DNA of 64,000 bases, from the IMG/VR virus record IMGVR_UViG_3300045988_102364. One strand, 5' to 3'. The number at the start of each line of letters is the position of its first letter. Positions within the stretch are counted from its first letter, which is position 1. The position numbers and the translations under genes were made by a program. The notes below the pieces were generated by a model that saw nothing but the letters and a program-made list of their open reading frames with translations, did no database searches and had not been told where the DNA came from. Source of the DNA: a virus. Below are positions 1 through 64,000 of the stretch, piece by piece.

Positions 1-29
1 TACATATCGCTTGTATCGAAATATAAAAA

Positions 30-545
30 GTGGAAAAGAAATTGTACGTCTGCGAAAAATGCGGACGAAAAGTAATGATAAGAAGTCATGGCTTATGCCA
101 GGCTTGCAGGAGCAAAGAGTTGACTCCGAAGAAAAAAGACAGAATTACATCCATTAAAAACAGCAGCAAGAAGAAAAAGTTAGAGAACCCGGATTTATCC
201 GGGTTTTTTCGTCTTATGTTGGAGGAGTTGAGTACTATTCGAATGTCTATGACCGGTAAGGCTATTCATTTTCCTACAGTATGTAACGTATGTCACATAC
301 TTCCGAAAAGGATATATAAGTCGGTTGCTACTTGCAGGGATAATATAGTTTTCCTTCATGAATCGGAGCATACGGTATTCGACATGTATCTTGACCGGAT
401 GGAATTTGATAAACTTGAAACAGAATTTCCTTTTGTGTGGAAGTATGCGGTAAAGAAGGTACTGGATATGGAAAGCAGGGGAATGATTAAAGAAAGAGGT
501 AGATTAATTATTGAAATAATTGACAGATATGAGAAAACTTTATAA
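30..545 (+). CDS. hypothetical protein with N-terminal CxxC..CxxC zinc ribbon
   Basis: 171-aa ORF; N-terminus CEKCGRK...CQAC resembles a zinc ribbon; no other recognisable motif. Confidence 0.35.
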   Translation: MEKKLYVCEKCGRKVMIRSHGLCQACRSKELTPKKKDRITSIKNSSKKKKLENPDLSGFFRLMLEELSTIRMSMTGKAIHFPTVCNVCHILPKRIYKSVATCRDNIVFLHESEHTVFDMYLDRMEFDKLETEFPFVWKYAVKKVLDMESRGMIKERGRLIIEIIDRYEKTL

Positions 546-701
546 AATAAGAATAGAAGCTGACGATGAAACTATCTTTTATGCTCACATACGAAGAGAG
601 AGTTATGGCAAGGATATAGCTATCGCAGTGAAAGATAGAGATAAAGATGAAGTGGAAACAGTGTTACATTGTATTAAAGAAGAATTGATTAGAGGAAGAT
701 C

Positions 702-2018
702 ATGAAAGAGAAAATAAAAATATTGACAGATTTAGGGTTTGCGCCTATGGTAGAAGGAGAAGGAAATACGTTGTTTAGAATGAACGATGTTGTGATGTCG
801 GTGTCAGATCCTAACCAAACACCAGAGCAGTTGAAGAAGGAGGTTATGTCTTTAATAAAGAACAGAGACATAGCGGAAAGAGGTGGACAGGTTCCAGTAG
901 TTGAAGAGCCGGCGCCTGAGCCAGAGCAGGCCCAGAAGGAGGAACCGGAAGCTCCGGCGGAGGAAGCCGCTCCTAACCCTGGAGAAGAGGATTCGAATCC
1001 GTTTACAGAAAATCAGGAAACGTTAGAGCCGTTTTATATCTGTGATGAGTTAAAGAAGATCGAGACTCCCAAATTCGTAAGATTGACATTAGACGGTAAT
1101 CGTTTTTATGTAAGAAAGATGGACGATGGGACAGCCAAGATATATGCTTCGGTAACAACCATGATCAGAGACGGATTCGTAGATGACAAGACGGCTCTTC
1201 AAGAATGGAGACAGGAGATGAGGATGATTGGTCGCAATCCGGAAGAAGTATCAGAATATGATGCAGATAAAGGAACGATCATGCACTACCTATACGGATT
1301 GTACTTGACAGGTAGAGATATGGTCTTAAATCGAAGTTTTATAGTTAAGACAGTGCAAGAAGGCAAGCTTAAGATATCGAAAAAGAATCTTGACAAATTC
1401 TTTGGTAGCATAGATGATCTTGACGATATGATTGTTAGGGTTATGAAGTTTGCTAAATTTTGTTCGGAGTATAAGGTTAAGCCGATGATGATTGAAAGAA
1501 TATTATCATTAGAAGATTATTTGGTAGCTACGCCGATAGATGCGATGGTTAAAATGACATTCAAATACAAAGAAGAAGGTTATTTTGGAGCCGTGTATCA
1601 AAGGGCTACGGGGCAGTTCAAAAAAGGAGATCCGAAGAAGGAAGTGAGAGAAGTGGAGAAAGAAGAGATTGTTATCTTAGATTTTAAATCAGGTGACATA
1701 CGAAATGAACATGCTTTTCAATTGGAGGCTGAAAGGAGAATGGTTAAAAATTGGTACGGAATTGATGCACGTATTATGAATTTTTCTCCAAAAAGCACGA
1801 ACAGTAAAGGTTATACGCTAAAAGAATGGTCTGATAAAAATGCTGCTATGGAGAAGGCAGACTGTGTGTTCCAACAAGGTATGTTGAATCACCTTAGAAA
1901 AGATAAGAAGTTTAAAGTGAGAAAAGGAGTGCTGAATATCAATAAGCCGTACAATGAAGAGGATCATATTGTCGTATATGATATTGCTGAGGAAATGTCT
2001 AAAAGATTCATAATATGA
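702..2018 (+). CDS. PD-(D/E)xK-family nuclease-like protein with acidic Pro/Glu-rich linker
   Basis: 438 aa; VILDFKSGD...EHAFQLE resembles the D-x-K / E motifs of PD-(D/E)xK (PDDEXK_1-type) nucleases; low-complexity PEPEQAQKEEPEAPAEEAAP segment. Confidence 0.4.
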   Translation: MKEKIKILTDLGFAPMVEGEGNTLFRMNDVVMSVSDPNQTPEQLKKEVMSLIKNRDIAERGGQVPVVEEPAPEPEQAQKEEPEAPAEEAAPNPGEEDSNPFTENQETLEPFYICDELKKIETPKFVRLTLDGNRFYVRKMDDGTAKIYASVTTMIRDGFVDDKTALQEWRQEMRMIGRNPEEVSEYDADKGTIMHYLYGLYLTGRDMVLNRSFIVKTVQEGKLKISKKNLDKFFGSIDDLDDMIVRVMKFAKFCSEYKVKPMMIERILSLEDYLVATPIDAMVKMTFKYKEEGYFGAVYQRATGQFKKGDPKKEVREVEKEEIVILDFKSGDIRNEHAFQLEAERRMVKNWYGIDARIMNFSPKSTNSKGYTLKEWSDKNAAMEKADCVFQQGMLNHLRKDKKFKVRKGVLNINKPYNEEDHIVVYDIAEEMSKRFII

Positions 2019-2248
2019 GTGATATTGTTATTCCTAAAGGAGATTATGTGGAAATCGTAAAACCGATATGTATCAATCCTTTTGGTAATTGTTTTATTAA
2101 CATCAAAAGGGGTTCAAGATTAAGATTATCGAAAGATTTGAAAATAGGGGATAAGTATGCAATATGCATACTCACATCTTACGAGAAATATGGCAAGACT
2201 GTTAATGTGACAATGCCTATACTGGTTAGAAACACAAGAATAGTATGA
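2015..2248 (+). CDS. hypothetical protein
   Basis: 77-aa ORF translationally coupled (overlapping stop/start) in plus-strand operon. Confidence 0.25.
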   Translation: MSDIVIPKGDYVEIVKPICINPFGNCFINIKRGSRLRLSKDLKIGDKYAICILTSYEKYGKTVNVTMPILVRNTRIV

Positions 2249-2595
2249 AAAGAAAAATTAGAAGAACCGGGGAGATAATAGACGTAATCACCTTCAGTGG
2301 TTCAACTATAAGAAGCGACTATGACCAAATACAATTCTATGACAGCAACGGAAGTGTGATAAATGAGAGTTTAAATTATTATCTCGATACCCTTCCTGTG
2401 GATGATGAGAACAAAGATGTAGACTGGGAACAACGTAGATTCGATCTTGTTAAGGCTTATTCTATTGAGTTCATTAAAATGCAAGATAGAAAAGGAGAAA
2501 TAGATTGCGGAGTATATATACCAGATGTGGTGTCATGGTCTATAACTATAGCGGATAGAATCATAGAAGCAATGAGAGGAGTTAAAAATGCTTGA
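2245..2595 (+). CDS. hypothetical protein
   Basis: 116-aa ORF overlapping neighbours by 4 nt. Confidence 0.25.
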   Translation: MKRKIRRTGEIIDVITFSGSTIRSDYDQIQFYDSNGSVINESLNYYLDTLPVDDENKDVDWEQRRFDLVKAYSIEFIKMQDRKGEIDCGVYIPDVVSWSITIADRIIEAMRGVKNA

Positions 2596-3601
2596 TTTCA
2601 GAAGATACGAAAACGTACCCCGGTTTCAACTTGACCGCAGGCCCGGAAGGAGCCGGCTGAAGCTAACCTGCCCGGCTTGCGGAAAAAGCCGGTGCCTCAC
2701 TCCTTATATTGATGTGGCAACAGGTCAGGTTGTTGGCAACGAGTTCGGAAGATGCGATCATGAACGGACTTGCGGTTACGATAAACGACCTACTGGTAAG
2801 GATGTAGGTGACAAAGATCTTTGGATTTCGGGAAACAAGTGTATAAGAGCTTATCGTCCTCCTGTAAATCCTGACGTTGTAAATTACATACCTTTTAGCG
2901 AGTTTGAGAGGACTGTGGTTCCAGACGACAGAAACACCGTATTTAGATTTTTATCGTCTCTATGGGGAAAAGAAAGGGTATCTGATGTATTCAGGAGGTA
3001 TCATGTCGGAACAATGGACTTATGGGGATGGAAAGGGTGTTGTATATTCTGGCAGATAGACAAAGATTTTGTATGTAGAACCGGCAAGATCATGGACTTT
3101 TATATAAAGACCGACAGCCAGGGGAATGAGATTGATGTAAAAAGAGTGAAGGAAAAAGACGGTGACAATGAGCGACCTCATGTCATGTTTTATCACTCGT
3201 TGCATGCAAGAGACTTCTTGTTTAGACAATGCCTGTTCGGAGAGCATCTTTTAAGCCAGTATCCGGATAAGGTAGTTAATTTGGTGGAGTCAGAGAAGAC
3301 GGCTATTATATGCGCCGTGAATAAACCGGATGAGTTATTTGTAGCTACCGGTGGGTTGCAGAACTTAAGACCGGAAGTGATAGATGTTTTAAAAGATAGA
3401 AAGACTGTAGCTTTTCCGGACAAAGGACAAGCATTTGACACATGGAGTAAAAAGATAGATGGGATGATGATGAAGTCAAGGATAAAAGTATCGGACTATC
3501 TTCAGAGTGTTGAGAATGTAGGGGACGGAGATGATGTGGCAGATTTGATAATTAATAACAAAGTAAAAGAGAAATATTATGAGCCTGGACGTTTATATTA
3601 A
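2588..3601 (+). CDS. putative DNA primase (Cys-rich Zn-binding N-terminus plus Toprim-like core)
   Basis: CPACGKSRC...CDHERTCGYD cysteine cluster; VVNLVESEKTAIICAV and VAFPDKGQAFD resemble Toprim E and D motifs; lies next to helicase genes. Confidence 0.35.
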   Translation: MLDFRRYENVPRFQLDRRPGRSRLKLTCPACGKSRCLTPYIDVATGQVVGNEFGRCDHERTCGYDKRPTGKDVGDKDLWISGNKCIRAYRPPVNPDVVNYIPFSEFERTVVPDDRNTVFRFLSSLWGKERVSDVFRRYHVGTMDLWGWKGCCIFWQIDKDFVCRTGKIMDFYIKTDSQGNEIDVKRVKEKDGDNERPHVMFYHSLHARDFLFRQCLFGEHLLSQYPDKVVNLVESEKTAIICAVNKPDELFVATGGLQNLRPEVIDVLKDRKTVAFPDKGQAFDTWSKKIDGMMMKSRIKVSDYLQSVENVGDGDDVADLIINNKVKEKYYEPGRLY

Positions 3602-3932
3602 GAGCAAGAAGAAAGAAGAGGATCGTAAATGGGTTGCAAACATCACCCACAACATGAACAAGATGGCACAAAAAATATTCGTATCAGAAAACAAAGAAAC
3701 ACTATACGATTATGTTTGGAGACCGGAAGAATTGGGCAGGGAAATAGATACTAAGGAGATGGTGAAGATACTCACAAAAGGTATATATATTATGATCTCC
3801 AAGAGAAAGAGTCTTTTGAGATACGAACCAGAAAACGGATGGGGGTCTTATGATTCATTTCTTAAGTTTCTTATCGAATACAAAGAGGCATGTGAAGATA
3901 ATCCAGGGTGTGTAATTGAAGCAAGCAGATAA
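3579..3932 (+). CDS. hypothetical protein
   Basis: 117-aa ORF in operon. Confidence 0.25.
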   Translation: MSLDVYIKSKKKEEDRKWVANITHNMNKMAQKIFVSENKETLYDYVWRPEELGREIDTKEMVKILTKGIYIMISKRKSLLRYEPENGWGSYDSFLKFLIEYKEACEDNPGCVIEASR

Positions 3933-4191
3933 TATGGAAAATTACAAAAACACTTTAAATGAGGTAGTGGTGATCGAATCGTCACCAGAAACGTATTTTG
4001 TTTACGCTATTCGTAATGCTATTCGTATCTCTAAATGTGCATATCCGACAGCCAAGAAAGTAATTTTCAAAAGAGAGGACGTAGAGGTAGAGATTTCGGA
4101 AATGGAAACTGAAAGCAGTTTGTATGAAAAGTTTAAAGAAAAACAAAAGAATAGGGTATGGAACTTAATGAGCGCCAACAACGGGTTTTAA
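3916..4191 (+). CDS. hypothetical protein
   Basis: 91-aa ORF in operon. Confidence 0.25.
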   Translation: MKQADNMENYKNTLNEVVVIESSPETYFVYAIRNAIRISKCAYPTAKKVIFKREDVEVEISEMETESSLYEKFKEKQKNRVWNLMSANNGF

Positions 4192-4724
4192 GAGGCGAAA
4201 TTTGTCCTTATTGCGGAAAAGAAACCGAGCTGGTCAATGCCGATAAAATATATAACAGAAAAGGATTAGGGATGGTTATGATGTGTAAACCATGCAATGC
4301 TTATGTCGGTGTTCATGAATCAGGGCCGAATAAGGGAAAAGCTAAAGGCCGGCTTGCGGGGCCATCACTGAGGACTCTTAAGATAAGAGTCCATGCCGAA
4401 CTTGACAGACTATGGTCTACGCCGGAGGAACGGGAAAGGATGTATAAAGATTTATCCGAATTTCTCTCTATACCGGAAGAGTACACACATATAGGTATGT
4501 TCGGAGAGAAGACGATGGGGAAAATCTTTCAGTTCTGTCATGTAAACAAAGAGCGATCAGGTTCGAGAATAGAATGGCATAAGCCTGGAGATAAGTGCCC
4601 TAACAAAAACAATCAAATAGTGTCAGGCAGTAGCGCATGCAGAGGATGTCCTGAGTATCTTCATGATGAGAAAGACGGGTATGTCTGGTGTGATCCCGAC
4701 ATGAGCTACGGTAGGTTGAAATAG
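4158..4724 (+). CDS. zinc-finger domain protein (DUF3268-like)
   Basis: CPYCGKETELV...CKPCNAYVGVH pattern typical of phage zinc-finger-containing domain proteins. Confidence 0.4.
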   Translation: MELNERQQRVLRGEICPYCGKETELVNADKIYNRKGLGMVMMCKPCNAYVGVHESGPNKGKAKGRLAGPSLRTLKIRVHAELDRLWSTPEERERMYKDLSEFLSIPEEYTHIGMFGEKTMGKIFQFCHVNKERSGSRIEWHKPGDKCPNKNNQIVSGSSACRGCPEYLHDEKDGYVWCDPDMSYGRLK

Positions 4725-4775
4725 GGCGCGAATTGCCTATCTTTGTGCTATTATTAATCAAAAAAATATAAGCAC

Positions 4776-5054
4776 ATGGGCAGATCAACAGAGTACTACA
4801 GGACTCATCCCGAAGCCAGGAAGAAAAAGGCTAAAAAGGACAAGGAGATAAATGCCAGACCGGAACAGAAAGCCAAACGCCGAGAGCTTGGTCGTAAAAA
4901 CTACGAAACGGACAAGAAGAAGGGTAAGGGCTGGAGAAAAGGAAAGGATTGTTCTCATACCAAGAACGGTCTTAGGTATAAATCAGTAAAAGCTAATAGG
5001 GGATCCAAATCGGATACAAAAGGTGACAAAAATGCACGAGGAGATAGCAAATAG
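4776..5054 (+). CDS. highly basic Lys/Arg-rich small protein (possible nucleic-acid binding)
   Basis: 92 aa, about 40% K/R, low complexity. Confidence 0.3.
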   Translation: MGRSTEYYRTHPEARKKKAKKDKEINARPEQKAKRRELGRKNYETDKKKGKGWRKGKDCSHTKNGLRYKSVKANRGSKSDTKGDKNARGDSK

Positions 5055-6156
5055 GATAGATATAAGAAGGATATTCAAGACCTCTAAACAGGTTATGGAA
5101 GAGGCGTATGAGAATATCTTGAAATACAGGCGGGGAGAGCTTATCCCCGCTAAAACCGGATACGATTATATTGATGAGGCTTTGCTTGGAGGTATTTTTC
5201 CTCAGCATGCTATTGCCATAGGAGCCCGCCCGTCTGTAGGTAAATCGTATGTGGCCCAAAAGATATTGGAAAATGTGATGAATCCGATGATTAACCCGCA
5301 AGCAGAAGATTATTTTCTTGTCAATTGCGAGTTCGAAATGAATCCTCAAGATCTTCTTCTTCGCAGAATGAGCCAGGATATGAAAAAACGGGCTCCTGAA
5401 ATATTAAGAAGGCAAGATTCTAATACAGTAGAAGAGATGAGGATGTTTGAAATCCTTCAAGGTGAAATCAGAAATAATATAATATACATCGATGCTCCGT
5501 GTACGGTAAAAGAGTTTGAGGCGGCTGTGTATCATATAGCGACCAAACACAAAGACAAACGTCTTATAATATTTAAAGTCGATCATATTGCTTTGATAAA
5601 AAGAATGGGATTGGATCCTAAGTCGGCTATAGATGATTTGGTGGCGGTTATGAACGAGGCTAAATTAGTATATAAAAACATATTTTTCCTCATCATATCC
5701 CAATTCAACAGAGAGATAGAAGGAAGGATAAAAAGCCCCCAAGAGCAGCCTCCCCGTCTTTCTGACTTTTATCAGTCTGATACGCTGGGTCAGTTATGTA
5801 CGTTAATGATAGGTTTGCATAATCCTCGTAGATACGGGCTGGATAAGTATATGATATTTGGGAAAGATTGGTATCAGACTCTTGATAGGTTTAAAACCGA
5901 AAACAAAACATCATTCAGGACAGCCGGACTGGTGTTTCATCATATACTGAAGGTAAGGCAAGTTAGTATGGAAGAGCTTACTAATACAATCCACCCAGAG
6001 ATCCTGCCGGGGCATGGATGGATGTACGGGGAGGGCGGGACGAAGTTCGTGAACCCCAACCAGCCGCCGACGCCGCCCAAGCTCTATACTGTGGAAGACG
6101 TTACGGACAATCAGGAACAAGAACAAGAGGTAAAGGAAGAACAGTCATTGTATTAA
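5023..6156 (+). CDS. DnaB-like replicative helicase / RecA-fold ATPase
   Basis: Walker A IAIGARPSVGKSY matches the DnaB-type GARPxMGKT; Walker B-like IIFKVDHIALI; 377 aa. Confidence 0.6.
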   Translation: MTKMHEEIANRIDIRRIFKTSKQVMEEAYENILKYRRGELIPAKTGYDYIDEALLGGIFPQHAIAIGARPSVGKSYVAQKILENVMNPMINPQAEDYFLVNCEFEMNPQDLLLRRMSQDMKKRAPEILRRQDSNTVEEMRMFEILQGEIRNNIIYIDAPCTVKEFEAAVYHIATKHKDKRLIIFKVDHIALIKRMGLDPKSAIDDLVAVMNEAKLVYKNIFFLIISQFNREIEGRIKSPQEQPPRLSDFYQSDTLGQLCTLMIGLHNPRRYGLDKYMIFGKDWYQTLDRFKTENKTSFRTAGLVFHHILKVRQVSMEELTNTIHPEILPGHGWMYGEGGTKFVNPNQPPTPPKLYTVEDVTDNQEQEQEVKEEQSLY

Positions 6157-6171
6157 AAAAAAATAAGAACC

Positions 6172-6774
6172 ATGAGACTAACAGTAGAAGAAAACGAATA
6201 CCTGATAAGTAAGTTCCTTTTGGTTCTTACTGAATTTGCAGGGGATGAAAGAGAGATGTTTTTAATCAACTCCATACATGATAAGGCGGTGGCGGATATG
6301 AATTATCGTCTTCCGTCTTTAATAAGCAGAGAACGCAAAAGACGAGTCATTGAGCTCCTTAAAGAAGGAACCAGAATAATCAAGGACTTTTCCGGCTATG
6401 CAGGTGATATGGGTATGATTAACGAATACGATCGTCTAAAGAAAGAAATAGGAACCGTCCAAGACCAGCTTGGTGACGTAGAAGGTCAACTTCGGGCAGC
6501 AGGAGAAGTTATTAAAAAAGAACTTGATATGATTGCTGACCGAATCAAAGAAGATCTTCTTGACCGAGAGCTGGCTAAAAGTAATGCCGAGGCCGAAAGA
6601 AAAGCCAAAGTGGATCCGAGATACGAAGTAGCTTTAGGTGATTACAAGGAGATGCTGGAAGTGATTTTTACAACCAGAAACAAGTATTCTACGGTAGATT
6701 CTGTACATGACGATCTTCGTCAGTCGGTGTCTACCGGTAGAAATTCGATTATCAAAGAAGGGTACAACAGTTAA
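6172..6774 (+). CDS. hypothetical coiled-coil protein
   Basis: 200 aa with charged heptad-like segments. Confidence 0.3.
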   Translation: MRLTVEENEYLISKFLLVLTEFAGDEREMFLINSIHDKAVADMNYRLPSLISRERKRRVIELLKEGTRIIKDFSGYAGDMGMINEYDRLKKEIGTVQDQLGDVEGQLRAAGEVIKKELDMIADRIKEDLLDRELAKSNAEAERKAKVDPRYEVALGDYKEMLEVIFTTRNKYSTVDSVHDDLRQSVSTGRNSIIKEGYNS

Positions 6775-6789
6775 AAACAAGGAGGAAAT

Positions 6790-6999
6790 ATGGAAAAGAA
6801 GGAATTTAAAGTAGGAGAAGTGTTTGATGCCGGACTTGTGAGATTAAAATGCGTGGAACCTACGGCACCAGATGCAGGATGTGAAGGATGTATATTTAAC
6901 GACCACATTACATGCGGGTCGGTAGATGTAGTCGCAGGCCCGTGTAGTCACGCGGAGAGGGAGGACAACAAGAATGTTATTTTTATTAAAGCTGATTAG
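6790..6999 (+). CDS. small Cys-rich hypothetical protein
   Basis: 69 aa; preceded by strong AGGAGG Shine-Dalgarno at 6779-6784. Confidence 0.3.
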   Translation: MEKKEFKVGEVFDAGLVRLKCVEPTAPDAGCEGCIFNDHITCGSVDVVAGPCSHAEREDNKNVIFIKAD

Positions 7000-7001
7000 G
7001 C

Positions 7002-7715
7002 ATGTACATCAATTTCAGACAACTTGCAGCATCAGACATGACGCCTAATGATCTTGCTAATCTTCTTGCCATAAGACAGAAGGATACGGTTATGATCGAA
7101 GCCATGCCGGAAGAAGACGCTGGAAGATATATAGAGCTTGGCCTGGTTGAGAAATTAAAATCAGGCGTGATGAGATTAACCAACAAAGGAACGTCTTTTA
7201 TGAATTATATAGAGACACCGGAGATGACAGACGAGGTTCTGGAAACGTTGAAGATTATGATAGGAATGTACGAATCATATTCAAAAGACATAGGTGTCAG
7301 TAGAAAAGAGGCGGAATCCAGATTGTGTTGGTTTATGGGTAACACCTCATTTAAGAAAGAAGTCATACTTCAAGTAACGGAATCTTATATAGCAGAGTCA
7401 GGAGATTACACAATGAGCTTATGTAACTTCATATGGAAACCGCCTTCTCAGGCTTTTTCAGTCCATATGAACCTTAAAAACTCAAAGCTCTTTGACCTAA
7501 TAGCTGAAAAATTTAAGATCGCTACCGAGCCTTATTTGGAGCCTAAGAAGAATAAGGAAATGGATTGGTTGTTTGCCGTATCTAAATTGCCTACGCCGCC
7601 GGCTAAAGGCAATCCGGATTATTTGTTTACCGGAAGTTCGGAAACAGACAAAGAACGATTGAAAAATATAAAAACGTATTTATTTAACAAAATTAGAAAG
7701 CAATGGAAAAAGTAA
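7002..7715 (+). CDS. hypothetical protein
   Basis: 237-aa ORF immediately upstream of the ACP gene. Confidence 0.3.
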   Translation: MYINFRQLAASDMTPNDLANLLAIRQKDTVMIEAMPEEDAGRYIELGLVEKLKSGVMRLTNKGTSFMNYIETPEMTDEVLETLKIMIGMYESYSKDIGVSRKEAESRLCWFMGNTSFKKEVILQVTESYIAESGDYTMSLCNFIWKPPSQAFSVHMNLKNSKLFDLIAEKFKIATEPYLEPKKNKEMDWLFAVSKLPTPPAKGNPDYLFTGSSETDKERLKNIKTYLFNKIRKQWKK

Positions 7716-7954
7716 GAATTAGAAAGATAATAGAGGATATAATTATTACTCAGTTTCTTAATTCGGAAATGGATATAGTTCATGAAGAAGATGTGTCGTT
7801 TGAAGAACTTGGATTAGATTCTCTTGATCAAATTGAACTCGAGATGATGGTGGAACAAAAATTCAATATTGTTGTTAATGATGACAATATTAAATCCATC
7901 AAAGATATGACTGATCTTGTTTACAAAATAAAAACAGAAGGACATGGGAAATGA
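7703..7954 (+). CDS. acyl carrier protein
   Basis: 83 aa; FEELGLDSLDQIELEMMVEQKFNI matches the ACP phosphopantetheine-attachment DSL motif and helix II. Confidence 0.75.
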   Translation: MEKVRIRKIIEDIIITQFLNSEMDIVHEEDVSFEELGLDSLDQIELEMMVEQKFNIVVNDDNIKSIKDMTDLVYKIKTEGHGK

Positions 7955-8438
7955 TATAATTTTATGCATGGCTTTAATAGCATCATTTGCTTTTGTTATA
8001 CAGTTTTTATTGTCGATATTAGGATCTGATTTAGATACGGATATTGACATTGATAGCGCTTCTGATTTAAGTATGTCTTTGTCGGACATCATATCATTCA
8101 AGGGCATAACACATTTCATCCTTGGATATAGCTGGACTACCTACTTTTCGGGTTCTCATTTAGTAGGGGTTGTGATAGGGTCGTTTTTCTTTATCGTTTT
8201 GTTTTACGTATATAAATTACTTCTTAAGTTAAAACAAGAAATGGTGTACGAATGTCCGGAAGATTTAAATGGCAGAGAGGTGGAGATAGTATTTAGATCA
8301 GGTAAGAATCATTATATGGTAAATATTTCGAAAAATGGAAGACAGGAACAGATGAGAGTGAGGTGCTTGTCTGGAAAAAATTACAAAAACGGTGACAAGG
8401 TGAATATAAAATACGAAGAAGGAGAATTAAGTATCTAA
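7944..8438 (+). CDS. NfeD-like membrane protein (flotillin partner)
   Basis: Three hydrophobic segments followed by a C-terminal beta-rich domain (VEIVFRSGKNHYMVN...GDKVNIKYEEGEL); sits immediately upstream of flotillin as in yuaF-floT operons. Confidence 0.55.
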   Translation: MGNDIILCMALIASFAFVIQFLLSILGSDLDTDIDIDSASDLSMSLSDIISFKGITHFILGYSWTTYFSGSHLVGVVIGSFFFIVLFYVYKLLLKLKQEMVYECPEDLNGREVEIVFRSGKNHYMVNISKNGRQEQMRVRCLSGKNYKNGDKVNIKYEEGELSI

Positions 8439-8469
8439 TTTTTTTATCAACAATTAAATTTTAAAAGTT

Positions 8470-10170
8470 ATGACAACAATCATGTACGTGTCAGCTATTT
8501 TAGCTGTAGTGATTATTTTGACAATCATCGGAGTCTTATCAAGGTATCGTAGATGTAAACCTAATCAAGTCTTGGTCGTTTATGGTAAGACAGGTGGGGA
8601 AAAGAAATCGGCGAAATTATATCATGGTGGAGCGGCATTCGTCTTGCCTATTATTCAAAGCTATGATATTTTGTCTATGGAGCCTATGCAAATAGATTGT
8701 AGGCTCACCGGTGCTTTGTCGTCTCAAAATATCAGAGTGGATGTACCTACTACTATTACAGTAGCAATCAGCACAAATCCTGAAATTATGCAGAATGCAG
8801 CAGAAAGGCTTTTGGGGATGGATACTGAATCTACTGAAAATCTTATTACGGATATCGTTTATGGCCAAATGCGTTTGATCATTGCTGAAATGACGATTGA
8901 AAAACTTAATTCTGACAGGGATGAGTTTTTGGATAAGGCAAGAAAAAACATTGATAACGAACTTAATAAGTTAGGCCTTTACCTCCTAAATATCAACATC
9001 AGTGACATCAGAGACGAAGCCGGTTATATTATGAACCTTGGTAAGGAGGCTGAAAGTAAGGCCCTGAACGAAGCACAGGCTAATATCGAAGAACAGGAAA
9101 AGCTGGGTGCTATTAAGATTGCTGTACAGCAGAAGGAGAAAGAAACGGCTGTAGCTAATACCAAAAAAGAACAAGAGATTCAAATTGCTTGTACTGAAAA
9201 AGAAAAGGAAACGATAGTAGCTGAAACGAAGAAAGAAAAAGAAATAGCTTTAGCTTTAACCGATAAAGAGAAACAGATCGGTGTAGCTCAAGCAGATAGA
9301 GACAGGGCTGCGGTTATCGCAAAAACTTTAACCGACAAGGAATCGGCGATCGTAAGATCTAAGGCAGAACTTGAAGTAAATAAAGCCGAGGCTGAAAGGA
9401 TGGAAGAAGTCGGAAAGAATAAGGCTGAAGCTGACAAGGAAGCAGCTATAGCAATACAAGACTCTGAAGCTCAGATTAAGAAGGCTGAGGCTGAGAAAAA
9501 TGCGTCTATAGGATACAACAATGCCCAGAAGGAGGTTGCTGTATCAGAATCAGAGCTACAGGTTATCAAAGCTCAATCAGAAAAGAAAGCCGGAGAAGAG
9601 AGAGTTAAATCGGAAGCGGCTGTGAAAACGGCAAAAGAGCTTGCTGATAAAGAAGTGGAAGAAGCTAAAGCTAAGAAGGTTCAAGCTGCGCTTAAAGCTG
9701 AAAAGATTGTGCCGGCTGAAATTCAGAAGCAGGAGGCTATGTTGCAAGCTGATGCTGAAGCTGAGAAGATCAAACGTCGGGCTGATGCCGAAGCAGCAGC
9801 ACATTTGGCAAAAGCAGAAGCGGAAGCAAAAGCTATTCAGATGAAGCTGGAGGCAGAAGCCGAAGGTAAGAAAAAGTCGTTGATGGCAGAAGCCGACGGA
9901 TTTAAGGCTATGGTGGAAGCAGCAGAATCCAATCCTCAGATAGCCATCCAGTACAAGATGGTTAATCAGTGGAAAGAAATTGCTGGAGAACAGGTTAAAG
10001 CATTTGAGCACATTAATCTCGGAAATATCACGGTATTTGACGGCGGTCAGAACAGTACCGGTAATTTCCTTAACAATGTTGTCAAGACCGTCGCTCCGGC
10101 ATTGGGAGTCATTGATCAGCTTCCGATTGCAGATACTTTAAAGAAATTAAAAGGAGATGACAAAAAATAA
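8470..10170 (+). CDS. flotillin / SPFH (band 7) family protein
   Basis: N-terminal TM helix then SPFH core (QVLVVYGKTGG...NIRVDVPTTITVAIS...LITDIVYGQMRLIIAEMTIEKLNSDRDEF) followed by a long E/K/A-rich coiled coil, typical of FloT/YqiK. Confidence 0.85.
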   Translation: MTTIMYVSAILAVVIILTIIGVLSRYRRCKPNQVLVVYGKTGGEKKSAKLYHGGAAFVLPIIQSYDILSMEPMQIDCRLTGALSSQNIRVDVPTTITVAISTNPEIMQNAAERLLGMDTESTENLITDIVYGQMRLIIAEMTIEKLNSDRDEFLDKARKNIDNELNKLGLYLLNINISDIRDEAGYIMNLGKEAESKALNEAQANIEEQEKLGAIKIAVQQKEKETAVANTKKEQEIQIACTEKEKETIVAETKKEKEIALALTDKEKQIGVAQADRDRAAVIAKTLTDKESAIVRSKAELEVNKAEAERMEEVGKNKAEADKEAAIAIQDSEAQIKKAEAEKNASIGYNNAQKEVAVSESELQVIKAQSEKKAGEERVKSEAAVKTAKELADKEVEEAKAKKVQAALKAEKIVPAEIQKQEAMLQADAEAEKIKRRADAEAAAHLAKAEAEAKAIQMKLEAEAEGKKKSLMAEADGFKAMVEAAESNPQIAIQYKMVNQWKEIAGEQVKAFEHINLGNITVFDGGQNSTGNFLNNVVKTVAPALGVIDQLPIADTLKKLKGDDKK

Positions 10171-10187
10171 ATACAATGGCCCAAGGT

Positions 10188-10256
10188 TACACTTGGGCCT
10201 AATTGAAGAAATAAAAGCAGCATTCATAGATTTCCTGCCGGCAGGAACAGTGCTTT
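10188..10256 (+). terminator. two stem-loops after the flotillin gene (GGCCCAAG..CTTGGGCC and 16-bp palindrome TTCCTGCCGGCAGGAA)
   Basis: Perfect inverted repeats directly downstream of the floT stop; no strong U-run. Confidence 0.35.
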
Positions 10257-10323
10257 ACTAATTACGATATTTTTAACATGGATTTTGGACAAGATTTAGA
10301 ACCAGAAGAACTGACCAAGCATT

Positions 10324-10683
10324 ATGATCAGTGTTATGGAATTGATTTTGAAACAGAAGAAGAGGAGGATGAAGAGTATGACCGATGAGGAATTTGCATT
10401 AGATAATAAGAAAAAGGTTGTTGTAAGAAAAAGAATATCTTATTTAAACAAAGGGGATAAAGTGTGGATCGTGTCTTCCGACGGGTATCTGCTACACACG
10501 GACGTAGTTAGAGCCGAACGCGGACGGTCTTATGTGGATATAGATGGGATTCTGTATTGGAAGCGAGGATTAGATGGCAAGCATCGTAATCGTAATAACT
10601 ACATGCAGTTTGCCATGACACCAGAAGACGGTAAGAAGTATGTCGTATATTACCCGGAAGGATTTAAAGACAATGACTTATGA
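10324..10683 (+). CDS. hypothetical protein (likely start at ATG 10378 after GAGGAGG)
   Basis: ORF with internal SD-ATG. Confidence 0.3.
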   Translation: MISVMELILKQKKRRMKSMTDEEFALDNKKKVVVRKRISYLNKGDKVWIVSSDGYLLHTDVVRAERGRSYVDIDGILYWKRGLDGKHRNRNNYMQFAMTPEDGKKYVVYYPEGFKDNDL

Positions 10684-11699
10684 TGGTCCCGGAAACGCAT
10701 TTGCTATATAAGGAGTTTAATGGTGTAAAACGTCTTGCCATATCTTATTCCCAGATAGATACGTTTCTTACCTGTCCAATGAAATGGTATAAGACTTACG
10801 TAGAGGGCAAAAGGTCTACGGAAAAACAAGAAGCTACGTCTTATGGTACGGTTATCCATAAGACACTGGAATACTTTTTTAAGAACGGAAGACAGCCTTC
10901 TGGTAAAGACCTTGGAGAAGCAATAAGTTACTATGCTTACCAGGAAGACATACCTTGGCAATCACCGGAAAATATGATGATAGCCATGAAGCAATCTGGA
11001 GAGCTTCTTGCTTGGATTATAGATCTATTTAAAAAAGACGGGAATAGGTTTATGATAGCTGATAGTGATCTTAATCCCTGTGAGAAACTCATCAGACACG
11101 GTGCCATAATAGGAGTCGAAGAGGATTTTGTGCTACCGTACCGTCTTCCTAAGCCTGTTAACATAAATGGAGTAATTCATACTCATGTGTACATAGTAGG
11201 ATCGGTAGACCTTCATCTGGCTATAAAAAGCAAGAACGTAGTTCACCATTATGTCATAGATTGGAAATCAGGTAATAAGGTTTTTGATTCTAAGAAGTTG
11301 GAAACAAATTTACAGCATCCTATATATTCATTTTACATCTATAGAAAATATGGTGGAGTTCTGCCAGATATGAACATCTATTTCTTTACCAGGACCAGGC
11401 AGTACCAAAAGGTTAAGGTGGATGAGGAACGTAAAACAAAATCTATAGAGATGCTAAATGACACTTTGTCTAAAATGTATGATTTTGAAGATAATAGTGT
11501 AAAATCATTTCAAGCGTACATCCAGGGAGCAGAAGGAGCCAGGTATAGCAAGCGGCGTGCCACCCTAAGCCAGCCTGTTTCGCAAAACAAGCTACCCTGC
11601 CCGTCAGCACTGTGTTATTATTGCGACTTTGGATTACATAACAAAAACGAATGCCCTTTCTCTTCGGATTGGGATCCGTCTAAAAAGATAAAACGATGA
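10680..11699 (+). CDS. Cas4/RecB-like PD-(D/E)xK exonuclease with Fe-S cysteine cluster
   Basis: N-terminal Cys (FLTCPMKWY), core VIDWKSGNK D-x-K motif, and C-terminal CPSALCYYCDF...C three-Cys cluster characteristic of Cas4-like nucleases. Confidence 0.6.
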   Translation: MMVPETHLLYKEFNGVKRLAISYSQIDTFLTCPMKWYKTYVEGKRSTEKQEATSYGTVIHKTLEYFFKNGRQPSGKDLGEAISYYAYQEDIPWQSPENMMIAMKQSGELLAWIIDLFKKDGNRFMIADSDLNPCEKLIRHGAIIGVEEDFVLPYRLPKPVNINGVIHTHVYIVGSVDLHLAIKSKNVVHHYVIDWKSGNKVFDSKKLETNLQHPIYSFYIYRKYGGVLPDMNIYFFTRTRQYQKVKVDEERKTKSIEMLNDTLSKMYDFEDNSVKSFQAYIQGAEGARYSKRRATLSQPVSQNKLPCPSALCYYCDFGLHNKNECPFSSDWDPSKKIKR

Positions 11700-11838
11700 A
11701 ATACGATGATGTTCAAAAGTTAAGAACAAAATACCGGCAAGATCCGGAAGTTATAAACTTGACATACATGAGAGACGTTGCTGTACGATGCGGGAATTTC
11801 AAGAAAGCGTTTGAGCTTCAGGAGAAGCTGGAGGATAT

Positions 11839-12189
11839 ATGGTTCAACTATTTAAAAGGAGTGTAATGAAAGAAGATCTAATATGTGGAGTAGCGATCCT
11901 TTTGTATTTAGTTTTATTATACTTACTCACGACAGCTTTCATAAAAACAGGTAGAGCAGTAGATCGTTATAAGATGAAGAAGAAAACTGACAAAATCAAA
12001 GTAGGTCAAAGATACGAACATAAGAACTACTTTGAGGATCCATTTGAAAGAGGCAAGCATGTGATTAAGATATTAGACATAAAAGAAGAGTACGCTCTAT
12101 ATGAGTACGAAGAAAAACTATATATACGTTCTTCTGTGAGTCTTGAAGATATTGCTAAAAGATATGTTTTAATTACTGATATAAAATAA
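11839..12189 (+). CDS. hypothetical membrane protein
   Basis: 116 aa with one hydrophobic helix. Confidence 0.3.
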   Translation: MVQLFKRSVMKEDLICGVAILLYLVLLYLLTTAFIKTGRAVDRYKMKKKTDKIKVGQRYEHKNYFEDPFERGKHVIKILDIKEEYALYEYEEKLYIRSSVSLEDIAKRYVLITDIK

Positions 12190-12195
12190 GGGATT

Positions 12196-12582
12196 ATGGA
12201 AAAGAAAGTCACAATCAAAGAAGGGATGGATATTTTTTACAAAAATGCAGGGAAAGGTATATGGGTCTATATTGGACTTTTTGGAAATAAAGTGCTATCC
12301 ATTTTAAAAAACAAAGGTGTTATTGCATGCGAAAACGATGCTGAATATTGCGTGTTGATGGATGGAGAAGATCATTTCATAAGTATAGCAAAAGACATGA
12401 GTCACGACTATTGTTGTGAGTACGTTGTAGAAAGAGCAGAAGCCTACAGAGACTACCCCTCCAAAGGCGCTACATGCAGTGTATGCCTGTTTGAAGATAA
12501 TGAGAATAAAGCAAGGGAGATGTTGAAAGAGGCGATAATAGAACTTTCAAAAAATAATATAATAGATTGTGATGGGCTTTGA
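12196..12582 (+). CDS. hypothetical protein
   Basis: 128-aa ORF. Confidence 0.3.
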   Translation: MEKKVTIKEGMDIFYKNAGKGIWVYIGLFGNKVLSILKNKGVIACENDAEYCVLMDGEDHFISIAKDMSHDYCCEYVVERAEAYRDYPSKGATCSVCLFEDNENKAREMLKEAIIELSKNNIIDCDGL

Positions 12583-13993
12583 ACTTAGACCTTACCAGAA
12601 AGAAGCAGTAGATGCCGGGCTTAAGTTTCTTACAGGAAGATCTAAAAAGCCTGGCATAATAGTAGCCCCATGCGGAGCGGGTAAGAGCCTTCTGATATCC
12701 AAGATAGCACATGAGATAAATAGACCAACGTTAGTATTGCAGCCATCAAAAGAAATTCTGGAGCAGAATTATGCTAAGGCTGTATCGTTTGGCTCCGAAC
12801 CTACTATATACTCTGCCTCATGTGGCGTAAAGGAATTATCGGCTATGACTTATGCTACACTTAAAAGCATAAAGAAAGACGTAGCAAGGTTGAAAGATAC
12901 AGGGATAGATACCTTATTGATAGACGAATGTCATTCAGGATATTCTCCTGAAGAAGGTTCTGAATTTATGGAGTTTATGAGCGAGTTTCCCGAGGCGAAG
13001 GTGCTGGGCTTCACCGCCACTCCCTGCCGCCTCAGAGCCTACAGTTCCATGCTGGAAGGAAACTATAGCAAACTTAATATGCTGACAAAAGACGAGCATA
13101 ACTTCTTCAAGAAGTTAGTTCATGTAATACAAATACAAGAGCTAACTTCTCAAGGTTTTTGGTGTCCACTTAAGTACGAACGATGGTCATTTGATGAATC
13201 GGCTCTGATGTTAAACAGTACCGGAGCCGAATATACCAACGAATCTATTAAAGAAAGCATCGTACGAAATGGCTTAAACAACTCTATCTACAAGCGTCTT
13301 CTTCAGCTTATGAACGAGCGTAAAGCCATTTTGGTTTGTATGGATTCTATCGAATCATGTAATAGAATATCAGAGTTTATGAATGCCAAAATGGGAGCCA
13401 TAACAGGTGTCGTAACATCGCTAACAACCAAAAAGAAAAGAGAGCAAATCATATCAGATTTCAAAGAAGGTAAGTTGAAGGTGGTTTTTAATTATTCAAC
13501 GCTTGCTACCGGATTTGATTTTCCTGAACTTGATTGTGTGATGTTTGGTCGACCGACTTTCTCATATTCAACGTATTACCAAATATTAGGCCGCGCCGTC
13601 CGCATCCATCCTGACAAGAAAGAGGCGCTGATTATTGATTGCTGCGACAACATGAGGCGTTTCGGTCGGATAGAAGACTTGACAATCGAGCAATTCCCTT
13701 CTAAGGGCTGGTGTATGTTTGCCGGCGATCAACTTCTGTCCAATATAAGGATGGGTGATATTATTACCAAAGACGAGATCCTTCGCCGGGCGGCCTCACT
13801 TAAATCTGTGAATGGAGATGGTAGGAGAGAAGACGATCTTGACAGTATAATAATGTGGTTTGGAAAATATGAAGGAATTAGATTCAAGGACATACCGGTG
13901 TCGTATTTTAGGTTCTTGGCTGAGAATATGGCAGTAAAACCGGGAGATAGGAAAGAAAAGATTATCGAATATTATAATAGGATAAAGGCATGA
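12569..13993 (+). CDS. superfamily-2 DEAH-box DNA helicase
   Basis: Motif I GIIVAPCGAGKSL, motif II LIDECH, motif III GFTATPCR, motif VI ILGRAVRIHP; C-terminal FGKYEGIRFKDIP..YFRFL resembles a DUF3820-type tail. Confidence 0.8.
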   Translation: MMGFELRPYQKEAVDAGLKFLTGRSKKPGIIVAPCGAGKSLLISKIAHEINRPTLVLQPSKEILEQNYAKAVSFGSEPTIYSASCGVKELSAMTYATLKSIKKDVARLKDTGIDTLLIDECHSGYSPEEGSEFMEFMSEFPEAKVLGFTATPCRLRAYSSMLEGNYSKLNMLTKDEHNFFKKLVHVIQIQELTSQGFWCPLKYERWSFDESALMLNSTGAEYTNESIKESIVRNGLNNSIYKRLLQLMNERKAILVCMDSIESCNRISEFMNAKMGAITGVVTSLTTKKKREQIISDFKEGKLKVVFNYSTLATGFDFPELDCVMFGRPTFSYSTYYQILGRAVRIHPDKKEALIIDCCDNMRRFGRIEDLTIEQFPSKGWCMFAGDQLLSNIRMGDIITKDEILRRAASLKSVNGDGRREDDLDSIIMWFGKYEGIRFKDIPVSYFRFLAENMAVKPGDRKEKIIEYYNRIKA

Positions 13994-14346
13994 ACAACAA
14001 GAGAAGAAAAAAAATATCGGATGTTATTAACAACGTAAATAAGTATAAAACGGATTTTGAATACATCAAATCAAAGTTGTCGGAGTTGAAGTGCAACATA
14101 AATTCAGCCAAAGATGATGTTGATATGATTTTAGACGAAGAGACTGAGGCGAGAGATAATATACCGGAATCGTTACAAGACTCAGAAAGATATTGGGAGT
14201 CAGATCAGGCTGTAACTGATATGGAGGAGGTGGTTGATGACATGGAAAGTATTATAAATGATATAGATGATGTGATTTCGACCATAGATGGGAGCATTAA
14301 AACCATAAATGGTTCTATTAAAGTAAATTTGGAAGGAATAATATAA
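13990..14346 (+). CDS. hypothetical acidic protein
   Basis: 118 aa, D/E-rich. Confidence 0.3.
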   Translation: MNNKRRKKISDVINNVNKYKTDFEYIKSKLSELKCNINSAKDDVDMILDEETEARDNIPESLQDSERYWESDQAVTDMEEVVDDMESIINDIDDVISTIDGSIKTINGSIKVNLEGII

Positions 14347-14634
14347 ATGGAAACAAATCAATTAAGGGAAATACTTAAATTGTATGGTCTTCAACATGAT
14401 GTTGTTATCAACAAAAGTTCAAGAAGGTATTCTATTATCTTAGACAATAACATAATAGGAACCAATCACGACAAAGAGAGGGTGGTTGTGTTCCGTCCTA
14501 TACCGGAAGGAAAAAACACATTCTGCATGGAGCGAGATAGGTTCTACACGGAGTTTGAAGAAGCTTTTGATGATGATAAAGCCATAGAAGCCGTAAGACA
14601 ATATTTTGAAAACAACAAAAACAGAAAGTCATGA
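14347..14634 (+). CDS. hypothetical protein
   Basis: 95-aa ORF. Confidence 0.3.
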   Translation: METNQLREILKLYGLQHDVVINKSSRRYSIILDNNIIGTNHDKERVVVFRPIPEGKNTFCMERDRFYTEFEEAFDDDKAIEAVRQYFENNKNRKS

Positions 14635-14969
14635 ACGAAAATGAAGTATTTAGATTAAAGGGCAGAATAGCCATATCCAACCTATCACGTGAGGACAAGG
14701 ATATGATAAATAGCATCCTTGATGATATCAATAAAAAGGATGAAGATGAAAAAGGGTATGTCTATACCGTGAGAGTAAAACTAAACAATGGAAAGGTTGT
14801 ACATGCTACTTTATTTTTCAAAGACAAGAAAGGTCCCACATTTGAAGACTTAAAGAAGGAGCTTGATGATATGGGAGTTAAAAGTGATAATTATAGCAAT
14901 AACGGCATAATTATCATTAACCGCATTGTCATGAGCGGAGAAGAATTTGACCGCTTTACAGGAGAATGA
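14631..14969 (+). CDS. hypothetical protein
   Basis: 112-aa ORF. Confidence 0.3.
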   Translation: MNENEVFRLKGRIAISNLSREDKDMINSILDDINKKDEDEKGYVYTVRVKLNNGKVVHATLFFKDKKGPTFEDLKKELDDMGVKSDNYSNNGIIIINRIVMSGEEFDRFTGE

Positions 14970-15013
14970 TGGATTATATTATTATATCAAGCGATTAAAA
15001 CAACGATAAAACA

Positions 15014-15571
15014 ATGGAAAAGATGGACAATAATACTAAAAACATCCTTTATCCAAAAGGATCTATTTTTCGCATGTTGGAAAGTGATGTAATCAGTTCC
15101 GAATTAGAAATAGCCAGAGGAGCTATAGTGGAGGCAGTATCAGACATAGAGGTAGATGATGAATATGCTGAGGTTTGTTGCAATGGAGAGACGTTTATCA
15201 TAGGAACGGACATTATGGGTATTATTCCTGTCAAAGTATCCAGAGAAAACAAATCGGTGAAAAATGACATCATTGACGATAAACTACGATGGGATTTGCT
15301 TCCGATGGAAGAAATTGAGGACATTGTAAAAGTCTATCATGCTGGAGCCAAGAAATATGGGCCTAATAATTGGCAGAATCTTGACAACGGCTTTGAACGG
15401 TATCGCGCGGCAATGTTTAGACACCTGATAGAATACATGAAAGGAGAAAGAGTGGATTCTGATACAGGATGTTTTCATCTTGCACAATGTGCATGGAATT
15501 GTATAGCTATGCTGTGGTATGATAAGCACGGGAAAGGATTAATACCATTAAATAAGGAGGAAAAGAAATGA
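15014..15571 (+). CDS. possible dATP/dGTP diphosphohydrolase-domain (DUF5664-like) protein
   Basis: KVYHAGAKKYGPNNWQN...ERYRAAMFRHL resembles the phage dGTP/dATP pyrophosphohydrolase N-terminal domain; recalled from memory only. Confidence 0.3.
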   Translation: MEKMDNNTKNILYPKGSIFRMLESDVISSELEIARGAIVEAVSDIEVDDEYAEVCCNGETFIIGTDIMGIIPVKVSRENKSVKNDIIDDKLRWDLLPMEEIEDIVKVYHAGAKKYGPNNWQNLDNGFERYRAAMFRHLIEYMKGERVDSDTGCFHLAQCAWNCIAMLWYDKHGKGLIPLNKEEKK

Positions 15572-15876
15572 CAATAGAACAACTAAATTATTTATTAAGA
15601 AAAGAGCTTTATGCTATAAAAAAACATAAAGACAATATTGATAGAATCAAAAAAGAATACTTTGATTCCAATTATGGGTTAAAAGAAGGAGATAAGATCC
15701 GTATTTTACACGAAACAGGAGATGAAATGATAGGCTTCTTGAAAAAAGTTGAAGTATGTGAAGACGGAGATCTGTACTTGACAATCCAAAAACAAAACGA
15801 AAAAGGTGATAGAGGCAGAGGAAAATGGAATATGTATCTATCATCAAAATTAATTAAAATTGAAAAATGTGTATAA
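15568..15876 (+). CDS. hypothetical protein
   Basis: 102-aa ORF preceded by AGGAGG. Confidence 0.3.
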   Translation: MTIEQLNYLLRKELYAIKKHKDNIDRIKKEYFDSNYGLKEGDKIRILHETGDEMIGFLKKVEVCEDGDLYLTIQKQNEKGDRGRGKWNMYLSSKLIKIEKCV

Positions 15877-17060
15877 TGCCATGAGAGTGTTAAGTTTATT
15901 TGACGGAATGTCATGTGGTCAAATAGCGTTAAAAGAAGTAGGGATCACACCTGAAGTATATTATGCATCAGAAATAGATAAGTTTGCTATTAAACAAACG
16001 CAATTAAATTTCCCTAATACGATACAAGTAGGAGATGTAAGGGATTTGAATGTAGAAGATCTTGGACACATAGATCTTATTTTAGCCGGCAGCCCATGTA
16101 CAGATATGTCCTTTTCTGGAAAAAGAAAAGGGTTGTCTACCGTAGAAGGAATAGAAATCAAATCACTTGATGAGTATCTTGAATTAAAAAAAACAAGGAT
16201 TTGAATTTGCCGGTCAGTCTTACTTATTCTGGGAGTTTATTCGTATTTTGAATGATGTAAGAAAAACTAATCCTGATGTGTTGTTTCTTCTTGAGAACGT
16301 TAAGATGGGAAAGAAATGGGAGCCGGTATTCGATGATGCTATAGGGTGTAAAGGCAATCATATTAATTCAGCACTTGTTTCCGCTCAAACCAGGAAACGT
16401 ATTTATTGGACTAATATTCAAGGCGGCATTATCCCTCAGCCTAAAGACGAGGGTTTGACCATAAGTGATATAGAGGAATATGAAGTAGATGAAAAATATT
16501 ACTTATCTGAAAAAGTTTTAAACAATTTAGCTTTTCACTTGAAAAGAAATCACGACAAGGGGAATTATTATGGAGCTAATATTAAAACAAAAGATGAAAA
16601 ATCCAATACTGTTACCGTAAAGGGTAAATACACGTACGATCTTATTTGTGTAGCAATGAGAGGTAGGAATCCAGAAAAACCTACATGTAGAGAATCTGGT
16701 CTTAAAACAGTTCAGATGATTGAATTTAAAAACGATGGAAAATCCAATTGTCTCACAACAGTTCAGAAAGATAATCTTATTTTCCAAATACCAAGAGGAT
16801 TTAACAAAGGTGGATTTCATGAAGATAAGACTCCAACATTATCTTGTAATTCATATGATAGAAACAATTTTATCATACAGAGAACATTACATGGCGATTT
16901 CAGAATAAGAAGATTAACCCCTACAGAGTGCTCCAGGTTACAGACTGTACCAGATTGGTATAAATGGGAATGCAGCGAAACCCAACAGTACAAGATGTTG
17001 GGAAACGGGTGGACTATTAAAGTTATTGAACATATACTTAAAAGAATAAAAGAATCATGA
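15860..17060 (+). CDS. DNA (cytosine-5)-methyltransferase, interrupted by a frameshift in an A8 tract (possible pseudogene or phase-variable gene)
   Basis: Motif I LFDGMSCG and motif IV GSPCTDMS in frame A (15860-16204). After the A8 run at 16186-16193 the other frame continues with QGFEFAGQSYLFWEFIRIL...LFLLENV (motifs V/VI/VIII) and QYKMLGNGW (motif X). Confidence 0.75.
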
Positions 17061-17599
17061 TTAGAGCAAGATTTTACATTAAAAAATCCGACTGCGACAA
17101 CGACTACCGTCCAGTCAAATGGCCTATAAAATATCCATATTGGTGTAGTGCAGAATCCGATAATTCATTTGTATTGGTGGCGTATGCTGAAGATGAAGAC
17201 AGCATAAAAGAACTGTGGCCGGAGGCGTATGATATTAATGTCTTAGAGAAAGATACCGAAATTAAATTCACATTAAGATTTCCTAAGCCTAAATGGTATG
17301 AATTGCAAGAAGAGAGATTAGAAGAGTATGATAAATTATATGGTAAATTCGTATGGGTTACGGACATGTGTCTAAAAGATGGGAAAATAAGAAAGGTAAA
17401 AGCCAGAATAGAAGATTGTGGTGGTCTTTTATTAGCCGACACTCCTGGTCGTTACACCCCTTATCAGATAGGGGATTGTGCTTTTGAAAGCAAGGAAGAG
17501 GCTTTAAAACATGCAGAGGAACAGAGAACGGATTTAATTAAGTCTCTTAGGTTACAAATACTCGAACTTGAAAATCTAAAATTTGAATGCGATGATTAA
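17057..17599 (+). CDS. hypothetical protein
   Basis: 180-aa ORF. Confidence 0.3.
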   Translation: MIRARFYIKKSDCDNDYRPVKWPIKYPYWCSAESDNSFVLVAYAEDEDSIKELWPEAYDINVLEKDTEIKFTLRFPKPKWYELQEERLEEYDKLYGKFVWVTDMCLKDGKIRKVKARIEDCGGLLLADTPGRYTPYQIGDCAFESKEEALKHAEEQRTDLIKSLRLQILELENLKFECDD

Positions 17600-18305
17600 T
17601 TACGCGGCAAAAACCAGAAAAGCTTATTTGATAAACAATTTCGATAAGATTCTTAACAGTCTTAACACGCTTCATTCAACGGTTGAGACCATGACGTTGT
17701 TCGTAAACGACCAGGCTTATAATTACATTCTTAAGCTAAAGGAAGTAATTAAAACCAGTCCTATGTATAAGCACAATATCAAGCGTCTTTTAAATGACAT
17801 GGACAAAGAGATAAAGAGGTACAATGCTTCTATCTACTACATAAATAAAGAGCGTAGTGAGGTTATAGCTGATATAACACAAGCGATGGAAGATTGCCTC
17901 ATGCCATACATAGACGATCTGGCCGGCGCTATAAGGGCAGCCGTGTGGTCGAGGGGTGTGTCCGAGGAGCGGACGGAAGCGGCGGTACTGTCCCTAATCG
18001 TATCCTCCTTGGCCACGACATCAGGCAGACTTATCTCAGGTGGATATCAGATCATGAAAGAAATGGGTGGAGGTCAAGGTGGTAATCCATTTACGTTTAT
18101 GAGCATTGATAAGATAAGACACTTATCTACATCATTATCTGATGCTATTACCGGTGGAGAAATAGCTCTTGAAGAAAAAGAAGCCAATGACATAACTAAG
18201 GCAATGGATGTTTTTATTGAGAAAATGTCTGATTCGGATATTGTTGATAAGGTGATCAGCATACTCGAAGAGGCAGAATCTAAAAATAAGGAGGAGCGAT
18301 CGTGA
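17583..18305 (+). CDS. hypothetical protein
   Basis: 240-aa ORF; contains a GC3-rich codon patch at about 17905-18030. Confidence 0.3.
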   Translation: MNAMINYAAKTRKAYLINNFDKILNSLNTLHSTVETMTLFVNDQAYNYILKLKEVIKTSPMYKHNIKRLLNDMDKEIKRYNASIYYINKERSEVIADITQAMEDCLMPYIDDLAGAIRAAVWSRGVSEERTEAAVLSLIVSSLATTSGRLISGGYQIMKEMGGGQGGNPFTFMSIDKIRHLSTSLSDAITGGEIALEEKEANDITKAMDVFIEKMSDSDIVDKVISILEEAESKNKEERS

Positions 18306-18396
18306 ATTATTTGGATGGGTATGTAGAAGAAGTTCTTTCTGAGCCGTACTATGATGATTATGGCTCTGGAATTTTTAGGTGGTGGGTGGAAGTATC

Positions 18397-18852
18397 TTAC
18401 ATTTGTGTCAGTTGAGGTACTTGATTGGATCCTTCTGTAATAAAGAAATAATAAAAAACGTCTCCAATCGTAAACTGTAATATAATATCACCTGTTACCT
18501 GTCCTTCATTAAAGTAAGCCTGGATATATTGTCCAGAATTTGATATCGTACAACTTATAGGATTACCGCCCATCGTACATACCTTGCTATTATTAATTTC
18601 ATCTAAAACATAGGAAGCCGCCATAGTTGCTCCATTAGATCGGTATCTACAACCAAGAATAGGTACAGGATTTCGCCATGTGGTTGTAGGGGCCGAAATC
18701 GAACAAGCAAAAACAGGGATCTTGACGCCGGCAACTGTCTTAATATTTTCAAATCTTCGTCTCATGATTTTTGTTTGCAAGATAGCAATAATTGACAACA
18801 TAAAAGAAACCGGTTCCCTATCATCTCTGACTGAGAACCGGTAAGAAAACAA
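18397..18852 (-). CDS. hypothetical protein
   Basis: 151-aa ORF; first gene of the convergent minus-strand block. Confidence 0.3.
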   Translation of the reverse strand: MFSYRFSVRDDREPVSFMLSIIAILQTKIMRRRFENIKTVAGVKIPVFACSISAPTTTWRNPVPILGCRYRSNGATMAASYVLDEINNSKVCTMGGNPISCTISNSGQYIQAYFNEGQVTGDIILQFTIGDVFYYFFITEGSNQVPQLTQM

Positions 18853-18979
18853 TTTCAGAAAAAATTAAACCTACATAATCTTTCAAGTAAGAACAAAAAA
18901 ACGTACAATCTACTCTTTGACGATGCTAATATAACATATTGGAATCATACAAAAACAATGCAAGTCCGATATTCTTCGT

Positions 18980-21900
18980 CTATTTGTAACTAACGTCATC
19001 GTCTCCTTCCGAATCAGGAGTAGCGCCGATGAAGAACATCATTGACTTGTTGTTTGTCTGCTGCCACCAATTATAGGCGCGCGCTACGTCTTCCGGCGTC
19101 TTGATATTATACCATTGTTTGATAAACGTCTGTTTGGCGAGTTGCCTAAATAGCTTAGACTCTCCTTTGTATGTACCGGATGTTACTTTATCAAGTGAAT
19201 AATTCCTAAGATCGGTAAGATCCTTCAGCTTCCTTCCCATAACAAACGGGTCGTTAATGATATCTACAACGTTAAGCTCCATAATAAACGGCATCTGTGA
19301 AGCTATTTCGTTTATGGTTCTGAATCCAACGTAAGATCCAAATTGAGTAAGCCAACTTTCTTCGTTTTCATCATCATCACGCCATCCGGCAAGAAGCATG
19401 GATACGGCTTGCATGATAAGGAACGTGCCGGCATAGACACTGAGGCGTTTGAGATTAGTTTTTTCTACCTCATTCATATTGTCTTTATTTTCGTTCCAGG
19501 CATCTATGATGTTTTTCATACCAGACTCGGAAGCCAGGCTAAATGTTTTGGCTATCATATTCTTTAACGTAATTGACAACCCTTCCTCTTCTTGCATTGT
19601 TTGGAAATTGAAGCCACGTCTTTTCCACAGACGTTGAGCCGCCAGCACCAACCATCCTCGGTGGGCGGTCATGAACCTGGCTATCCAGTTGCGCGATGCG
19701 GCAGTTCGGTTTTCTTCATTCAAAGATCCGTTACATATCTGCGACAAGCTACGGACTTGATTCCTGGTTATAGCCATCTGGGTTTCAACTTCCTCAACAG
19801 TAACACCCGATCCTGGCTTTACAACCACCTTCCCATCCACGACGTCTACCATACTCCATAAAGTACGATCTTTTAATGCATTCCATTCTCTTTTTATGGT
19901 ACTCTGTTCTTTATTGCGTTCTTTTTCCATCTTGAAATCTTGGAACGTGTAGAACCGACCTTTGTAATAACGAACATTGTCCATAGTAGCAATCATAACC
20001 TGCGGATCAAGAGGGTAGTTCAGGATTTCCATAAAAGCATACATAGGTGAACGCATTAAGGTCCTGGCCACTCTATTGTATCCGGCACCATACATACGAT
20101 TTCGGATATTGAATATCCCCATTCTCTCACCTATGACATATAATTTGCTTTTCCTATCTATGTCTCCGGTTTCTGCTATACAAGATGGAGCAAGGCGTGA
20201 AAATTCAGCCGATGCGTATTTAAGGGAATCTTTACTTATATACTGTCCTACGGCAGATTCCATGATGAGGTTGATATGACCTGTTAAGGCGCCGGTAGCT
20301 GCCACAAACGGGGACAGTGCCAAGTTCATGACCGACATAAATCTTTCAACAGCCATCATAATTCTTGTAAGGTCTACCGTATATCCTCCGATGTTCACCG
20401 TAAGTTTTTTGGTGTTCATCCTAATGCCATAATAATGATCGTTGAAGAAGTCCCTGAACATCTGATATGCTTGGGTTGCTTCAGCCTTTTTACCACCTTC
20501 AAATTGTTTATTCAGTAACATCTGCTCCAGTCCTTGAGCGAGCTCTATAGACTTCTGCTTTTCGTTGTATAACGATGACTGCATCATAAGCATCGAATAA
20601 GAGTAGCCAAAATCGTGAGATACATCATCCTGGTTCTCCAATTCATATATGTAGTATTTAGGTATAGACCTAAGTCTGTCTTCCGGATCATACACTTCTC
20701 CTTGCCTGGTCTTACCATATAGAGAATCGTCTACTCTGTCCAGGCACAGATCTGATACAAAATTACGAACCGTATTTTTGAAGTTAATACCCAATCCTTC
20801 TATACGTTCTATGTCTTGTTTTGATATCTGTGGAATAGCATACAGGTTCGGGCTCTGCTCTTTGTATAGATCAAGGGATTGTCTTTTTATTTCCTTGAGT
20901 TTTTGAATCATATTCCACTGCTCTACATTTTTAGTAGCAACCTCATTACCGTCAACATCATACTTGATGCCAAAGTCATTGAAATACGATTCATCACGAT
21001 ACAGGCTTTTCTTAGGCATTCGATGACCATACCCATGATCTTTTACATAATCAGGATTACGGCCGCTATTTTCGGCTTCAGATTCAGCCACCCATGCCCT
21101 TGCAGGATCGAAAGAAAGGTACGATATATCCATGCCATAATCTTGGGTGGATGTACCGTTTTGTACGTCCTTAACCATCTGCGCCACATCTATCTCACCT
21201 CGACCGATTTTGTCGATCATAGCCGCATATCCAGTAGGCGCCATGCGTTTATAGTACGAAAAGACCTGGCTCCTGGCAAATTCATTAACAATAGCATTGG
21301 CCTCTTCTATGCCCGCTTTTATGTCAGCTTCTATACCCTCTTCTCTTGTATTATTTAAAAACAAGCTGGCCATCTTAGCATTAACAGCATTCCTAAAATC
21401 TCTACCGTCTAATTCTTTGCTTATACCAAGCTTTTCTGACAGGTAGTTGGTTTCAGATACGGTAAACAGATATCGGTTATCAGCAGCCTTAAACAGCTTA
21501 TCCCTTAAAGCCTGAATCCTTTTTGCTTTCTTCGCCGTAGTATGACGTTGTACGAACTTCCATTCCACTTCCTTGGAGTCAGCAAGAGCATTTAAATAAG
21601 ACTGATTTACTTCGTTTTCAGCCTTATTGCTTTTAGTAAGGTACTTATCAATATCTTCAAGACCCACCATCTTAGCATAATCTATCAAAATAGCGTAATC
21701 GGCTTCAATAGCTTCAGATGCGGCCCTAAAAGCATCTCTTTCGGATGAGGTAAATGTTGCTTCGTTAATTTCTCCGATATCAGCCACATCGCGATTGTTT
21801 CCGATTATTTCCTTGATAATAGCCTTATTTTTTTCTATATCTTTCACAATAGAATCCACGTCAGTCGCATCTCTATCGCTTGTCGTAGAACTAATGATAT

Positions 21901-24900
21901 CATGCGCCATTTTGAGATACGAAGCCTTGTTATTTGATTCGGTGCGCGCTGACTGTTCCGATTCTATATCATTCCAAAACCGATCGTTGAATGACAGGTG
22001 ACCACCCAACATAAGCGTTCTCAATGCAGCTTCCCCTCCTGATTCGCTCTGAATCGCTCTCAATTTTTGCAAAAACGATTCTGATACGGCATTAGTAACA
22101 TTATTTGATTCCTTTCTCCAAACTTCATTTATAGCTTGTATTTCTTTGGCCATCTTAAGTTGGTCGCCGGTTTTTTCCACTCTCCTGGTTCCTACATATA
22201 TGTATTCTGAAGCTGCTTCTTTACGTTGTTTACGAAGCAGTCCTTCTTCTTCGTAATTGCTGCTTTTAAAATAGGCAACTTCATCAAAATTACCACCGCT
22301 ATCAATAAAAGGCTGCCTCAGTATCCGTTTTTGCCTGGATAGAGCATTAAGGTATTCTTTGGTTGTTTGAGAAACTGGATGCCCTAATTCTTCTTCAGCC
22401 TTTTTGTATATGGATTCCATTCTTGTGGCATAACTTTCACTAAATTCCAGTTCCGAATTTTCAGCATCCCACTTTTCCATCTGTTCCGTATAGATCTTTT
22501 CCTGCTCGATGGTAAAAATATCGGTATTAACCCTATCAGACGATGGTTTGAATTTAGCGTTTTCAGTAACCGTATTTCCATCCTTGTCAACTACTTCTCT
22601 TTTAAATACGTAATTACGGTTATTGTCAACCACATCACCAATTTCTTCTTCTGATATCTCTATGTTCATGGCAGTCGCAAACGCTCGCATCTGCGCCAGC
22701 TTCTTATTACGATCGTATTTAGCCATATCAAGAGCACTACGAAGGTAATTAGAAGTTTTTCCGTCTACTTTCTGAAGCAGTTTTTCAAATTCAGATTTGT
22801 TAAAACCATGCTTTTTCGCATATGCCAGGAAATCGGATATGGCGGGCTGGGCATTCACCATCGCATTGTAATTGTCTTTGGCAATCATAGCTCCAAGAGC
22901 GTTATTGAACGGACTGGAAGAATGCTCTAATATACCAAACCACCTACTTATCCAAGAAACATCGTGTTGAACCTTGTCGAAAAATTCTTTTACTCTCTTT
23001 ACCTTATCTGCCGGCACATGAAGTTCGTTCATTAACTTATCAAGCAACGTACTTTCATCAAGGTCTTGTACTGATTTAATATCAGACTGAATACCATTGA
23101 TGTCGGCAATGACGGTGTTGATCCTATTTGTATAATCCTGCTTTTCACGTTCATCAAATTCGGTACTTCTGTTACGGATATATCCTCGAAGATCGTTCAT
23201 GATCGGAAGAACCTGATTGTTGATAATATCTACGTTCTTTCGATCATTGGTATTGAAGTGAAGCTTGCCGTCTTTGGTATCACCATGAAGGATGGTGTTC
23301 ACCACATTGCTTAAGTATCTGACCTGAGCTTCGGCTGTGGAGATCATGCTGTTCATGGCAGCCGCCATCTCATTCTTGTCTATTTCGGTCTCTACCTTAT
23401 TTATCTTATCTTCTATGGTCTTAAGCTGCGCAAGGGTCATAGACGTAGTTACAGCCCTATCAGAGCTTATCTGACGTAAGTCTCTTAATGTTTTTCTTAG
23501 TGATCTGATCTTAGACTCAAGAAACTTGTTCTTGTTCATAGAAGAAAGGGAGTATAATGTAAAGTCATTATCCTTTAACAGAGAGGTGTCAAATCCTTTA
23601 TCTATGTCAGTAATGGCAAGATCACGAATGTTTTTAATAACGTTATTCAAATCTTGTCTTTGGGTTGATAAAGCTGATTTAAGCCAGCTTACGATTCCAG
23701 AGAAAAGCTGCCGGACGCGCCCCAGGAAGGAGGTGGGCTCTACCGGCGCCTGTGCTGTGCCGGCCTGCATCTCCCTGGCGAGGATCTTTCCAAGAATTTC
23801 TCTCCTAACAGCATTATCAAGCTCAGCTCCTTCATACGCTTTACCGTATGTATTATAATACTGACCTGCATACTGGTTCCACTCTTCCGTACCTTCTACA
23901 TCTTGCAGAACAGCCTCAACAGCATTCTGATCTCTGTATGCCTCTACAAGAAAGTGGGCTGTTTCTTCTACTAAATCAGATAAAGTAGCATCTTCACCAA
24001 CTGCTATTACATTATTGGCAATATCCGCCAATGCCTTAGCAGAAGGTTCGTGCCCGTATTTGGTTTGGTACTTCTCTATATAATCGGTCATACCTATGAC
24101 ACTAACGCCAAGAGTTTTCAGTATCTCGACAATAGAATTTCGTTGATCACGTTCCTGCCTGCTATAATCTGATACGATCTTAGCTTTAGTATCAGCATAA
24201 AGATCGTTGTCTTCTAATATGAATGAAACTACAAGCGCATCAAAATGATCGTACTTGGCGTCCAATTCATTGTATCTTCCTGACTTAAGATCGTTCTTTA
24301 TCTGCTCTTTGCTAACCCTTTCCGTTCCTCCGGTGGCGAGCCTCATAGTTACATTACTATTATCCAACGAGCTTATGGTTATCATACCTTGGTCGTTCAT
24401 GGAAACATCGGAACCAAAATGATTACGGAGCTCGGTGTATGATAAGGCTGAATTGAAAAGTCTAATTTGTCCTGTATGACCTTCTCCTGTAAGATAATAG
24501 CTTCTTGTTTCCGGATCGAATATCTTAGATCCTGACAAAAGACCTTTCTTTATAAGGTAGTTAATTATACCACCTTTTGTTGATAAAGAAGTAGAAGCAG
24601 AAGCGGTCATGACCGGTATAAAAGATTTGGGATTATTAAGAACATACTTTCCAGCCTTGTAAGTAATGTCTGCCACGCCATCCACGGTAGATTCTTGAAC
24701 GGTGCCTGATAAGAATCCTATTCTAATATCATTTCCGCCAGAGCGAAGAGCTTCTCCGTAATCTTCAAATAATTGACTACGATCGTTCATGAAAAACAAA
24801 CGAGGCTCTCCGGTCTGATACGTTACACCCACAGGATTAGAATCTGTCTGTGGTAGCTCTTCTGGGCTAAATATCTTAAGACCGTCTTTTATAACCATAT

Positions 24901-25426
24901 AATTAACACCCTTATCCTGTACCATAGATACGGGAGTGAAGTCCGAAGATATAGCATCTTGTAGATACTGGCCGGCGTCTATTCCTGGTCCTTCCGGTAT
25001 GGAAATACCTGACGGAACCATAGCATCCACCAACATAATATTATCACCCAGATCCTGGCTATAGAATCCAAAGCCTGATTCTTGAATCCCATAAGGTGCA
25101 TCTGATTTCGACACAAGAATAGGGTTGCTCATCTTAGAAGCCTTATCCAGCACCCTTTCTCTATAGGCTTCCGGAATAAGGTCGATATTGGATTTTACCT
25201 TATTGTAAGCCTGTTTGTTGATAGGCACATTCCTTCTCCAGTCACCAAAAGCCTTTAAGAACTTATTAGAAAATACGGTTTTAAAAACAGTAGTAGCCCG
25301 TTCCCTATTTTCCATAAGAGGAATAGATGCTATCTTATCGAATAACATAGACCTGTCCCCTGATCTGGTAGAGACAGAAACAACTTTCTTTTTATTATCT
25401 CTTTTAATAATACACGTTGATGTCAT
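18980..25426 (-). CDS. giant virion/tail-associated protein (2148 aa)
   Basis: Single uninterrupted ORF ending with TAG; mixed alpha/coiled-coil composition; no recognisable catalytic motif. Confidence 0.5.
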   Translation of the reverse strand: MTSTCIIKRDNKKKVVSVSTRSGDRSMLFDKIASIPLMENRERATTVFKTVFSNKFLKAFGDWRRNVPINKQAYNKVKSNIDLIPEAYRERVLDKASKMSNPILVSKSDAPYGIQESGFGFYSQDLGDNIMLVDAMVPSGISIPEGPGIDAGQYLQDAISSDFTPVSMVQDKGVNYMVIKDGLKIFSPEELPQTDSNPVGVTYQTGEPRLFFMNDRSQLFEDYGEALRSGGNDIRIGFLSGTVQESTVDGVADITYKAGKYVLNNPKSFIPVMTASASTSLSTKGGIINYLIKKGLLSGSKIFDPETRSYYLTGEGHTGQIRLFNSALSYTELRNHFGSDVSMNDQGMITISSLDNSNVTMRLATGGTERVSKEQIKNDLKSGRYNELDAKYDHFDALVVSFILEDNDLYADTKAKIVSDYSRQERDQRNSIVEILKTLGVSVIGMTDYIEKYQTKYGHEPSAKALADIANNVIAVGEDATLSDLVEETAHFLVEAYRDQNAVEAVLQDVEGTEEWNQYAGQYYNTYGKAYEGAELDNAVRREILGKILAREMQAGTAQAPVEPTSFLGRVRQLFSGIVSWLKSALSTQRQDLNNVIKNIRDLAITDIDKGFDTSLLKDNDFTLYSLSSMNKNKFLESKIRSLRKTLRDLRQISSDRAVTTSMTLAQLKTIEDKINKVETEIDKNEMAAAMNSMISTAEAQVRYLSNVVNTILHGDTKDGKLHFNTNDRKNVDIINNQVLPIMNDLRGYIRNRSTEFDEREKQDYTNRINTVIADINGIQSDIKSVQDLDESTLLDKLMNELHVPADKVKRVKEFFDKVQHDVSWISRWFGILEHSSSPFNNALGAMIAKDNYNAMVNAQPAISDFLAYAKKHGFNKSEFEKLLQKVDGKTSNYLRSALDMAKYDRNKKLAQMRAFATAMNIEISEEEIGDVVDNNRNYVFKREVVDKDGNTVTENAKFKPSSDRVNTDIFTIEQEKIYTEQMEKWDAENSELEFSESYATRMESIYKKAEEELGHPVSQTTKEYLNALSRQKRILRQPFIDSGGNFDEVAYFKSSNYEEEGLLRKQRKEAASEYIYVGTRRVEKTGDQLKMAKEIQAINEVWRKESNNVTNAVSESFLQKLRAIQSESGGEAALRTLMLGGHLSFNDRFWNDIESEQSARTESNNKASYLKMAHDIISSTTSDRDATDVDSIVKDIEKNKAIIKEIIGNNRDVADIGEINEATFTSSERDAFRAASEAIEADYAILIDYAKMVGLEDIDKYLTKSNKAENEVNQSYLNALADSKEVEWKFVQRHTTAKKAKRIQALRDKLFKAADNRYLFTVSETNYLSEKLGISKELDGRDFRNAVNAKMASLFLNNTREEGIEADIKAGIEEANAIVNEFARSQVFSYYKRMAPTGYAAMIDKIGRGEIDVAQMVKDVQNGTSTQDYGMDISYLSFDPARAWVAESEAENSGRNPDYVKDHGYGHRMPKKSLYRDESYFNDFGIKYDVDGNEVATKNVEQWNMIQKLKEIKRQSLDLYKEQSPNLYAIPQISKQDIERIEGLGINFKNTVRNFVSDLCLDRVDDSLYGKTRQGEVYDPEDRLRSIPKYYIYELENQDDVSHDFGYSYSMLMMQSSLYNEKQKSIELAQGLEQMLLNKQFEGGKKAEATQAYQMFRDFFNDHYYGIRMNTKKLTVNIGGYTVDLTRIMMAVERFMSVMNLALSPFVAATGALTGHINLIMESAVGQYISKDSLKYASAEFSRLAPSCIAETGDIDRKSKLYVIGERMGIFNIRNRMYGAGYNRVARTLMRSPMYAFMEILNYPLDPQVMIATMDNVRYYKGRFYTFQDFKMEKERNKEQSTIKREWNALKDRTLWSMVDVVDGKVVVKPGSGVTVEEVETQMAITRNQVRSLSQICNGSLNEENRTAASRNWIARFMTAHRGWLVLAAQRLWKRRGFNFQTMQEEEGLSITLKNMIAKTFSLASESGMKNIIDAWNENKDNMNEVEKTNLKRLSVYAGTFLIMQAVSMLLAGWRDDDENEESWLTQFGSYVGFRTINEIASQMPFIMELNVVDIINDPFVMGRKLKDLTDLRNYSLDKVTSGTYKGESKLFRQLAKQTFIKQWYNIKTPEDVARAYNWWQQTNNKSMMFFIGATPDSEGDDDVSYK

Positions 25427-25478
25427 AGTAAAACATTTTTGTTATGAGACAAAGGTAATTAAAAATCAGGCACATGAT

Positions 25479-25514
25479 AAAAACAAAGCCGTCTAACTTC
25501 CCAGTCTGACGGCT
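25479..25514 (-). terminator. intrinsic terminator downstream of gene 25567-25959
   Basis: 7-bp stem AGCCGTC/GACGGCT with 14-nt loop, followed on the minus strand by UUUGUUUUU. Confidence 0.5.
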
Positions 25515-25566
25515 TAATATAAATATGAAAAAAAATTATAATCTGACGCAAATCGTCAAGTTACGC

Positions 25567-25959
25567 TTATGCATTGTATTTGTACCCATTTCTATGAATA
25601 AACCTTCCTGATTCGAACCTTTCCACATCATCCGGTCCAATAGGTCCGCAGTCTTCCCTCCTTGCCTCATACCACAGCCCAGGCTTACGGAGCCGGCAGG
25701 TTATGACGTATTTAAAGCAGTTGTGAGTAAAATGGAATACGGAGCCTACTGGGAAATACCTGGTAGTTTGAAACACTATTCTTTTTCGTTTAGTATCAAA
25801 CACTATATCTCCTACTACCTTAGTTACGTAATAGCTTCTGCCATTTAACGTTTCATCTGTTTGTGGTATCCAATAATAACCTCTTGCCATGCCACAAATA
25901 TATAAAAAAAGTCGGACAAGATACATGTCCGACTTTATATTACTTTGATTCGTTTTCAA
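25567..25959 (-). CDS. hypothetical protein
   Basis: 130-aa ORF. Confidence 0.3.
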   Translation of the reverse strand: MKTNQSNIKSDMYLVRLFLYICGMARGYYWIPQTDETLNGRSYYVTKVVGDIVFDTKRKRIVFQTTRYFPVGSVFHFTHNCFKYVITCRLRKPGLWYEARREDCGPIGPDDVERFESGRFIHRNGYKYNA

Positions 25960-26099
25960 ACCGCTTTATAAGAGAAGCAATATCATCACCACAAACAAAC
26001 ATCATTCGACGTTCTTCTTTTGGTTTATGAGACACTGGGATGGTTTTGTTTATCTTAATCTGATTCGCCAGACCTCTGCCTAAACGAATATCAACTTTT

Positions 26100-26417
26100 T
26101 TACCTTTCATGAATTATTTGTTTAAAAAGACCAATTCCATCTATTATAATATGACCACTTTGCATACGACCATTATTAGGATTGTGTAGAAAATTGAAAC
26201 CACTTTCTTTTTCCTGTCTTTCAAAAGAACTGATATCCTTTCCTCTACGGGCTCTTTCAAAAGCTTTCTTGAACAACTTGCCTCTAAAGGTCTTGACGAG
26301 GATCTTGGTAGCGTTATTGCCGGCTTTTACCATTGCTTTCCTTGCCTGGTCCTCCGAGACAAAACTGCTTCGGAAAATATACGATGCTGCTGTTTGTATG
26401 TCCTGCTTGGTAATCAT
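26100..26417 (-). CDS. hypothetical protein
   Basis: 105-aa ORF. Confidence 0.3.
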   Translation of the reverse strand: MITKQDIQTAASYIFRSSFVSEDQARKAMVKAGNNATKILVKTFRGKLFKKAFERARRGKDISSFERQEKESGFNFLHNPNNGRMQSGHIIIDGIGLFKQIIHER

Positions 26418-26764
26418 ATGATAAACATTTCTTTCAGAATACTGATCTTTATTCCGTATATCAATTTCATCTCATCTCTATCATATACGTCAAAAAAGGA
26501 TTCACTGGGGTCCTTTGGATTTACGTTCAATTGAATTATGCAATTACCAGTATAAACCTTAAGCCTATAATTATCGGAGTATATATCCTGCATGGTTTCA
26601 AATGTCTCAATTAAATTTTCAACAAGTGCTCTGTTAAATGAAAAAGATTCTTTACCATCACCTTTAAATGTGATATGATCTAAATCCCTGTTGTCAAATT
26701 CATACTTTAATTGATTGCCGTCCATCATATCATAAAATATTGACTTTCTGATTATAAATCCCAT
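26414..26764 (-). CDS. hypothetical protein
   Basis: 116-aa ORF, coupled to neighbour. Confidence 0.3.
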   Translation of the reverse strand: MGFIIRKSIFYDMMDGNQLKYEFDNRDLDHITFKGDGKESFSFNRALVENLIETFETMQDIYSDNYRLKVYTGNCIIQLNVNPKDPSESFFDVYDRDEMKLIYGIKISILKEMFII

Positions 26765-26781
26765 ATTGTTTTATTTTTTAG

Positions 26782-27087
26782 TTAATACAAATCTTCTGAA
26801 TACAATTGTTCTCTAATAGCACTCCTATCTACTACCATTTCCTGATTATTGTTTCTAACAAGTTCAGATGCTTCTTCTCTTGTTAAAAACCGATTCTTGC
26901 TTGTCAAAAATCCTTGAACACTGCGGTTTTTATGAGCTATTCCGTATGCCGCAAGTTGCGATATTATGGAACAGTGTCTCAATCCACAAAATACGGTTCC
27001 AGATGGTATATTTACTGGACCGTGAGGCTTGTTCTTGTGATCTTGAACCCATATAGCTGCACATACAACAATTTCCTTATCACACAT
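26782..27087 (-). CDS. hypothetical Cys-containing protein
   Basis: 101-aa ORF. Confidence 0.3.
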   Translation of the reverse strand: MCDKEIVVCAAIWVQDHKNKPHGPVNIPSGTVFCGLRHCSIISQLAAYGIAHKNRSVQGFLTSKNRFLTREEASELVRNNNQEMVVDRSAIREQLYSEDLY

Positions 27088-27090
27088 AAA

Positions 27091-27381
27091 TCAATAATTT
27101 AAAATACCGTTTTTACCAATATGCTTCTTTTCTTCTTCAGTAGGCCATTCTTTCTTGAACTTACCGTGCCACGTTCCAGGAACTACCACCACTTCGCCTC
27201 CCCTACTATATTCAATAGCGGCACATTCAGAACAAAGAGGCTTGCCTTCATATCCCTTTAGCGACTTATCGTAAATACGATTCTTACAAGGTCTCATAAG
27301 AGCCCAGTAATATGATGTGGCTGTATTATCTATACAGCCACATTTTGAACACACAAACAAACTCATTTCGTAATCTCCCAA
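27091..27381 (-). CDS. small zinc-ribbon protein
   Basis: CSKCGC...CKNR...CSEC four-Cys pattern. Confidence 0.35.
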   Translation of the reverse strand: MGDYEMSLFVCSKCGCIDNTATSYYWALMRPCKNRIYDKSLKGYEGKPLCSECAAIEYSRGGEVVVVPGTWHGKFKKEWPTEEEKKHIGKNGILNY

Positions 27382-28109
27382 TCATTTGACGATATATCTT
27401 CTATACTTGGGTTCCACGATGTCAGCCTCCGTGTTTCTTCATTTATAATTATGATCAATGACTTTTCCACATGAATTGAGCTAACACCACTTCTTCTAAA
27501 AGCATCAAGATGTTCATTTTTCCATCCACGTCTTTTGATCATATTACTATCTTTCAGAAATTTAAAAGCTTCTTCAAATGTTAAACCTGACTTCTTTTGA
27601 TTAAGATACTGTTCAAGTCTGTCGGCGGCTTCATTTGGTGTATGACCATCATATTCGAAAGAGGTTTCTCTCTCTGGAACATCAAACAAATCCCAGTACT
27701 TGCTTTCATAGTGATTAGACACCTGACCAGTGGGTAACATTGCCATCACAATAAACCAATCATCAGAACCGAAGCATTTTTCTCCGTCGCTGTGCCTTCT
27801 TGATTTGCAAACTTCAACCTGTCCGTTTCTGGCTAATAGATTAAAGAAGGCGGCGTTGTACAACATACGGTACCGATACAATTCATTGAAAGTATGGTAT
27901 CCGTCAGAAACTTCTCCCATGTCTACAGGCTTCTTGTTTTGAATACTACCCAAAATATTCTCTACATAGAGCTGTATTTTATACAGACCCATTTCGGTGT
28001 GGCCGTATTTGTTCAAGATCTTATTGACATCGTATTGTATATTAAAATCTTTTTCAAATTCTACTTCAGGATGATTCGGATAGCAGTAGTCCACTGATGC
28101 TTCTAACAC
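27363..28109 (-). CDS. protein with C-terminal DUF2829-like domain
   Basis: C-terminus TFEEAFKFLKDSNMIKRRGWKN...SWNPSIEDISSNDWEI matches the phage DUF2829 pattern (KxxRxxW ... PWxPSQxDxLAEDWEIV). Confidence 0.5.
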   Translation of the reverse strand: MLEASVDYCYPNHPEVEFEKDFNIQYDVNKILNKYGHTEMGLYKIQLYVENILGSIQNKKPVDMGEVSDGYHTFNELYRYRMLYNAAFFNLLARNGQVEVCKSRRHSDGEKCFGSDDWFIVMAMLPTGQVSNHYESKYWDLFDVPERETSFEYDGHTPNEAADRLEQYLNQKKSGLTFEEAFKFLKDSNMIKRRGWKNEHLDAFRRSGVSSIHVEKSLIIIINEETRRLTSWNPSIEDISSNDWEITK

Positions 28110-28279
28110 TGACTTTACGTGTTCTATTATCCTCGCAACATCATCATTTTAAAAAAAATGCTTAAATCTTTCAACGAATTTAATATCTTCGTTGATTGCT
28201 GATTCGAACTCTTCTTTTGTCATCACTCTAACTACATCTTTAAAATCTTTTAATTCCATGATTTGTTTTAAATTAGTTG

Positions 28280-28912
28280 TTATACTTTCTTTATCCTACA
28301 ATACAAACCCCATAAGAACTCGGCAGAAAAACCATTCCATGCATTATTCTGCCAAATATCTACTTTGTTAATAAACCAAGACCATGTAGGACCATCATAT
28401 GAAGAATCAGATGATGATCCCAATCCGATTTTCTCCATTTCATTCGCCACATCAGAATAAGGATCTAAAATGACTCCCCTAATCATGTTAATAATATCAT
28501 CCTTGTCTAACGTGAATTGAAACCGCTCCTTGTTAGTAGGCGGATCTTGATTCAATTTACCAGTCGCAAGCCATTCTCCATCATGATACAATTCGGCAAG
28601 TTTCTTTACCTTATTTTTAAGAAAAGAATACTCTTGTATGACTTCCATAAAATTAGCTTCGTTAGCTTTACCTTCTATGAAGATAACGGTTTTGCTTCCA
28701 AGTCTATGATCGTCTAAGCTTGCCGGGATTCCCAATATCGTCCATCCTTTAAACTCAGCTATCTTAAAACGCATGACATCAAACACCTTATAGAAATCAT
28801 CACAATCTACAGATTCTATTACCTTAATATCCTCTTCTGTGAATTTACCTCGTATTGGAATAACGTGATGACCGGGGCAGCCATCGGTTCCGAAATATGC
28901 GATTCTAACCAT
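28280..28912 (-). CDS. hypothetical protein
   Basis: 210-aa ORF. Confidence 0.3.
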   Translation of the reverse strand: MVRIAYFGTDGCPGHHVIPIRGKFTEEDIKVIESVDCDDFYKVFDVMRFKIAEFKGWTILGIPASLDDHRLGSKTVIFIEGKANEANFMEVIQEYSFLKNKVKKLAELYHDGEWLATGKLNQDPPTNKERFQFTLDKDDIINMIRGVILDPYSDVANEMEKIGLGSSSDSSYDGPTWSWFINKVDIWQNNAWNGFSAEFLWGLYCRIKKV

Positions 28913-28913
28913 A

Positions 28914-29144
28914 TTATATATAATATTTTAGTTGTTCTGAAATCCTATATTTACTTATATCATCGCACAAGTTACACCCTCCCGCACATCCACAAACCGA
29001 ACAATACGAATCTCTTTCTGCCTTCGATTTAGATTGGAAATCTCTTGCAGCTTTAATCCAGGTAGGAGAAATAATATTACCGGAAAATATAGGTACATTT
29101 AAGATTAATATTTTCATTATTTTGGCAAAATATTCATATAACAC
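28914..29144 (-). CDS. small protein with C-terminal Cys cluster
   Basis: CSVCGCAGGCNLC. Confidence 0.3.
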   Translation of the reverse strand: MLYEYFAKIMKILILNVPIFSGNIISPTWIKAARDFQSKSKAERDSYCSVCGCAGGCNLCDDISKYRISEQLKYYI

Positions 29145-29332
29145 GGCACATCTACTACGTCTCTTCTACGGATGCGCTTCTCAAAATAAGAAACCATATA
29201 GGTATTTTTACCTTCGTGATCAGGTCTGGGATCAAAGCATTCAAAAACGAATCTTGTTCTACCTTCAAGATGACCAAACATGAAAACAAATTCGCCACCG
29301 TATCTTTTATTAGCCAATTCTTCTACAGTCAT
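29117..29332 (-). CDS. hypothetical protein
   Basis: 71-aa ORF. Confidence 0.3.
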   Translation of the reverse strand: MTVEELANKRYGGEFVFMFGHLEGRTRFVFECFDPRPDHEGKNTYMVSYFEKRIRRRDVVDVPCYMNILPK

Positions 29333-29556
29333 AATCGGTCCCCTCCTAATCCTGAATTGATGCTAACGTACTTAACACGGACATCATTTCCACGTCCAAG
29401 CTGTCCCCAGCCGGGCGATGGCGTTCCCTTGGCCGGAGCAGGGACAGCCCTAAGCCGAGACCAGTCCTGCTTTTGCCTCATGGCTTCAGCCTCTTTGTAA
29501 TACCGGTTACACAGTTCTTGATCTTCGTAACCAACGTAATCTTCCTTATTTTCCAT
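29329..29556 (-). CDS. hypothetical protein
   Basis: 75-aa ORF with a GC3-rich codon patch. Confidence 0.3.
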   Translation of the reverse strand: MENKEDYVGYEDQELCNRYYKEAEAMRQKQDWSRLRAVPAPAKGTPSPGWGQLGRGNDVRVKYVSINSGLGGDRL

Positions 29557-29624
29557 ATAGAATAGTTTTTCAACAAAAGTACGACATTCATGAATTAATT
29601 AGATTTAAAATAAAACAATATGAA

Positions 29625-29661
29625 TTAAAATAAAAACCCGATACGTTAAAATCGCATCGGG
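29625..29661 (-). terminator. intrinsic terminator downstream of gene 29684-29866
   Basis: 9-bp stem CCCGATACG/CGCATCGGG (one mismatch) followed on the minus strand by UUUUUAUUUUAA. Confidence 0.45.
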
Positions 29662-29683
29662 CCTGGTATTGAAAAAAATAGGT

Positions 29684-29866
29684 TCAGATCTTGGGTAAAG
29701 ACTCGAGCCAATTTTTAACATCTTTATATTTAGGGTCTTTGTCTATTCTATCTTTCAGTTCATGCAATGCTGAGTCCATAACCATATTCGGTACGCCAAT
29801 CAACTCTCCTATTAAATACAATGGGGTTTTATTTGATTTAGATTCGTGTGCCATATTCATATCCAA
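29684..29866 (-). CDS. hypothetical small protein
   Basis: 60-aa ORF. Confidence 0.25.
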   Translation of the reverse strand: MDMNMAHESKSNKTPLYLIGELIGVPNMVMDSALHELKDRIDKDPKYKDVKNWLESLPKI

Positions 29867-29951
29867 AAAAAAGTTATGTGAAACAAACCGGCCACGGGTA
29901 TTCTATTGCCCGCCGACCGGTATAACATTTTTTTTATTCCTTTTTTTCCAA

Positions 29952-29976
29952 ACGGGAAAAACGGGAATGCGGGAAT
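29952..29976. promoter_or_regulatory. three direct repeats of ACGGGAA(T) spaced 8-9 nt, next to an imperfect GC-rich hairpin (29887-29921) and T-runs
   Basis: Seen directly in the intergenic region between the minus-strand genes at 30028 and 29866. Confidence 0.3.
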
Positions 29977-30027
29977 CATATTTTTTACTATGGCTCCCGC
30001 ACCACCGGAAGGGCCTGGGCCTGGATC

Positions 30028-30321
30028 TCAGGTCAGATCCTTCCAGTTTATTTTTTCGCCGAGGTAATCTTGCACGGCAAGCCATCTTATAAAGGCTACT
30101 CCTTCGGGAGCATCCGGATCATCCAAATACATTAACGTAGCTTTCACCAACTCGTTCTCACATTTGAAGACCTTCGGAAAACCATCCGAATAGTACATTG
30201 CAAAGACATATTGGACATCGCCCCATGTCGCTTTATCCGGCTTCTTCGCTCCGCACTTTTCAAAAATATCTTTTATTTCCGGCTGCTTCCAGATCCTCTT
30301 GGATCCATCGACGTTGACCAT
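30028..30321 (-). CDS. hypothetical protein
   Basis: 97-aa ORF. Confidence 0.3.
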   Translation of the reverse strand: MVNVDGSKRIWKQPEIKDIFEKCGAKKPDKATWGDVQYVFAMYYSDGFPKVFKCENELVKATLMYLDDPDAPEGVAFIRWLAVQDYLGEKINWKDLT

Positions 30322-30414
30322 CTTCTTTACCGCCTCATCAGCAAGAGCATTAGAAAAATGGTAGCCGTAAGTATCTACATATTTCTGATAAGCTGGATCC
30401 TCTGCGTCTGCTCC

Positions 30415-30786
30415 TCAATAAGAACGACCTCTGCCACGTCCGCGACCTCTACGCATCTGAGGTCCGTCACCGTAGTATCTGTCGTCTCCATAGTAATCGG
30501 TCGGGTAGGATTCGTAACCCATCCTCCGGTATTCCCGGTCCTCCATTTCATGACGACGTTCGCGCTCCTCAAGCCTTCTTTCCCTTTCTTCCAGCTCGTT
30601 TTCGCGTTCTTCCATTTCCTTCATCTTCTCATGCATACCGTAATGATCATAAGGAGGAAGGAACCCATGTCCGTACTCCATGTACGTTCCATCAGCACGC
30701 CGGCTTCTGCCTCTGCCTCGTCTGTCTTCTATCTCGTCATATCCAGGATATTCTCTGTGTCCTGAATTTAAATCATATACTATCAT
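30415..30786 (-). CDS. Arg/Glu/Tyr-rich low-complexity protein with RGRGRGR and ERERR repeats
   Basis: 123-aa ORF on the strand of neighbouring genes; the overlapping plus-strand ORF 30211-30765 looks like antisense noise. Confidence 0.35.
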   Translation of the reverse strand: MIVYDLNSGHREYPGYDEIEDRRGRGRSRRADGTYMEYGHGFLPPYDHYGMHEKMKEMEERENELEERERRLEERERRHEMEDREYRRMGYESYPTDYYGDDRYYGDGPQMRRGRGRGRGRSY

Positions 30787-30793
30787 ATTATAC

Positions 30794-31288
30794 TTATTTC
30801 AAACGTTCTACAATTAACTTCTTTAAATCTTCGAATGAATCAGTAAGGTCATTCACCTTATTTTCTATACCAGCTATTTTACGATCCTGCTCTCTCGTTT
30901 GTTTGAATGCCGGATTGATGTCTTCTAATATAGATTCACAAGCCTCTATCTTGGCACGATGGGTATCTACGCTGTCTATTATGTCTTGACTGGTGCTTTT
31001 TATAGCATTCAGTTCGTTCATAATCGGATCTATGCTGGTAGATAATGTTATACCCATAGCCTTAGCCACATTCTGGGATTCCGGAACCGTATAGGTCTTG
31101 GTTTCGCCAGTGAGCTCTACCGTCAGATCCACCACGCGGGTCTGCATCGCCTGATACTGACCCGGCTGAGGAGGAAGATACCTGGGTTCGGATACGGCTA
31201 CTACCTTTCCCAATTCGTATTTAGGTACTGTATTAGTATCAAGGGTATGTACCTGAAACCCTTTCTTCAAATCTGAAAACATGATCAA
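30794..31288 (-). CDS. hypothetical protein
   Basis: 164-aa ORF. Confidence 0.35.
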   Translation of the reverse strand: MIMFSDLKKGFQVHTLDTNTVPKYELGKVVAVSEPRYLPPQPGQYQAMQTRVVDLTVELTGETKTYTVPESQNVAKAMGITLSTSIDPIMNELNAIKSTSQDIIDSVDTHRAKIEACESILEDINPAFKQTREQDRKIAGIENKVNDLTDSFEDLKKLIVERLK

Positions 31289-31338
31289 AATATTATTTAG
31301 GTGAAAATAGGGTGATGATCTCCATCACCCTACTGAAA

Positions 31339-31752
31339 TCATTTACCTGCTTTAACTTCAGACGCCTGGGCTGCCGCTACTGGAACACAGCAATCCATTA
31401 ATCTTAACACGCCACGAACTTTATTGAAGTACAGAAGGCGTTCTGTGCCATTTACCATAGCAGCACCCGTTACAGCTACGTTAATAGGGTTCACGACATT
31501 CACTCCCGTAACCGAGCAACAGGTGTCGGCTCCTACTGTTGAAACTGTGCTGTTTGCCGGGACCGCAATCTGTACCGGTAGAGCACTTCCGGCTGTGGGG
31601 ACTACTTGCCTTATCTTAAGAAGGATAAGACCCTCACACGGAAGGGCGATCCAAGCCCGTGGGTTAATACCGAAGATTGTATTTGTCGTACTGACAATAA
31701 CATTCTTCGTAACCATCTCATACAACGATCCTATTTTAGAAACACAAGCCAT
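31339..31752 (-). CDS. hypothetical Cys-containing protein
   Basis: 137-aa ORF. Confidence 0.3.
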   Translation of the reverse strand: MACVSKIGSLYEMVTKNVIVSTTNTIFGINPRAWIALPCEGLILLKIRQVVPTAGSALPVQIAVPANSTVSTVGADTCCSVTGVNVVNPINVAVTGAAMVNGTERLLYFNKVRGVLRLMDCCVPVAAAQASEVKAGK

Positions 31753-31775
31753 ATTAGCCTCCTCTCTTAATAAAA

Positions 31776-32840
31776 TCAGACAGCAGCGTTGTTATTGCAA
31801 CATCCGTTGTTACATCCACATCCGTTATTGCAGTAACCTCCTCCGAATACCTGTCCCCAAGAATAAGCCTGGTAAGGAGAACAAGAGGGGTAGGCTGGGA
31901 CGGCCGTCGGGCGTAATTGACCAACGATATTCTGGGTTTGTTGCTGAGATAATGCCGAAGCTGTCAAAGCCGCTTTTTCTTCACGAAGTTGAGCAATAGT
32001 GTTCTGCATCTCCCTCATTTCCAACTGACAGAATTTGTCGTTGATCATTTGCGTTTGCGCGTCAATCTTTGCCGACAACACATTGAAATGACCAGTCTCC
32101 TGCTCGCGGTTGTTTGTCAAACCCTGGTTGATATTGTTTTGCAGAATGTTGGTCTGCTCCAGCGTTCTCAGCTGATTGTCGAATCCTTGCTGAGTAATCA
32201 TTCCCTGAGTCTGGCAAGTGCTTTGATTGATCAACGAACTCAGATTGCAGCAGCAAGAGCTGATTTGATTTCCTATTTCACAACCTTGTTGTTGAACTGC
32301 GTTGATAACAGCCTGAGAAGTCATACCTACCTGACCAGCTACTTTATCAATAGCACCCTGTACGTTGCAGATAGCGTTCTGAAGTTGAGTAGTAGAACAG
32401 TTCAAAGCAGAAGCGATCTGATCTATGGCACTACGATTACCTTGAATTGCCTGCATCAAAAGTTCACGACCGTAATCGTTATTCAACTGAGCCGGCAAAC
32501 CATTGGCGCAACAATCACCACCATTTCCAAAACCGTTACCGAAGCCGCGTCCACCCCACAGCCAGAACAAAACAATTATCCAGAGCCACCAACCGTTAGC
32601 CCCACCGAAACCGTCCTGGTTGTTACGACCGTTCATCAAAGCCGCTACCAGATTCGGATCCATTTTATTACCACCTATCAAATTAGCAAACATGCCGGGA
32701 ATCATTGAAAGAAGACCGTTAGTGGCTGCACCACCACCGTTAGCCCCGGCTCCATCTAAAAGGACGATTTTATCACCACCCATAATTTTATAGTATTTAA
32801 TTGTTAAACATACGTGCATGAAGCACGTAACAAAGATCAT
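31776..32840 (-). CDS. Gly-rich / Gln-Asn-rich coiled-coil protein with Cys-rich C-terminus
   Basis: N-terminal GAGANGGGAATNG, central Q/N-rich heptads, C-terminal YCNNGCGCNNGCCNNN. Confidence 0.4.
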   Translation of the reverse strand: MIFVTCFMHVCLTIKYYKIMGGDKIVLLDGAGANGGGAATNGLLSMIPGMFANLIGGNKMDPNLVAALMNGRNNQDGFGGANGWWLWIIVLFWLWGGRGFGNGFGNGGDCCANGLPAQLNNDYGRELLMQAIQGNRSAIDQIASALNCSTTQLQNAICNVQGAIDKVAGQVGMTSQAVINAVQQQGCEIGNQISSCCCNLSSLINQSTCQTQGMITQQGFDNQLRTLEQTNILQNNINQGLTNNREQETGHFNVLSAKIDAQTQMINDKFCQLEMREMQNTIAQLREEKAALTASALSQQQTQNIVGQLRPTAVPAYPSCSPYQAYSWGQVFGGGYCNNGCGCNNGCCNNNAAV

Positions 32841-33530
32841 GATTGCAGGGTGGAATACAGGTGTGTTTATTTCCTATAGAAGAGAAGTATTTTCAGCAAA
32901 AACGGAAGTATAATACACAATAATTAATTTTCCCCATTTAAGGTGAAAAACTGATAATCAGAAACTTACGCTTTTCCCATTTTGGGTAAAGCGCTGTAAA
33001 TCAAACCAGGGCCCGCATCACTGCGAGCCCTGATCTCTAAACTAATACCATGAAAAAACTTAAATCTAAAAACTAAAGAATACACAAATGTATGAAAATG
33101 TACGCTTTTCACAAAGAATCTGTATCCTGTTCTTTTGTGTGATTCAAGACATGGGATATAGTTCTGATACTTAATACGGTTTGATTTCGTATCAGATTAT
33201 AAATATAGGATTTTGAAACTACAGTTCTTAATTGACCTAAATCATTCATAATGTTTTTATACATAAGATGAATGCTGTTATTACGTTTGATGGTACTGAT
33301 TCTCATTTCCTACCGTTATTAGTTACGTTCTGTTCTTACCTTCCCTATTTTCTATAATCCCTTCCTGAAACTAATATTGCAAACTTAATAAAAATAATTC
33401 ATAAACAACGAAAATCTAACTTTTCTTGTATGTTATTGATATACGTGCATATATAAGAAAAGTGAGACTTTCACAAGCCTCACTTCCCAAATTATAACTA
33501 TGAAAAAACTATATTATATATATACAAAAA

Positions 33531-35810
33531 TTATTTGCATTCTAATTTGTTAAGATCATCCAATTCAGACTTGCTTATGGTCATATCTTGCGTCAAGCCA
33601 GATCTGTTTTGGTATGGAGCGTAATCGGTTTCTACTGTCTTAGCCTTCTGGGTAGAATCGTATTTCACCTCCGATTCGGTCCCTGTCAGATTTTGGTAGA
33701 TAGAGCCGGAACTACTTTCGCTTACTTTAGACCATATCTTATTACCTACTCTTATAAAATTATCATAAATACCTTCGGCTGTTATAACACCATCTTGCTC
33801 TACGATATTAGGGCCCGATTTTTCTTTTAACAGATACGGGTGCCTGGTGTAAAAATAGTGTTCAAAATCATTCTCGGCATACGAAGGGTCATACCTATCC
33901 AAATAAAACAATTTTGATAAAAAAGGGTCGGTGCTGGTCATGCTATAATCAAACAACATCAACCTGTCTTTTCCAGATAAAGATAATTCTATTGATTTCA
34001 AAATATCAGGATCATCAGAAATAAGGCCCAAAGATGGACCAGGTTTGAAGTCAAGATACTTATAGGCATTATCATATAATTTTGTTTTATGGAGTTTGTT
34101 GTCAAGGTAAGATTGGTATAAATCGAATAAGGATAATGGGTTTTCGCTATCTTGTTTTTTGTTCATGTATCGACTATACTCCCGATCCACATCCACGTAA
34201 GGAACGTCAAGTACCGCCGGGTGTCCAAACGCCATCCTGGTCATTATCATGTCCTCCGTGTTCTGAGAATCCATGAACGATCTGACGTATTTTTTAATGG
34301 AAGCCATGAGCGTATTATTATCTACGTTCCGTACTTTCTCTTTATCCAAAACGCCGTTCTTAAAACAAGATTCAGGATATATTTTAGTAGAAAAATGAGT
34401 TAGGTTGTGCTTGGCTAACACTGTTGATATTTGATACATCTCGTTAATATCGTCTTTGCTGATCCTTTGATATAGATTATCTCCTACCTTAAGCAATGAA
34501 TGTTTCTCAAACGCTTCTACTGGGTCTATATTGGATTCAGAATAAACGATATTCAAATTATCCATATACTCCGGCAATAATTCAGAATAATAATCTGTGC
34601 TATCACCAAGAACATCATCTATAGAAGATGCCAGCGTTGGAGCATAATTTACATCATTATGCCTGGCCACATAAATATCAAGATCCAGCATCAAATTATC
34701 TATCTTATTCAAAGATTCTTCTGTGCCATCATAAGTTTCCGATGTCCCTATTATATCTATGCCAAACCACGTACAAGCCTCTTCTATATCCCATATCATG
34801 CTTCTTAAATCGGATTCGGTGTCGGCATTAGCCCTATGTAAATAAGCTGATATACGAGCTCTTAGGAACTCTATTTTGCCGGGATTGTAATAAGACAGAT
34901 CTTGTAGCTTAGACAAGGATCTTCTCTTGCCTTCTACCACATCATCCCCTTCTATGTTTATTACCGGAATCTTATTCGTAGATGAGAACTCATCAAACAT
35001 AGATTCGGCAAATTCTTTATCAGAAACGAATTTCTCAACCAGTTCAGGATATGAATTTCTCAACGATTCAAAAGCAGATGAAAATTCAGAAAAGTTTTTT
35101 ATGCCGGCTACTGTTTTACGCATAGCATAATAAAGCTCAGAAGGATTATATGGTACCTTTTTACCAAATTGGTTAAACACTCCCTCCTTGTAAACAATAG
35201 GACCATACTGATAGTCAATAGACATAAAATAATTATCTTTTTCCCTATCATGTTCGTTAATAGAAGAATCTATTAACTTTCTCATGGAAGTCGAAACCTC
35301 GTTTAAAACAGAAGGATCGGATAAAATACGACTTATTTCTGTTTCATCATACAAACCAGATCTCCTTAATTTCTGCTCATTCAGTATCAAACTGCCATCT
35401 ACATAAAAATCGAAGAGAATAGCATTAGACAATGAAGACGCATTGAAAAAATAATGAGTAGACAAAAGGAAATCCCTTACATCCTTAACATCCTGAGCCG
35501 TTAAAGGATCAGCAAAATAAGTCTGACGCTTCATATACGACAGCACGTCTTCTAAAAGAGGTTCACCATTGGGATCGGTATTAAACATCTCCCCTGGAGC
35601 CGGGTTATTCCAATGACCGTAATACGACAAAAAACCAGGAGTGTAAGCCTTAGCCCATACCTGAAGAGCCCGCTCGCTGTTTCCTAATACTTTTAAAGCA
35701 CTTTCGTAAAGGACAGAAGGCTCCCCGTTAGGAGCCTTAACCCGTTTTATTTCATTTTCCTTTTTTTCTATCTGACATTTGACACCCATAGTGATAAATA
35801 TTTTAGACAA
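33531..35810 (-). CDS. virion structural protein (759 aa), function unknown
   Basis: Large ORF in the structural block. Confidence 0.4.
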   Translation of the reverse strand: MSKIFITMGVKCQIEKKENEIKRVKAPNGEPSVLYESALKVLGNSERALQVWAKAYTPGFLSYYGHWNNPAPGEMFNTDPNGEPLLEDVLSYMKRQTYFADPLTAQDVKDVRDFLLSTHYFFNASSLSNAILFDFYVDGSLILNEQKLRRSGLYDETEISRILSDPSVLNEVSTSMRKLIDSSINEHDREKDNYFMSIDYQYGPIVYKEGVFNQFGKKVPYNPSELYYAMRKTVAGIKNFSEFSSAFESLRNSYPELVEKFVSDKEFAESMFDEFSSTNKIPVINIEGDDVVEGKRRSLSKLQDLSYYNPGKIEFLRARISAYLHRANADTESDLRSMIWDIEEACTWFGIDIIGTSETYDGTEESLNKIDNLMLDLDIYVARHNDVNYAPTLASSIDDVLGDSTDYYSELLPEYMDNLNIVYSESNIDPVEAFEKHSLLKVGDNLYQRISKDDINEMYQISTVLAKHNLTHFSTKIYPESCFKNGVLDKEKVRNVDNNTLMASIKKYVRSFMDSQNTEDMIMTRMAFGHPAVLDVPYVDVDREYSRYMNKKQDSENPLSLFDLYQSYLDNKLHKTKLYDNAYKYLDFKPGPSLGLISDDPDILKSIELSLSGKDRLMLFDYSMTSTDPFLSKLFYLDRYDPSYAENDFEHYFYTRHPYLLKEKSGPNIVEQDGVITAEGIYDNFIRVGNKIWSKVSESSSGSIYQNLTGTESEVKYDSTQKAKTVETDYAPYQNRSGLTQDMTISKSELDDLNKLECK

Positions 35811-35830
35811 AGATAGTATAAAAATAGAAA

Positions 35831-36418
35831 TTATGAAACTTCTATTTCATAATGCGAAGCCTCTGTCTCAACTATCAATCTTCCCTCTCCTTCGAACTCA
35901 ACGCTATCATTTCCTGGACCAGTAACAAAAGGGAAATCAGATACGGATGTTACATAATCTCCAGAACCACCGGAGAAAGACTGACTTTTACTTTGTTTGT
36001 AATTGATAGTCAATTGTGTTTTACCTATCTGAAGAGTTCCAGATAAATTTTTAGTATAAGTAGTGGTAGTTGTAATATCCCCATTTTTATAACAATACAT
36101 TATAAAGGTGGTAACCGGACTCTTTTTTATATTACTATCCGGACCTGCATGATAAGATTCATTTCCTCCAAATACGCTATAAATGTGACAATAAGGACCG
36201 ACTCTTTTACTTGAAGTTTTAGCCTTATCCTCGACTCCTTTCAAAGATATAGTAACCTTACTCTTGTATTCAATATCCTTCCAATTACAGACTCCTTCAC
36301 TTACGTTTCCAACAAACCTGTCATCAACATAAACCTCTATATTCCCCTGCTGATTGGTCTTCAACTGATACTGAACAAGACTTGAAACATCTTCGTATCT
36401 CCTTCTCATACTTAACAC
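35831..36418 (-). CDS. hypothetical structural protein
   Basis: 195 aa, beta-rich composition, coupled to the giant gene upstream. Confidence 0.35.
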   Translation of the reverse strand: MLSMRRRYEDVSSLVQYQLKTNQQGNIEVYVDDRFVGNVSEGVCNWKDIEYKSKVTISLKGVEDKAKTSSKRVGPYCHIYSVFGGNESYHAGPDSNIKKSPVTTFIMYCYKNGDITTTTTYTKNLSGTLQIGKTQLTINYKQSKSQSFSGGSGDYVTSVSDFPFVTGPGNDSVEFEGEGRLIVETEASHYEIEVS

Positions 36419-39400
36419 TCCTTATTTAACTCATTTATCGAATCCGAATTATCAGAACCTTCTACAAGATTCTTATTCCTATCTATCTCTTCCTGGCTCA
36501 TGTTACTTATCATATTTTGTATTTTTCTACCAGATTGAAATAAAGAACGGATGAATGCGCTGGAACTTATCTTAACTCCAAGATCCGGTTTTGCCCTAAA
36601 CGCTTCACCGGTACTGATATTATACAAATCATACACACCTGAGTTCATATAGAATTTATATATCCAGTTTCCACCAGCTTTTTTGTACCCTAATTTGGTT
36701 AACTCGACTACACTCATACCAAATTTAATGCCATTACGACCCATTATCTTCTCCGGTATAGGTTCTACCTTAGCCGGAACAGATGTATATGCTTCATCAC
36801 CGCCGTACAGGAAATAAGGGGTTGTCACCCTTGATATGTGAGTAAGCGGTTCTTCGGATATACGAGGCTCGTCTTTCGCAGCCTTAGATTCTTTCCTTGG
36901 ATTGGATATTCTAATAAAAGGATCGTATGTCAAAAAGGTTAAGCCGTATTCTACTTTATAACCTGACACGCCGTCAAGATCCCTTATAGCCTTAGTCGTA
37001 TGTGAGTGGTTGATGGTGTCTATCCCGTACCTTGATTCCATATCGGTCATAATACTATTAACCTCATCTCCCTCTACATAAACCTCTTCTCCTTCCGGGA
37101 TAGAGGTTATGCCGGCAGCCCTTCTAAGTAGCCATAAAGTAACTTCAGCAATGTCAGAGAACTTATCTCCGTTCTTCCTATAGTTATCTACTCTTCCTTC
37201 TTCAGATCCAGGTAATTCGACATTTCTTTCAACTTCGACATTTGTTCTGGATTGTCCTTTGCCTTCTCCATCTCCCTTTTTATCGCCATCTTCCTCAGCG
37301 CGTACTGCACCGCCTTCTGCACTTCCTTCTTTTCCATCATTTAAAATATTATCTGATTCTGACTCTATAGACTCCACGACAGCATCATACTCTGGTATGC
37401 CGCTAAGGAAATCTGCTACGTTATTCAAAAACTCTATTTTTTCCTCGTTTGTCATATCAAGGCTTTCCACGGGCTCCCATATGGCAGGCAAGTTGTTTGA
37501 TTTTATTGCAGTAGAAACATCTTCTATAGTTTGGTTGTCCACCGTAGGCAAAACTTTAGAAACCAAACTATTGATATCAGATTCCATTTTTTCTACTTCC
37601 TCTTTTGTGCCATATTCTTTTAGGGTATCCATGCCATTGACTCTAAGGGAATAATTTAAAGCCTTACTTGGAACAAAATTAATATATTTCAAAAAGTTTT
37701 TCAACTCTGATATAATTTGTTCGTCAGATCTTGGCCCAACATAATCAACCACCACCTGATCTGTTTGAGAACGAAGCCAAGAAACGTATTCTTCTAAAGT
37801 TTTACCACCTTTACTGGAAGGAGTGGATATTTTATCACCTACTGTTCCTTTAGGTTCTAATCCCATTTCCTCCTTAAGACTTTTAGGATTACCTCTCTCA
37901 CGAAGAAACCTCAAATCACCTCCTACAATCTTTCTTGCTATAAAATCAAAAATATTAGCATAAGACGGCAATCCTTCTTTTTCTATATGAGATTCTATTT
38001 CGTTTAACATAAGAGAGAAGTTTTTTCTGGAGGTGCGCTTCTTGCCATGTAAGGACTGCGTAGCTTGTGCCGCAGGAGCCGGCTGGGCTGGTGGCGCCGG
38101 CCGAGTCCCCCGGACAGCTCCTTCCTCTGGCATTTCCTCTTCATAAACATCCACATCTTCCTTGGAAGTAACGGTCTTACCATCATCAGAGAAAGGGAGA
38201 TCATCTTCTATAAGTGATTTAGGTCTGGAAGATGATTTACCAAACTGAATCCTGATCTTAGGAGCAACAAACATTTCACCTTCGAAATCTATTCCAGATT
38301 CTACTTCAGACGTCACAATGTCTTTCACGCTCCTACTTTCATCTTCTACCCACTTAACAACATCAGGAACTGTAGATAATTTTTCTATAGCCTCACGAGC
38401 TTTTCTAAGACCTGAAATAGGATTCAAATACGATACTTGATACGAAGCTGGATCAAGACCTAACTTGGTTAGATACGCATTAAGATCTTGTATGTCATCT
38501 TGACCCATCTGTAACAATTCAGAGTCACCGGATTCAAGCAGCATATCTATAAAAGAAATCCATTTCTTTCCTTCCTCTGATTCCACAGAACGTAGACTAA
38601 CCGGGAAAAGATAATTAAGACCGTTTTTGCCTTTGATGACAACTACCGGAACTCTTACATTTTTGTAATTATTCCCCTTGTCATTTAATATAGAATAAGC
38701 AAATGGGAAGCCTGTATATTTAGAGCCGTTCTTAAGCACGACTTTGCCATTTAAGACATACCCCACATCAGATACTTTTTCAGCTCCTTTTTCGGTAATA
38801 GGGAGATTTTCTACCTGACCATATCCTTGACCGTTTACTCTCATGTTAAACACCGGTCTTCCAGGAAGGGTCTGGGCAACAACATGCGTGCCGACGTTGA
38901 TGGTAGCCGACCGGCCGGCATCCTTCTTCCACTTGTTAAAAGCCGTTCTTCTTATTTTACTTATACCATCTATGCCACCCGTGTCAGCTTTAACAACAGA
39001 AACGAATCTGTTTCCACTCATGACCTTGATAACCATATTGGATACCAGCTTATTTTCAGCAGATTCTATTCTTTTTTTATCACCGGACTGAACAGCATCA
39101 TTGTATTCGGCAAAAAGAGACTGATTATAGGTATCATTTGCATCTATCTCAAGATTAACCTTATCTCCTTTCTTCAAAGAAGATAATGCTTCCTGATCTA
39201 TTTTATCTACCTCATTCTCTCCGAACCCAACACCTGTTCTGTACGGAACCAACTCATCTGAATCAAGACGCTTATAAACCAAAGAATATGAATTACCCAC
39301 GTCCTGAATAGACACATCTGTGTAACGGTTGAGAACACGAGCCGATTCTTTGTCTATAGACCATCTCGCATGATAAGGAAGTTCTATCACGGTAGCTGTT

Positions 39401-42400
39401 TCTCCACCTATGTTAAGGAAATACCTTTTAGTCCCATTAGCGTTCGTTTCAGAACTTATTTGAATAGGAACCAATGATTTTATTGAAGATATAAATTTAT
39501 CGGCTCTAAGACCTGCAATTTCATACCTTTCATTGCCGTCATTGGAGATTCTTCTTACCATCAACGTCTCTGGATTCTGGGCACTATCTATGTTGGCTCC
39601 AAGCGTATTATCGGATTCATCTAACTCATTTACAAGAGAATCTATATTGGTATCATCCTCCCCAAAATTACTTAACGTAGATTCGGAAATACGACCTTTA
39701 TCAATAATCCTGTTTTGTTCGATATAAGGAAGGAGATCTGTGATGTTTCCAACCTGGCCAAGATCTTCTATGGTAAATACCGAATCAGCAAGCTTATCTT
39801 CGTCAACTTTCTCCCCTTTGTCCCGTCTGTTCATTATATCCACATACGAAGAAATAGCATCATCAAGTTCCTGCCTTTGATCTGGTTCCAAATTTGATTT
39901 AGCCATATCAATAATAGCTTTATTTTCCTCATATACTGATCTCGGACTTGTAAGTCTGTCAGCCTTTTCAGATAATGATTTTATGAGATTAATAGGGCTG
40001 TCACCTAAAGACGACACATAATCATCAAAATCTTGTTTGTATTTATCATACACATCTTTTTCTCTCGCAGTAAGAAGATCAGCATTCCCTGTATATAATT
40101 TATCAATTATAGACTGCCTTACTACCGGAACCATAATAGGATTATCCATAGCAGCCTCATAATCTTCATCTGATACAGACTCCGTAAGCGGTGACTCTTT
40201 TATATTATCTTCCGCTTCCTTCATCCTATCTTCTCTTACTTTATCAAGAGCATGCATAAATGCTTTGATAGTCCAAGCTTCGTCTTCCGAAATCTTACCT
40301 TCTAACACAGCTTGATCCACTACCTCATCAGTGTCATATTCACCGACTTTATTAGGCTCTGCAAAATCAGGAACCTTGTCATCCCCCTTATAAGGAGTAG
40401 ACCATAGAGAAGACAGCGCTTTTGAAAATCCCCTGTTTTCCTCAGCTAAGAATCTTTTATCAAGCATCTTAGACAAGAAGTTATTCATATTCCTATAGTC
40501 CATCAAACTCCTACGGTATTCATTTACCAAGGATCTCATGGCTTTGTCTTTGGCTGTAAACTTCTTTTCCTGTCTTGATTTTACATTAAAATAATCATCA
40601 AAAGCCACAAGAGTATCATAGGCTTCTATTACATCTTGTGAACTTATGGGAGAAAGAGGAGATGATAAAACAGATTCGGTTTTACTTACCAACTCTTCTA
40701 TCGAAAACTCTTTTCCTATTAACGTTGATAACTCAGACAACGAATTATTGTAATTGGTTCTAAGATCTTCCAATTCTTTGGTTTTTCGTTGTATGGACTC
40801 AGCTTGTGGGTCTTTTCCATCTACGTTACGAGGACGGGTGGCAAGATCTTCTATTTCGGATTCAAGTTCTTCTATTCTTGACCGTATGCCACGAATATCC
40901 ATAGCCCGCTCCCTCGCCCTGCCCGACAGCCGGGAAAACGTACTTAGCGCATCTGCCACGCGAGGCTGTCCTGAAAGCGTTTCTATGACAGAAGCTATGT
41001 CTTTCATTCTTGATTCTGATTGAAGACCAAGGAAGGCATTACGAGCCACGTATTTTCTAAATTCAATCTTAGAGTCATCACCTATAAGATCTTCAGCAAA
41101 ACTCTGGGCAGATCTGAAATCAGAAAGACGATTGTTATAATTATCAATAATAGAATCCTTGTATTTCTTTGCCTCTTCCAAAGACATTCCATTAGCTTCG
41201 GCTATTTCTGAAATAGGCATCATATCAATCATCTGCCTGAAATTTTCAGCCGAATCCTCTAAGGTTCCCATTTGGTTGTCAATAGACATCTTTTCAAACA
41301 TAGCATCATCAAGCTCCTTGCCGGTCATAGACTGAGCATCGGAACGAACTTGAGGCCCTAAACTCATTGACTTTTTCAACGTATTCAAAGCCGCCGTATT
41401 AAGATTAGAAGATGCTTTGTTATATTCATTTACTTGCCTTTCCAGCAATATCCGACTATTACTATACTCTTTCACTCCAAAGAAGCCTTCCCTCATACCG
41501 AACAAAGAACCGATAATAGCACCGATTCCTATCTCAGTCCACCCTTCTTTAGATGTATATTGCTTTTTAAATCCTTCAGAAATAGCATCAAGAACATCGA
41601 CGGCTCCGTTCATAGCCACATTGTCATATCTTGACTTAACATATTCTTCAGCCGTATTCTGTACAGCACCTTGAGACCCTTCTTCCCATAAGCCTTCGGA
41701 CACAGGTCTTTTCATGATATTGAAAACATTACCCGCTATCTTCTGCCCTATATTGGGATTAGTTATTTTAATAGCCATCTCTCCCGGCTTCGCAACTTCC
41801 GTCCCTAATCCAAATAAATGCTTATTAAGTTTCTTTTCCAACCCTGGTATAGCCTTGCCTCCTAACCCTATATACTTGCCAAAAAGAAGCCAGTTAGATA
41901 ATCCTACTATACCCATATTGGCAGCAAATATTGCACTACCTACATCAGCATTAGAATTACGAAAAACAGCCATTTCCTCTGCATTGGGATCACGACCATA
42001 AATCTTACGATAATAATCCTTGAAATCAGACTCGGATTGCTTCATAAAAGAATTTGCTTCAACCGATGACTCGAATCCGGCACTGGTAGCCAACAACGTC
42101 ATGGTCTTAGCCGCCTCCCCTACATTTCTTCCGGTAGCAACTCCTTTTCTTACATAGTCGTTAAACACACCTTTAAGGCTTCCTATGCCCCTATTGGCAG
42201 CTTGCCTTGCTGCTAACTTAGCTCCGATTCTTCCACCTAATTTAGCACCTATATTGCCCAATGATCCAACTCCAAGTCCTCCGGTCATGTACGCTGATAT
42301 CATGGCTCCTACGGTAAAAGACATACCATTACCAAGGACATCATTCCATAAGAAATTACCGGTATCCTTAAAAAGCTTCTGACCAAAATTATAATCTTCT

Positions 42401-43053
42401 ACCTCTTTCTTGTAATAATGAGGAAGAAGCATGTCTATTTGCTGGTCAAGATCACCTACAAACTTATCCATGTTAGTGTTTAACGCAGCTTTATAACTTC
42501 CCTCAGATGCCATATTGATAAGTTTGTCAGGCAATGACACAACTCCTTGTGCACCGTACAATGCAGACTTTAAAGCGAATTTGCCTACACCATTCCAAAA
42601 CTTACTCCATCCGCTCTGTCTCCTGGCATAATAATCCTCATTGTTTATACCCGGAATATAGTTGGGATATTTTGTACGCCATACCCCATCATTACCCATC
42701 TGATGACTTTCACGGATACTTACCTTTGGTCCATAGGGATTAAGAGGCGGCGGGGCAGGTGTAGCCCCCCTGTAGCTGTTACGAGCCAGTGCCTCCGAGT
42801 AGCTGTTGCTTATCTCCTTGGCTATATACGGTTCTTCGTATTCGGCAGCAGCTATCCTTGATGCGTAATCCGGAAATTTAGGTTGGGCATACACACCTTC
42901 ACCAGGCATATAATTAGGAACCAGAGGCGTTGTCGTCTCTGGTAGTGTAGCCGGAGTATAATTCTCTTCTTCGGCTAATTTTCTTTGCCTTGCCACATCT
43001 TCGTAAGTGGTTTTAGCAGCAGGATTATATCTATCTATATTATTGTCAGCCAT
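36412..43053 (-). CDS. giant virion protein (2213 aa) with Gly-zipper hydrophobic segments and a Pro/Ala-rich linker
   Basis: GLGVGSLGNIGAKLGGRIGAKLAARQAANRGIGSLKG-type segments; PAPPAQPAPAAQATQ linker; overlaps the downstream gene by 8 nt. Confidence 0.5.
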   Translation of the reverse strand: MADNNIDRYNPAAKTTYEDVARQRKLAEEENYTPATLPETTTPLVPNYMPGEGVYAQPKFPDYASRIAAAEYEEPYIAKEISNSYSEALARNSYRGATPAPPPLNPYGPKVSIRESHQMGNDGVWRTKYPNYIPGINNEDYYARRQSGWSKFWNGVGKFALKSALYGAQGVVSLPDKLINMASEGSYKAALNTNMDKFVGDLDQQIDMLLPHYYKKEVEDYNFGQKLFKDTGNFLWNDVLGNGMSFTVGAMISAYMTGGLGVGSLGNIGAKLGGRIGAKLAARQAANRGIGSLKGVFNDYVRKGVATGRNVGEAAKTMTLLATSAGFESSVEANSFMKQSESDFKDYYRKIYGRDPNAEEMAVFRNSNADVGSAIFAANMGIVGLSNWLLFGKYIGLGGKAIPGLEKKLNKHLFGLGTEVAKPGEMAIKITNPNIGQKIAGNVFNIMKRPVSEGLWEEGSQGAVQNTAEEYVKSRYDNVAMNGAVDVLDAISEGFKKQYTSKEGWTEIGIGAIIGSLFGMREGFFGVKEYSNSRILLERQVNEYNKASSNLNTAALNTLKKSMSLGPQVRSDAQSMTGKELDDAMFEKMSIDNQMGTLEDSAENFRQMIDMMPISEIAEANGMSLEEAKKYKDSIIDNYNNRLSDFRSAQSFAEDLIGDDSKIEFRKYVARNAFLGLQSESRMKDIASVIETLSGQPRVADALSTFSRLSGRARERAMDIRGIRSRIEELESEIEDLATRPRNVDGKDPQAESIQRKTKELEDLRTNYNNSLSELSTLIGKEFSIEELVSKTESVLSSPLSPISSQDVIEAYDTLVAFDDYFNVKSRQEKKFTAKDKAMRSLVNEYRRSLMDYRNMNNFLSKMLDKRFLAEENRGFSKALSSLWSTPYKGDDKVPDFAEPNKVGEYDTDEVVDQAVLEGKISEDEAWTIKAFMHALDKVREDRMKEAEDNIKESPLTESVSDEDYEAAMDNPIMVPVVRQSIIDKLYTGNADLLTAREKDVYDKYKQDFDDYVSSLGDSPINLIKSLSEKADRLTSPRSVYEENKAIIDMAKSNLEPDQRQELDDAISSYVDIMNRRDKGEKVDEDKLADSVFTIEDLGQVGNITDLLPYIEQNRIIDKGRISESTLSNFGEDDTNIDSLVNELDESDNTLGANIDSAQNPETLMVRRISNDGNERYEIAGLRADKFISSIKSLVPIQISSETNANGTKRYFLNIGGETATVIELPYHARWSIDKESARVLNRYTDVSIQDVGNSYSLVYKRLDSDELVPYRTGVGFGENEVDKIDQEALSSLKKGDKVNLEIDANDTYNQSLFAEYNDAVQSGDKKRIESAENKLVSNMVIKVMSGNRFVSVVKADTGGIDGISKIRRTAFNKWKKDAGRSATINVGTHVVAQTLPGRPVFNMRVNGQGYGQVENLPITEKGAEKVSDVGYVLNGKVVLKNGSKYTGFPFAYSILNDKGNNYKNVRVPVVVIKGKNGLNYLFPVSLRSVESEEGKKWISFIDMLLESGDSELLQMGQDDIQDLNAYLTKLGLDPASYQVSYLNPISGLRKAREAIEKLSTVPDVVKWVEDESRSVKDIVTSEVESGIDFEGEMFVAPKIRIQFGKSSSRPKSLIEDDLPFSDDGKTVTSKEDVDVYEEEMPEEGAVRGTRPAPPAQPAPAAQATQSLHGKKRTSRKNFSLMLNEIESHIEKEGLPSYANIFDFIARKIVGGDLRFLRERGNPKSLKEEMGLEPKGTVGDKISTPSSKGGKTLEEYVSWLRSQTDQVVVDYVGPRSDEQIISELKNFLKYINFVPSKALNYSLRVNGMDTLKEYGTKEEVEKMESDINSLVSKVLPTVDNQTIEDVSTAIKSNNLPAIWEPVESLDMTNEEKIEFLNNVADFLSGIPEYDAVVESIESESDNILNDGKEGSAEGGAVRAEEDGDKKGDGEGKGQSRTNVEVERNVELPGSEEGRVDNYRKNGDKFSDIAEVTLWLLRRAAGITSIPEGEEVYVEGDEVNSIMTDMESRYGIDTINHSHTTKAIRDLDGVSGYKVEYGLTFLTYDPFIRISNPRKESKAAKDEPRISEEPLTHISRVTTPYFLYGGDEAYTSVPAKVEPIPEKIMGRNGIKFGMSVVELTKLGYKKAGGNWIYKFYMNSGVYDLYNISTGEAFRAKPDLGVKISSSAFIRSLFQSGRKIQNMISNMSQEEIDRNKNLVEGSDNSDSINELNKEC

Positions 43054-46000
43054 AAATTTTCTGCAAAAAATCGTTCAACTTACTAAACTTGTCATTCATG
43101 TTGGGCGTGATATTTATTCCTCTCATATACGGATCCCTCATCTGATCAAGACGTTCTTGAACAGCTTCCTTCACGTATTTTACAAAGAAGTACTGAGGAC
43201 ACTTCTGGTGAATGTTATTCCAGTAATCCGCATACTCATCATTACCTGGATCCAAAGGAACAAAATCCGAGAACAACAATGCAGGATTTTTAGAATTTTT
43301 AGTCCTTTTGTCATAGAAATTGACCGCTACCTCTCTTGAACCCCTATCGTCCATTCCCTCCAACTGAACTGATATATTATCAGACATGTCAATAAAATTA
43401 TCAACAAGGGTTTTAACAACATTCATTTCTTCTGGCTTAAGGTAAGAACCATGAACCTTTACTATATCATAAAGATCATTCTTAACATCAGCCTTAGAAG
43501 CCAAACGGGGAAGGCCATTACGTATAAGATACTTATCATAAGAATAACCTTCCTTCTTTCCTGTATCTACAAAATCACAGGTTCCAAAACTTGATTTGTA
43601 ACCATCCACCGGATAATTACGCTCCTCGACCGAAGGATCTATACCTGCCTTAAGAAGTTCATCATTCGTAATCTCAACCCTTTCTGTAACATAAGAATTT
43701 TTACCGGAACCTACTTGAGCAGTCAAGAATCTTCTAACGGTGCCATTATCTATCTCGGCATCCATATTAATGGCATTAATAGCAGTAGGATCCAGATTAT
43801 TTACCTTTCCTGCCATGTAACCAGACAATCTTCTAAACTGAGCCTTCTGCAAAGACTTTTCCGGTGAATCGGCATTCCAATTGTATCTTTTGTAAGAATC
43901 AAGGTAATGATACTGAGATAATTTATCAGAAATCTGATCAGGAGATACAGACATTTTTATCTCATCCTGCATCTGACCCGCTATCATATCAGATACCCTA
44001 CTATTTTTCTCAGCATATCTTAGCTGGGTAATAGTCAATGGCTCCCCTTCCTGATAATCTTTTAGATCTATATCACCGTCCTTATCTATGGTCATATAAT
44101 CAGATATATTAAAATCAGGATCGCCATTCAGTTTCTTCATTCCATTAATAAGAGCCAACGTACCAGTAGAAGAACCATTATCCTCGCTTGTAATAGCATC
44201 AGATATGTTTTTCCCTAACTTGCCGGCACTCGCCTTAGCTCCTAATGACGGAGATATAGCACTAAGAATATCTATGCCTCTTGAAGGGTCCATCATGTAC
44301 TCTCTAAACCCTACGGCATCAGATACACCAGTTGTTATAGCTGTAGCGAGCAGGAAAGCTCCAGCCTTATCATCTGTATCGGTAAGATTTATAAAAGAAT
44401 TTCCTTTCATAAGCTTAGCATTACGAACTTTCCTGATAATATCCTTATTTTTTTCAGTAACTATATTATCTATTTGATAATCAGTTATGTCATTTATAGC
44501 TTTTGTGGCTCCATTTGCCTTAGAATCAGAAAGAAGTAAAGCATCATAAGCTTCAGATAATCTGTTATTGCCTTGTCCGAAATATCCGTTTTTCTGACCT
44601 CCATTATTTTTTAAATAAAAATATATCCGTTCTTCAGGAGTCATATTAGCATACAAACCAGGATCAGACTTTTCTTCTTCGTATGATGCTGCAATGATAT
44701 TGCTTCTATCTGTAGGAGATAATGAATTATATAATTTCAATAAATTTGCTCTACGCTCCGTGGAAGAGGATGTGAGTTGTTCATAAGGGATATTAGCCAA
44801 ATTAATAGACCCAATCTTACCCGTTCCGGAATTGATAGCCGTAGGCCCGTCCATAAGAGCCATCGGCACTCCTACACCGCCTGCTCCTCTTGTGCCTCCG
44901 GATGAGCTTTCAGTACCCATCTTGGAACCGTAAGTACGCATGTATTCGGTTTCAATCTTAGCCTGAGCAAGTTGCTCTTTTGCCAACGATATTTCAACCA
45001 TAGACTTAGCATTGTCAGTCAAAAACTTTTGCTGAGCCCTATCCTCTGCCAACCTTGCAAAATAAAGATCATCTTTCTTCCTTTCAAAACTTGTATTGTC
45101 GTATCTCCATGCATCAGTCATCTTATCGAAAAGATTATTGGTAACAACAAAATTAGCGGCCGCTACCGGATCCGACGAAGCTATTATCATATCTGCCTCC
45201 CTCTTGGCTTCTGCTTTCTGATTTTTAGCTTCCTGTATCTGACTATCAATACGATCAATAATATCCTTATTATCCCCTACTGATTTCTTTTTCGCTTCCA
45301 ATGCTCCTATGTGTCTATCGTATCTTTCGACATAAGACCCAATATATTGACTAACCAAATCCGGATTACTGAACACCGGATTGGTGGCTGCCATATATGA
45401 TGCTTCTATTCTCATCTGATTCCTCATGTTTTCAGATAAGTTAGCAGACACAAAATTCCTTATCTGGGAATCAGTAAGCTCATCTACGTTGACTTCTATG
45501 ATTCCACCAGTAGGATTACCTTTAACATCATATTCTGTTGTCTGAATCTTCTTGCCTTCATTATTTTTCCTAAAGTCACTGACCAGCTTATTTATCTCCT
45601 TAGTATAATCGACATAAGGAGAATAATGAAGACCTCCTAACCTTGATCCAGCTTTACCATCTGACCTCCATTTGTAATAAGGATCCAAAGCATGCCATTC
45701 ATTAATAGGGGAATAAAGTTCAGGATGATTCTGTTTTATAGATTCTATTTCCTTCATAACCCTCTTGCCTTCTTTTGTGCCGGCAATAGCGTTAATGACC
45801 GTATCATCCAACACCGAGCTAATCTCTCCTTGTATGGCTCTTGTAACACCATCAGAAGAAAGATCCACGCCTTTGAATTTTTGATTGATGTTAGCAATCA
45901 CACCTGACATCTTATCTTCCATATAAGCGCGGGCTTCAGGCTTATCTATCTCTTGACCCATAAGATAATCTACCTGGGTATAGATCTTTTCACGAGCAGC

Positions 46001-46105
46001 ATCAACCTTCTGCTGTTTGTACATCATAACGTCCTTAACAAGATCTATGTTGTAAGGACTAACATACGGGGCATATTGCCTTAAAATACTATACTGTGAA
46101 GCCAC
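43046..46105 (-). CDS. large virion protein (1019 aa)
   Basis: ORF translationally coupled within the giant-gene operon. Confidence 0.45.
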   Translation of the reverse strand: MASQYSILRQYAPYVSPYNIDLVKDVMMYKQQKVDAAREKIYTQVDYLMGQEIDKPEARAYMEDKMSGVIANINQKFKGVDLSSDGVTRAIQGEISSVLDDTVINAIAGTKEGKRVMKEIESIKQNHPELYSPINEWHALDPYYKWRSDGKAGSRLGGLHYSPYVDYTKEINKLVSDFRKNNEGKKIQTTEYDVKGNPTGGIIEVNVDELTDSQIRNFVSANLSENMRNQMRIEASYMAATNPVFSNPDLVSQYIGSYVERYDRHIGALEAKKKSVGDNKDIIDRIDSQIQEAKNQKAEAKREADMIIASSDPVAAANFVVTNNLFDKMTDAWRYDNTSFERKKDDLYFARLAEDRAQQKFLTDNAKSMVEISLAKEQLAQAKIETEYMRTYGSKMGTESSSGGTRGAGGVGVPMALMDGPTAINSGTGKIGSINLANIPYEQLTSSSTERRANLLKLYNSLSPTDRSNIIAASYEEEKSDPGLYANMTPEERIYFYLKNNGGQKNGYFGQGNNRLSEAYDALLLSDSKANGATKAINDITDYQIDNIVTEKNKDIIRKVRNAKLMKGNSFINLTDTDDKAGAFLLATAITTGVSDAVGFREYMMDPSRGIDILSAISPSLGAKASAGKLGKNISDAITSEDNGSSTGTLALINGMKKLNGDPDFNISDYMTIDKDGDIDLKDYQEGEPLTITQLRYAEKNSRVSDMIAGQMQDEIKMSVSPDQISDKLSQYHYLDSYKRYNWNADSPEKSLQKAQFRRLSGYMAGKVNNLDPTAINAINMDAEIDNGTVRRFLTAQVGSGKNSYVTERVEITNDELLKAGIDPSVEERNYPVDGYKSSFGTCDFVDTGKKEGYSYDKYLIRNGLPRLASKADVKNDLYDIVKVHGSYLKPEEMNVVKTLVDNFIDMSDNISVQLEGMDDRGSREVAVNFYDKRTKNSKNPALLFSDFVPLDPGNDEYADYWNNIHQKCPQYFFVKYVKEAVQERLDQMRDPYMRGINITPNMNDKFSKLNDFLQKIYG

Positions 46106-48960
46106 TATTTGGTCCTCCTTCTTCTTTTAGTTTCATCATCTTCTTCATTTAAACTTCTCAAGTAAGGTGTGGAATAATCACCCATATTCATCACATCCTG
46201 ATTACCTTGAACGTAAATAATTTGACCACTTGGAAGCATTCTCATATTAGGAGCTATGGAAGCTATGGTATTTAATGAAGTTCGAACATTAAACTTATTC
46301 TGTATCTCGCTGTTTATACTGTCATAATAACGAGCAAGATTTTCATCCCTTATAGCCATAGCCTTCAACAATCCGGATTCATAACGTTGCCTTTCCGCTA
46401 TGTTCTTATCATCTGTTTGAACATAAGCCATTTCATTGAATCTATCAGCTTCGTTTATTTGCCTTGCGTTATTGAAATTTACTTCGTTAATGTACTTGGC
46501 TATATTGCTTCCGGCTATGGCGTTCATATTAGCCAGAATAGCAGAGCGCTGGGAGTCGGGCACGTCACCTACTGCGTCCAACTGAGCCGATGTCGCGCGG
46601 TTGAGCTCGTTGATATACTGATCAGCAGATTGCAGAACCGGATCTATTCTCGGAGCCTGATGCCTTTCCAATCCCTCTATCTCCAAGCCTGTATCGAGCG
46701 TTCTCAGCATCTCCGGGAAGATAGGACCGAACGCCGCCGGTCTGCCCTGTCCTTTAGGTCCGTTGTCTTCAACCACCTCCTCTGTATCGGTGTCGGTTGC
46801 AGTCGTAGGCGTACTTGCTTTCGGTTTTACCTCTATCCTTCCAGGAGATCCAATCTTAGGCGGTGTAAGGCCTGGTGCTATGGGACCGGCCTCAATAGGC
46901 TTCATTTCTGGTTTAACAGACTCAAGAACGAAGTCTATTTCCGGCATTAACCCACTATCTCTTAAAGCAACAAACTTATTATAATCGGAGCCCAGAATCT
47001 TCTTAGCGGCATCAGATTTATCACCAAATAAGTCAACATAATTCTTTATTCCTTTTTCGTTTAACAATCTTTTTTGCTCTGCCGAAACAACGTCCAACCC
47101 ATAATAAGAACGAGTAGCTGTTGTCTGACCAAACTTATCATCTACGGCAAATGAATTATAAGCCTGATTCCCTCCGTAGCTTCCGGCGTCCTGGCCCCAG
47201 AATCCGTATTCATCTCTGAATTTCTTGGCTGCATCAGCATTCGTAATAGCGCCTACATCAGCTAACGCCCACAATGCATTTAATTGCCTGTTGTATCCTT
47301 TCTGGAAACCTTCTGTATCAAAATCACCATCCGTATTGTACTTGTTAGCCCATCGGTTTACGTCGAGCAAATTAGATACCGCCTTATCATTTACCCTGCC
47401 GTATCCTAAATTGCTTCTATGTTGGAGATTCTGGTTGGCATTGACACTGGAATCAGGATTAAGAATCTGCTCACGACCACTAACATCAGATACAGTCATA
47501 TTAAGAGTTCGTCCAAATAACTGATTGATAAGCTTATTGTAGCCGATAGCATTCTTTCTAAGCTCCTCCAGCTCCTTCTGAGTAGGTCCACCTTCAGCCA
47601 TTTTTCTGGTTTGCTTAACATACTCGTCATATATCCAGTTCTTAGCATCTGATTCTGCAATATTAAAAGCCTTAGCTTGTTTCTTTACCTGATTCAGATC
47701 AACAACCCCGCCATCCCTGAAAAAAGCATCCATCTTCTCGTTACGCTTAGATTCTTCCTGTTTGCCATAAACGATTTCAGCGAAAGAACGAAATTGTGCT
47801 TCAAGCTCGTCTATCTCTTTCTGGTTTTCATTGACGTACTTGGAAAGAATAGAAGCATTAAGATTAGATGTGTTTTTGTCTTTTACATCTTCATTTTTCT
47901 CTAATCTCTTATATACACGCTCCTGATCTTCGTACTTATCAGACAAACCAATCTTCTTCTTATATCGATCAAGGAGTGTAGCATACGTATCTTTTGACGT
48001 TGCCTTAATACCATAATTTTCTCTAACGTAAGAGGCAAACTCATCATCTATCTTACGATAATCGGAAACAATATAAGCCTCTGGCAAATCAACCGGAGTG
48101 CCACCATTTTCATGTCTGTTTCCTTTGGCTTCCATAGGCCCTACGGAGTCAGGAGTCAGCACGTACTCGCCTTTCTCTATCTCTACATTCGCAGCATCTT
48201 CCATAGACTTGGGAAGAGGATAAATATATTCGCCGGTCATATCAGACGTATCCATCTTCTGACCGTTACCTAAATTCACACCACCACCTTCACGTTCCCA
48301 CTTGATGAATTGCTGACGACGCTCCTTGGCAAGTTTTTCCCTCGCTGCCTGCTCGTCTCTGCTGGCTGCATACGCAGCAGATGAAGCTCCCATGATATTA
48401 CGGGTAAGACCTAATCCTAAACTAACACCAGACAAGGCAGCTTGAGCCACATTAGCACCGACCTTATTACCGGCTCTTATCCGACCAAGACTTGCACCGA
48501 ACATTTGAGCTCTGCCGGTTAGATCGGGTGAATAATATGGGGTAGTCATAGGATCAAGAGGATTACCATCTTGGGAACGTTTTTCTTTAGAGGAATCAGA
48601 ATCAACACCACCTACATTCATTGCATTATCAACGACTGATTTCTCTACGTTTTTAACCATGCCCCTATTATCAGCGAGATATCCTGCATACACTGCATCA
48701 TTGTTTTCAAAAAACGGATCGGATGTAGGCATACTACTAAATGGATTTATCTCCCCCTCCTCTGTTTCTAAAGTCACATCAGAAGGCATATATATATTCT
48801 GAATATCAGATTCACCCCATTTATTAACAGGCGTTCCATAATCAAGAATAGGCTGAGTAGAGGATACATTAATATCCTGTTTCTTATCCTGAACACTACC
48901 GCCAGGAGCGAATATCGGACGATTTTTTATGATTCGTAATTTCATACTATCTTTTTTCAC
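46105..48960 (-). CDS. large virion protein (951 aa)
   Basis: Stop/start overlap with the downstream gene. Confidence 0.45.
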   Translation of the reverse strand: MKKDSMKLRIIKNRPIFAPGGSVQDKKQDINVSSTQPILDYGTPVNKWGESDIQNIYMPSDVTLETEEGEINPFSSMPTSDPFFENNDAVYAGYLADNRGMVKNVEKSVVDNAMNVGGVDSDSSKEKRSQDGNPLDPMTTPYYSPDLTGRAQMFGASLGRIRAGNKVGANVAQAALSGVSLGLGLTRNIMGASSAAYAASRDEQAAREKLAKERRQQFIKWEREGGGVNLGNGQKMDTSDMTGEYIYPLPKSMEDAANVEIEKGEYVLTPDSVGPMEAKGNRHENGGTPVDLPEAYIVSDYRKIDDEFASYVRENYGIKATSKDTYATLLDRYKKKIGLSDKYEDQERVYKRLEKNEDVKDKNTSNLNASILSKYVNENQKEIDELEAQFRSFAEIVYGKQEESKRNEKMDAFFRDGGVVDLNQVKKQAKAFNIAESDAKNWIYDEYVKQTRKMAEGGPTQKELEELRKNAIGYNKLINQLFGRTLNMTVSDVSGREQILNPDSSVNANQNLQHRSNLGYGRVNDKAVSNLLDVNRWANKYNTDGDFDTEGFQKGYNRQLNALWALADVGAITNADAAKKFRDEYGFWGQDAGSYGGNQAYNSFAVDDKFGQTTATRSYYGLDVVSAEQKRLLNEKGIKNYVDLFGDKSDAAKKILGSDYNKFVALRDSGLMPEIDFVLESVKPEMKPIEAGPIAPGLTPPKIGSPGRIEVKPKASTPTTATDTDTEEVVEDNGPKGQGRPAAFGPIFPEMLRTLDTGLEIEGLERHQAPRIDPVLQSADQYINELNRATSAQLDAVGDVPDSQRSAILANMNAIAGSNIAKYINEVNFNNARQINEADRFNEMAYVQTDDKNIAERQRYESGLLKAMAIRDENLARYYDSINSEIQNKFNVRTSLNTIASIAPNMRMLPSGQIIYVQGNQDVMNMGDYSTPYLRSLNEEDDETKRRRRTK

Positions 48961-49013
48961 AAAGATAAGAGAAACGAACGAGAAAATCCAACGTTATGGG
49001 ATACGTTTAAAAA

Positions 49014-50033
49014 TCAATCATGTACGGCAGACAAACCACCCGAATCAGGGTCGTACTTAAGACCGCATGCCCAGCGATAGTCCTTAAGCGCTCTCTTGTA
49101 CAAAAACAGCACTGTCTTGGAAACTATTTTCTTCATAGATTTGGTTAAAACCTCTTCTGTTGAAACAGACATCAGACAGCTATTCAAGAACGACCTGACA
49201 TTGGAACCGAACAAGGTCTTCACCATTTTTCTAAACGTTCTAAAAAGATATGATGACGAAAGAGCCTTTAATCCATTGCGAGCCAGTCTCTTATTCAAAT
49301 ACGAAACAGCCTTATCAGATAGACATATCCTATTCTTTCCTTCGCTATCTACCTCTGATGAAAACCACGAATATAAAGTGGTAGGATGTTTCTTAAGGTG
49401 ATTGATGAAGGAAGTCATTATCCCTTCTTTTAAAGCCCTTTTGTGAGCTACGCATGCAGCAATCTTCTCTTCTCTTTTTAAAGAGCTATCAAGACACCTA
49501 AACACCGTCCTATCGTCTCCGATGAAATACTGAGGACGTTCTTCCTTGAACTTAGCCCGATAAGCGGCATATCCTTCCTTACGGAGCATATCTATCTGAG
49601 ACCGGATATAGAACCTTACACACTTTTCTTCAGCCTCTTGCACGCTTTTAAGATAAGGAACTGACTTTCTCCCATATCGAAGATAGTCATAAACCATAGC
49701 TTCAATAAAGTCATTATATGGAAAGAATCTCCCAAATCCAAAGTTCCAAACTATGAAACATCGCACTCTATCTTTCCAGTAATCAGATATGAGAAAGTTG
49801 CTACAATATCTCAACCTCCTGTCTTTCTGATAGAAATGATGAGTATGTTTGTCATAAAATAGATTAAAATATCTCAAATTGCCTAAACACTGACCGGCTG
49901 GACGGCGTACTACATTGTACCCTAAGTTGCTGAAGCTATTGTATATAACTTCTATCGGAGAGACCTGCTCTTTCTTGAAGAGCTTGTCGTGTAACTTGTG
50001 AGGATTCATTATTTCAGTTATTTTTGTTTCCAT
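49014..50033 (-). CDS. hypothetical protein, weakly Rep/HUH-like
   Basis: 339 aa, basic; KHTHHFY and YAAYRAK / SYLNKR motifs loosely recall rolling-circle initiator HUH and Tyr motifs; very uncertain. Confidence 0.3.
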   Translation of the reverse strand: METKITEIMNPHKLHDKLFKKEQVSPIEVIYNSFSNLGYNVVRRPAGQCLGNLRYFNLFYDKHTHHFYQKDRRLRYCSNFLISDYWKDRVRCFIVWNFGFGRFFPYNDFIEAMVYDYLRYGRKSVPYLKSVQEAEEKCVRFYIRSQIDMLRKEGYAAYRAKFKEERPQYFIGDDRTVFRCLDSSLKREEKIAACVAHKRALKEGIMTSFINHLKKHPTTLYSWFSSEVDSEGKNRICLSDKAVSYLNKRLARNGLKALSSSYLFRTFRKMVKTLFGSNVRSFLNSCLMSVSTEEVLTKSMKKIVSKTVLFLYKRALKDYRWACGLKYDPDSGGLSAVHD

Positions 50034-50092
50034 ATTGTTTTTGTTGTTTAGTGCAAATATATGATTTTACATAAAAAGAAAAAAATGCACTG

Positions 50093-50138
50093 CCTTGTAT
50101 CCGGTTTGAGAGAAATAGGATACAAGGTTTTTTATTTT
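50093..50138. terminator. bidirectional intrinsic terminator-like hairpin
   Basis: 10-bp perfect stem CCTTGTATCC/GGATACAAGG, T-run downstream on plus (TTTTTTATTTT), A-run upstream (T-run on minus). Confidence 0.45.
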
Positions 50139-50350
50139 ATGACGGTTTGGATAAGAGACGGGAAAATGACCCTGAACGTAACCGTCTGACCGTCAGGAGT
50201 GGGACAACAAATCTTGAATTAAAACTACGCCTATAAATAGTCTCCGTTTTCCTTAATATTAAGACCATTTTCAATGATCTTACTCATTATATTATTTGTA
50301 TTATTTTATATATTTTACCATTTATTCATATAATTGTTTACAGTGAATGA

Positions 50351-50525
50351 ACTTAACGACCGAAGGGAGTTAAGTGAGTGAACGGATTGACAAATTACTT
50401 TTTTCGTCTATTGTATTGTTTGCCTAATTGTGTTAAAAGATTGAGTATCGTGACCGAAGGGAACGATGCGAAAGAACTTATAATATTTAAAAACGACTGA
50501 ACCTATCGACTGAAGGGAGATAGGT
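50351..50525 (+). repeat. three hairpins with covarying 7-bp stems and conserved 11-nt loop GAC(C/T)GAAGGGA
   Basis: 50351-50375 ACTTAAC/GTTAAGT; 50445-50469 GTATCGT/ACGATGC (one G-U on plus); 50501-50525 ACCTATC/GATAGGT; loops gaccgaaggga, gaccgaaggga, gactgaaggga. Confidence 0.6.
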
Positions 50526-50785
50526 GATGGAGTGACGTTAATAGTTATATTAGGTAGCCAGTGAAGAATTAGGCAGGCTGGTAGGCGAGACGAGCGTCCA
50601 TGCCCGTCAGGATAGTAGAAGTACGTAGGTCTGTTCTGTCAAACCAAGGCGATGATAGTTCCATCCTTCACGAAATCGCACAAAAAATCCGGATTATATT
50701 GATATCGTTCTTCAACCTTCGGCATCCGCATAACGAGTCTCAAATCCGGATTCGCTTTATTAATATGAGAAATAAAATAATTGTT

Positions 50786-53188
50786 CTAATTATCAGTGAC
50801 GCCTTTAATGCGAAGTTGTATATTGGGAAGCACGGCATTAATCAAAGCCATTTTCTTATCCTCTTCGCTTTCTTTTTCATGCTGTTTATACATCATGCTG
50901 TAATCACTGTCATCACCATCCTTTTTCCCGTCTAACGTCAGTAAATGATTTACGATGTCCTTACCATACGTTTCAGTCCATGTACGGAATCTATCTTCCT
51001 CGGACTGTCCCTCCTGGGACGGGGCTTCCGGGTTAGGAAGGGCGGCTGCCACTTCTACCTCTGGAAGTGTTACCGATGCTGCTATTTCAGCATCATCTCC
51101 GAATCCCATTTGACCATACGAAGATACGGAATTTTCTTCAATTTCCAAACCAAGATTTTTAGCAACCTCCATAGCATAATTATAACGGTCATCGTTTCTT
51201 ATAACACTCTTATGAGGACGTCCTGCTCCTTGGTTCCAAGCTACTACAGCATCTTTAAGGTTATCGGCGTTCATAAAGTCCTGCCGGCTGTAATTGTAAT
51301 AACCTGGTCCTTCTTTTCCTTTTCTTGTGTATAAGAAATTAGAATATCCGGTTTTCCCTTCGTATTCATCAGCTAAGAACTCAAGTTGGTCTTTGAATGT
51401 TGGTGTAGAATGACCTTTCTTTTTGGCGTGCTTGAATAGCTTATCCATACGCTCATTATGCCATTGCTGTATGCCGTATGATGTTCTGTTGTCTCCGTAT
51501 ATGTCATCTTTAAGACCGGATTCAGCCATGAGGTTACCTATGATGGCGAGCGCCTGTATCTTGGACATGCCGCGCTTATTAGTAAAGTATTCATAAGCTT
51601 CACGCTGCTTGCCAACTACGCCACCTTCCTTCTTGATGTTGGTATTGTATTTCTTTCCATTCCATGTAAATTCCTTAAGACCTCTTTTCCTGGCTTCTTT
51701 AAAGGCTTCACCTCTTGTAGTGGAAATAGAGTCTTGTAGCTCAAGATCATTTTTTATTCCAAGAATAGCATCAACAATAGTATTATCATTTTTATCAACA
51801 TTATCCAAAACATAAGATTGACTTATCAAATTTGATACGCTCTTTCTATTTTCATAAGTTCCTTCTTTATCTGATGGAGCTTCAAAAGCATACACAAGTG
51901 GATACGAATAATCCGTATCTGGATCTTCTGACATAAATTCGTTTACTGCATGAATAGCTTTTTTGTATTTAGTATCTTTTATACTATACTTCCCAGCATC
52001 TTGAACATGATCATAAAATCTGTCTATCATATAGTTGATATATCCACGCTTATCGCTCTTAAATCTCTCTTTATCTCTTTCAAACTCTTTTGGCGGATAT
52101 CTTTTGTAATATTCTTGAAAAAGTCCCCTAAATTTTCCATCCTCAGATACAGCGTAGGGGTTTCCACCAGATTCTTCAATAATATTTCCAAGTACGGCTT
52201 CTATCTGGCGTTGATTAAAACCTTTATCATATAAAGCATCATAGATCATATTCATCCCTTCTACGTCCATAGTACGATGCTTACCCTTACCCACACGCTT
52301 CATATTTTCATATTTGGATTTGAATAAATCCCAATCTATTTCCGGCTTAGAAGAATCCCCTCCTTGTTTTTTGGATCTTATCTCCATCCTTTTATCCAAA
52401 TCATTCTTTGAATCAATAATGGATCTAAACAGGATCTTGTTTGGATCATTCTCTTCGTATGGGATTTTATCTTCTACATAATCCCTTATTTCAAAAGGAT
52501 ATCCTATTGTATCAAGAGTCTTAGTAACAACCCCAACACCAAAAGGTTGATCGCTTCTATAAAAATCGTACTTATCTTTCACAACCATCCTACCTCTATC
52601 ATCACGGTACATGGTAAAACTTGATAAGCCTGATAAATCATTTAAATCTCCGTAAGCATCCGGTATAAAATTATATTCGTTAAATACCTGATGTTCTCCG
52701 GTTCTGGCTTTTTTTAAGAGATCTATCCCCTCTTCCACCATTCCAAGTTTCCTACTTGTTACATCCCTTAACTCCTCCAAATCAGATACGTCCTTGCCTG
52801 CAACTTTTCCATCAATTATCTTATTATCTAAAGAATCAAGCTCCCTTCCATATTTTTTAGCCATTTTCTCCCACCCACCATTTATCCTGTCAGATATAAT
52901 GGATTTGATATTGTCTGGTATTCTGACAATCCCATTTTCTTCTTTCAGATTATTTGGTTGGTTTAAGAATCTAAACCAAAGATTCTGACTAAAATCATCT
53001 ACATTGGCTTTCGGAACATCTTGACCAAAAAATTCCATTATTTTGGTTTTTAATCCTCTTTCATTAGCATACACATCAGGTGTTATATTAGATGCCAGAT
53101 ATTCTCTAAGTTTTACAAACGGACCAATTTTATTCCATAATGTTTTTGGTTGTTTGTCCTTTACATAATTTTTAATTTTCTTTGCCAT
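50786..53188 (-). CDS. tail-associated peptidoglycan hydrolase with two tail-lysozyme-like domains
   Basis: IEAVLGNIIEESGGNPYAVSEDG and QALAIIGNLMAESGLKDDIYG..YGIQQW..QLEFLADEY match the phage tail lysozyme signature (GN..ESG..P ... G..QW). Confidence 0.6.
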   Translation of the reverse strand: MAKKIKNYVKDKQPKTLWNKIGPFVKLREYLASNITPDVYANERGLKTKIMEFFGQDVPKANVDDFSQNLWFRFLNQPNNLKEENGIVRIPDNIKSIISDRINGGWEKMAKKYGRELDSLDNKIIDGKVAGKDVSDLEELRDVTSRKLGMVEEGIDLLKKARTGEHQVFNEYNFIPDAYGDLNDLSGLSSFTMYRDDRGRMVVKDKYDFYRSDQPFGVGVVTKTLDTIGYPFEIRDYVEDKIPYEENDPNKILFRSIIDSKNDLDKRMEIRSKKQGGDSSKPEIDWDLFKSKYENMKRVGKGKHRTMDVEGMNMIYDALYDKGFNQRQIEAVLGNIIEESGGNPYAVSEDGKFRGLFQEYYKRYPPKEFERDKERFKSDKRGYINYMIDRFYDHVQDAGKYSIKDTKYKKAIHAVNEFMSEDPDTDYSYPLVYAFEAPSDKEGTYENRKSVSNLISQSYVLDNVDKNDNTIVDAILGIKNDLELQDSISTTRGEAFKEARKRGLKEFTWNGKKYNTNIKKEGGVVGKQREAYEYFTNKRGMSKIQALAIIGNLMAESGLKDDIYGDNRTSYGIQQWHNERMDKLFKHAKKKGHSTPTFKDQLEFLADEYEGKTGYSNFLYTRKGKEGPGYYNYSRQDFMNADNLKDAVVAWNQGAGRPHKSVIRNDDRYNYAMEVAKNLGLEIEENSVSSYGQMGFGDDAEIAASVTLPEVEVAAALPNPEAPSQEGQSEEDRFRTWTETYGKDIVNHLLTLDGKKDGDDSDYSMMYKQHEKESEEDKKMALINAVLPNIQLRIKGVTDN

Positions 53189-53591
53189 CTTTTTCTTCCT
53201 CTAAGAATCCAAACATTTCATCTGCGCAATTACCAACAAATCCGGCTATGTAAGCTGCGTGTTCATCTTCTCCCACCTTAAAGCCAAGAGACATATTACA
53301 ATGTTGACATACCGACATAGCTGCATGAAATGATTCATGACATATGTTTTGTGTAGTCATATCATTCTCACTTTGAAAATTCCATAATAACTTAAAAGCT
53401 CTATCATCTCTCTTATCACGAACAAGATTCATAAAAGAGACTTCTGAATCTAAATCGCCTTCATCTCCCCATTCTCCTTCATGATCCAATTCTGCATTCT
53501 CAAAACGATCACACAATGTTTTGTAATCTAACCCTATGGTGATAATCAACTTTAGTGGATATATCACAAAATCAAATTCTTTTTCTTTCAT
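53172..53591 (-). CDS. small protein with HExxH motif (possible Zn-metallopeptidase-like)
   Basis: HESFHAAM in a 139-aa protein. Confidence 0.3.
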   Translation of the reverse strand: MKEKEFDFVIYPLKLIITIGLDYKTLCDRFENAELDHEGEWGDEGDLDSEVSFMNLVRDKRDDRAFKLLWNFQSENDMTTQNICHESFHAAMSVCQHCNMSLGFKVGEDEHAAYIAGFVGNCADEMFGFLEEEKDGKEN

Positions 53592-53609
53592 TCTTTTTTT
53601 TCAACAAAT

Positions 53610-53652
53610 GTAAACAAAATAGCCGAAGAATGCCACCATTCATTCTCCGGCT
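53610..53652 (-). terminator. intrinsic terminator downstream of the Ro60 gene
   Basis: 12-bp stem (AGCCGGAGAAUG/CAUUCUUCGGCU on the minus strand, one G-U) followed by AUUUUGUUUACAUUUG. Confidence 0.5.
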
Positions 53653-53697
53653 TGTTATGATAAATCTCTTCTTATGAAAACAGTACGAATGTAAGAT

Positions 53698-55332
53698 TTA
53701 AATCTTAATCTTCTTAATTTCATCAATCATATTCTTATATCCGCAGAACTTGCTGTTAATAACATCGAAGATAGATTCTGACCAGCCAGCTATGTTCAAA
53801 ATATTAGATCCTTTGTAAAACATCTCACTTCCATATCCTTGAATAGAAATAGAAACGATTTTGCAATTTGGATTCACTTTCTTGAACTTTTTCAAAAGTT
53901 CAGCGAATTTACCATATTCATAATTGGAACTTTTTTCCCATACAATAGATTCGCCATCTCCTATCTGCATATCTGAAATAACGTACAAGTTATCTACTTT
54001 TATCTTATCTTTGACGCACTTTTCCAAGAATGCAAAAAGACCGTTTTCAGTAGCATCACCGCATTCTTCTCCGGCAGTAAAAGATTTTTTGTTATTCCAT
54101 AAAACACCTTTACTTCTATCATATTCGTAATTGATAAGTTTGTCACCAAACATACCAATAAATACGTCAGGAAGCACAGAAGCAATCATACAGCCAAATA
54201 AGTTACCAATGACAGCCGTATTTGTTTTGCTAAAGGCAGACACTTCAGAAGACCCTCCCATATCTCCACGTACAGAGCCAGAGTGGTCAATCAGGATAGC
54301 CGACCGCCCCTCCAATACCGGCAGGTTCTTGCAGGAGATGGTTATGGCTTTCTCCAACGCATCTAAAATCTTATATTTGTCACGCGCTGTTAATTTGGCT
54401 CGTTTCTTATCCGACTCAAATACAATATCATTTTCGGAACCATCAGTGCCTATATTTTCAACCTCTTTGAAAGCTGAAGCAAAACGGAAAGGAAGCATCT
54501 TCGAATTAAGCACCTTCTCTTCTATTGTAAGCTGCCTACAAACTTCATCTATTTGATCAGGTGCGTATTTGATTATGTTTACAAGGTTACGAACCATATT
54601 AAAAATAGGCATACCTTTTACATTAGAAACCACGTCCCGAATAGCGCCACCTAAAGCTTCTTTCTTTTCCTTATTGTCTTTCTTATCCTGTCCGGCTTTA
54701 GACATTTCTTTTTCAAGAATCTTGCTTTCGTATAACCCGGACAAAGACCTACCTTCTATAAGGTACTGGAAAGCCGTTTTATTAGCCTGATTGCCTTTAG
54801 GGTGAAATAAGTTTACGAGGTCAACCATAGTAATGACCCTACTGTCCATCTTATACTTATCAATCCGATACGGATCAAGACCCTCCAAAGCCGTCTTAAA
54901 TCCTTTCTTAATAGCGCTGGATATACTTCTTAACTTCTTTGGATTTTTGTCGTTAAGAGCCGCATAGCAGCCAAGGATTTCGCTCATATCATCAGGACGC
55001 ATAACGATCTTGTTATAAAACCTTGAAGCCCATTCCTTACCCGATACTTTGCGGGCAAGGACAGAAGCCATAAGATGCGTTACTGACCTAAGCTTTCCTT
55101 CTTTCCTGACATACAATGCTGTTTGTGCTGCGAAATATGGATCTACTTGATCCATAAGGTCCTTAATCCTGTTCACCTTGTCTTTTTCTTTCTCATAATA
55201 AGAATCAGACAACATGGTAGTCATTACCGTAGATACCAACTCTTCTTCTGCGTTAGGCTTATACGCGTTCTCGCCCATGTGATTCACGATCGTAGGTTTA
55301 ACACCTTCATCCTTTTTGTTAAACTTTCCCAT
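53698..55332 (-). CDS. rsr: Ro60/Rsr ortholog (TROVE domain + vWA domain)
   Basis: N-terminal ENAYKPNAEEELVSTVMTTMLSDSYYEKE...YFAAQTALYVRKEGKLRSVTHLMASVLA matches TROVE; C-terminal vWA with MIDAS AILIDHSGSV; 544 aa as in Ro60. Confidence 0.8.
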   Translation of the reverse strand: MGKFNKKDEGVKPTIVNHMGENAYKPNAEEELVSTVMTTMLSDSYYEKEKDKVNRIKDLMDQVDPYFAAQTALYVRKEGKLRSVTHLMASVLARKVSGKEWASRFYNKIVMRPDDMSEILGCYAALNDKNPKKLRSISSAIKKGFKTALEGLDPYRIDKYKMDSRVITMVDLVNLFHPKGNQANKTAFQYLIEGRSLSGLYESKILEKEMSKAGQDKKDNKEKKEALGGAIRDVVSNVKGMPIFNMVRNLVNIIKYAPDQIDEVCRQLTIEEKVLNSKMLPFRFASAFKEVENIGTDGSENDIVFESDKKRAKLTARDKYKILDALEKAITISCKNLPVLEGRSAILIDHSGSVRGDMGGSSEVSAFSKTNTAVIGNLFGCMIASVLPDVFIGMFGDKLINYEYDRSKGVLWNNKKSFTAGEECGDATENGLFAFLEKCVKDKIKVDNLYVISDMQIGDGESIVWEKSSNYEYGKFAELLKKFKKVNPNCKIVSISIQGYGSEMFYKGSNILNIAGWSESIFDVINSKFCGYKNMIDEIKKIKI

Positions 55333-55361
55333 TTGTTGTTGTTTTCTTTAAAGTGTTATAC

Positions 55362-55391
55362 AAAAAAAGCAGTGATATTACTACCACTGCT
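55362..55391 (-). terminator. intrinsic terminator ending the tRNA-like ncRNA cluster (upstream of rsr)
   Basis: 7-bp stem AGCAGTG/CACTGCT with 10-nt loop, followed on the minus strand by UUUUUUU. Confidence 0.6.
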
Positions 55392-55448
55392 TGAAAAAAT
55401 CTATCAAGATGTTTACTCAATGAGGGAAAAGATGAAGTTAGTGTAAAC

Positions 55449-55522
55449 AATGAAATAATGGATTTGAACCATCGACCTATACTTTAAAAGAGTATCGCTC
55501 TATCCATCTGAGCTAAATTCGA
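55449..55522 (-). ncRNA. tRNA-Lys(UUU)-like element with non-pairing acceptor stem
   Basis: Minus strand: D-arm GCUC-AGAUGGAUA-GAGC, anticodon arm AUACU-CUUUUAA-AGUAU (anticodon UUU), T-arm GAUGG-UUCAAAU-CCAUU; positions 1-7 UCGAAUU versus 66-72 AUUUCAU give only 4/7 pairs; flanked by an 11-bp long-range stem (55431-55441 with 55528-55538). Confidence 0.5.
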
Positions 55523-55670
55523 AGTAACTAACCTCATCACCACTCATTAGTTTTTATGTATTTCAAACAGAGGAAAAACGGAGCCGGAGGTTTAAAATTA
55601 TAATATGGACTAATTTCGAAGTAACCGAACTCCTCACCATCTATATATTTTATTAAAACAGGGAGAACCT

Positions 55671-55795
55671 GGAAGGTGTTTTGATATGAAAGGAGGTTTT
55701 GATCTACCAACTGATCTAATTTTTCTTACATGAAAAATATAGGACTCGAACCTATGACACAAACCGAAGTATCACCTTCCATCACCACTGTCTTG
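55671..55795 (-). ncRNA. YrlA-like Y RNA candidate: circularly permuted tRNA-like module inside a long interrupted stem
   Basis: Minus strand order: T-arm AUAGG-UUCGAGU-CCUAU (55739-55755), closed acceptor-like hairpin AUUUUUC-AUGUAA-GAAAAAU (55719-55738), D-arm UAGAUC-AGUUGGUA-GAUC (55701-55718). Enclosed by stems GGUUU/AAACC and GGAAGGUG/CACCUUCC (55671-55678 with 55773-55780). Confidence 0.55.
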
Positions 55796-55821
55796 CATTA
55801 TAATCTCTCTTGATTACGATG

Positions 55822-55852
55822 CAAATATAGACACTAAAATATGATTTACAAA
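55822..55852 (-). promoter_or_regulatory. Bacteroidetes-type promoter (-33 TTTG, 19-nt spacer, -7 TATATTTG) driving the ncRNA cluster
   Basis: Minus strand reads TTTG-N19-TATATTTG, an exact match to TTTG / TAnnTTTG with consensus spacing; predicted TSS near 55815-55818. Confidence 0.5.
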
Positions 55853-55887
55853 TTAAAATGATTTAAAATATATTAATTTGGATAAAT

Positions 55888-56222
55888 TACTTTAGGGTCA
55901 TAATTGGATTACCCCATCTCTTTTTCCATTCTTTACCTAAATACATTCTTAATTCCTCGAATGAGACATATGCATCCTGTTCATCAATATAATAATGATG
56001 GATATCTTTGTCATAGATTTCCTGCCGTTTGGCATCATGGGCACACTATAGCAGTTCTTCCGGTGTCGGCTGTGGTTCCGGTGTCAGTGCCATATACCAA
56101 CACTCGAGCGGTGATGCCTCCGGATAGGCGTTATGATACTGTTCCTGCTCTTCACTAAGCAGGAGATAAGCGCCATCTTCGTAATTTTCGATATTGTCGC
56201 CAACAAGATAGAAATCAGGCAA
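55888..56222 (-). pseudogene. decayed small acidic ORF with in-frame TAG and no ATG start
   Basis: Minus frame reads LPDFYLVGDNIENYEDGAYLLLSEEQEQYHNAYPEASPLECWYMALTPEPQPTPEELL-TAG-CAHDAKRQEIYDKDIHHYYIDEQDAYVSFEELRMYLGKEWKKRWGNPIMTLK; 110 codons open apart from one amber at 56047-56049. Confidence 0.3.
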
Positions 56223-56277
56223 TTATTGTTACAATTCCAAAAACTGAATGTTTTTTTTGAATATACAGCATATTGTC

Positions 56278-57030
56278 TTATTTATATTTCATGTAACGAA
56301 GTATTATGATACCGGAACCGCCTGCGCCAGAATAGCATCCTCCTGAGACATTGGAACCACTTATATAAAAAGAACCTCCTCCTGAGCCCGTATTGGGTTT
56401 CCCATTAGTAGGGTTGCCTAACGATCCTCCCCCTATACCTATTCCTCCTCCTCCTTGTGACGATCCGGAGCTATATTCTCCGCCCCCTCCACCACCTCCG
56501 GCGTACAATTTATTATTGAACGGACATCTGGTAGTACTCCCTTGACCGATCCCAGGCATATCACCTGCTCCATTAGAACCATCACTTCCACCAATATATC
56601 CTGCTGTCTTTTCTTCAGGTCTTCCACTACCACCACCTGATCCCCCATCGCCCCCTCTTCCGGAATATCGACCTCCATTTCCGCCAAGAGCTTTTATTGA
56701 ATTAGATTTAAACCAGGACTCTGACCCTGGAAGACCATTCTTCTGATCATCGTAAGCAGACATCGAAACTACACGATCTCCCCCTTTCCCTATTGAATAG
56801 CTAACAACACTTTCTGGAGTAACAGGCACATCAAGATATGTTTTAACATACCCCGATCCGCCCCCTCCACCACCTCTTTCAGGGCCTGACGATGCACCAG
56901 AGCCACCGCCACCAACAATGAATACATCAACAAATTTACAACCAGCTGGCACCATCCATGTACCGGATGATTTTAACTCTTCCACAACTTCTACCAATTC
57001 TCTCTTTCCCATCATCACCCTTCTCCTCAT
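56278..57030 (-). CDS. glycine-rich structural protein (possible fibre/appendage component)
   Basis: 250 aa with long GGGGSG / GGGGGG runs after a short N-terminal domain. Confidence 0.45.
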   Translation of the reverse strand: MRRRVMMGKRELVEVVEELKSSGTWMVPAGCKFVDVFIVGGGGSGASSGPERGGGGGGSGYVKTYLDVPVTPESVVSYSIGKGGDRVVSMSAYDDQKNGLPGSESWFKSNSIKALGGNGGRYSGRGGDGGSGGGSGRPEEKTAGYIGGSDGSNGAGDMPGIGQGSTTRCPFNNKLYAGGGGGGGEYSSGSSQGGGGIGIGGGSLGNPTNGKPNTGSGGGSFYISGSNVSGGCYSGAGGSGIIILRYMKYK

Positions 57031-57080
57031 CTCTCACCTCCTTTCATTATACTCTCATGACAATTATCCCATGTTCTTTT

Positions 57081-57190
57081 TTTTTCAGTGATAGACCTGT
57101 GGCTTTTCCGGCTGGCGGTTCGACGCTTGTTTTCTCCGATTGCCAGCCGGATAAAATCACTTATGAAAAAGTTGGAGTTTACCCCCCCCC
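57081..57190. repeat. homopolymer tracts T9 (57081-57089) and C9 (57182-57190) in the 5' region of the Gly-rich gene
   Basis: Seen directly; on the coding (minus) strand they read G9 then A9, with the ATG at 57030 about 50 nt further. Confidence 0.8.
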
Positions 57191-57212
57191 TATGCTAACT
57201 TTCCTTCTCATA

Positions 57213-60200
57213 TTATCTATTCTTAATCTTATCTTCGGAAATCAACCACTGGAATATAATTTTCCGGTTGCTAATTACTTTCTTTATCCTCATCAGCATC
57301 CAACTTCCTCTTAACCTATCCAGCCATGACCGTCTGAAATTAAGAGAATCAGGATTAACTGACTTATTTATATCGTTATCGTCCTTGATCCAAATAGGGG
57401 TTTCTGACCGGTCATCGTCAACCCTGTTGAAGAAGTCATTTAACTTATGTCTTCTATATACCTCAGTATCCAGGACCTCAGTATGGTCGCCTACGATCTT
57501 CGGATACGATATACGTTGCGCTAAATTATTCTTTTCTTCTGGAACAAGATGAATTTCACCTGAGTTGTTTGTGTCGTTGTAGATAATTATCGTATCTAAA
57601 CCTACTTTCCTGTCAAGAGTGTAATTCACATCATCGACGTATTTCCTTGCATCAAGCTCGTATTCTACAGAAGCCAGCGTAGAGCCATTATATTTCTCTT
57701 TTATCGGCACTTCTAATATAAATGGATATGTTGCTCCGTAGAATGTCTGGAAGCTCTTATTCGTCAGCAAATGACTCCATAATCCGCCTTCTTCGTCTGA
57801 TGCTGGGAAGTTTATGCCTGTCTGGAAATATTGTTGCTGTTCTATATAATAGTCAGGACAGAACGAATAATAAGAAATCCATTCTTGCTTCAGACACGAA
57901 TATCCGATAGTGAACGACACGTCTTTAAAATACTGTTCGTCTTTTAAAGATATTTCCTTATCATTTGACAACACCTCTGTTTCATTGTACAAGAACCTTC
58001 CACCATCATATTTGTAATATGCCGGGTTCTTAACAGGTATATAATCTTTTTTCGTGATAAGTACCCTCTTATACCTGTTATCCCATCCAAGAGACAGACC
58101 AAGACCGATAAATTTATTGTCTGTATCTTCTTCTGTCATCTCTGTGCCGGTTAAGATATTAGTTATTCCGTATCTAAGAATCTTAAACGGAAGATGACGC
58201 TTGAGCCAATGTCTGATACCTACACTAAGTTCCTTGAGATTACGTCCGTTCGGATCGGTCATAAACACTTGTGCTCTTTTAGTATCTACCCAGAAGTGAC
58301 CAAATTCTGAACTAATTATTTCAGTGCTCTGGGTTCCAGAATAACCGAGGTCGGTCGTGTTGTACTCCAGAGGCCGGGACGCGAACAGACCGCCGGTGCC
58401 CATCTCAGCCTGCCCCGGGGAGGTGCGCTCCTTGATTACATCTATGGCGTTATGGAGTGAAACCTGATCCTCGAACCTGACAAGAATCTGATCGGATTCA
58501 ATACGCTTCATGTGAATAAGCTTCCCGTTGCTGGTTGGAAACTCATGATAGTCCATAGGCTTGTACGTTAGCCACGGATCTGTTTGACTGTTTTCAGATA
58601 CGTCAGCCCTACTCCATATAACACCATTAGGTCGCTGGTAAGCACAATCATAAAAACGACGTTCGTATGTTGCCGGCAATACATTAGGTGTCAACGTCAT
58701 TCTTGATGAGTAGATAGGACTTATCTTGTAATCATTGTCCCTATGGATAGACACGTTCTTTTCTTGTGTCCACCAAGCAAAATCACCATGAGCCGGATAA
58801 AACCATTCATGAGGCTCTACTCCTTCTAATCGGAAATTGCAGTTTATTTCCGATTCTACGAGGAATTGAGGAATACCATAAGACCACAGATAGAATCTAC
58901 CATCCACGTATTTCTTAGCCTCGTTCTCACCATTTAAATTATACAAACTTTTTCTGTTTGGATAAAAAGAATACGTTCCTTTGCTTGATGATGTCCAGCT
59001 ATTAAAACGTTCGTTGTCAGTATGCTCAAGCATATCTTCTCCAGTATCGTAATTAACGAAATACTTGGGAAATCCGACATTTCGGTAATCATTGTAAGCA
59101 AATGGTATCATATCCCCTATACCAAAAGCAGTATTATAAAAAAATGGGAATTTCCGTTTCATGGAAAACCTCGATATGTAGGTGTCACCGCCAAACAGCG
59201 GTTGTTTCCCTCCTTGGAAGAATCCACATCCTCCGACTGATATCCATTTGATGTCTTCTATAGCTCCATACTGATCGGGCCTGTACCGCATAAGCTTCAT
59301 ATATGGAGAACAGATATAAGACAACATCTTCGTTCTTTCAAAAGATTCTTTAGATCCAGCATCAGAAGCCATGATAACAGGGTCATGGATACGACTTGTA
59401 TCATATACCTGGGCCTGCATAGGATACGATACAAGATACTTTGAATTTAAGATGCTTGTATCAGGATCCTTTTCTCCCGGATCTCCAAAAGACAAGAACA
59501 TGGAGGATTCTCTATCTATGTTATTTATAAACAAGAAATCTTTTGAAGCGTTTTGGTTATCATCACCCACATCTTCTCCAGTAACCCAAGATGATGTCGT
59601 AGACGGGTCGGATATGGGGTACATACCTGATTTAAGACTCTTGGTGTTAGCCAATCCCCTTAATCTGTTTTGTTCGTATGGAGCCGTATCATCGAAGCCC
59701 ATCATGCTATTGTAGTAACCTACAGACGTGTAATAAAAAGCATGGTTTCTTCTTGGGCCATTGTTTATGAATGTCGTGAGCCAATCATATCTATACTTAC
59801 CATACAATACCGGTCTTTTAGCAAGCGTATCAGATATGGTGGCAATCATTGAAGCGAATATCATTGCCATATTGATATTACCTATCACACCTACATACGC
59901 AGACGTAGAACGGTTCATAAGCTCTTCCGCTATCTGATAAGCTATGGTGGCCGTAGATTCGATGTTAGCCAACGTAGCCGCCATCTTATATGATTGTTTT
60001 CCTAAGATCGTCCATTTGGGATGATCTTCAACCTCATCAAAGTTTCCTACAGACATTCCCCTTATAAAACCTTCTATAGCCACCTCCGTAGGGGTTTCAG
60101 GCTTATTGAAATAAATATCAGGAGAACTAAATGCATACCACACGTTTCCTCTTCTGAAAAATGGGTGGGTTATAAACGATACCCTTTTTTCAGTTGCGTA

Positions 60201-63200
60201 ATTAAAAGAGTCATCCGATAAATCATTATACGGATAATTAGGATACAGATTAAGATTCGAGTTTTGACCGGAATACCTGTACATGTCGTAAGCTATTCCG
60301 GTGGCTATAACAGAACGATTAAGACGTCTGTCACCTCTATATATCTCATAGCCTGTAACCATATCTCGCTGCTCTTTGGTTATCAATCCGGAATCTACAG
60401 CAAAATCAAGGAAGACGTTAATCATATCCTCGTCTACTAATATTCCTATAGGATAAATATCGGAAGGAACATCATAAGACCTAACATCCCGGTTCATGAA
60501 AAGCATATGATCGTTGTCCGGGAACTTATAATGCCGGATAGGTTGTTGGCAAAAGACGGTACTGGTATCTACCGTACCATATTTATGACCTTTAAAAGAC
60601 ATCATTCCCTTGTCATCCGTAGAAGGGGAACCGTAGTATTCAGTAAGCTTGGATACGATATTGTCGTAAGCTTTCTTGGAATTGCCTTCATAACCGTGAT
60701 CACTTATCTTAACCTTACTACTGTCATACAGTTCAAAATTAGCAGGATACTTCTCAGACGATTCCCAGTAAGCGAAATCACCGTACTTGTATTTCCTTGG
60801 AGCGCAGTTTATGGGGCGATCCCCGCATATCGTACACTGGCTGGCGTATTCTACTGTGGCCCTTAACGATATTTCTTTTGCCCGTACATTTATCCTGTCT
60901 ATTTCCTTTTCTCTGATACCAAAAATATAGGGGTATATAGTTTTACCAAGGACGTAAGATGTGCCTACCAAACCTCTTGACGGTTTCTTACTGTTCTCCT
61001 CTTCTCCATCGTCTTTAACCTTACAGAAATCAATCTGTCGGACGGTAAAAATCCAAGGGCATGATACTATAGGGCAGTCTATGGCTACATACAATCCATC
61101 AGGGTACTTATCGAAGAAAGATTCGCCTATGTGCCCAAAGTAAGGACGGGATGCTCCAACAATAACATAATTATCGCCTTCATCCATAATCTTCTCCCAA
61201 TCAAAGTTGAGATCATCCTTATCTATCTTCCTATTGCTTCCTTTGTATCTTGGATCTAATGATTTCCAAAAAGAAAGACGGACATATTGTGTGGACACAG
61301 CATCCATAAGACCATCTATTTTACCCAAAGATTCCAGATAAAGAACTTTGTCCTTGGCCGGGAAATCAGGATCATCCCATTCTTTAGGTCTTGTAATATG
61401 GAGGAAACGGGCGTTACGAAGCACGCATTTCGTAAACCTCCATACCAACAACTCTGACGTAAACATCGTAGAACCTTTAACATCTTCAGGAATAAGAGCG
61501 CCTACGTTATTGTCAGCTAAATTAGCATAAGAATCCCAGGTCCATCCATCTCCGTAATCTCCTTCTGGAACGTAACCGGTATCAAGGAAATTATATGAAT
61601 AATCATCTATCTTCTTCTCTATCTCAGGCCAGGTGTCCCTTATCAAGGCTCCAGGCGCTATCCTTGACCTGTAGGCGTCGTTGTGGATAGTGCTCGAAGA
61701 ACGTCCGGCACGCCAATCTGGAAGACATCTTCCATTAAAACAAACCTTCCCCTCTTCATCTTCTTTATCGTTATTCCACACATCATTCATAAGCAGGTAT
61801 GCTCCAAGAAGTGTTGAAGATGACTGGAATGAGTTATAATCGCTTCTGGCAATAGTAGGATTAAGACAAGGCTCTTCTATAAAACATCCGCAAGTACACG
61901 GCATAGAATCCAGAACATAAATAGCTTCGGCTATAGACTGTAATATAACAGACGGTTGTAACAGAGAATCGTACACAGAACACGCCTTAGTCCCATCATC
62001 TCCCGACCAGAATCCAGCCCAATGACCGCCATCTTCGTCATCGGCAAAGAAATACTTGTCCATGAACTCTATCATCTGTTCCTGTAGTTCCCAGTTAAAT
62101 AACACAGAATACTTGTCTTGCTTTTCACCGCCGGTAGTATATAGGTAGTCGGTGGATACGTGCTCCATATCCTCAAGCTCCTTATACGTATATTCTTCAC
62201 GGAAACCCACAATACGATCTACCGGAGCTGTAATAAGCGAATACTGGCGATGCGCATCAGTACACTCGGCTCCAAACTCAGGAGCCTCGATACCATCTAT
62301 AGCTTCTTTTTGTTCCTCCGTATTATGATCGTCAGGTTCTCCGTAGCTGTTGAATATATCGCATATTTCGTTGGCAGCAGCATTATTAGGTTCTTCTGTA
62401 GCGGTATTACATGCGATGTCTTTTATATTAGATGAAAAATAATTAATCACCTCATCTATTATAATCTGACTTCTGAATGTAAAACTAACGTTCGTATAAG
62501 TTTTAAAATCATTTTGCAATGTTATAGTTTGACCGATAGTAGCCGGATTTTTACATTCTTCTTGTCCGGTTTCTTCATCATCAAAATCCTTCGGATCTCC
62601 TGCCGTATTATAATACTGCCACTTGAATTTACGCTCTTGCCCTGAACAAGGTGGAGCATATTGGTTTATGGACTTATATACCCTATCGGTATCCTTATTT
62701 TCTATTTCTGCCGCAGCATCTTTATAAGGGGGAGGTATTAACACAAATGCCGGAGTTTTATAACCGTTGGAGCACTTAAAAGAAATAGCAAACGGATACA
62801 CTTCATTTCTCATATACCCCACATACAATGAACAGGCATTACCATCCTTATACAGATCTTCGTGGGCTACCGATGCCTGCCATTGAAGGAAGTGTCCCAT
62901 GAGGGAAACTACAGGCTGTAAATTCCATTCTTTTTCCGCCGTAAGACCATATTGAAGAAGACGATTCCCGACAGCCACAATCCCCCTTGATGTGTTATAC
63001 ACAGGTTTTTTCAAGGATATGTGTTCGAATGTAGTACGTTTGTTATTAAGATCCGAATAATACAATATAGTCTTTTCTGATACAGGATGGATACCTTCTA
63101 CAAAGTAATCAACAACCGGTTGAGTTTCTCCGTTGTATCCTACTGTATTTTGAATGATAACAACCTTAAAATATTCAACTTGACGATCTATGTTAGATAC

Positions 63201-63977
63201 GACGAATCTAATACCTAAATTAGTACGTTCTCCCCATTTGCCATCTTTTTGAGTAATATACTGTTCATCGAATATAGGTACAGGATTAGTAGGATTAGAA
63301 TAACTTCCAAGCTCATTTCCAAACTCGTCACAAGGAGCCACAGTGGCCTGATAGACGCCTGAGCGCAGGCTGCCCCCGTACTCTATCTGAGCCGGCTCTA
63401 TGCACATGGGTTTGAGTAGCGGAAACACCCTAAGTTTCTCACATGCCAGAAAACAACCATTCTCCTGCATGAACTTTTTCCTATCGTATTCTTTATCGCA
63501 TATCTTATACCCATGATAATGATACCATATATCACCTTCATCATCAGGAGTCAGAGCCTTGTCTACAATAACATACCTGGGAGGATTATAATCGTCAGTC
63601 CAGTAAATACATTTTCCACATTTCTCTGTCTTTATTTCTATGGTTTTTATAGGATGGTAGATAGAGAACTTAAGGCAAGGATCTTGCTCGTTGTCTTCCA
63701 GCAAGGTCTTCATGCCAGAACACAACGACTCCGATCCTTCTACCATAGATTCTATATCGGAATCGGATAAGATACTTGTATCGGATTCAGGCTTGAAATA
63801 AGTTATTTTAGATACGCCTGTTTCAGGATTTGTTATAAAAAAATAGATATTGCCTGAAGTAAGATCATTCTTGTAACCAATAACTTTAAACCCATCGAAA
63901 TCAATGCATTTAAGATTACTATGCTCGTTAGATCTCATCCCAACATTACCATCCTCGGATTCGATGTTGGCATTCAA
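57213..63977 (-). CDS. giant virion protein (at least 2254 aa; N-terminus may extend beyond the window)
   Basis: Uninterrupted ORF rich in W/Y/N/G/D, beta-rich composition suggestive of a tail or receptor-binding structural protein. Confidence 0.5.
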   Translation of the reverse strand: MNANIESEDGNVGMRSNEHSNLKCIDFDGFKVIGYKNDLTSGNIYFFITNPETGVSKITYFKPESDTSILSDSDIESMVEGSESLCSGMKTLLEDNEQDPCLKFSIYHPIKTIEIKTEKCGKCIYWTDDYNPPRYVIVDKALTPDDEGDIWYHYHGYKICDKEYDRKKFMQENGCFLACEKLRVFPLLKPMCIEPAQIEYGGSLRSGVYQATVAPCDEFGNELGSYSNPTNPVPIFDEQYITQKDGKWGERTNLGIRFVVSNIDRQVEYFKVVIIQNTVGYNGETQPVVDYFVEGIHPVSEKTILYYSDLNNKRTTFEHISLKKPVYNTSRGIVAVGNRLLQYGLTAEKEWNLQPVVSLMGHFLQWQASVAHEDLYKDGNACSLYVGYMRNEVYPFAISFKCSNGYKTPAFVLIPPPYKDAAAEIENKDTDRVYKSINQYAPPCSGQERKFKWQYYNTAGDPKDFDDEETGQEECKNPATIGQTITLQNDFKTYTNVSFTFRSQIIIDEVINYFSSNIKDIACNTATEEPNNAAANEICDIFNSYGEPDDHNTEEQKEAIDGIEAPEFGAECTDAHRQYSLITAPVDRIVGFREEYTYKELEDMEHVSTDYLYTTGGEKQDKYSVLFNWELQEQMIEFMDKYFFADDEDGGHWAGFWSGDDGTKACSVYDSLLQPSVILQSIAEAIYVLDSMPCTCGCFIEEPCLNPTIARSDYNSFQSSSTLLGAYLLMNDVWNNDKEDEEGKVCFNGRCLPDWRAGRSSSTIHNDAYRSRIAPGALIRDTWPEIEKKIDDYSYNFLDTGYVPEGDYGDGWTWDSYANLADNNVGALIPEDVKGSTMFTSELLVWRFTKCVLRNARFLHITRPKEWDDPDFPAKDKVLYLESLGKIDGLMDAVSTQYVRLSFWKSLDPRYKGSNRKIDKDDLNFDWEKIMDEGDNYVIVGASRPYFGHIGESFFDKYPDGLYVAIDCPIVSCPWIFTVRQIDFCKVKDDGEEENSKKPSRGLVGTSYVLGKTIYPYIFGIREKEIDRINVRAKEISLRATVEYASQCTICGDRPINCAPRKYKYGDFAYWESSEKYPANFELYDSSKVKISDHGYEGNSKKAYDNIVSKLTEYYGSPSTDDKGMMSFKGHKYGTVDTSTVFCQQPIRHYKFPDNDHMLFMNRDVRSYDVPSDIYPIGILVDEDMINVFLDFAVDSGLITKEQRDMVTGYEIYRGDRRLNRSVIATGIAYDMYRYSGQNSNLNLYPNYPYNDLSDDSFNYATEKRVSFITHPFFRRGNVWYAFSSPDIYFNKPETPTEVAIEGFIRGMSVGNFDEVEDHPKWTILGKQSYKMAATLANIESTATIAYQIAEELMNRSTSAYVGVIGNINMAMIFASMIATISDTLAKRPVLYGKYRYDWLTTFINNGPRRNHAFYYTSVGYYNSMMGFDDTAPYEQNRLRGLANTKSLKSGMYPISDPSTTSSWVTGEDVGDDNQNASKDFLFINNIDRESSMFLSFGDPGEKDPDTSILNSKYLVSYPMQAQVYDTSRIHDPVIMASDAGSKESFERTKMLSYICSPYMKLMRYRPDQYGAIEDIKWISVGGCGFFQGGKQPLFGGDTYISRFSMKRKFPFFYNTAFGIGDMIPFAYNDYRNVGFPKYFVNYDTGEDMLEHTDNERFNSWTSSSKGTYSFYPNRKSLYNLNGENEAKKYVDGRFYLWSYGIPQFLVESEINCNFRLEGVEPHEWFYPAHGDFAWWTQEKNVSIHRDNDYKISPIYSSRMTLTPNVLPATYERRFYDCAYQRPNGVIWSRADVSENSQTDPWLTYKPMDYHEFPTSNGKLIHMKRIESDQILVRFEDQVSLHNAIDVIKERTSPGQAEMGTGGLFASRPLEYNTTDLGYSGTQSTEIISSEFGHFWVDTKRAQVFMTDPNGRNLKELSVGIRHWLKRHLPFKILRYGITNILTGTEMTEEDTDNKFIGLGLSLGWDNRYKRVLITKKDYIPVKNPAYYKYDGGRFLYNETEVLSNDKEISLKDEQYFKDVSFTIGYSCLKQEWISYYSFCPDYYIEQQQYFQTGINFPASDEEGGLWSHLLTNKSFQTFYGATYPFILEVPIKEKYNGSTLASVEYELDARKYVDDVNYTLDRKVGLDTIIIYNDTNNSGEIHLVPEEKNNLAQRISYPKIVGDHTEVLDTEVYRRHKLNDFFNRVDDDRSETPIWIKDDNDINKSVNPDSLNFRRSWLDRLRGSWMLMRIKKVISNRKIIFQWLISEDKIKNR

Positions 63978-64000
63978 GGCAAACGTATAATGCTGATCCG

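Follow-up and report, generated by a model that had tools for sequence, protein, structure and literature searches.

The window analyzed here, the whole 64,000-nucleotide stretch of IMG/VR virus record IMGVR_UViG_3300045988_102364, is about 95% identical to the gut phage csAssE-Sib (39% GC, GC3 0.37). Inside the genes of this AT-rich phage lie about a dozen GC3-rich patches, each of 25-40 codons or about 50-120 nt, in which nearly all the synonymous codons end in G or C. The strongest falls in the gene of a DnaB-like helicase and contains a run of 22 consecutive G/C-ending codons, which gives way to background usage, while others are found in the genes for the primase, an SF2 helicase, a Ro60-like protein, and large structural proteins (table 1).

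Maximal-scoring GC3-rich segments were sought across the whole window after removal of five doubtful ORFs, and compared with a null in which synonymous codons were permuted 500 times within genes, keeping the amino acid sequence and the exact codon counts of each gene. Segments scoring at least 8 number 13, against a null mean of 1.83 and a null maximum of 7; those scoring at least 10 number 7 (null mean 0.29) and those scoring at least 15 number 3 (null mean 0.00, 0/500 permutations). Since the counts observed at scores of at least 10, 12, and 15 were reached in none of the 500 permutations, the possibility that GC3 does not rise above a null conditioned on amino acid composition fails for the main patches. 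The preliminary description of this DNA, which had listed 14 regions, held that their third-position bias exceeds what Gly, Ala, Pro, and Arg content imposes. The permutation scan and a Poisson-binomial calculation for each region bear this out, as in its leading region 5990-6110, where 30/37 informative codons are G/C-ending and 12.9 are predicted from the amino acids. Nine of its regions hold, whereas five, with those of the Walker A and methyltransferase PC motifs among them, are indistinguishable from amino acid composition.

Table 1. GC3-rich segments of the window and regions of the preliminary description (strain GC3 is the minimum unless stated otherwise; P values are pointwise, with no correction for the windows having been chosen by hand)
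Segment	Strand	Gene or motif	G/C-ending codons, observed vs expected	Score	Strains	GC3 among strains	Preliminary region, grade, and P
5989..6084 (rank 1)	+	C-terminal conserved motif (IHPEILPGHGWMYGEGGTKFVNPNQPPTPPKL), DnaB-like helicase gene 5023-6156	27/30 vs 10.3	19.7	76/76	0.78-0.91 (range)	5990-6110, strong, 7e-9
58347..58436	-	2254-aa muzzle-like structural gene 57213-63977 (IKERTSPGQAEMGTGGLFASRPLEYNTTDL)	26/29 vs 10.4	18.0	79	0.77	58360-58430, strong, 1e-6
23708..23788	-	2148-aa structural gene 18980-25426	23/26 vs 9.6	15.0	49	0.81	23700-23790, strong, 1e-7
54283..54360	-	Ro60-like gene 53698-55332	21/26 vs 8.6	12.9	80	0.73	beyond the preliminary list
17895..18017	+	hypothetical gene 17583-18305	28/39 vs 13.0	11.6	73	0.71	17905-18030, strong, 9e-6
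12980..13054	+	SF2 helicase motif III (VLGFTATPCR), gene 12569-13993	20/24 vs 8.7	11.3	79	0.72	12990-13040, strong, 4e-5
32001..32183 (long, diffuse GC3-elevated stretch; least convincing member)	-	gene 31776-32840 (whole-gene GC3 0.456)	40/58 vs 21.4	9.9		0.57 (median)	
38887..38937	-	2213-aa structural gene 36412-43053	14/16 vs 5.6	9.4	77	0.94 (median)	beyond the preliminary list
46546..46614	-	951-aa structural gene 46105-48960	18/23 vs 7.9	9.4	77	0.78 (median)	46540-46640, moderate, 2e-3
40906..40935 (short)	-	2213-aa structural gene 36412-43053	10/10 vs 3.5	8.5	55	0.80	40900-40960, moderate, 3e-3
61611..61697 (weaker)	-	muzzle-like gene 57213-63977	20/28 vs 9.2	8.4	30 (only these align)	0.66	beyond the preliminary list
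42766..42822	-	2213-aa structural gene 36412-43053	15/19 vs 6.4	8.2	54	0.74	beyond the preliminary list
63345..63410 (weaker)	-	muzzle-like gene 57213-63977	16/21 vs 7.1	8.0	30	0.64	beyond the preliminary list
13589..13657 (weaker)	+	SF2 helicase motif VI (GRAVRIHPDK)	16/22 vs 7.0	7.7		0.57-0.78 (range)	13590-13640, moderate, 1e-2
2633..2698 (weaker)	+	primase zinc-ribbon cysteines, gene 2588-3601	17/22 vs 8.0	7.6		0.64-0.86 (range)	2630-2700, moderate, 3e-4
19640..19696	-	near C-terminus of 2148-aa structural gene	13/16 vs 5.5	7.6	47	0.68	beyond the preliminary list
							38030-38110, not distinguishable from amino acid composition, 0.012
							11540-11610, not distinguishable from amino acid composition, 0.02
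	-	ORF 29329-29556					29380-29470, not distinguishable from amino acid composition, 0.07
		Walker A	3/6				5219-5238, not distinguishable from amino acid composition, 0.32
		MTase PC motif	2/6				16087-16107, not distinguishable from amino acid composition, 0.68

Chance runs of G/C-ending codons, together with peptides rich in Gly, Ala, Pro, and Arg and with nothing special about them, account for those five listed regions. In the same direction, the null itself yields plenty of short segments of 7-13 codons with scores of 6-8 (mean 13.3 at a score of at least 6), some short segments differ between strains (6949-6972), and the local GC of the first two codon positions slightly affects GC3 (0.43 vs 0.34 where GC12 is at least 0.6). 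This last effect is, however, far too small for GC3 values of 0.8-0.9, and for the same reason the patches were rejected as mere extremes of a continuous relation between GC3 and neighboring GC1/2; moreover, the patches are conserved species-wide and the numbers of the stronger ones are never attained by permutation. Chance is refuted for the roughly ten strongest patches, and as a general account it deserves practically no credence. The excess of G/C-ending codons beyond amino acids and gene-level codon usage is real and is kept across the phage population.

The patches had also been described as lying often over catalytic motifs and as creating spurious overlapping reading frames. The latter is readily confirmed by the short alternative-frame ORFs that they open, for example, 6018-6212(+) and 5911-6126(-); overlapping genes were rejected, the alternative-frame ORFs over the two top patches having only 36-71 aa. 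The former is anecdotal: SF2 motifs III and VI and the primase zinc cluster are indeed covered, but there is no general association, since GC3 is not linked to amino acid invariance in the replication module of four lineages (Mantel-Haenszel OR 1.03-1.14, not significant). The patch of the Ro60-like gene lies directly upstream of codons for ...DHSGSV, which is possibly a putative vWA MIDAS motif (DxSxS), and a mosaic junction with csAssE-Sib, at 2567, is some 70 nt away from that of the primase. Alleles of the SF2 helicase within the species differ in the presence of two inteins, at residues 36/37 and 120/121; its patches cover residues 138-162 and 341-363, the motif-III patch lying 17 codons downstream from the intein site in motif II. 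A footprint of co-conversion with an intein or homing endonuclease was discarded because the insertion sites lie off the patches, 14 AT-ending codons separating the motif-II site from the patch. Two longer DnaB variants (P0001 and P0005), considered as intein carriers, proved instead to be fused to the downstream ORF by read-through or frameshift. As a separate observation, some frameshifted gene calls in assemblies seem to result from G-rich runs in the patches. Whatever the origin of the patches, annotators should expect spurious alternative-frame ORFs and frameshifted gene calls at such places.

All 16 patches are present in every sampled strain (30-80 aligned per patch), with a minimum strain GC3 of 0.57-0.81 for 15 of them and of 0.46 for the diffuse stretch 32001-32183; among these strains, none was found without a patch or with an AT-version allele. 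The situation is different in relatives with about 80% protein identity, where the patches are mostly missing or reduced to a core and ordinary AT-ending codons specify the same peptide; the bias acts, therefore, at the nucleotide and not the protein level. The DnaB patch encodes a family-conserved motif that aligns residue for residue with 17 homologues, and is absent in six relatives (L083, L085, L087, L171, L172, and L435). Its peptide is 27/32 identical to that of L083, as against about 82% for the whole gene, and L083 uses AT-ending codons there. A GC-rich core of the same patch is common to L170 (81% protein identity, 34% GC), with the identical codons TGG ATG TAC GGx GAG GGx GGG ACG AAG TTC GTG, while the core RPLEYNTTDL of the muzzle patch is GC3-rich also in four relatives, L413-L416. 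L087, with a GC3 of 0.29, has strong patches of its own elsewhere (scores 30, 19, and 18), the strongest of which points likewise to an origin in place, and L083 shows no excess of patches in the same scan. We count in favor of the explanation preferred below that patch formation would be a family-wide process shifting position between relatives.

Within the population, polymorphism is biased in a direction-specific way. GC-to-AT (S>W) variants are depleted in the patches (0.35 per site vs 0.54 outside), whereas changes between G and C (0.030 vs 0.027) and between A and T (0.076 vs 0.082) are unchanged; AT-to-GC (W>S) variants amount to 0.39 per site inside and 0.31 outside. Concomitantly, nucleotide diversity (pi) at third sites with a GC major allele is 0.097 in patches and 0.167 elsewhere in the same genes (p<0.0002; 9/12 genes), a contrast that ascertainment on GC runs could inflate, the definition of patches on the population consensus lessening this bias but not removing it. 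At third sites with an AT major allele, pi is 0.107 both inside and outside.

How did such patches arise? The preliminary description had offered two possibilities, namely mosaic gene-conversion tracts from a GC-richer relative and selection on local nucleic-acid structure. As considered here, the first would have short homologous exchanges in conserved peptide-coding segments bring in foreign synonymous codons from an unsampled relative, with the protein unchanged. Lineages of higher GC3 do exist, in the range 0.52-0.63 (L414 0.63, L172 0.57, L416 0.56, L085 0.54), recombination in the population is intense, with a mosaic visible against csAssE-Sib, and the tracts are sharp-edged and of conversion-like length. 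Furthermore, in the latter half of the muzzle patch the window agrees with GC-rich L414 at 48/54 nt and with its closer relative L413 at 37/54 (codon-alignment count), although this similarity is largely expected from identical amino acids and shared GC-ending usage. Against these points, no donor appears among the sampled lineages, which represent the relatives thinly. No synonymous identity is raised over the patches among the window, L083, L085, and L087 (maximum 16/20, background 0.5-0.6), and likewise the alignments of the exonuclease and replication factor contain no windows of this kind, so that recent exchange among the sampled lineages was rejected. In the strongest patch of L087 itself, amino acid identity is 0.53-0.60 inside and 0.50-0.53 outside. 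A bacterial or host donor was rejected with exact 26-mers from two patches, which have 0 matches in 185,579 bacterial and archaeal species genomes. A scan of IMG/VR with P0008 for intermediate lineages returned only the species of the window, a pattern of 14 specified bases gave 18 matches in IMG/VR, within the estimated chance number, and one of 24 specified bases retrieved from the metagenome collection a single lineage, L435, without the patch. The patch peptides are closest to those of the nearest relative, as vertical descent predicts, and do not group with a distant one; the tract in a donor would have to reach a GC3 of about 0.9-1.0, a value from which the averages of all relatives are far removed; every strain carries the patches; and a one-off import does not predict the continued depletion of GC-to-AT variants. 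Import thus finds little in these data to recommend it, and we consider it improbable. The best explanation is that the patches arose in place in this phage lineage, and not as imported, inserted, or repeated sequence.

The second possibility, when taken in the specific sense of a cis-acting element inside the coding sequence, whether a structured RNA, a binding site for a protein, or a small RNA, could draw on the reduced variability of GC-major third sites and on the identical-codon cores common to diverged relatives such as L170. Nevertheless, the folding energy of the three top patches equals that of dinucleotide shuffles (z = -0.09, +0.40, and +1.19), no Rfam family matches at the gathering threshold, and the patches are single-copy and have no motif or repeat in common, the k-mers they share occurring at chance level. 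A sequence-specific element would also not tolerate transversions between G and C or changes at AT sites, which are equally frequent inside and outside; only the GC-to-AT variants are depleted. This reading is largely refuted, and we hold it to be very improbable. What the data support is a local force favoring G or C as such, which comes near to the second idea of the preliminary description, with composition in the place of structure.

Such a force might be sought in translation, with optimal codons ensuring accuracy or speed at critical residues. The motifs of the SF2 helicase and primase mentioned above, as well as the muzzle core, are covered by patches, and C-ending two-fold codons (AAC, GAC, TAC, and TTC) dominate in them. 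Yet the genes of the capsid module prefer GCT, GGT, CGT, and CCT, precisely the codons in which the patches are depleted, while GGG, CCC, CGG, CGC, CTC, and GCG are enriched. Codon enrichment in the patches has no relation to that in capsid genes (r = -0.01), every G/C-ending codon is used, including ones that capsid genes avoid, and A and T are both depleted at third positions. The lack of a general link between GC3 and invariance, and the use of AT-ending codons for the same residues in relatives, also speak against translational selection, which is contradicted by the comparison of codon preferences and which we find scarcely credible. The bias of the patches is independent of translationally preferred codons, and the force behind them is best explained as working on base composition as such, not on given codons, sequence, or fold; it would be still active within the present population.

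We then have to consider recombination. Linkage disequilibrium in the population decays to an r2 of about 0.15 within 200-350 nt. In SNP pairs flanking patches, four gametes are commoner than at controls matched for length, distance, and frequency (mean percentile 0.26, z = -3.1 and -3.3, 13/14 patches positive), a result that rests on 14 patches and non-independent SNP pairs, whereas r2 shows no significant drop over the patches relative to controls (z = -0.8 to -1.1). An earlier test of 5 patches against positional controls yielded p values of 0.27 for r2 and 0.013 for four gametes, and the difference in r2 of the first comparison (0.12 vs 0.29) became non-significant once positional controls were used. 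The four-gamete tests suggest somewhat more recombination across the patches, with which r2 does not agree; the link is weak.

Taken together, the patches are best explained by a local fixation bias favoring GC, due either to biased gene conversion or to selection on GC content itself. Our main reading is recombination-associated GC-biased gene conversion (gBGC), to which we assign a probability of roughly 0.4. A local force favoring G or C at synonymous sites would override the AT-biased codon usage of the genome: very frequent recombination in the phage population would produce heteroduplex tracts preferentially at certain small sites, and their mismatches would be resolved toward G:C, so that these sites would drift to high GC3 with the protein unchanged. 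Recombination as the cause, as well as the repair bias itself, are what we infer from the patterns presented above. This interpretation needs to be qualified, for no determinant pinning a hot spot to about 90 nt was found, the patches having no shared motif, and we know of nothing that would do so. The passage from 22 consecutive G/C-ending codons straight to background also counts against gene conversion, since a decaying conversion gradient would be expected to end less abruptly.

Selection for high local GC as such is the principal rival. The patches would then be elements defined by composition only, such as thermodynamically stable blocks of DNA or mRNA, which might shield the transcript or hold back a polymerase, a ribosome, or the packaging/ejection motor, with no defined sequence or fold being needed. 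The depletion of GC-to-AT variants with other classes unchanged fits this rival in the same way as gBGC, and persistence in all strains, sharp boundaries, and the partial conservation of GC-rich cores in lineages with otherwise saturated synonymous sites are in its favor; many patch codons, moreover, seldom occur in this genome and are avoided by capsid genes, and could thereby slow translation. On the other hand, the patches are placed consistently neither within genes nor with respect to gene ends; in most relatives the peptide is encoded patch-free, so that any function would be lineage-specific and dispensable; L083 is devoid of any patch excess, and no such function is established for phages. 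We therefore regard it as rather unlikely. According to the account of polymorphism given in Lassalle et al. (2015; PMC4450053), gBGC and selection for GC content leave identical signatures, and consequently our data cannot separate the two. The same account reports for bacterial gBGC a bias unrelated to translationally preferred codons, as in the patches.

A bolder proposition would make the patches genuine landmarks of the genome: either gBGC recombination hot spots of about 90 nt set in conserved motifs, where diverged co-infecting phages might exchange modules and biased repair might drive GC upward, or "GC clamp" elements of composition alone, kept by selection and perhaps pausing the polymerase, the ribosome, or the DNA translocation machinery. 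We entertain it as a doubtful extension. The hot spots, if true, would be the first fine-scale ones for gBGC described in a virus. If recombination drives them, the patches would provide a marker, readable in the sequence, of where gut phages exchange DNA; biased gene conversion would shape viral genomes at sub-gene scale, with a bearing on how codon usage, composition-based host prediction, and selection tests are read in phage genes. If selected, they would form an uncommon class of coding-sequence element, with composition as its sole definition. The overall weight of the observation is solid but moderate and belongs to evolutionary genomics; it does not amount to a new molecular system.

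Comparison with known systems places the patches among several partial analogues. Like Rickettsia palindromic elements and the GC clusters of yeast mitochondria, they are short GC-rich islands in genes of AT-rich genomes; unlike those inserts, they are not insertions, homologues having the same residues, nor are they repeated or palindromic. The genome of a relative has an annotated diversity-generating retroelement elsewhere, with a 96-nt VR/TR and a reverse transcriptase, and the tract length of about 96 nt is that of the top patch. Unlike variable regions, however, the patches have no template copy, are depleted in both A and T rather than A alone, and are not hypervariable; an origin from such a template was rejected on the same depletion and because each patch matches only its own orthologue in csAssE-Sib (141 of 151 kb covered). 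Rare-codon clusters have been proposed to slow translation for co-translational folding, and patch codons are similarly infrequent genome-wide and avoided by highly expressed genes, but the patches are defined purely by G/C ending, and their positions are mostly unconserved among homologues of about 80% identity. With synonymous constraint and the embedded cis-acting RNA elements of viruses they share a locally reduced synonymous variation within ORFs; unlike these, only GC-to-AT changes are reduced, fold stability is not in excess, and there is no motif, the constraint being one of composition.

Other analogies are with recombination. Conserved peptide-coding segments are where diverged phage genomes keep enough identity to recombine, and as in the mosaic short-patch recombination of phages, the patches are tracts of conversion length in a highly recombining, visibly mosaic population. 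They depart from it in having no donor found, no local jump in protein or synonymous divergence, no presence/absence polymorphism, and a composition more extreme than that of any known relative. Bacterial gBGC acts at the scale of whole genes in the account of Lassalle et al. (2015; PMC4450053), whereas the patches are discrete, sharp-edged tracts of about 50-120 nt inside phage genes, and their link with recombination is suggestive and their repair bias putative. As in bacterial gBGC, so far as that account describes it, and as at eukaryotic hot spots, the patches are GC-biased at synonymous sites in a manner that mimics selection for GC. Their bias likewise does not depend on the preference for optimal A/T-ending codons, to which it runs counter in this phage, and, again as in gBGC, they are lineage-specific, shift position between relatives, and bear a hint of more recombination.

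Within the frame of the DnaB-like helicase gene, the interval 5990-6110 has G or C endings at 30 of its 37 informative codons, compared with 12.9 predicted from amino acids (P = 7e-9), and contains 22 G/C-ending codons in an unbroken run with an abrupt 3' edge. The window as a whole has 39% GC over 64 kb and a GC3 (G or C at third codon position) of 0.368 (20,198 codons), nearly all codon families favouring A- or T-ending codons. All genes except five doubtful ORFs were scanned for maximal-scoring GC3-rich segments, each codon being scored relative to the G/C-ending probability of its amino acid; as a null, codons for the same amino acid were permuted among themselves within each gene 500 times, which keeps protein and gene codon usage fixed. 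Scores of at least 8 were reached by 13 segments (1.83 expected), of at least 10 by 7 (0.29 expected) and of at least 15 by 3 (0.00 expected), counts matched by none of the 500 permutations, and for the strong patches chance is essentially excluded. The highest-scoring segments (5989-6084, 58347-58436 and 23708-23788) all belong to the 14 GC3-rich regions of the preliminary description, which holds in substance, including its third-position bias, but has to be trimmed in detail: five regions are strong and four moderate, while five are indistinguishable from amino-acid composition. Among these five are the Walker A site, where 3/6 codons end in G/C, and the PC motif of the methyltransferase, with 2/6. 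Additional patches emerged from the scan, notably 54283-54360 in the Ro60-like gene.

The phage csAssE-Sib (OR575929.1), a human-gut phage of 151 kb, aligns to the window with ~93-97% identity, except for a few replaced or diverged blocks.

Features of the window, with strand and remarks
Feature	Position	Strand	Remarks
Replication genes	left third of window	+	primase with zinc ribbon, DnaB-like helicase, PD-(D/E)XK exonuclease, SF2 helicase, C5-methyltransferase
SF2 helicase	12569-13993	+	intein-free allele
C5-methyltransferase region	15860-17060	+	two ORFs of 114 and 270 aa, each starting with TTG; one 1128-nt CDS in csAssE-Sib
Structural genes	remainder of window	-	three proteins >2100 aa
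Block of small ORFs	29100-30800	-	longer + strand ORFs here (e.g. 30211-30765, GC3 0.60) are antisense artefacts
Ro60-like gene	53698-55332	-	among the - strand genes; 'Ro sixty-related protein' in csAssE-Sib
tRNA-Lys(UUU) and YrlA match	55449-55522 and 55669-55779	-	both adjoin the Ro60-like gene
57-aa ORF	55537-55710		probably spurious
Muzzle-like gene	57213-63977	-	2254 aa; mosaic, identity to csAssE-Sib 91.6% (57210-59321), only 66% (59698-61004), 84% (62513-64000)

GC is highest in the 30-32 kb interval (45.6%), and the 16-17 kb region is variable or accessory, since only ~15 of 80 strains align there. CCGG occurs 229 times in the window, ~2.5x the base-composition expectation by a hand estimate, versus 64 for GGCC, 60 for GCGC and 29 for CGCG; any tie to repair of the very-short-patch type or to cytosine methylation is speculative. 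The YrlA (Y RNA-like) match is full-length but sub-threshold in Rfam (31.2 bits vs a gathering score of 69, E = 1.4e-4) and overlaps a weak tRNA-like match; judging from these neighbouring sequences, gene, tRNA and match look like a phage-borne Ro60/Y-RNA module. Some public gene calls (P0001 and P0005, 5989-6160) join the DnaB-like helicase to the downstream ORF, one with a frameshift inside the G-rich patch; such fusions probably stem from faulty assembly or base calling, at the G runs and at the A9 stretch that precedes the next gene.

Several readings of the patches as discrete elements fail. Insertion is contradicted by the helicase patch, which aligns residue for residue with a motif, IYPEIMPGxGxxYGEGG..., conserved across 17 homologues. 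Copies of a single element are rejected as well, k-mer sharing among patches not exceeding chance and a repeat family being absent. The patches are not targets of a diversity-generating system (DGR) either, for each matches only its own orthologue in the 141 of 151 kb of csAssE-Sib that were compared, and third-position A and T are both depleted. The csAssE-Sib genome does possess a DGR with a 96-nt VR/TR, an IMH and a reverse transcriptase, its target being a tail-fibre gene; this DGR and two TnpB genes (OR575929.1 45751-47816 and 58986-65413) lie outside the window, the TnpB genes near the part of the record corresponding to its right end. A role as cover for overlapping genes was likewise rejected. 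The preliminary description had also proposed selection on nucleic-acid structure, but the folding of the three strongest patches is no more stable than that of dinucleotide shuffles (z = -0.09, +0.40, +1.19) and Rfam gave no match besides a tRNA; a specific structure is essentially excluded as the cause of the strong patches. Intein footprints do not apply to the patches over SF2 helicase motifs III and VI, because the intein sites of same-species alleles are at motifs I and II. Those alleles have exteins 97-99% identical and one of two inteins each, either of 344 aa with a homing-endonuclease domain in motif I (APCG/C...HN/SGKS) or of ~316 aa in motif II (LIDE/C...GN/CHSGY); at the motif-I site the +1 residue is Ala in the window vs Ser in intein-bearing alleles.

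Translational optimisation fares no better. Across four related lineages, GC3 did not differ significantly between invariant and variable residues once amino acid was controlled (odds ratios 1.03-1.14), and the effect of GC at adjacent first and second codon positions is small. The capsid-module genes of csAssE-Sib favour T-ending four-fold codons (GCT 0.60, GGT 0.58, CGT 0.53, CCT 0.55), which are depleted in patches, where all G- or C-ending codons are enriched, including the capsid-avoided GGG, CCC, CGG, CGC, CTC and GCG. Since codon enrichment in patches and in capsid genes shows no correlation (r = -0.01) and endings in G are as frequent as those in C (160 vs 164), the driver acts on base composition rather than decoding; for the strong patches, the missing correlation and the lack of any link between GC3 and invariance essentially exclude optimisation.

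Population variation points the same way. Around 240 IMG/VR loci with 93-98% identity together cover the whole window, and all 16 patches are found in every aligned strain. Patches were redefined from the population consensus so as to limit the bias of choosing them on the window sequence; G/C-major third positions inside them then have ~0.6x the diversity of such positions elsewhere in the same genes (0.097 vs 0.167, p<0.0002, seen in 9/12 genes), whereas A/T-major positions are equally diverse inside and outside (0.107 vs 0.107). Variants from G/C to A/T are fewer per site in patches (0.35 vs 0.54) and those from A/T to G/C slightly more numerous (0.39 vs 0.31), while G/C exchanges (0.030 vs 0.027) and A/T exchanges (0.076 vs 0.082) are unaltered. 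This is the mark of a force favouring G/C as such, and it does not fit a sequence-specific element.

Could the patches have been imported from a GC-richer relative, as initially proposed? Relatives of higher GC exist (GC3 up to 0.63). However, the closest distinct lineage, L083 (helicase identity ~82%), encodes nearly the same helicase patch peptide with ordinary codons, its GC3 being 0.35 in a bin that reaches 1.00 in the window; L085, L087, L171, L172 and L435 likewise use ordinary codons. The peptide is as close to L083 (27/32 identical) as the whole gene; its position thus agrees with the phylogeny, which makes a distant GC-rich donor unlikely. Another lineage, L170 (81% identity, 34% GC), has the GC-rich core in common with the window, with mostly identical codons (TGG ATG TAC GGx GAG GGx GGG ACG AAG TTC GTG). 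The nearest relative at the muzzle-gene patch, L413 (GC3 0.26), does not have the patch in full, yet the core RPLEYNTTDL is GC3-rich in all four other lineages. Relatives carry patches of their own at other places: L087 (GC3 0.29) has segments with scores of 30, 19 and 18, whose peptides group as expected and whose synonymous sites are no nearer to any sampled lineage. Raised synonymous identity among sampled lineages appeared in no window, and two patch 26-mers had 0 matches in 185,579 species genomes. With no donor found among the sampled lineages, import from an unsampled one is without positive support, and a one-off import decaying neutrally would not give the polymorphism pattern; we regard it as improbable.

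The best-supported explanation is that the patches arose in place under a local and persistent bias towards G/C in the base composition of synonymous sites. Exactly this pattern follows alike from GC-biased gene conversion tied to recombination and from selection on local GC content. Across the window, linkage disequilibrium between common SNPs decays to r2 ~0.15 within 200-350 nt, indicating very frequent recombination in this gut phage species, and for most pairs of nearby SNPs all four gametes occur. An initial comparison gave much lower disequilibrium across patches, a difference mostly lost under positional controls. When 14 patches were set against length-matched controls, 12 had an r2 below the control mean, not significantly (z = -1.1), but a larger fraction of patch-flanking SNP pairs shows all four gametes (z = -3.3, mean percentile 0.25). 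The four-gamete excess persists when controls are matched for distance and allele frequency as well (z = -3.1, 13/14 patches positive), with r2 still non-significant (z = -0.8). The involvement of recombination at the patches is suggestive, not established. Because recombination is so frequent and four-gamete pairs are in excess at the patches, we favour biased conversion, which would drive patch GC3 upwards, with a probability of roughly 40%; against it speak the sharp patch edges, the lack of any determinant of a hot spot and the weakness of the r2 signal. Selection on GC content as such, which would produce the same pattern, appears rather unlikely, if less so than import.

Intragenic GC3 heterogeneity and forces resembling biased conversion are already known. 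A full-text literature search found no description of such tracts in phages, and we know of none. The patches are not a discrete molecular system but a finer-scale variant of those phenomena, with tracts of ~50-120 nt and GC3 0.8-1.0 in AT-rich phage genes, species-wide conservation and a direction-specific polymorphism signature. For bacteria, Lassalle et al. (PMC4450053) describe a recombination-linked force favouring GC, independent of codon-usage selection, that may oppose optimal A/U-ending codons. The patches agree with this description in both the direction of polymorphism and the independence from codon preference.

Follow-up and report, generated by a model that had tools for sequence, protein, structure and literature searches.

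Evidence for a host-derived flotillin and NfeD-like gene pair beside an orphan acyl carrier protein gene in crAss-like phages of the human gut

SPFH proteins form ring- or cage-like oligomers on membranes, and complexes between SPFH and NfeD proteins exist (PMC12624060). Operons of this kind include yuaF-floT (NfeD2-FloT) in Bacillus subtilis, QmcA-YbbJ in Escherichia coli and stomatin/1510 in Pyrococcus. FloA and FloT of B. subtilis are under the control of sigma-W, which answers membrane stress, phage infection included (PMC8581546). Phages can also encode SPFH proteins: the T4-like phages 44RR, Aeh1 and RB43 have SPFH/Band 7 ORFs of unknown role (PMC1524935), and Vibrio phage KIT04 has an annotated "flotillin family protein." Phages likewise carry orphan acyl carrier proteins (ACPs), the function of which is described as unclear (PMC5463345; PMC13573597).

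We analyzed a 64,000-nucleotide stretch of the IMG/VR virus record IMGVR_UViG_3300045988_102364 (the window), in which an ACP gene, an NfeD-like gene and a flotillin gene had been predicted to form a single cassette inside a phage replication block. ORF calling placed all three genes at the predicted coordinates. The setting was as described, the surrounding genes encoding a primase-like DUF6371/Zn-ribbon protein, DnaB, a ResIII helicase and a PD-(D/E)XK exonuclease. In a search for closer phage relatives that lack the cassette, the nearest annotated helicases were just 25 to 29% identical.

The window is 95.6% identical to the complete genome of csAssE-Sib (GenBank OR575929.1), which has the same gene junctions. 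Close relatives of the flotillin were found in at least 165 viral contigs in IMG/VR, and the layout of the locus was seen again in the best 80 of these, the longest of which is 155 kb. These 80 loci were picked by flotillin similarity, so that intact flotillins are overrepresented among them, and a single species dominates the set. As the original prediction had proposed checking, we looked for co-occurrence in related phage genomes; the order p237 (the gene preceding the ACP gene), ACP, NfeD-like and flotillin, with its overlapping reading frames, was the same in all phage relatives that we examined, even where protein identity had fallen to 61 to 83%, and synteny held in the diverged phages L084 and L088. 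The locus belongs to a lineage of crAss-like phages that are abundant in the human gut and have genomes of about 150 kb, and its clusters comprise thousands of member sequences. Flotillin matches in phage records are few, at only 10 of 50,697. An assembly chimera, which the original prediction had named as its possible undoing, is refuted, as is host contamination. Host chromosomes carry the nearest cellular relatives, yet these share just 66 to 70% identity with the phage copy, the same junctions recur in the viral contigs and in the complete GenBank genome, and the GC content of the cassette is unremarkable and fully ameliorated.

The largest of the three genes (8470 to 10170, plus strand) encodes a FloT-type flotillin of 566 amino acids. 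A hydrophobic anchor at residues 4 to 24 is followed by an SPFH/Band_7 domain (residues 30 to 211; nucleotides 8557 to 9102), a long helical region rich in E, A and K, and a C-terminal Flot domain (residues 450 to 559; nucleotides 9817 to 10146). Both Band_7 (PF01145; E = 2.7e-25, 89.9 bits against a Pfam cutoff of 23.6) and Flot (PF15975; E = 1.7e-9, 38.3 bits against 27) scored above threshold, which bears out the predicted identity. The NCBIfam FloT equivalog NF058507 gave 146 bits, far under its 700-bit cutoff. By these profile scores the protein belongs to the flotillin family and is not a FloT equivalog. We found no tandem DNA repeats of note that could be a source of flotillin length variation.

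The gene immediately upstream (7944 to 8438, plus strand) encodes a membrane protein of 164 amino acids with three transmembrane helices (about residues 2 to 25, 52 to 69 and 72 to 101), an acidic loop with the conserved pattern DxDxDxD, and a C-terminal domain (residues 110 to 164; nucleotides 8271 to 8435) that is a five-stranded OB-fold resembling solved NfeD C-terminal domains. This is the layout of a short NfeD protein of the YuaF type, with N-terminal transmembrane helices, a C-terminal soluble β-domain and a gene adjoining an SPFH gene. The protein itself had no credible match in Pfam (PF01957 included, E ≤ 0.1), PHROGs, NCBIfam or PADLOC, and only 1 of 68 members of its family reached PF01957, at 6e-5. 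A profile of the C-terminal domain matched 2exd (E = 4.7e-4) and YuaF (0.012) over the full domain, and UniProt gives the name NfeD-like to a viral homologue at 34% identity; both observations lend support but are marginal. The PF01957 search proposed as a check on the NfeD assignment failed. The protein is supported only as a remote homologue of NfeD, through its fold and architecture, the place of its gene and distant profile matches. Two sets of matches were set aside. Those at the top of the search of the full-length family profile against the PDB were spurious transmembrane-helix matches, for example, to erbB2, and the designed repeat proteins (Bagel/Cake) that topped the list for the C-terminal domain matched repeatedly to a 25-residue motif. 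The family comprises about 436 sequence clusters.

The first gene of the predicted cassette (7703 to 7954, plus strand) encodes an 83-residue protein, the stop codon of which is overlapped by the start of the NfeD-like gene by 11 nucleotides, confirming an overlap that had been claimed. PF00550 (PP-binding) scored 32 bits against a Pfam gathering cutoff of 20.8, phrog_5934 ("acyl carrier protein") matched at E = 3e-11, and 45 solved ACP sequences matched at E ≤ 1e-3, with GLDSLDQIELEMMVEQKF aligned with GADSLDTVEIMMALEEKF. The phosphopantetheine attachment serine sits in LGLDS (LGLDSLD) at the start of helix II and aligns with the DSLD of solved ACPs. The ACP identity is well founded on these matches. 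The NCBIfam AcpP equivalogs (TIGR00517/PRK00982) gave 36 to 40 bits, below their cutoffs of 66 to 106, and as far as profiles can place it the protein has the ACP fold and is not an AcpP orthologue. Its relatives form 954 clusters at 90% identity.

We looked at the chromosomal surroundings of flotillin genes in bacteria. Species-representative genomes yielded 324 relatives of the phage flotillin, and the best 80 were all from Bacteroidales, at 62 to 67% identity. In 79 of these 80 an NfeD-like gene lay directly upstream of the flotillin gene, at a distance of 35 to 172 nucleotides, in keeping with the predicted likeness to the NfeD-then-flotillin order of bacterial SPFH operons. On this genome comparison, almost all gut Bacteroidales have the pair as a chromosomal operon. 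Examples are Bacteroides thetaiotaomicron, B. intestinalis, Phocaeicola vulgatus, Parabacteroides and Prevotella, in which both genes stand in the phage order, on one strand and with the domain layout seen in the phage. The phage and Bacteroidales chromosomal flotillins are 66 to 70% identical and the NfeD-like proteins 32 to 43%, compared with 71 to 98% and 40 to 93%, respectively, between hosts; the phage copy therefore falls just outside the range of host-host divergence, with every domain kept. From these relationships it is evident that the phage lineage took the pair from Bacteroidales. Unlike the Bacteroidales operon, the phage pair sits inside an array of replication genes, and compared with the Bacteroidales loci examined, the phage has added an ACP gene upstream and a small transmembrane ORF and a hairpin downstream. 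No homologue of the phage ACP was found within 3 kb of the pair at any of the 80 Bacteroidales loci, and no ACP was present at the loci L083, L085 or L087, two of which (L083 and L087) show a bacterial housekeeping context.

The pair is under purifying selection as strong as that on the neighboring replication genes. In the phage population, pN/pS, pooled over pairwise comparisons and ignoring phylogeny and recombination, stood at 0.04 in the flotillin and at 0.06 in both the NfeD-like protein and the exonuclease. The corresponding value for the ACP was 0.34. Across 81 genomes there were 34 ACP protein alleles, with polymorphic residues at positions 41, 43, 47 and 48 (helix II) and at 59, 63 and 65; LGLDS was invariant among the full-length alleles. 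Targeting of the ACP by a diversity-generating retroelement (DGR) was considered and rejected, as TR/VR matches were only 7 nucleotides long, at chance level, and the substitutions were mostly conservative.

The ACP and the pair are also lost separately. In 7 of 80 phage genomes the ACP was truncated and the pair intact, a count to which assembly errors may contribute. Conversely, natural variants exist in which in-frame deletion fusions remove the NfeD-like/flotillin pair and leave the ACP intact. These variants were found in several samples but are rare, numbering a handful of sequences compared with about 2,400 member sequences in each intact cluster, and they show that the phage can propagate without the pair. 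Together with the frameshift of a small downstream ORF in a third of the genomes, the circulation of such variants would be expected if the pair were a neutral passenger, a host fragment without a role in infection. The low pN/pS of the pair largely refutes that explanation, which is also at odds with the retention of the pair across diverged phage lineages, the rarity of the fusions and the ameliorated GC content, and we regard it as highly improbable.

A second explanation is that originally predicted, namely, that the ACP, the NfeD-like protein and the flotillin are one membrane-remodeling cassette in which the ACP feeds acyl chains or lipid to a flotillin-scaffolded microdomain. Consistent with it, the ACP and the flotillin both have membrane-related functions, and the constant adjacency of the ACP gene in every phage relative examined makes some functional link to the pair possible. 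However, overlapping frames are frequent throughout this gene array. The gene preceding the ACP gene (7002 to 7715, plus strand) encodes an unrelated 237-residue protein (p237), the stop codon of which overlaps the ACP start by 13 nucleotides; overlaps are therefore not specific to the trio. Nor was a phosphopantetheinyl transferase (PPTase), an acyltransferase or a Fab enzyme annotated in the examined parts of the 151-kb related genome (OR575929.1). With a host unit of two genes, unlike selection regimes and independent losses, the single functional cassette is unsupported, and we consider it unlikely. The ACP is an independent orphan phage gene, unlinked to the pair in the hosts examined, faster evolving, and lost or kept separately, and its role is probably separate from that of the pair. 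The host AcpS would turn it into holo-ACP, and, acting apart from the pair, it might use the polymorphic helix II to bind a host partner that handles acyl groups or to divert it.

The p237 gene itself is counted as context and not as part of the unit. It is confined to this phage lineage and has a pN/pS of 0.05. The protein had no match in Pfam, PHROG, NCBIfam, PADLOC or the PDB, and an AF2 single-sequence model had a pLDDT of 35 and was unusable. These searches and the model were made with p237 as a candidate partner of the ACP in mind.

Downstream of the pair, alignment with csAssE-Sib, L084 and L088 revealed a small ORF (10157 to 10261, plus strand) that overlaps the flotillin stop codon by 14 nucleotides. 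In the window a 10-nucleotide deletion shifts its frame, leaving 34 amino acids; in most relatives it encodes a protein of 50 to 52 amino acids with a C-terminal transmembrane helix. Of 81 genomes, 53 had a form of 50 to 57 amino acids and the other 28 had the 34-residue form. The diverged phage L088 has retained a 52-residue form, and the ORF is annotated as a CDS in OR575929.1. No conserved equivalent was seen downstream of the host flotillins at the first 25 inspected of the 80 Bacteroidales loci. Judged by these loci, the small ORF is a phage-specific one for a tail-anchored membrane protein.

Two perfect inverted repeats at 10188 to 10256 had been predicted to close the unit. Two repeats with perfect 8-nucleotide arms are indeed present, but they lie at 10178 to 10199 and 10232 to 10247 (plus strand), both within the small ORF. 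The first, a hairpin with an 8-bp stem and a 6-nucleotide loop that begins 8 nucleotides past the flotillin stop codon, is conserved: pairing was perfect in 70 of 85 genomes, 9 had a G:U intermediate, and L088 and L089 had a compensatory G-C pair and a different loop. The predicted RNA fold of 10165 to 10265 had a free energy of −27.3 kcal/mol (z = −3.3). The second, an 8+8 palindrome, had perfect arms in just 21 of 80 genomes, is broken in csAssE-Sib and L084 and absent from L088, and is probably incidental. The predicted closing of the unit by two repeats is half right, as just one of them is conserved and the unit's end is overlapped by the small ORF. Neither repeat is followed by a T-tract on the plus strand, and we rejected both as intrinsic terminators on that strand.

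The reading that we prefer, with a probability of roughly 0.6, is a two-gene, host-derived SPFH unit that is under selection in the phage and acts as a membrane scaffold, accompanied by an independent ACP. The genes would be cotranscribed with the replication genes. The N-terminal hydrophobic segment would anchor the flotillin in the inner membrane, and the helical region together with the Flot domain at the C terminus would mediate its oligomerization; by analogy with other SPFH proteins, we infer that it assembles as a membrane-anchored ring or cage at the cytoplasmic side, onto which the NfeD-like protein may dock by its OB domain. The phage would in this way bring its own membrane microdomain scaffold to the infection. 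The most likely purpose would be to preserve or reset the integrity or fluidity of the membrane, or the quality control of its proteins, at a time when the host envelope stress response is engaged or host gene expression has been taken over.

Alternatively, the pair might act against the host flotillin system or against competitors, by coassembling with and poisoning or retargeting host cages, for example, to blunt an envelope stress or abortive infection response, or by enclosing a receptor or injection site to exclude superinfecting phages. The hosts all have a flotillin copy of their own, the phage copy has diverged just beyond the host range yet kept all its domains, and the phage retains a diverged NfeD-like partner and has added a small transmembrane protein. 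A retained cognate partner is just as well explained by a self-contained complex, however, and none of the four proteins matched a PADLOC defense model at E ≤ 0.1; this alternative seems improbable to us. A bolder proposal builds a four-part membrane module around the captured pair, consisting of a flotillin cage, a coevolved NfeD-like adaptor, a phage-specific tail-anchored miniprotein and an ACP with a polymorphic helix II that follows a variable partner in the host. We think this quite unlikely; if true, the Bacteroides inner membrane would be reengineered, for instance, to sustain the reported long, low-lysis infections of crAss-like phages or to exclude competitors, and among SPFH microdomain systems encoded by viruses this would be the first to have a defined role.

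The preferred reading of a host-derived scaffold pair has consequences of its own. Bacterial flotillin function is still debated, and a natural experiment is offered by a very abundant gut phage that keeps a host-type pair, complete though diverged, under strong purifying selection; this implies that the scaffold matters during Bacteroidales infection. A remote NfeD-like identity is now proposed for a family of about 436 clusters that lies outside every current profile library and takes in the conserved flotillin partner of most gut Bacteroidales. The cassette picture, for its part, is corrected, the ACP being a separate orphan gene.

How does the locus compare with known systems? The original prediction knew of no described phage module of this kind, and our search of the literature on csAssE-Sib, crAss-like phage flotillins and phage-encoded SPFH proteins found no discussion of one, but the ACP and the flotillin are already annotated as genes in OR575929.1. 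The KIT04 flotillin is likewise phage encoded but only about 30% identical to ours, with no ACP annotated next to it, and the ORF upstream of it was rejected as an NfeD protein (hhalign probability of about 0); 44RR, Aeh1, RB43 and KIT04 are not known to carry a host-type NfeD/flotillin pair. The ACP resembles other orphan phage ACPs (PHROGs 5934 and 4154; Erythrobacter phage vB_EliS-R6L; freshwater Flavobacterium jumbophages) in being a small stand-alone protein that has a DSL motif but lacks a cognate synthase in the phage. It differs from them in its marked helix II polymorphism inside one phage species, of which the cited passages on those proteins say nothing. What the phage carries is a host-derived auxiliary SPFH pair beside an independent orphan ACP. 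Compared with yuaF-floT, QmcA-YbbJ and stomatin/1510, its NfeD-like sequence is too diverged for PF01957 and its flotillin falls well short of the FloT equivalog score, and its NfeD-like family is set apart from those of the other SPFH-NfeD operons by the conserved acidic loop.

Three closely packed ORFs, all on the + strand, encode an acyl carrier protein (ACP; 7703-7954, 83 aa), an NfeD-like transmembrane (TM) protein (7944-8438, 164 aa) and a flotillin (8470-10170, 566 aa). As the original prediction had it, they sit in a replication block, flanked by genes for a primase-like DUF6371/Zn-ribbon protein, DnaB, a ResIII helicase and a PD-(D/E)XK exonuclease. The segment from 7000 to 12000 shares 95.6% identity with OR575929.1, the GenBank record of the 151-kb human-gut phage csAssE-Sib, where the three genes are labeled acyl carrier protein, transmembrane protein and flotillin family protein. 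Hallmarks of the crAss type are annotated in OR575929.1, namely a DGR, muzzle and ring proteins, and carbohydrate-binding proteins associated with Bacteroidetes, and the closest replicative helicases in the phage collection were those of Cellulophaga phages (29%) and crAss-like "cr" phages (~25%). Relatives of the flotillin are encoded by at least 165 IMG/VR contigs, the best 80 of which show 97-99% identity and include some reaching 155 kb. The clusters of intact proteins hold ~2,400 member sequences apiece, and the GC content is unremarkable. The many contigs, the GenBank counterpart and the ordinary GC refute the suspicion that the cassette is an assembly chimera.

Elsewhere in the window, GC rises to 0.456 at 30001-32000, against ~0.39 in the remainder. 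Long ORFs are few between 25426 and 33531, and two that were examined there had no Pfam match. The single tRNA of the window is Lys-TTT (55449-55522). The 474-aa helicase at 12569-13993 is free of the Hom_end_hint (intein/homing endonuclease) insertion found in a ResIII/Helicase_C helicase of the related locus L173 (6882-8480).

Profile searches upheld two of the three predicted identities outright. The ACP passed Pfam PP-binding (32 bits; cut-off, 20.8), also matched PHROG 5934 "acyl carrier protein" and could be aligned with 45 solved ACP sequences across the DSLD/helix II region. Because it scored just 36-40 bits on the NCBIfam AcpP models, under cut-offs of 66-106, we read it as an ACP-fold protein rather than a housekeeping AcpP. 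The 566-aa protein passed both Pfam Band_7 (E 2.7e-25) and the C-terminal Flot domain (E 1.7e-9), and scored 146 bits on the FloT equivalog model, far under its cut-off of 700. Flotillin length ranges from ~410 to 659 aa among relatives, from 533 to 595 aa in the close phage cluster, and is 481 aa in a phage of 74% identity. The differences appear to fall in an E/A/K-rich helical region, which by analogy with SPFH cages would set cage dimensions; a search of the flotillin gene for notable DNA tandem repeats found none.

The 164-aa protein had no match in Pfam, PHROGs, NCBIfam or PADLOC. An exhaustive profile search showed that 436 representative clusters, most with proteins of 160-180 aa, make up its family, and just 1 of 68 full-length members reached PF01957 (6e-5). 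A profile of its C-terminal domain matched 2exd (E 4.7e-4) and YuaF (E 0.012) over the whole domain; designed repeat proteins that ranked above these were spurious. A viral homologue in BFVD (34% identity) is named "NfeD-like C-terminal domain-containing protein." Since these matches and this name agree with a position directly 5' of an SPFH gene, we accept the protein as a remote, short (YuaF-type) NfeD-like protein, although it falls outside Pfam's own definition. Among 68 aligned members, a near-invariant acidic DxDxDxD loop separates TM1 from TM2 (window residues 29-41) and a conserved S-F-K-G-x-x-H-F motif opens TM2 (residues 51-58), which may point to bound cations or to a surface for a specific interaction. 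An NfeD-like protein is also encoded at the extreme end of MT836799.1 (5-490, minus strand, 34.5% identity), a "Bacteriophage sp." fragment of 8.7 kb that comes from human faeces and has no annotation, and BFVD lists one under "virus sp. ctML55"; these may represent additional viruses with the pair, or contaminating bacterial DNA.

The NfeD-flotillin pair is of host origin. Flotillins of 50-68% identity occupy ordinary bacterial chromosomal neighborhoods that have no ACP, and 5' of each lies a gene for a 165-aa protein homologous to the phage TM protein (38% identity, E 4e-39). We found 324 flotillin relatives in species-representative genomes, the best 80 of which all belong to gut Bacteroidales (Bacteroides, Phocaeicola, Parabacteroides, Prevotella, Leyella and Xylanibacter). 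The NfeD-like gene immediately precedes the flotillin gene, on the same strand and at a distance of 35-172 nt, in 79 of these 80, which is the gene order foreseen from bacterial operons; the lone exception ends at a contig edge. Neither the phage ACP nor p237 (the 237-aa protein encoded 5' of it) had a homologue within 3 kb in any of the 80, and the genes 3' of the flotillin were variable in the loci inspected. Phage-host identity is 66-70% for the flotillin and 32-43% for the NfeD-like protein, against 71-98% and 40-93% between hosts; the phage pair is therefore a branch of the host operon that either split off long ago or evolves fast.

Within the phages, the ACP behaves differently from its neighbors. 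Across 80 phage loci picked through flotillin similarity, median protein identity to the window was 83% for the ACP and ~98% each for p237, the NfeD-like protein, the flotillin and the exonuclease. Pooled pN/pS, computed without regard to phylogeny or recombination, was 0.34 for the ACP, 0.05 for p237, 0.06 for the NfeD-like protein, 0.04 for the flotillin and 0.06 for the exonuclease; purifying selection thus acts on the pair. The ACP is a local divergence hotspot, with 34 protein alleles in 81 genomes, and at 90% identity the lineage's ACP forms 954 clusters in a large protein database. LGLDS, including the attachment serine, is invariant among full-length alleles. Balanced, mostly conservative polymorphism is concentrated in helix II, as placed by alignment to solved ACPs, at residues 41 (L/I/V), 43 (Q/R), 47 (E/D) and 48 (M/V/A/T); residues 59, 63 and 65 also vary. 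The idea that the ACP is a DGR target was rejected. The window's own allele (…VVNDDNIKS…) is rare. A Cys-rich 69-aa protein (6790-6999; weak phrog_33085 match) is even more variable, with a median identity of 67% among genomes otherwise ~98% identical and a pN/pS of 0.32 from few same-length alleles.

The ACP is also independent of the pair. In-frame deletions have joined the N-terminal part of the NfeD-like protein to the C-terminal part of the flotillin (159 and 254 aa; L173 4001-4480, L174 2912-3676 and L175 4001-4765) in real contigs from several samples, one variant contig occurring in 7, and these retain intact p237, ACP and downstream genes. Conversely, the ACP is truncated in 7 of 80 copies, some of which may be assembly errors, and the pair is kept in those genomes. 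The order p237-ACP-NfeD-like-flotillin-sORF (a small ORF over the flotillin 3' end) is retained in the diverged phages L084 and L088. Adjacency is therefore conserved in the lineage, yet the ACP and the pair were neither co-inherited from the host nor are co-dependent, and the single three-gene cassette originally envisaged is not supported. The csAssE-Sib annotation, as viewed on either side of 100-109 kb, lists no PPTase, acyltransferase or Fab gene.

The sORF (window, 10157-10261; L001, 12157-12309; L088, 8011-8169) overlaps the flotillin stop codon, beginning 14 nt ahead of it. In 53 of 81 genomes, as in L088, its product has 50-57 aa (50-52 aa in most) and ends in a TM helix; a 10-nt deletion cuts it to 34 aa in the other 28, including the window. 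The host operons inspected had nothing equivalent. Two perfect inverted repeats had been proposed to close the unit. Both exist, with perfect 8-nt arms, slightly displaced from the predicted coordinates (10178-10199 and 10232-10247), and on the + strand no T-tract comes after either of them. The first lies within the sORF and is conserved: pairing is perfect in 70 of 85 genomes and a G:U intermediate in 9, and L088 has a compensatory G-C with a different loop. The RNA fold z-score at the 3' end is -3.3. The second, perfect in just 21 of 80 genomes, is probably incidental.

SPFH proteins form ring or cage oligomers against membranes, SPFH-NfeD complexes are known (PMC12624060), and the B. subtilis flotillins belong to the sigma-W regulon, which is responsive to membrane stress, that of phage infection included (PMC8581546). 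By analogy, we infer that the phage's own flotillin/NfeD-like scaffold, expressed along with the replication genes, would maintain or re-set inner-membrane organization during infection. Two alternatives are live: the pair may interfere with the host's own flotillin, or may serve superinfection exclusion. Alongside such a membrane scaffold, the ACP would most likely act apart from the pair, on a host acyl-handling partner via helix II.

We classify the finding as a host-derived auxiliary gene pair in a phage; the ACP helix II polymorphism and the previously unannotated NfeD-like family add to its interest. Literature searches found no published description of the module, as first supposed, but its ACP and flotillin were already annotated in OR575929.1. 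Orphan phage ACPs are known, their function being termed unclear in two reports (PMC5463345; PMC13573597). SPFH ORFs in phages have been on record since 2006 (PMC1524935), and just 10 of 50,697 phage records had a flotillin match. Upstream of the other annotated phage flotillin, that of Vibrio phage KIT04, there is no NfeD-like partner, unlike in the phage described here.

Follow-up and report, generated by a model that had tools for sequence, protein, structure and literature searches.

Why should a phage gene that is intact in most of its relatives be spread over two reading frames? The gene in question lies on the plus strand at 15881..17060 of the window, a stretch of 64,000 nucleotides from IMG/VR virus record IMGVR_UViG_3300045988_102364. 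It has the makings of a C5-cytosine DNA methyltransferase of 392 aa when a run of adenines within it counts seven; in the window the run counts eight, and the gene is out of frame. The original prediction offered three readings of this arrangement: slipped-strand phase variation of an epigenetic or anti-restriction function, a homopolymer sequencing error, or recent pseudogenisation. Our analysis favours, with a probability of roughly 0.6, an ON/OFF polymorphism produced by slipped-strand mispairing in an anti-restriction methylase of the phage, which the window would carry in the OFF state.

A methyltransferase gene in two frames

The A8 homopolymer that forms the frameshift site occupies 16186..16193 on the plus strand, within the context GAATT-AAAAAAAA-CAAGGAT (16180-16200). 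In its in-frame form, with A7, the site reads ttA AAA AAA Caa (Leu-Lys-Lys-Gln). The N-terminal reading frame (15881..16204, plus strand) starts at ATG 15881, with an alternative start at TTG 15860 in the ORF listing, and contains motif I (LFDGMSCG) and motif IV (GSPCTDMS). Its 107-aa product, MRVLSLFDGMSCG...GSPCTDMSFSGKRKG...LELKKTRI, terminates at TGA 16202-16204. The C-terminal, +1 reading frame (16188..17060, plus strand) opens directly past TAA 16185-16187 and extends to TGA 17058-17060. It reads KKQGFEFAGQSYLFWEFIRIL...LFLLENV...QTRKRIYW...RRLTPTECSRLQ...GNGW and thus holds motifs V (FEFAGQSYLFWEFIRIL), VI (LFLLENV), VIII (QTRKR), IX (RRLTPTECSRLQ) and X (GNGW), together with the variable target-recognition region. 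No start codon precedes motif V in this frame; the first candidates are TTG 16248, within motif V, and ATG 16305, past ENV. In relatives, gene callers report C-terminal products of 260-270 aa.

Re-reading of the sequence and its frames bore out all coordinates of the earlier claim that A8 at this position splits the gene, and translation confirmed that motifs I and IV share one frame up to 16204 and motifs V-X the other. Removal of one A from A8 gives a 392-aa ORF and addition of two gives 393 aa, in agreement with the restored ORF of about 400 aa that had been foreseen. An alternative genetic code in which TGA encodes Trp was considered as well; it does not rescue frame 0, because more stops come after.

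The assignment to the methyltransferase family is unambiguous. In a Pfam profile search, PF00145 matched the N-terminal fragment (E-value 3.7e-17), the C-terminal fragment (3.5e-22) and the repaired protein (1.5e-39), the last of which spans profile positions 1-323 of 324. The repaired protein also matches TIGR00675 dcm with 131.5 bits (cut-off 100.65; 5e-38) and PHROG 116, "DNA methyltransferase" (7.8e-67). The nearest solved structures for the N-terminal half are the DNMT3B/3A catalytic domains (3e-18), followed by M.HhaI. Along the repaired 392-aa chain, LFDGMSCG, GSPCTDMS, LLENV, QTRKR, RRLTPTECSRLQ and GNGW appear in the order that defines a C5-methyltransferase; in the window as it stands, these motifs are shared out over two frames. 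Judged by profile and motif content, the gene is predicted to encode a single-chain, orphan C5-cytosine DNA methyltransferase of the Dcm type.

The variable region between motifs VIII and IX appears to consist of repeated target-recognition modules (...NCLTT..., ...PTLSCNS...) that come and go among relatives. A 51-bp (17-aa) target-recognition segment within the gene (16706..16756, plus strand; MIEFKNDGKSNCLT...) is likewise present in some relatives and absent from others. This segment resembles the repeated GK(S/T)NCLTTVQKDNLI modules of larger relatives, for example L079, and is flanked by 10-bp direct repeats (ACAGTTCAGA) at 16707-16716 and 16758-16767.

The window derives from an epsilon crAss-like human-gut phage. 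A 2-kb region shares 94.6% DNA identity with crAssE-Sib (GenBank record name "csAssE-Sib", OR575929.1), a 151-kb genome from the human gut. crAssE-Sib has been placed among the epsilon crAss-like phages, in the proposed genus Epsilonunovirus, and is equipped with a diversity-generating retroelement; the paper describing its genome does not mention the methyltransferase (PMC11054128). The orthologue WOZ57332.1, annotated as DNA (cytosine-5)-methyltransferase, is a single intact CDS of 375 aa. It occupies the same position as the gene of the window and has the same neighbours, namely a helicase, small ORFs and a dATP/dGTP diphosphohydrolase upstream and hypothetical ORFs downstream, and the methyltransferase lies within the replication-gene block of the phage. 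Unlike the window, the crAssE-Sib gene has A7 and, in a pairwise alignment, is without the 51-bp segment. Elsewhere in the genome of this phage lineage, a hypervariable C8-C11 tract is found.

Tract length among close and distant relatives

A scan of IMG/VR returned 79 loci. Forty-six of these and crAssE-Sib are close relatives (at least 91% aa identity), which together with the window gives 48 close alleles. The tract is A7 in 36 of them, A8 in nine (including the window), A9 in two and A10 in one (L047). A7 and A10 keep the gene in frame; A8 and A9 put it out of frame. One continuous protein crosses the split point in 36 of 47 close relatives and in all of the approximately 33 distant relatives examined, so the two frames of the window do not adjoin by chance. 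Once the tract is reset to an in-frame length, every close allele is open from start to stop, and therefore all 11 frameshifts sit in the tract; second lesions occur in 0 of the 11 frameshifted alleles. Apparent "internal stops" in 11 repaired relatives proved to be stops one or two codons early at the C-terminus, with real nonsense in L014 only. A census of Metagenome_contigs contributed nine relevant loci (eight A7, one A9), which probably overlap with IMG/VR and added little.

Fitch parsimony on NJ and UPGMA gene trees requires at least ten tract-length changes from an A7 root, with the out-of-frame alleles mostly at the tree tips. The distant relatives (50-80% aa identity) are single ORFs that carry YLELK[EKSQ][EQKG]GF.F.G.SYLFWE across the site, without an A run. 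The same split with independent starts in relatives, the outcome that the original prediction had set against phase variation, was not seen among these single ORFs. Records from Bacteroides phages that had looked like split orthologues ("methyltransferase (x2)", "hypothetical protein (x2)") represent neighbouring genes instead.

The polymorphism extends to genomes that are otherwise nearly indistinguishable. The window, with A8, equals the A9 allele L036 over 1179 nt of the gene, and the nearest A7 allele, L004, is 2 nt away. In a comparison of 4.3 kb around the gene among ten A8 loci, ten A7 loci, L036 and L004, A7, A8 and A9 all occurred among genomes no more than 0.1% apart, and the A9 genome lies 0.08% from an A8 genome. 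Over the same 4.3 kb, not a single difference separates the window from L162, an independent ENA contig that also has A8. Six A8 genomes differ by 0-4 private SNPs each from a central haplotype, and this haplotype is carried by the A7 genome L172, in a star-like and poorly resolved cluster. The place of L172 amid six A8 genomes therefore implies either five independent gains from A7 to A8 or one reversion from A8 to A7; as far as so poorly resolved a cluster allows, parsimony favours the single reversion. Under gains or reversion alike, changes in tract length far outpace the accumulation of point mutations.

Comparison with relatives had been proposed beforehand as a check, and it found A7, A8, A9 and A10 among near-identical phages. 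The locus thereby displays two features of a phase-variable gene: a repeat within the ORF that sets the frame, and recurrent length polymorphism among near-identical genomes. Parsimony and the in-frame A10 allele suggest that tract switching may be reversible.

An exact-sequence look-up of the window's protein haplotype covered public assemblies from NCBI, JGI, ENA and Logan. The A8 N-terminal product was recovered from 39 contigs as 107 aa and from 23 contigs as 114 aa (alternative start call), and the A9-type N-terminal product (123 aa) from eight. The C-terminal ORF of 270 aa was present on 51 contigs and the repaired A7 protein of 392 aa on 48. Samples with the haplotype carry many unrelated ERR, SRR, DRR and ERZ accessions. 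Ten ON and ten OFF sample accessions showed no overlap, a result that carries little information. The A8 allele of the window is a real, widespread natural variant.

Other homopolymers on the same contigs provided a control, taken from 21-kb loci, with the coding controls 2-5 kb from the methylase tract. Coding runs are invariant, with A8 at 14007 in 36/36 relatives, T7 at 21828 in 40/40 and A7 at 15618 in 12/12 (0/88 vary). Intergenic runs vary: position 6155 has A8 in 7 and A9 in 18, position 8439 has T7 in 12, T8 in 13 and T9 in 2, and position 18895 has A6 in 27, A7 in 13 and A8 in 2. The methylase tract is off its modal length in 12/48 alleles, compared with 0/36 (p = 9e-4) and 0/88 (p = 1e-6) for coding controls (Fisher). 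Among the coding tracts, variation is confined to the methylase.

Selection and competing explanations

Pairwise comparisons give a median dN/dS of 0.19 (mean 0.22); pN/pS, when pooled, amounts to 0.13 for the part upstream of the tract and 0.24 for the part downstream. These substitution patterns indicate that the methyltransferase gene is under purifying selection. Other, one-way lesions show that plain loss of the methylase gene also happens. L014 has a nonsense codon (W362->TAG), and in L061 about 280 nt are deleted in frame, motifs V-VI with them. Three methylase-TnpB fusions join the N-terminal 270-315 residues, at three different junctions, to a C-terminal TnpB part (PF01385/PF07282). 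Purifying selection combined with frequent losses would thus describe an enzyme that pays in some settings and is expendable or a burden in others. For the tract itself, the test for selection was not significant: with about 15% of third positions variable among alleles, chance alone would leave three synonymous third positions invariant in about 60% of cases. The invariant positions are thus unremarkable, and since a genome of 39% GC is expected to use AAA for Lys, there is no sign of selection on the tract. Moreover, A7 is short for a classical contingency tract.

Homopolymers are classic sites of indel errors, and the split could in principle stem from a sequencing or assembly error over a true A7. 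This is extremely improbable, since the A8 products recur unchanged on about 60 contigs that stem from different archives and were built by different assemblers, and L162 independently reproduces the A8 of the window. The A8 run 2.2 kb upstream and the other coding runs are constant, and over 21 kb the window shows no other in-gene homopolymer frameshift against its closest relatives. Errors would strike coding and intergenic runs alike, whereas slippage filtered by selection would leave coding runs fixed and intergenic runs variable, exactly as observed; assembly error is therefore ruled out, and with it the homopolymer artefact considered in the original prediction. Another explanation holds that the A8 copy still yields full-length enzyme through recoding, either because RNA polymerase drops one A or because tRNA-Lys shifts +1 on A AAA AAA A, in which case the split would be only apparent or would lower the dose. 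crAss-like phages use their own RNA polymerases, and re-pairing of tRNA-Lys with the mRNA, as read from the sequence, would be perfect on the A run. Runs of A/T provoke transcriptional slippage in a strongly polymerase-dependent manner, bacterial RNA polymerase requiring about seven or more and phage T7 RNA polymerase far fewer (PMC6260861). The OFF state may be leaky for this reason. As an account of the locus, recoding is nonetheless improbable. The out-of-frame arrangement is not conserved, with 37/48 close alleles and all distant relatives in frame; folding of the 97 nt past the tract is not more stable than that of shuffled sequences (z = -0.30), which speaks against a downstream RNA structure; and an AGGAGG-like, Shine-Dalgarno-like stimulator is missing upstream of the tract. 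A -1 ribosomal slip on A8 would lead into the wrong frame, the correct one requiring +1, -2 or deletion of one A from the mRNA. Recoding would give a leaky OFF state at best and would leave the length polymorphism unexplained. Naturally split C5 methyltransferases of the M.AquI type exist, and both ORFs of the window are open and match PF00145, so that two subunits could be imagined to assemble into one enzyme. Such a natural split has hardly any probability here: it is absent from relatives, the downstream starts would cut motif V (TTG 16248) or lie past ENV (ATG 16305), and the break falls between motifs IV and V, outside the variable region. The locus thus has neither the conserved arrangement and stimulator of a recoding site nor paired ORFs with their own starts as in M.AquI.

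The serious rival, given that nothing shows the tract to be preserved by selection, is repeated one-way loss: the run would merely happen to be a mutational hot spot in a gene that the phage can do without. Here, A8 and A9 alleles would be fresh pseudogenes, tolerated or slowly purged, with no meaningful reversion and no bet-hedging. The gene is indeed destroyed by other means in L014, L061 and the three TnpB fusions, and OFF alleles are mostly tree tips. Intergenic homopolymers vary about as much as the methylase tract, and a merely tolerated frameshift would also fit. We nevertheless regard this explanation as rather unlikely. A dN/dS of about 0.2 on both halves shows that selection maintains the gene, second lesions are absent from all 11 OFF alleles, an in-frame A10 allele exists, and the central position of the A7 genome L172 favours reversion. 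In consensus assemblies the window haplotype is OFF on about 60-70 contigs and ON on 48, and an OFF state no rarer than ON is hard to square with a deleterious mutation. Recent pseudogenisation, as originally suggested, is correct insofar as this copy is out of frame; that copy represents one state of a recurrent polymorphism in a gene that is not decaying. Slipped-strand variation of a phage gene, also among the original suggestions, is favoured by the independent tract changes, the lack of second lesions and purifying selection.

A proposed switch and its known counterparts

In the slipped-strand reading, the poly-A run within the ORF (TTA AAA AAA CAA, with A7 in frame) would gain or lose an A by mispairing during replication of the phage DNA. 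A7 and A10 would give the full-length enzyme (ON). With A8 or A9, translation would end past motif IV and leave motifs V-X untranslated (OFF, at most leaky). Phage progeny would then be C5-methylated or unmethylated. Methylated progeny would be shielded from cognate Type II restriction of the host, whereas unmethylated progeny would escape notice by methyl-dependent Type IV restriction and would not bear any cost of the enzyme. The population could keep both states, and host strains would sort them. These roles draw on what is well established about orphan methyltransferases of phages and about restriction of Types II and IV; from this background we infer the methylation phenotype and the selective agent of the switch, as well as its adaptive value. 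The fuller version of this proposal is a true contingency locus, in which the poly-A run would switch a modular, perhaps multispecific C5 methyltransferase reversibly and let one phage lineage hedge between Bacteroidales hosts with Type II and hosts with methyl-dependent Type IV restriction. We hold this version tentatively, at less than even odds.

The phage lineage is very common in the human gut, and each of the two forms, ON and OFF, prevails in dozens of independent metagenomes from stool. Should the switch be functional, the methylation state of the phage and its restriction by gut Bacteroidales would be a heritable and quickly changeable trait. "Frameshifted" methylases in viral metagenome catalogues should then not be written off as errors or pseudogenes, and both host-range prediction and methylation-based phage-host linking would depend on tract length. 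A true switch would operate alongside the diversity-generating retroelement and the C8-C11 tract of the lineage. Public samples already contain alleles with A7, A8, A9 and A10, which makes this a directly testable system.

Phase variation of methyltransferases is an established bet-hedging device in bacteria. Known phasevarions include Type III mod, Type I hsd and Type IIG cj0031 genes, with homopolymer-switched examples in Helicobacter and Campylobacter (PMC13076061, PMC5909438, PMC4889913). As in these systems, a repeat within the ORF slips and moves the gene in and out of frame, and ON and OFF states are interleaved among near-identical genomes. Bacterial phasevarions are chromosomal, belong to host-adapted bacteria, are mostly N6-adenine enzymes of Type I/III and act as gene regulators. 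Unlike them, the phage enzyme is an orphan C5 methyltransferase in a phage genome, with a presumed role in DNA protection and no regulon. The bacterial tracts are also longer (G8 or more, or tetra-/pentanucleotide repeats), whereas the phage tract spans only A7-A10.

A parallel in terms of the carrier may be found in Campylobacter phages, for which hypermutable polyG tracts have been reported (Sorensen et al. 2021, Cell Rep 35:109214, as cited in PMC12823448). According to that citing account, the phage itself carries homopolymers that generate ON/OFF subpopulations, and some progeny escape host resistance, much as proposed here. In the same account, the Campylobacter phage tracts are made of G and sit in receptor-binding and structural genes, whereas the crAss-like tract is polyA and lies in a DNA-modification gene. 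The latter would therefore act at the restriction stage and the former at adsorption. To date, hypermutable phage homopolymers are known from the receptor-binding genes of Campylobacter phages.

As regards the enzyme, the parallel lies with the Bacillus phages. The phages SPR, phi3T, rho11s and SPbeta possess orphan, multispecific C5-cytosine methyltransferases. The crAss-like enzyme resembles these in being of the Dcm type without a partner nuclease, and its modular target-recognition region can be likened to theirs. The Bacillus phage enzymes are not known to have a switch tract. In the literature searched, of incomplete coverage, no description of a phase-variable phage methyltransferase was found; if the proposed locus is a true contingency locus, no phage would have been described before as carrying a phase-variable gene with an epigenetic or anti-restriction function. 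The mechanism of switching is familiar from bacteria, and its setting in a phage methylase looks new.

Homopolymer length outside the methylase gene

Four groups of intergenic homopolymers served as controls for the methylase tract; they differ in length among close relatives. The A9 run at 6155-6163 occurs as A8 or A9, the T7 run at 8439-8445 as T7, T8, or T9, and the A6 and A7 runs within 18859-18901 as A6, A7, or A8; the A7 run at 4760-4766 is likewise variable in length.

Two further runs, T9 (57077-57085) and C9 (57182-57190), both lie inside the 182-bp gap between two minus-strand ORFs, bounded on one side by the stop of an ORF of 2254 aa (57213..63977) and on the other by the start of one of 250 aa that is rich in glycine (56278..57030). 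They are separated by an inverted repeat, CCGGCTGGC...GCCAGCCGG. Across eight relatives, the C run reads C8, C9 (four cases), C10, C11, or C4TC8. For the T run, the forms are T8 and T9. A C9 run is unusual for DNA of 39% GC. This gap may constitute a second hypervariable site, perhaps with an effect on expression of the downstream gene.

N-terminal affinity and gene fusions of the methylase

The methylase displays an N-terminal half whose closest solved structures are the catalytic domains of mammalian DNMT3A/3B (E = 3e-18). The similarity concerns the region of residues 1-86 of the repaired protein, including RVLSLFDGMSCG, and exceeds that to M.HhaI or M.HaeIII. Several relatives carry the JGI name "DNA (cytosine-5)-methyltransferase 3A".

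In the 496-aa database protein P0001, represented by 16 sequences, the product of the 102-aa upstream ORF (15568..15876) is joined in frame to the methylase (...IKIEKCVYVMRVLS...), implying that the stop/start junction around 15874-15881 has undergone a minor alteration. In some relatives (proteins P0009, P0011, and P0016), the N-terminal 270-315 methylase residues are joined in frame, at three different junctions, to the C-terminal part of TnpB, an OrfB_IS605/Cas12f-like protein. In the related phage locus L174 (3772-4962), both genes are intact, with TnpB lying two genes downstream of the methylase. The TnpB fusions look like the result of deletions, differing in extent, between the methylase and a TnpB element close to it.

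Lesions, indels, and a variable segment

Two more methylase alleles are inactivated. L061 (IMGVR_UViG_3300045988_105150) has lost about 280 nt without a change of frame; the deletion joins ...GLSTVEG to SAQTRKR... and removes the poly-A tract together with motifs V-VI, and in L014 a TAG codon replaces W362 immediately ahead of motif X. Other indels among close relatives are small and in frame, comprising a 21-bp tandem duplication in L016 (QTQLNFP QTQLNFP), a 12-bp deletion in L019, and a 15-bp deletion (GFNKG) in L020, L021, and L044. Length changes are tolerated outside the conserved motifs.

A larger in-frame segment of 51 bp (16706-16756) lies in the variable region, with direct repeats of ACAGTTCAGA at 16707-16716 and 16758-16767. 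It is present in 30 close alleles and missing from 17, as well as from the relative crAssE-Sib. Frameshifted alleles account for 10 of the 30 long forms versus 1 of the 17 short forms (Fisher p = 0.04, phylogeny ignored). The segment encodes MIEFKNDGKSNCLT..., which is similar to the GK(S/T)NCLTTVQKDNLI modules repeated up to four times in larger relatives such as L079. Together these features suggest that target-recognition modules are gained and lost, as is the case in multispecific phage methylases.

Follow-up and report, generated by a model that had tools for sequence, protein, structure and literature searches.

A covarying array of three hairpins in crAss-like phages, most likely a new noncoding RNA, and the orphan protein gene linked to it

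Three hairpins that share a constant tip and differ completely in their stems lie in a 752-nt noncoding gap of the 64-kb window, which is the whole stretch of DNA analyzed here and belongs to an epsilon crAss-like phage with 97% identity to csAssE-Sib. These hairpins are real and far above chance. They fold on the plus strand, are conserved in related phages, and are linked to the adjacent gene for a 339-aa protein. The element matches no Rfam family, and the protein to which it is linked belongs to an orphan winged-helix family that was found in this phage group alone. The array is most likely a new noncoding RNA (ncRNA). Our preferred and more specific reading, held with about even confidence, is that it forms the 5′ part of a structured ncRNA of ~420 nt on the plus strand, divergent from the winged-helix gene, that would act as a multivalent protein-binding platform.

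Phages of the crAss-like group are among the most abundant viruses of the human gut, and to our knowledge almost nothing has been learned about their noncoding elements. The array is a well-supported structured nucleic acid of unusual architecture, in which each rod switches between Watson-Crick and tandem G.A segments and is capped by a G-N-A triloop. As an RNA, it would define a phage ribonucleoprotein cassette of a new kind. As a DNA hairpin signal, it would instead provide the first handle on early transcription or initiation in crAss-like phages.

Architecture and conservation of the hairpins

Core hairpins 1, 2, and 3 occupy 50351-50375, 50445-50469, and 50501-50525, and each is the center of a longer unit (Table 1). 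The outer ends of every unit, which were not part of the first reading, carry two more conserved GA/GA blocks around two pairing positions. Each complete unit is thus a rod with the order GA-nn-GA / 7 bp / GA / 2 bp / G-N-A triloop / 2 bp / GA / 7 bp / GA-nn-GA. The units share 61-76% identity, their stems are wholly different, and their spacing of 94 and 56 nt is irregular.

Chance is a poor explanation for this arrangement. The loop sequence GACYGAAGGGA has three exact occurrences in the window, all on the plus strand, where 0.08 are expected, and none of 100 shuffled windows contained three. A covariance model of the unit, run over both strands of the window, returned only the three array sites (57-62 bits, E ~1e-12). 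The gap itself (50034-50785) wholly contains no open reading frame of at least 60 aa, and no small open reading frame in it is conserved across lineages. The initial annotation had described three hairpins with a conserved loop in a noncoding gap, and these results bear it out.

Table 1. Positions of the features in the window
Feature	Position	Strand	Details
Accessory cassette: protein gene plus 752-nt structured noncoding region	49014..50785	.	1.77 kb
339-aa protein gene, cassette partner	49014..50033	-	Orphan family, predicted winged-helix sub-domain
Bacteroidetes-type -7 box TATATTTG, putative promoter of the 339-aa gene	50054..50061	-	TAnnTTTG match, equivalent place in all three lineages
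Terminator-like hairpin, 10-bp stem, 15-nt loop GGTTTGAGAGAAATA, then T-run	50093..50139	+	Upstream of array; putative insulator
Palindrome CTGAnnnTCAG, then GGTGGGACAA-like block (GAGTGGGACAA in the window)	50186..50207	.	Invariant columns in the three-lineage alignment
AT-rich region with ATTCAT-type repeats and sigma-70-like promoter	50260..50340	+	TTTATA, 18 nt, TATAAT at 50329-50334
Hairpin unit 1	50345..50381	+	GA AT GA ACTTAAC GACCGAAGGGA GTTAAGT GA GT GA; covariance model match 61.5 bits
Hairpin unit 2	50439..50475	+	GA TT GA GTATCGT GACCGAAGGGA ACGATGC GA AA GA; covariance model match 58.3 bits
Hairpin unit 3	50495..50531	+	GA CT GA ACCTATC GACTGAAGGGA GATAGGT GA TG GA; covariance model match 56.7 bits
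Purine-rich block GTAGCCA..GGCAGGC.GGTAGGCGAG.. with internal hairpins	50554..50650	+	Conserved in all three lineages
Long stem AAATCCGGATT ... AAATCCGGATT (repeat D13)	50685..50764	+	Terminator-like hairpin 50734-50754, then CTTTATTAAT (terminator scan)
YrlA-like RNA candidate	55669-55779	-	Rfam YrlA match

Three array lineages could be compared, namely the window type and two diverged lineages whose arrays adjoin homologs of the 339-aa protein with 60-83% identity. The protein-alignment search for related loci covered the 80 closest loci. When IMG/VR was scanned for exact matches to the window-type pattern, ~95 near-identical relatives were added, which at an identity of at least 91% are too similar for deep covariation, along with chance singletons whose arms do not pair. 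In a set of 21 distinct units drawn from relatives, pairing holds for 95.7% of stem cells compared with ~40% in a slid-partner control, and both sides have changed in nine of 11 pairs, although independent covariation events are few because a single phage clade, represented by three lineages, supplied all of this evidence. The covarying stems proposed at the outset are upheld.

The tip of the hairpin had to be redrawn. It was originally thought that C3 and C4 pair with G9 and G10 around a GAAG tetraloop, but covariation in the three lineages instead supports a G-N-A triloop closed by C3-G9, for which G-C and A-U also occur, and by C4-G8, for which U.G and U-A also occur; the triloop versions seen among relatives are GAA, GUA, and GGA. 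Positions G1.A11 and A2.G10 then form a tandem G.A block within the former loop. The resulting apical heptamers are strand-specific: CCGAAGG, CTGAAGG, GCGAAGC, CCGGAGG, and ACGTAGT. The T of the third copy had been read as a wobble possible only on the plus strand. That strand assignment stands, but its proposed partner G9 does not, because the corrected fold pairs position 4 with position 8 and the T thus faces G8. This U4.G8 pair becomes U4-A8 in the array of 18 related loci, and the T.G pair of unit 2 becomes T-A in variants.

Several observations agree on the strand. Wobble combinations on the plus strand comprise 18 G.U cells and a single C.A, and the six G.A/A.G columns are nearly invariant and would read C.T on the minus strand. 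Predicted RNA folding gives -54.8 kcal/mol on the plus strand (z -2.9) versus -29.5 kcal/mol on the minus strand (z -1.1), and the z scores for a 428-nt stretch are -1.8 and -0.8, respectively. The gap is also purine-rich on the plus strand and in this respect resembles the sense strands of the same genome. Among the functions originally put forward, a plus-strand structured RNA antisense to the flanking genes is the best supported, with strand asymmetry, the G.A blocks, the TATAAT box, and the folding scores in its favor; we infer its transcription, its ends, its binding partner, and its biological effect. Operator hairpins for an RNA-binding protein, another of the original proposals, would be compatible with such an RNA.

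Known RNA families and elements provide no match. A search of Rfam 15 at the gathering threshold found no family in the gap, and at E values up to 10 it yielded only noise matches of 20 bits or less over the gap, none of them over the array. The sole match to a CRISPR-DR family at these E values (RF01367, 17.5 bits, E 2.2) maps to 49954-49990, which is part of the 339-aa gene and not of the array, and falls far below its gathering score; moreover, the array has conserved tips and variable stems, which is the reverse of a CRISPR array. The three units are not intrinsic terminators, since none is followed by a T-run. A likeness of the "UGA ... GA" pattern to K-turn, box C/D, SECIS, or hammerhead elements was rejected by eye because a 3-nt bulge flanked by a C-stem and a CUGANGA...GAAA core are both lacking.

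The surrounding noncoding region and its mobile cassette

The array sits within a series of conserved elements. Closest to the 339-aa gene is a TAnnTTTG box, which we take to be its promoter on the basis of the known Bacteroidetes consensus. Beyond it lies a terminator-like hairpin whose loop is conserved and whose stem covaries by lineage (CCTTGTATCC/GGATACAAGG, CCCTGTATCC/GGATACAGGG, and CCTGTCCC/GGGACAGG). The initial annotation called this a bidirectional terminator following the array. In fact the hairpin (50093-50127) is upstream of the array on the plus strand, and a T-run directly follows its stem on that strand only, in all three lineages. The palindrome that comes next, within the divergent control region, is a candidate site for protein binding, judging from its invariant columns.

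The putative promoter preceding the array has 10 of 12 consensus matches in a promoter scan, and its TATAAT box is 7-11 nt upstream of unit 1. Hexamers resembling a -10 element align before hairpin 1 in other lineages as well (CATAAT/TAATAT in locus L129 and TATACT in L133), and (T)TATTCAT occurs two to four times in each lineage. On the plus strand the sequence upstream of the array contains no TAnnTTTG box of the canonical Bacteroidetes type, and the sigma-70-like box is a consensus match only. The crAss-like phage phi14:2 has middle promoters similar to the -35/-10 elements of sigma-70 and expresses long intergenic ncRNAs at high levels (bioRxiv 10.1101/2020.03.07.982082).

Downstream of the hairpins, the purine-rich block, a possible pairing partner for the linker that separates units 1 and 2, is tandemly duplicated in L107, L149, and L188. 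One candidate long-range helix joins G(U/C/A)(C/U)UAUU with GGUAGGC, and another joins GCCUAAUU/AAUUAGGC in the window lineage versus GCCUGAUU/AAGCAGGC in lineage C; these helices are suggestive only. When RNAalifold was applied to the whole plus-strand unit, it gave the hairpins and only a few weak long-range pairs, and we claim nothing beyond the hairpins from it because the alignment between lineages is too uncertain. The long stem at the far side of the gap, which in L133 is replaced by AGCCGAGCCAT/ATGGCTCGGCT, is the probable 3′ end of the plus-strand unit, but might also terminate the minus-strand lysozyme transcript. No clear 3′ terminator is visible in lineage B. In the window, plus-strand terminator-like hairpins flank the array unit on both sides.

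If these signals are read as we prefer, transcription would start near 50341, just after the TATAAT box, and end near 50760. The RNA gene and the 339-aa gene would be read divergently within a self-contained cassette that is bracketed by terminator-like hairpins and would move between loci of epsilon crAss-like phages. Each unit would fold into a stiff rod of ~17 layers in which Watson-Crick segments alternate with tandem sheared G.A pairs. The rod tip (GA / 2 bp / G-N-A triloop / 2 bp / GA) would be constant, and the stems would be free to vary as long as they pair. Because three units carry this constant tip, the RNA would display three equivalent tips. Its likeliest partner would be the cassette's own protein, or otherwise a host protein that the RNA titrates.

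Comparison of related loci indicates that the protein gene and the noncoding region travel together. The cassette is missing from L124, whose Rsr is 89% identical, and from L126, and homology to L124 breaks off at the stop codon of the 339-aa gene. The cassette occupies a different locus, after a DUF6808 gene, in L128-L132 and L136, and some IMG/VR contigs carry two arrays at separate loci. The array and close homologs of the 339-aa protein are always co-inherited, in two unrelated gene contexts. More distant homologs in L121 and L281 have long upstream noncoding regions with no such hairpin. The cassette ends show no convincing terminal inverted repeats or target duplications. The cassette behaves as a mobile accessory module, as genes for defense and counter-defense often do.

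The 339-aa protein has no match in Pfam, PHROGs, or the PDB sequences. Structure prediction (two AF2 models) and three fold searches point only to a winged-helix sub-domain and to uncharacterized phage proteins; the modeled sub-domain appears to be of a nucleic-acid-binding type. The family has no conserved catalytic-type residues. An HAH triplet in some homologs raised the prospect of an HUH nickase, which was rejected because the first His is not conserved. In bacterial genomes the protein has no relative, and the hairpin pattern gives 35 scattered single matches in unrelated phyla, consistent with chance. A metagenome scan found 61 human-gut DNA contigs with a match and no transcript-like short contigs. 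Among GenBank phages, searched with the DNA and with the two flanking proteins, csAssE-Sib is the only relative. The report on CrAssE-Sib makes no mention of Ro60, hairpins, a replication origin, or noncoding or intergenic elements (PMC11054128).

Alternative explanations for the array

The association of the hairpins with a mobile cassette invites the idea that the functional transcript comes from the minus strand, either as a leader or antitoxin-like repeat RNA of a type III toxin-antitoxin system such as ToxIN, or as the cis-regulatory 5′ region of the 339-aa mRNA. Read on that strand, the order of repeats, hairpin, and protein gene does mimic ToxIN, and accessory, mobile cassettes are typical of defense and toxin-antitoxin modules. 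We nevertheless regard this as extremely unlikely. On the minus strand the G.A blocks become C.U/U.C and the wobbles become A.C (18 vs. 1), and folding is no better than that of shuffles (z -1.1 and -0.8). The promoter box of the 339-aa gene lies downstream of the intervening hairpin, whose T-run is on the plus strand in all lineages. A ToxIN-type system was also rejected since the structure and T-run are on the strand opposite the gene and the repeats are non-identical, with stems that differ among copies, unlike antitoxin repeats. A second RNA-based alternative, that the array is a ligand of Ro60/Rsr in the form of a Y-RNA-like decoy or a second Y RNA with three Rsr-binding motifs, is very unlikely but was suggested by the sequence of the tips. 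The loop ACCGAAGG resembles both GNCGAAN0-1G, the motif of bacterial Y RNAs, and GGUCCGA, the vertebrate sequence contacted by Ro60 (PMC4201824), although the first G of the motif is an A in the array and unit 3 also loses the C (ACUGAAGG). The rsr gene is 3.2 kb away, inside the 4-kb range; however, the published criterion is the same strand within ~4 kb, and the array is on the plus strand and rsr on the minus strand. The sequence GGTGATGGA from the 3′ side of unit 3 recurs where the YrlA-like region upstream of rsr begins. Every lineage found to carry the hairpins comes from this one phage clade, and rsr is present in every relative examined at the rsr locus, but the Rsr-positive relatives L121, L124, and L126 have no hairpins, nor do bacterial Rsr loci. 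The array is linked to the 339-aa gene rather than to rsr, and in lineage B it is at another locus. Furthermore, Rsr has RNAs of its own directly upstream on the same strand, comprising a YrlA match of 31 bits (E 7.5e-5) and tRNA-like modules that are conserved in L121. A tRNA scan of the window found a tRNA-Lys-like gene near rsr only, and the region 49900-50900 has no tRNA-like domain and no YrlA, Y_RNA, or tRNA match at E values up to 10. The early suggestion of Ro60 as the hairpin ligand is therefore weak.

The C-G-N-A-G triloop is a classic hyperstable DNA mini-hairpin and an unusual cap for RNA, which counts against an RNA. The hairpins might instead function as plus-strand single-stranded DNA (ssDNA), either as N4-like promoters or as priming or initiation signals, an alternative we consider possible but doubtful. 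In one version, the plus strand would be the template from which an ssDNA-preferring virion RNA polymerase transcribes leftwards into the 339-aa gene early in infection. In another, the hairpins would be priming signals like the G4 complementary-strand origin, which has three hairpins, or plasmid ssi/sso elements, with the winged-helix protein as initiator and the AT-rich ATTCAT region as unwinding element. The narrower claim that C-GNA-G hairpins extruded on the plus strand are convergent counterparts of the N4 hairpin promoters and are read by a crAss-like virion polymerase, or else are read by the winged-helix protein of the cassette as initiator, strikes us as rather improbable. Were the ssDNA reading true, crAss-like phages would gain in the array, with its mobile two-part cassette, their first defined cis-element for early transcription or replication. 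N4 vRNAP promoter hairpins owe their hyperstability to the same core with its sheared G.A (PMC4496689), and one array variant is exactly GCGAAGC, yet each unit has six nearly invariant mismatched positions, whereas N4 hairpins are short and perfect. With six mismatches per unit the opposite strand lacks a matching arm, which disfavors cruciform extrusion from duplex DNA. Both the efficient use of ssDNA by the phi14:2 virion polymerase gp66 and the lack of a common sequence motif in the early promoters of that phage (bioRxiv 10.1101/2020.03.07.982082) count in favor of an N4-like role. Transcription from a plus-strand template would run toward the 339-aa gene, and on the minus strand no T-run adjoins the hairpin at 50093-50127, but this gene already has its host-type TAnnTTTG promoter in all lineages. 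The array cannot supply general early promoters because there is no further copy in the 64 kb or elsewhere in related contigs. As for initiation, the AT-rich stretch with repeated ATTCAT adjoins the array, but the hairpin spacing is irregular, and the 339-aa protein resembles generic winged-helix folds only. There is no GC-skew inflection at 50 kb, cumulative skew changing only at ~18.3 kb, where gene orientation flips. A cassette that is dispensable (L124 and L126) and sometimes double is also unlike a primary origin.

Comparison with known systems

Five kinds of system resemble the array in part. YrlA (RF02553) shares with it a location within 4 kb of rsr and a CGAAG-type motif (PMC4201824). 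The array differs in being on the opposite strand, in having neither tRNA-like T/D arms nor a 5′/3′ terminal stem, and in carrying the motif at a hairpin tip.

The virion polymerases of crAss-like phages are unrelated to the T7-like N4 enzyme. The N4 promoters P1, P2, and P3 and d(GCGAAGC) have the same C-G-N-A-G core, sheared G.A, and 3-nt loop closed by C-G as the array, and N4 uses three such early promoters, in which a GC-rich heptamer centered on the loop is recognized on the template strand (PMC4496689). In both cases there are three copies with inverted-repeat flanks of free sequence, structure on one strand, and a phage with a virion-packaged polymerase. However, N4 hairpins place 5-7 perfect bp directly on the loop and are dispersed upstream of early genes near the genome end, with a defined start following. 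In the array a G.A/A.G block separates the heptamer from the 7-bp stem and two more such blocks lie beyond, and the only copies are the three clustered within 190 nt, inside a structural-gene block and on a dispensable cassette.

Orientation-specific clusters of imperfect hairpins with conserved loop motifs are found in G4 oric, which has three, in plasmid ssi/sso elements, and in Frpo of the F plasmid. Like the array, such clusters occupy a noncoding region of a few hundred nucleotides. These elements serve ssDNA replicons or transferred strands, whereas the phage here has ~150 kb of dsDNA. The array also differs from them in that the phage replication module is on the other arm, there is no skew signal, and the element is not universal in relatives. 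Iteron origins with Rep_3-type winged-helix initiators likewise place a winged-helix gene beside an AT-rich, repeat-containing noncoding region, and an iteron-like origin with an adjacent initiator had been proposed for this locus. That proposal did not hold up: such origins have at least three double-stranded direct repeats of ~17-22 bp in regular, helical-phase spacing and an adjacent initiator of a recognized Rep family, and a primary origin would occur in all close relatives, whereas here the spacing is 94 and 56 nt, the stems differ, the neighboring protein falls in no recognized Rep family, skew shows no inflection at the site, and L124 and L126 lack the cassette.

The remaining parallels are boxB and coat-protein operators. 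The boxB elements of lambda and P22 (nut) have a 5-bp stem and a pentaloop, lie beside boxA, and are downstream of early promoters that feed operons; the array has no plus-strand genes downstream, rods of ~49 nt with periodic G.A blocks, and no known N-like partner. What these operators and the array have in common is several hairpin copies with a conserved purine-rich tip and free stems, and in such sets of protein-binding RNA hairpins the surface that a protein recognizes is a GNRA-like or G.A-closed loop.

Fold, strand and conservation of the hairpin array

The three hairpins lie where the initial annotation had placed them, as confirmed in the window sequence, and the motif GACYGAAGGGA occurs three times in the 64 kb, always on the + strand (expected 0.08; no shuffle reaches three). 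Each unit is larger than was first described: when the copies are aligned, all read GA nn GA (7 nt) GACYGAAGGGA (7 nt') GA n'n' GA, and the nn and n'n' positions also pair. Run over both strands of the window, a covariance model built on this 37-nt unit hits the three array sites and nothing else (57-62 bits). The same array is carried by ~95 IMG/VR contigs and 61 gut metagenome contigs, which contribute little because all are at least 91% identical. Single-base variants among them change stem C to T or A to G, which on the + strand yields U.G or G.U pairing.

Diverged arrays were reached through homologues of the neighbouring 339-aa protein (60-83% identity). Each homologue gene has a gap of ~640-1,025 nt upstream, and within each gap, on the other strand from the gene, lies a three-hairpin array homologous to that of the window. 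Lineage C (L133-L135) shares the lysozyme locus with the window, and lineage B (L128-L132, L136) is found in unrelated surroundings, following a DUF6808 gene. The covariation originally noticed among the window's own copies extends to these relatives, where the structure is kept. Among 21 distinct perfect-stem units, 95.7% of cells are paired versus ~40% with partners slid, and 9 of 11 pairs are altered on both sides, counts that combine paralogous copies with closely related phages and therefore represent a modest number of independent events. Six G.A/A.G columns are invariant or nearly invariant.

Tip variants (GACCGAAGGGA, GACTGAAGGGA, GACTGAAAGGA, GACCGTAGGGA, GACCGGAGGGA, GAGCGAAGCGA, GAACGTAGTGA) pair position 3 with 9 (C-G, G-C, A-U) and position 4 with 8 (C-G, U.G, U-A). 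The pairing first proposed, C3/C4 with G9/G10 around a GAAG tetraloop, is thus shifted by one register from the true one. The tip loop is instead a G-N-A triloop, with G1.A11 and A2.G10 forming a tandem G.A block. In units 1 and 3 of lineages B and C, the perfect 7-bp stem gives way to xCGAA(U)C/GUGAGx', in which 3 bp are followed by a further G.A/A.G block and then by 2 bp that include a bulged U (pairing assigned partly by eye). Thus, Watson-Crick layers and G.A layers can replace each other in the same rod.

Several observations assign the structure to the + strand. Wobble pairs number 18 for this strand versus 1 for the other, the G.A blocks would read C.T/T.C on the - strand, and 50330-50560 folds as RNA at -54.8 kcal/mol (z -2.9) on the + strand and -29.5 (z -1.1) on the - strand. 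The whole gap is also purine-rich on the + strand, counter to the local trend. All neighbouring genes run in the opposite direction, in agreement with the earlier suggestion of a structure antisense to its flanking genes. The array is therefore a real, strand-specific, structured non-coding element of a phage, with an unusual architecture and no Rfam match.

A mobile cassette with an orphan gene

The window comes from the genome of an epsilon crAss-like phage and is, over this region, 97% identical to csAssE-Sib (OR575929.1; 151 kb; human gut). Its + strand genes span 30-18305, and from 18.4 kb onward all genes, including those for giant virion proteins and tail lysozyme, lie on the - strand. 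GC and AT skew both change sign at this switch, between 18305 and 18397. As a site for a replication origin or terminus, this sole skew inflection within the window (~18300) is more plausible than the 50-kb gap. Just past the window's right end, csAssE-Sib (L001 29041-30264) carries a TnpB-family RNA-guided endonuclease gene adjoining a 'muzzle' protein gene.

Features of the array, its non-coding gap and the flanking genes
Feature	Position	Strand	Remarks
339-aa ORF	49014-50033	-	one flank of gap
Non-coding gap	50034-50785		752 nt; houses array
TAnnTTTG box	directly upstream of protein gene	-	conserved between lineages
Hairpin with covarying stem, conserved 15-nt loop	50093-50127	+	T-run immediately 3'; all three lineages
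Palindrome CTGAnnnTCAG, then GGTGGGACAA-like block	gap		conserved
AT-rich stretch, 2-4 ATTCAT-type repeats	gap		conserved
Sigma-70-like promoter, TATAAT	50329-50334	+	consensus match; ends 10 nt before unit 1
Unit 1	50345-50381	+	
Unit 2	50439-50475	+	
Unit 3	50495-50531	+	
Purine-rich block GTAGCCA..GGCAGGC.GGTAGGCGAG	after unit 3		conserved
Long stem			AAATCCGGATT twice in window; AGCCGAGCCAT/ATGGCTCGGCT in lineage C
Terminator-like hairpin in long stem	50734-50764		
800-aa protein, Phage_lysozyme2 domain	50786-53188	-	other flank of gap
TROVE/Ro60 (Rsr) gene	53698-55332	-	
Three tandem units beginning GATGGTGA(T/G)G..GTTACTTCGA	55440-55830	-	behind TATATTTG promoter box, upstream of Rsr

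Other lineages have -10-like hexamers at the place aligned to TATAAT, and TATAAT/CCTAAT-like boxes stand at a fixed distance before window units 2 and 3 (repeat family D1). The terminator-like hairpin at 50093-50139 (+) keeps its 15-nt loop (GGTTTGAGAGAAATA) across lineages while its stem covaries, a conservation that exceeds the needs of a plain terminator. In minimum-free-energy folds the linker between units 1 and 2 pairs with the purine-rich block, and A-U to G-C exchanges between lineages are consistent with this suggestive long-range pairing. Copy number of the cassette's sub-elements varies: L152 and L192 have four hairpins rather than three, and L107, L149 and L188 carry 2-3 tandem copies (~90-190 nt) of the purine-rich block after hairpin 3, aligning to window ~50575-50680.

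In two relatives, L124 (Rsr 89% identical) and L126 (73%), the lysozyme gene directly adjoins the next structural gene, both gap and 339-aa gene are absent, and window/L124 homology extends no further than the 339-aa gene's stop codon. At locus L121 the homologue is distant (305 aa, 23% identity, E 8e-8), and its 462-nt upstream gap lacks such hairpins. Several IMG/VR contigs carry two arrays at separate loci, e.g., _103017 (L008, L162) and _119245 (L034, L180). Together, these comparisons argue that 49014-50785 is a 1.77-kb accessory module, gained and lost, in at least three diverged versions. A search for terminal repeats or target duplications at the cassette ends found none. A still more distant homologue (416 aa, E 1.7e-17) is found in another crAss-like phage, flanked by two giant virion-protein genes. 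The 1.1 kb of non-coding DNA upstream of it (locus L281 1906-3000; also L280, L282) contains 7-8 TTCGCTCA-type repeats, an AT-rich stretch and a terminator-like hairpin, but hairpins of the G.A-rod type are absent. A long upstream region, structured or rich in repeats, seems to go with the protein family in every case.

The 339-aa protein has no sequence match in Pfam, PHROG or PDB. Its family comprises only 22 cluster representatives among 1.84 billion proteins, with none in 185,579 bacterial and archaeal genomes, and it lacks any invariant acidic, His, Cys, Ser or Tyr residue. These features favour a binding role over an enzymatic one. An AF2 model from 13 sequences reaches a pLDDT of 73.9. 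The 'possible initiator' label once given to this gene is backed by nothing more than a Rep3_C match (E = 0.03; 2 of 7 members).

Rsr and its probable Y RNAs

The three tandem units upstream of rsr are probably the phage's own Y RNAs. One (55669-55779) matches Rfam YrlA at 31.2 bits (E 7.5e-5), below the gathering score of 69; its T-arm and D-arm sequences are clear. The same arrangement of three units is kept at L121 9540-9930 (+), in a relative with 73% identity in Rsr. Another unit contains a 'tRNA-Lys(ttt)' (55449-55522, -; 53 bits) with non-pairs at 3 of 7 acceptor-stem positions and a 5' end overlapping the repeated ACTTCGAA motif; it may belong to a Y RNA as a tRNA-like module and not serve in decoding. 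The 'tRNA-Tyr' annotated in csAssE-Sib ~70 nt upstream of it was not found in the window by ARAGORN. The closest non-phage Rsr homologues (55-58% identical) are on 200-400 kb contigs. At the locus examined (L122/L123 6001-7665), Rsr lies among methyltransferase, ClpP and small phage-like genes, a setting that suggests that a prophage or mobile element carries it in the presumed host lineage.

RNA platform, Ro60 ligand or DNA signal

That the array itself serves as a Ro60 ligand is very improbable. Its loop resembles the Y-RNA motif, GNCGAAN0-1G in bacteria and GGUCCGA in vertebrates (PMC4201824), but probable RNAs of Rsr's own are encoded immediately upstream of it and on the rsr strand, the Rsr-positive L121, L124 and L126 lack the hairpins, and the covariance model does not find them at bacterial Rsr loci. 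An unlikely but weightier alternative is a single-stranded-DNA signal. The tips share the C-G-N-A-G core, a hyperstable DNA mini-hairpin, with the template-strand promoters of the N4 virion polymerase (PMC4496689), and the crAss-like virion polymerase prefers single-stranded DNA and has no known promoter motif (bioRxiv 10.1101/2020.03.07.982082). With the + strand as template, transcription would enter the 339-aa gene. However, that gene already has a host-type promoter, six obligatory mismatches per unit hamper cruciform extrusion, no hairpin copies are found elsewhere in the genome, the array shows no skew inflection, and the cassette is dispensable.

We prefer, with confidence about evenly balanced, a + strand ncRNA of ~420 nt that would offer a three-fold protein-binding platform, most likely to the cassette's own winged-helix protein; here the transcription, RNA ends, partner and any phenotype are predicted, and the sequence comparisons demonstrate the fold, its strand, its conservation and its linkage to the gene. 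Promoter-like and terminator-like signals bracket the + strand unit, whose composition is sense-like, wobble pairs appear as evolutionary intermediates, and long-range pairing is possible. The array is a structured element whose genetic partner is an orphan protein, both carried by a mobile phage cassette. The RNA interpretation also has a precedent in the crAss-like phage phi14:2, which has abundant long ncRNAs and sigma-70-like middle promoters (bioRxiv 10.1101/2020.03.07.982082).
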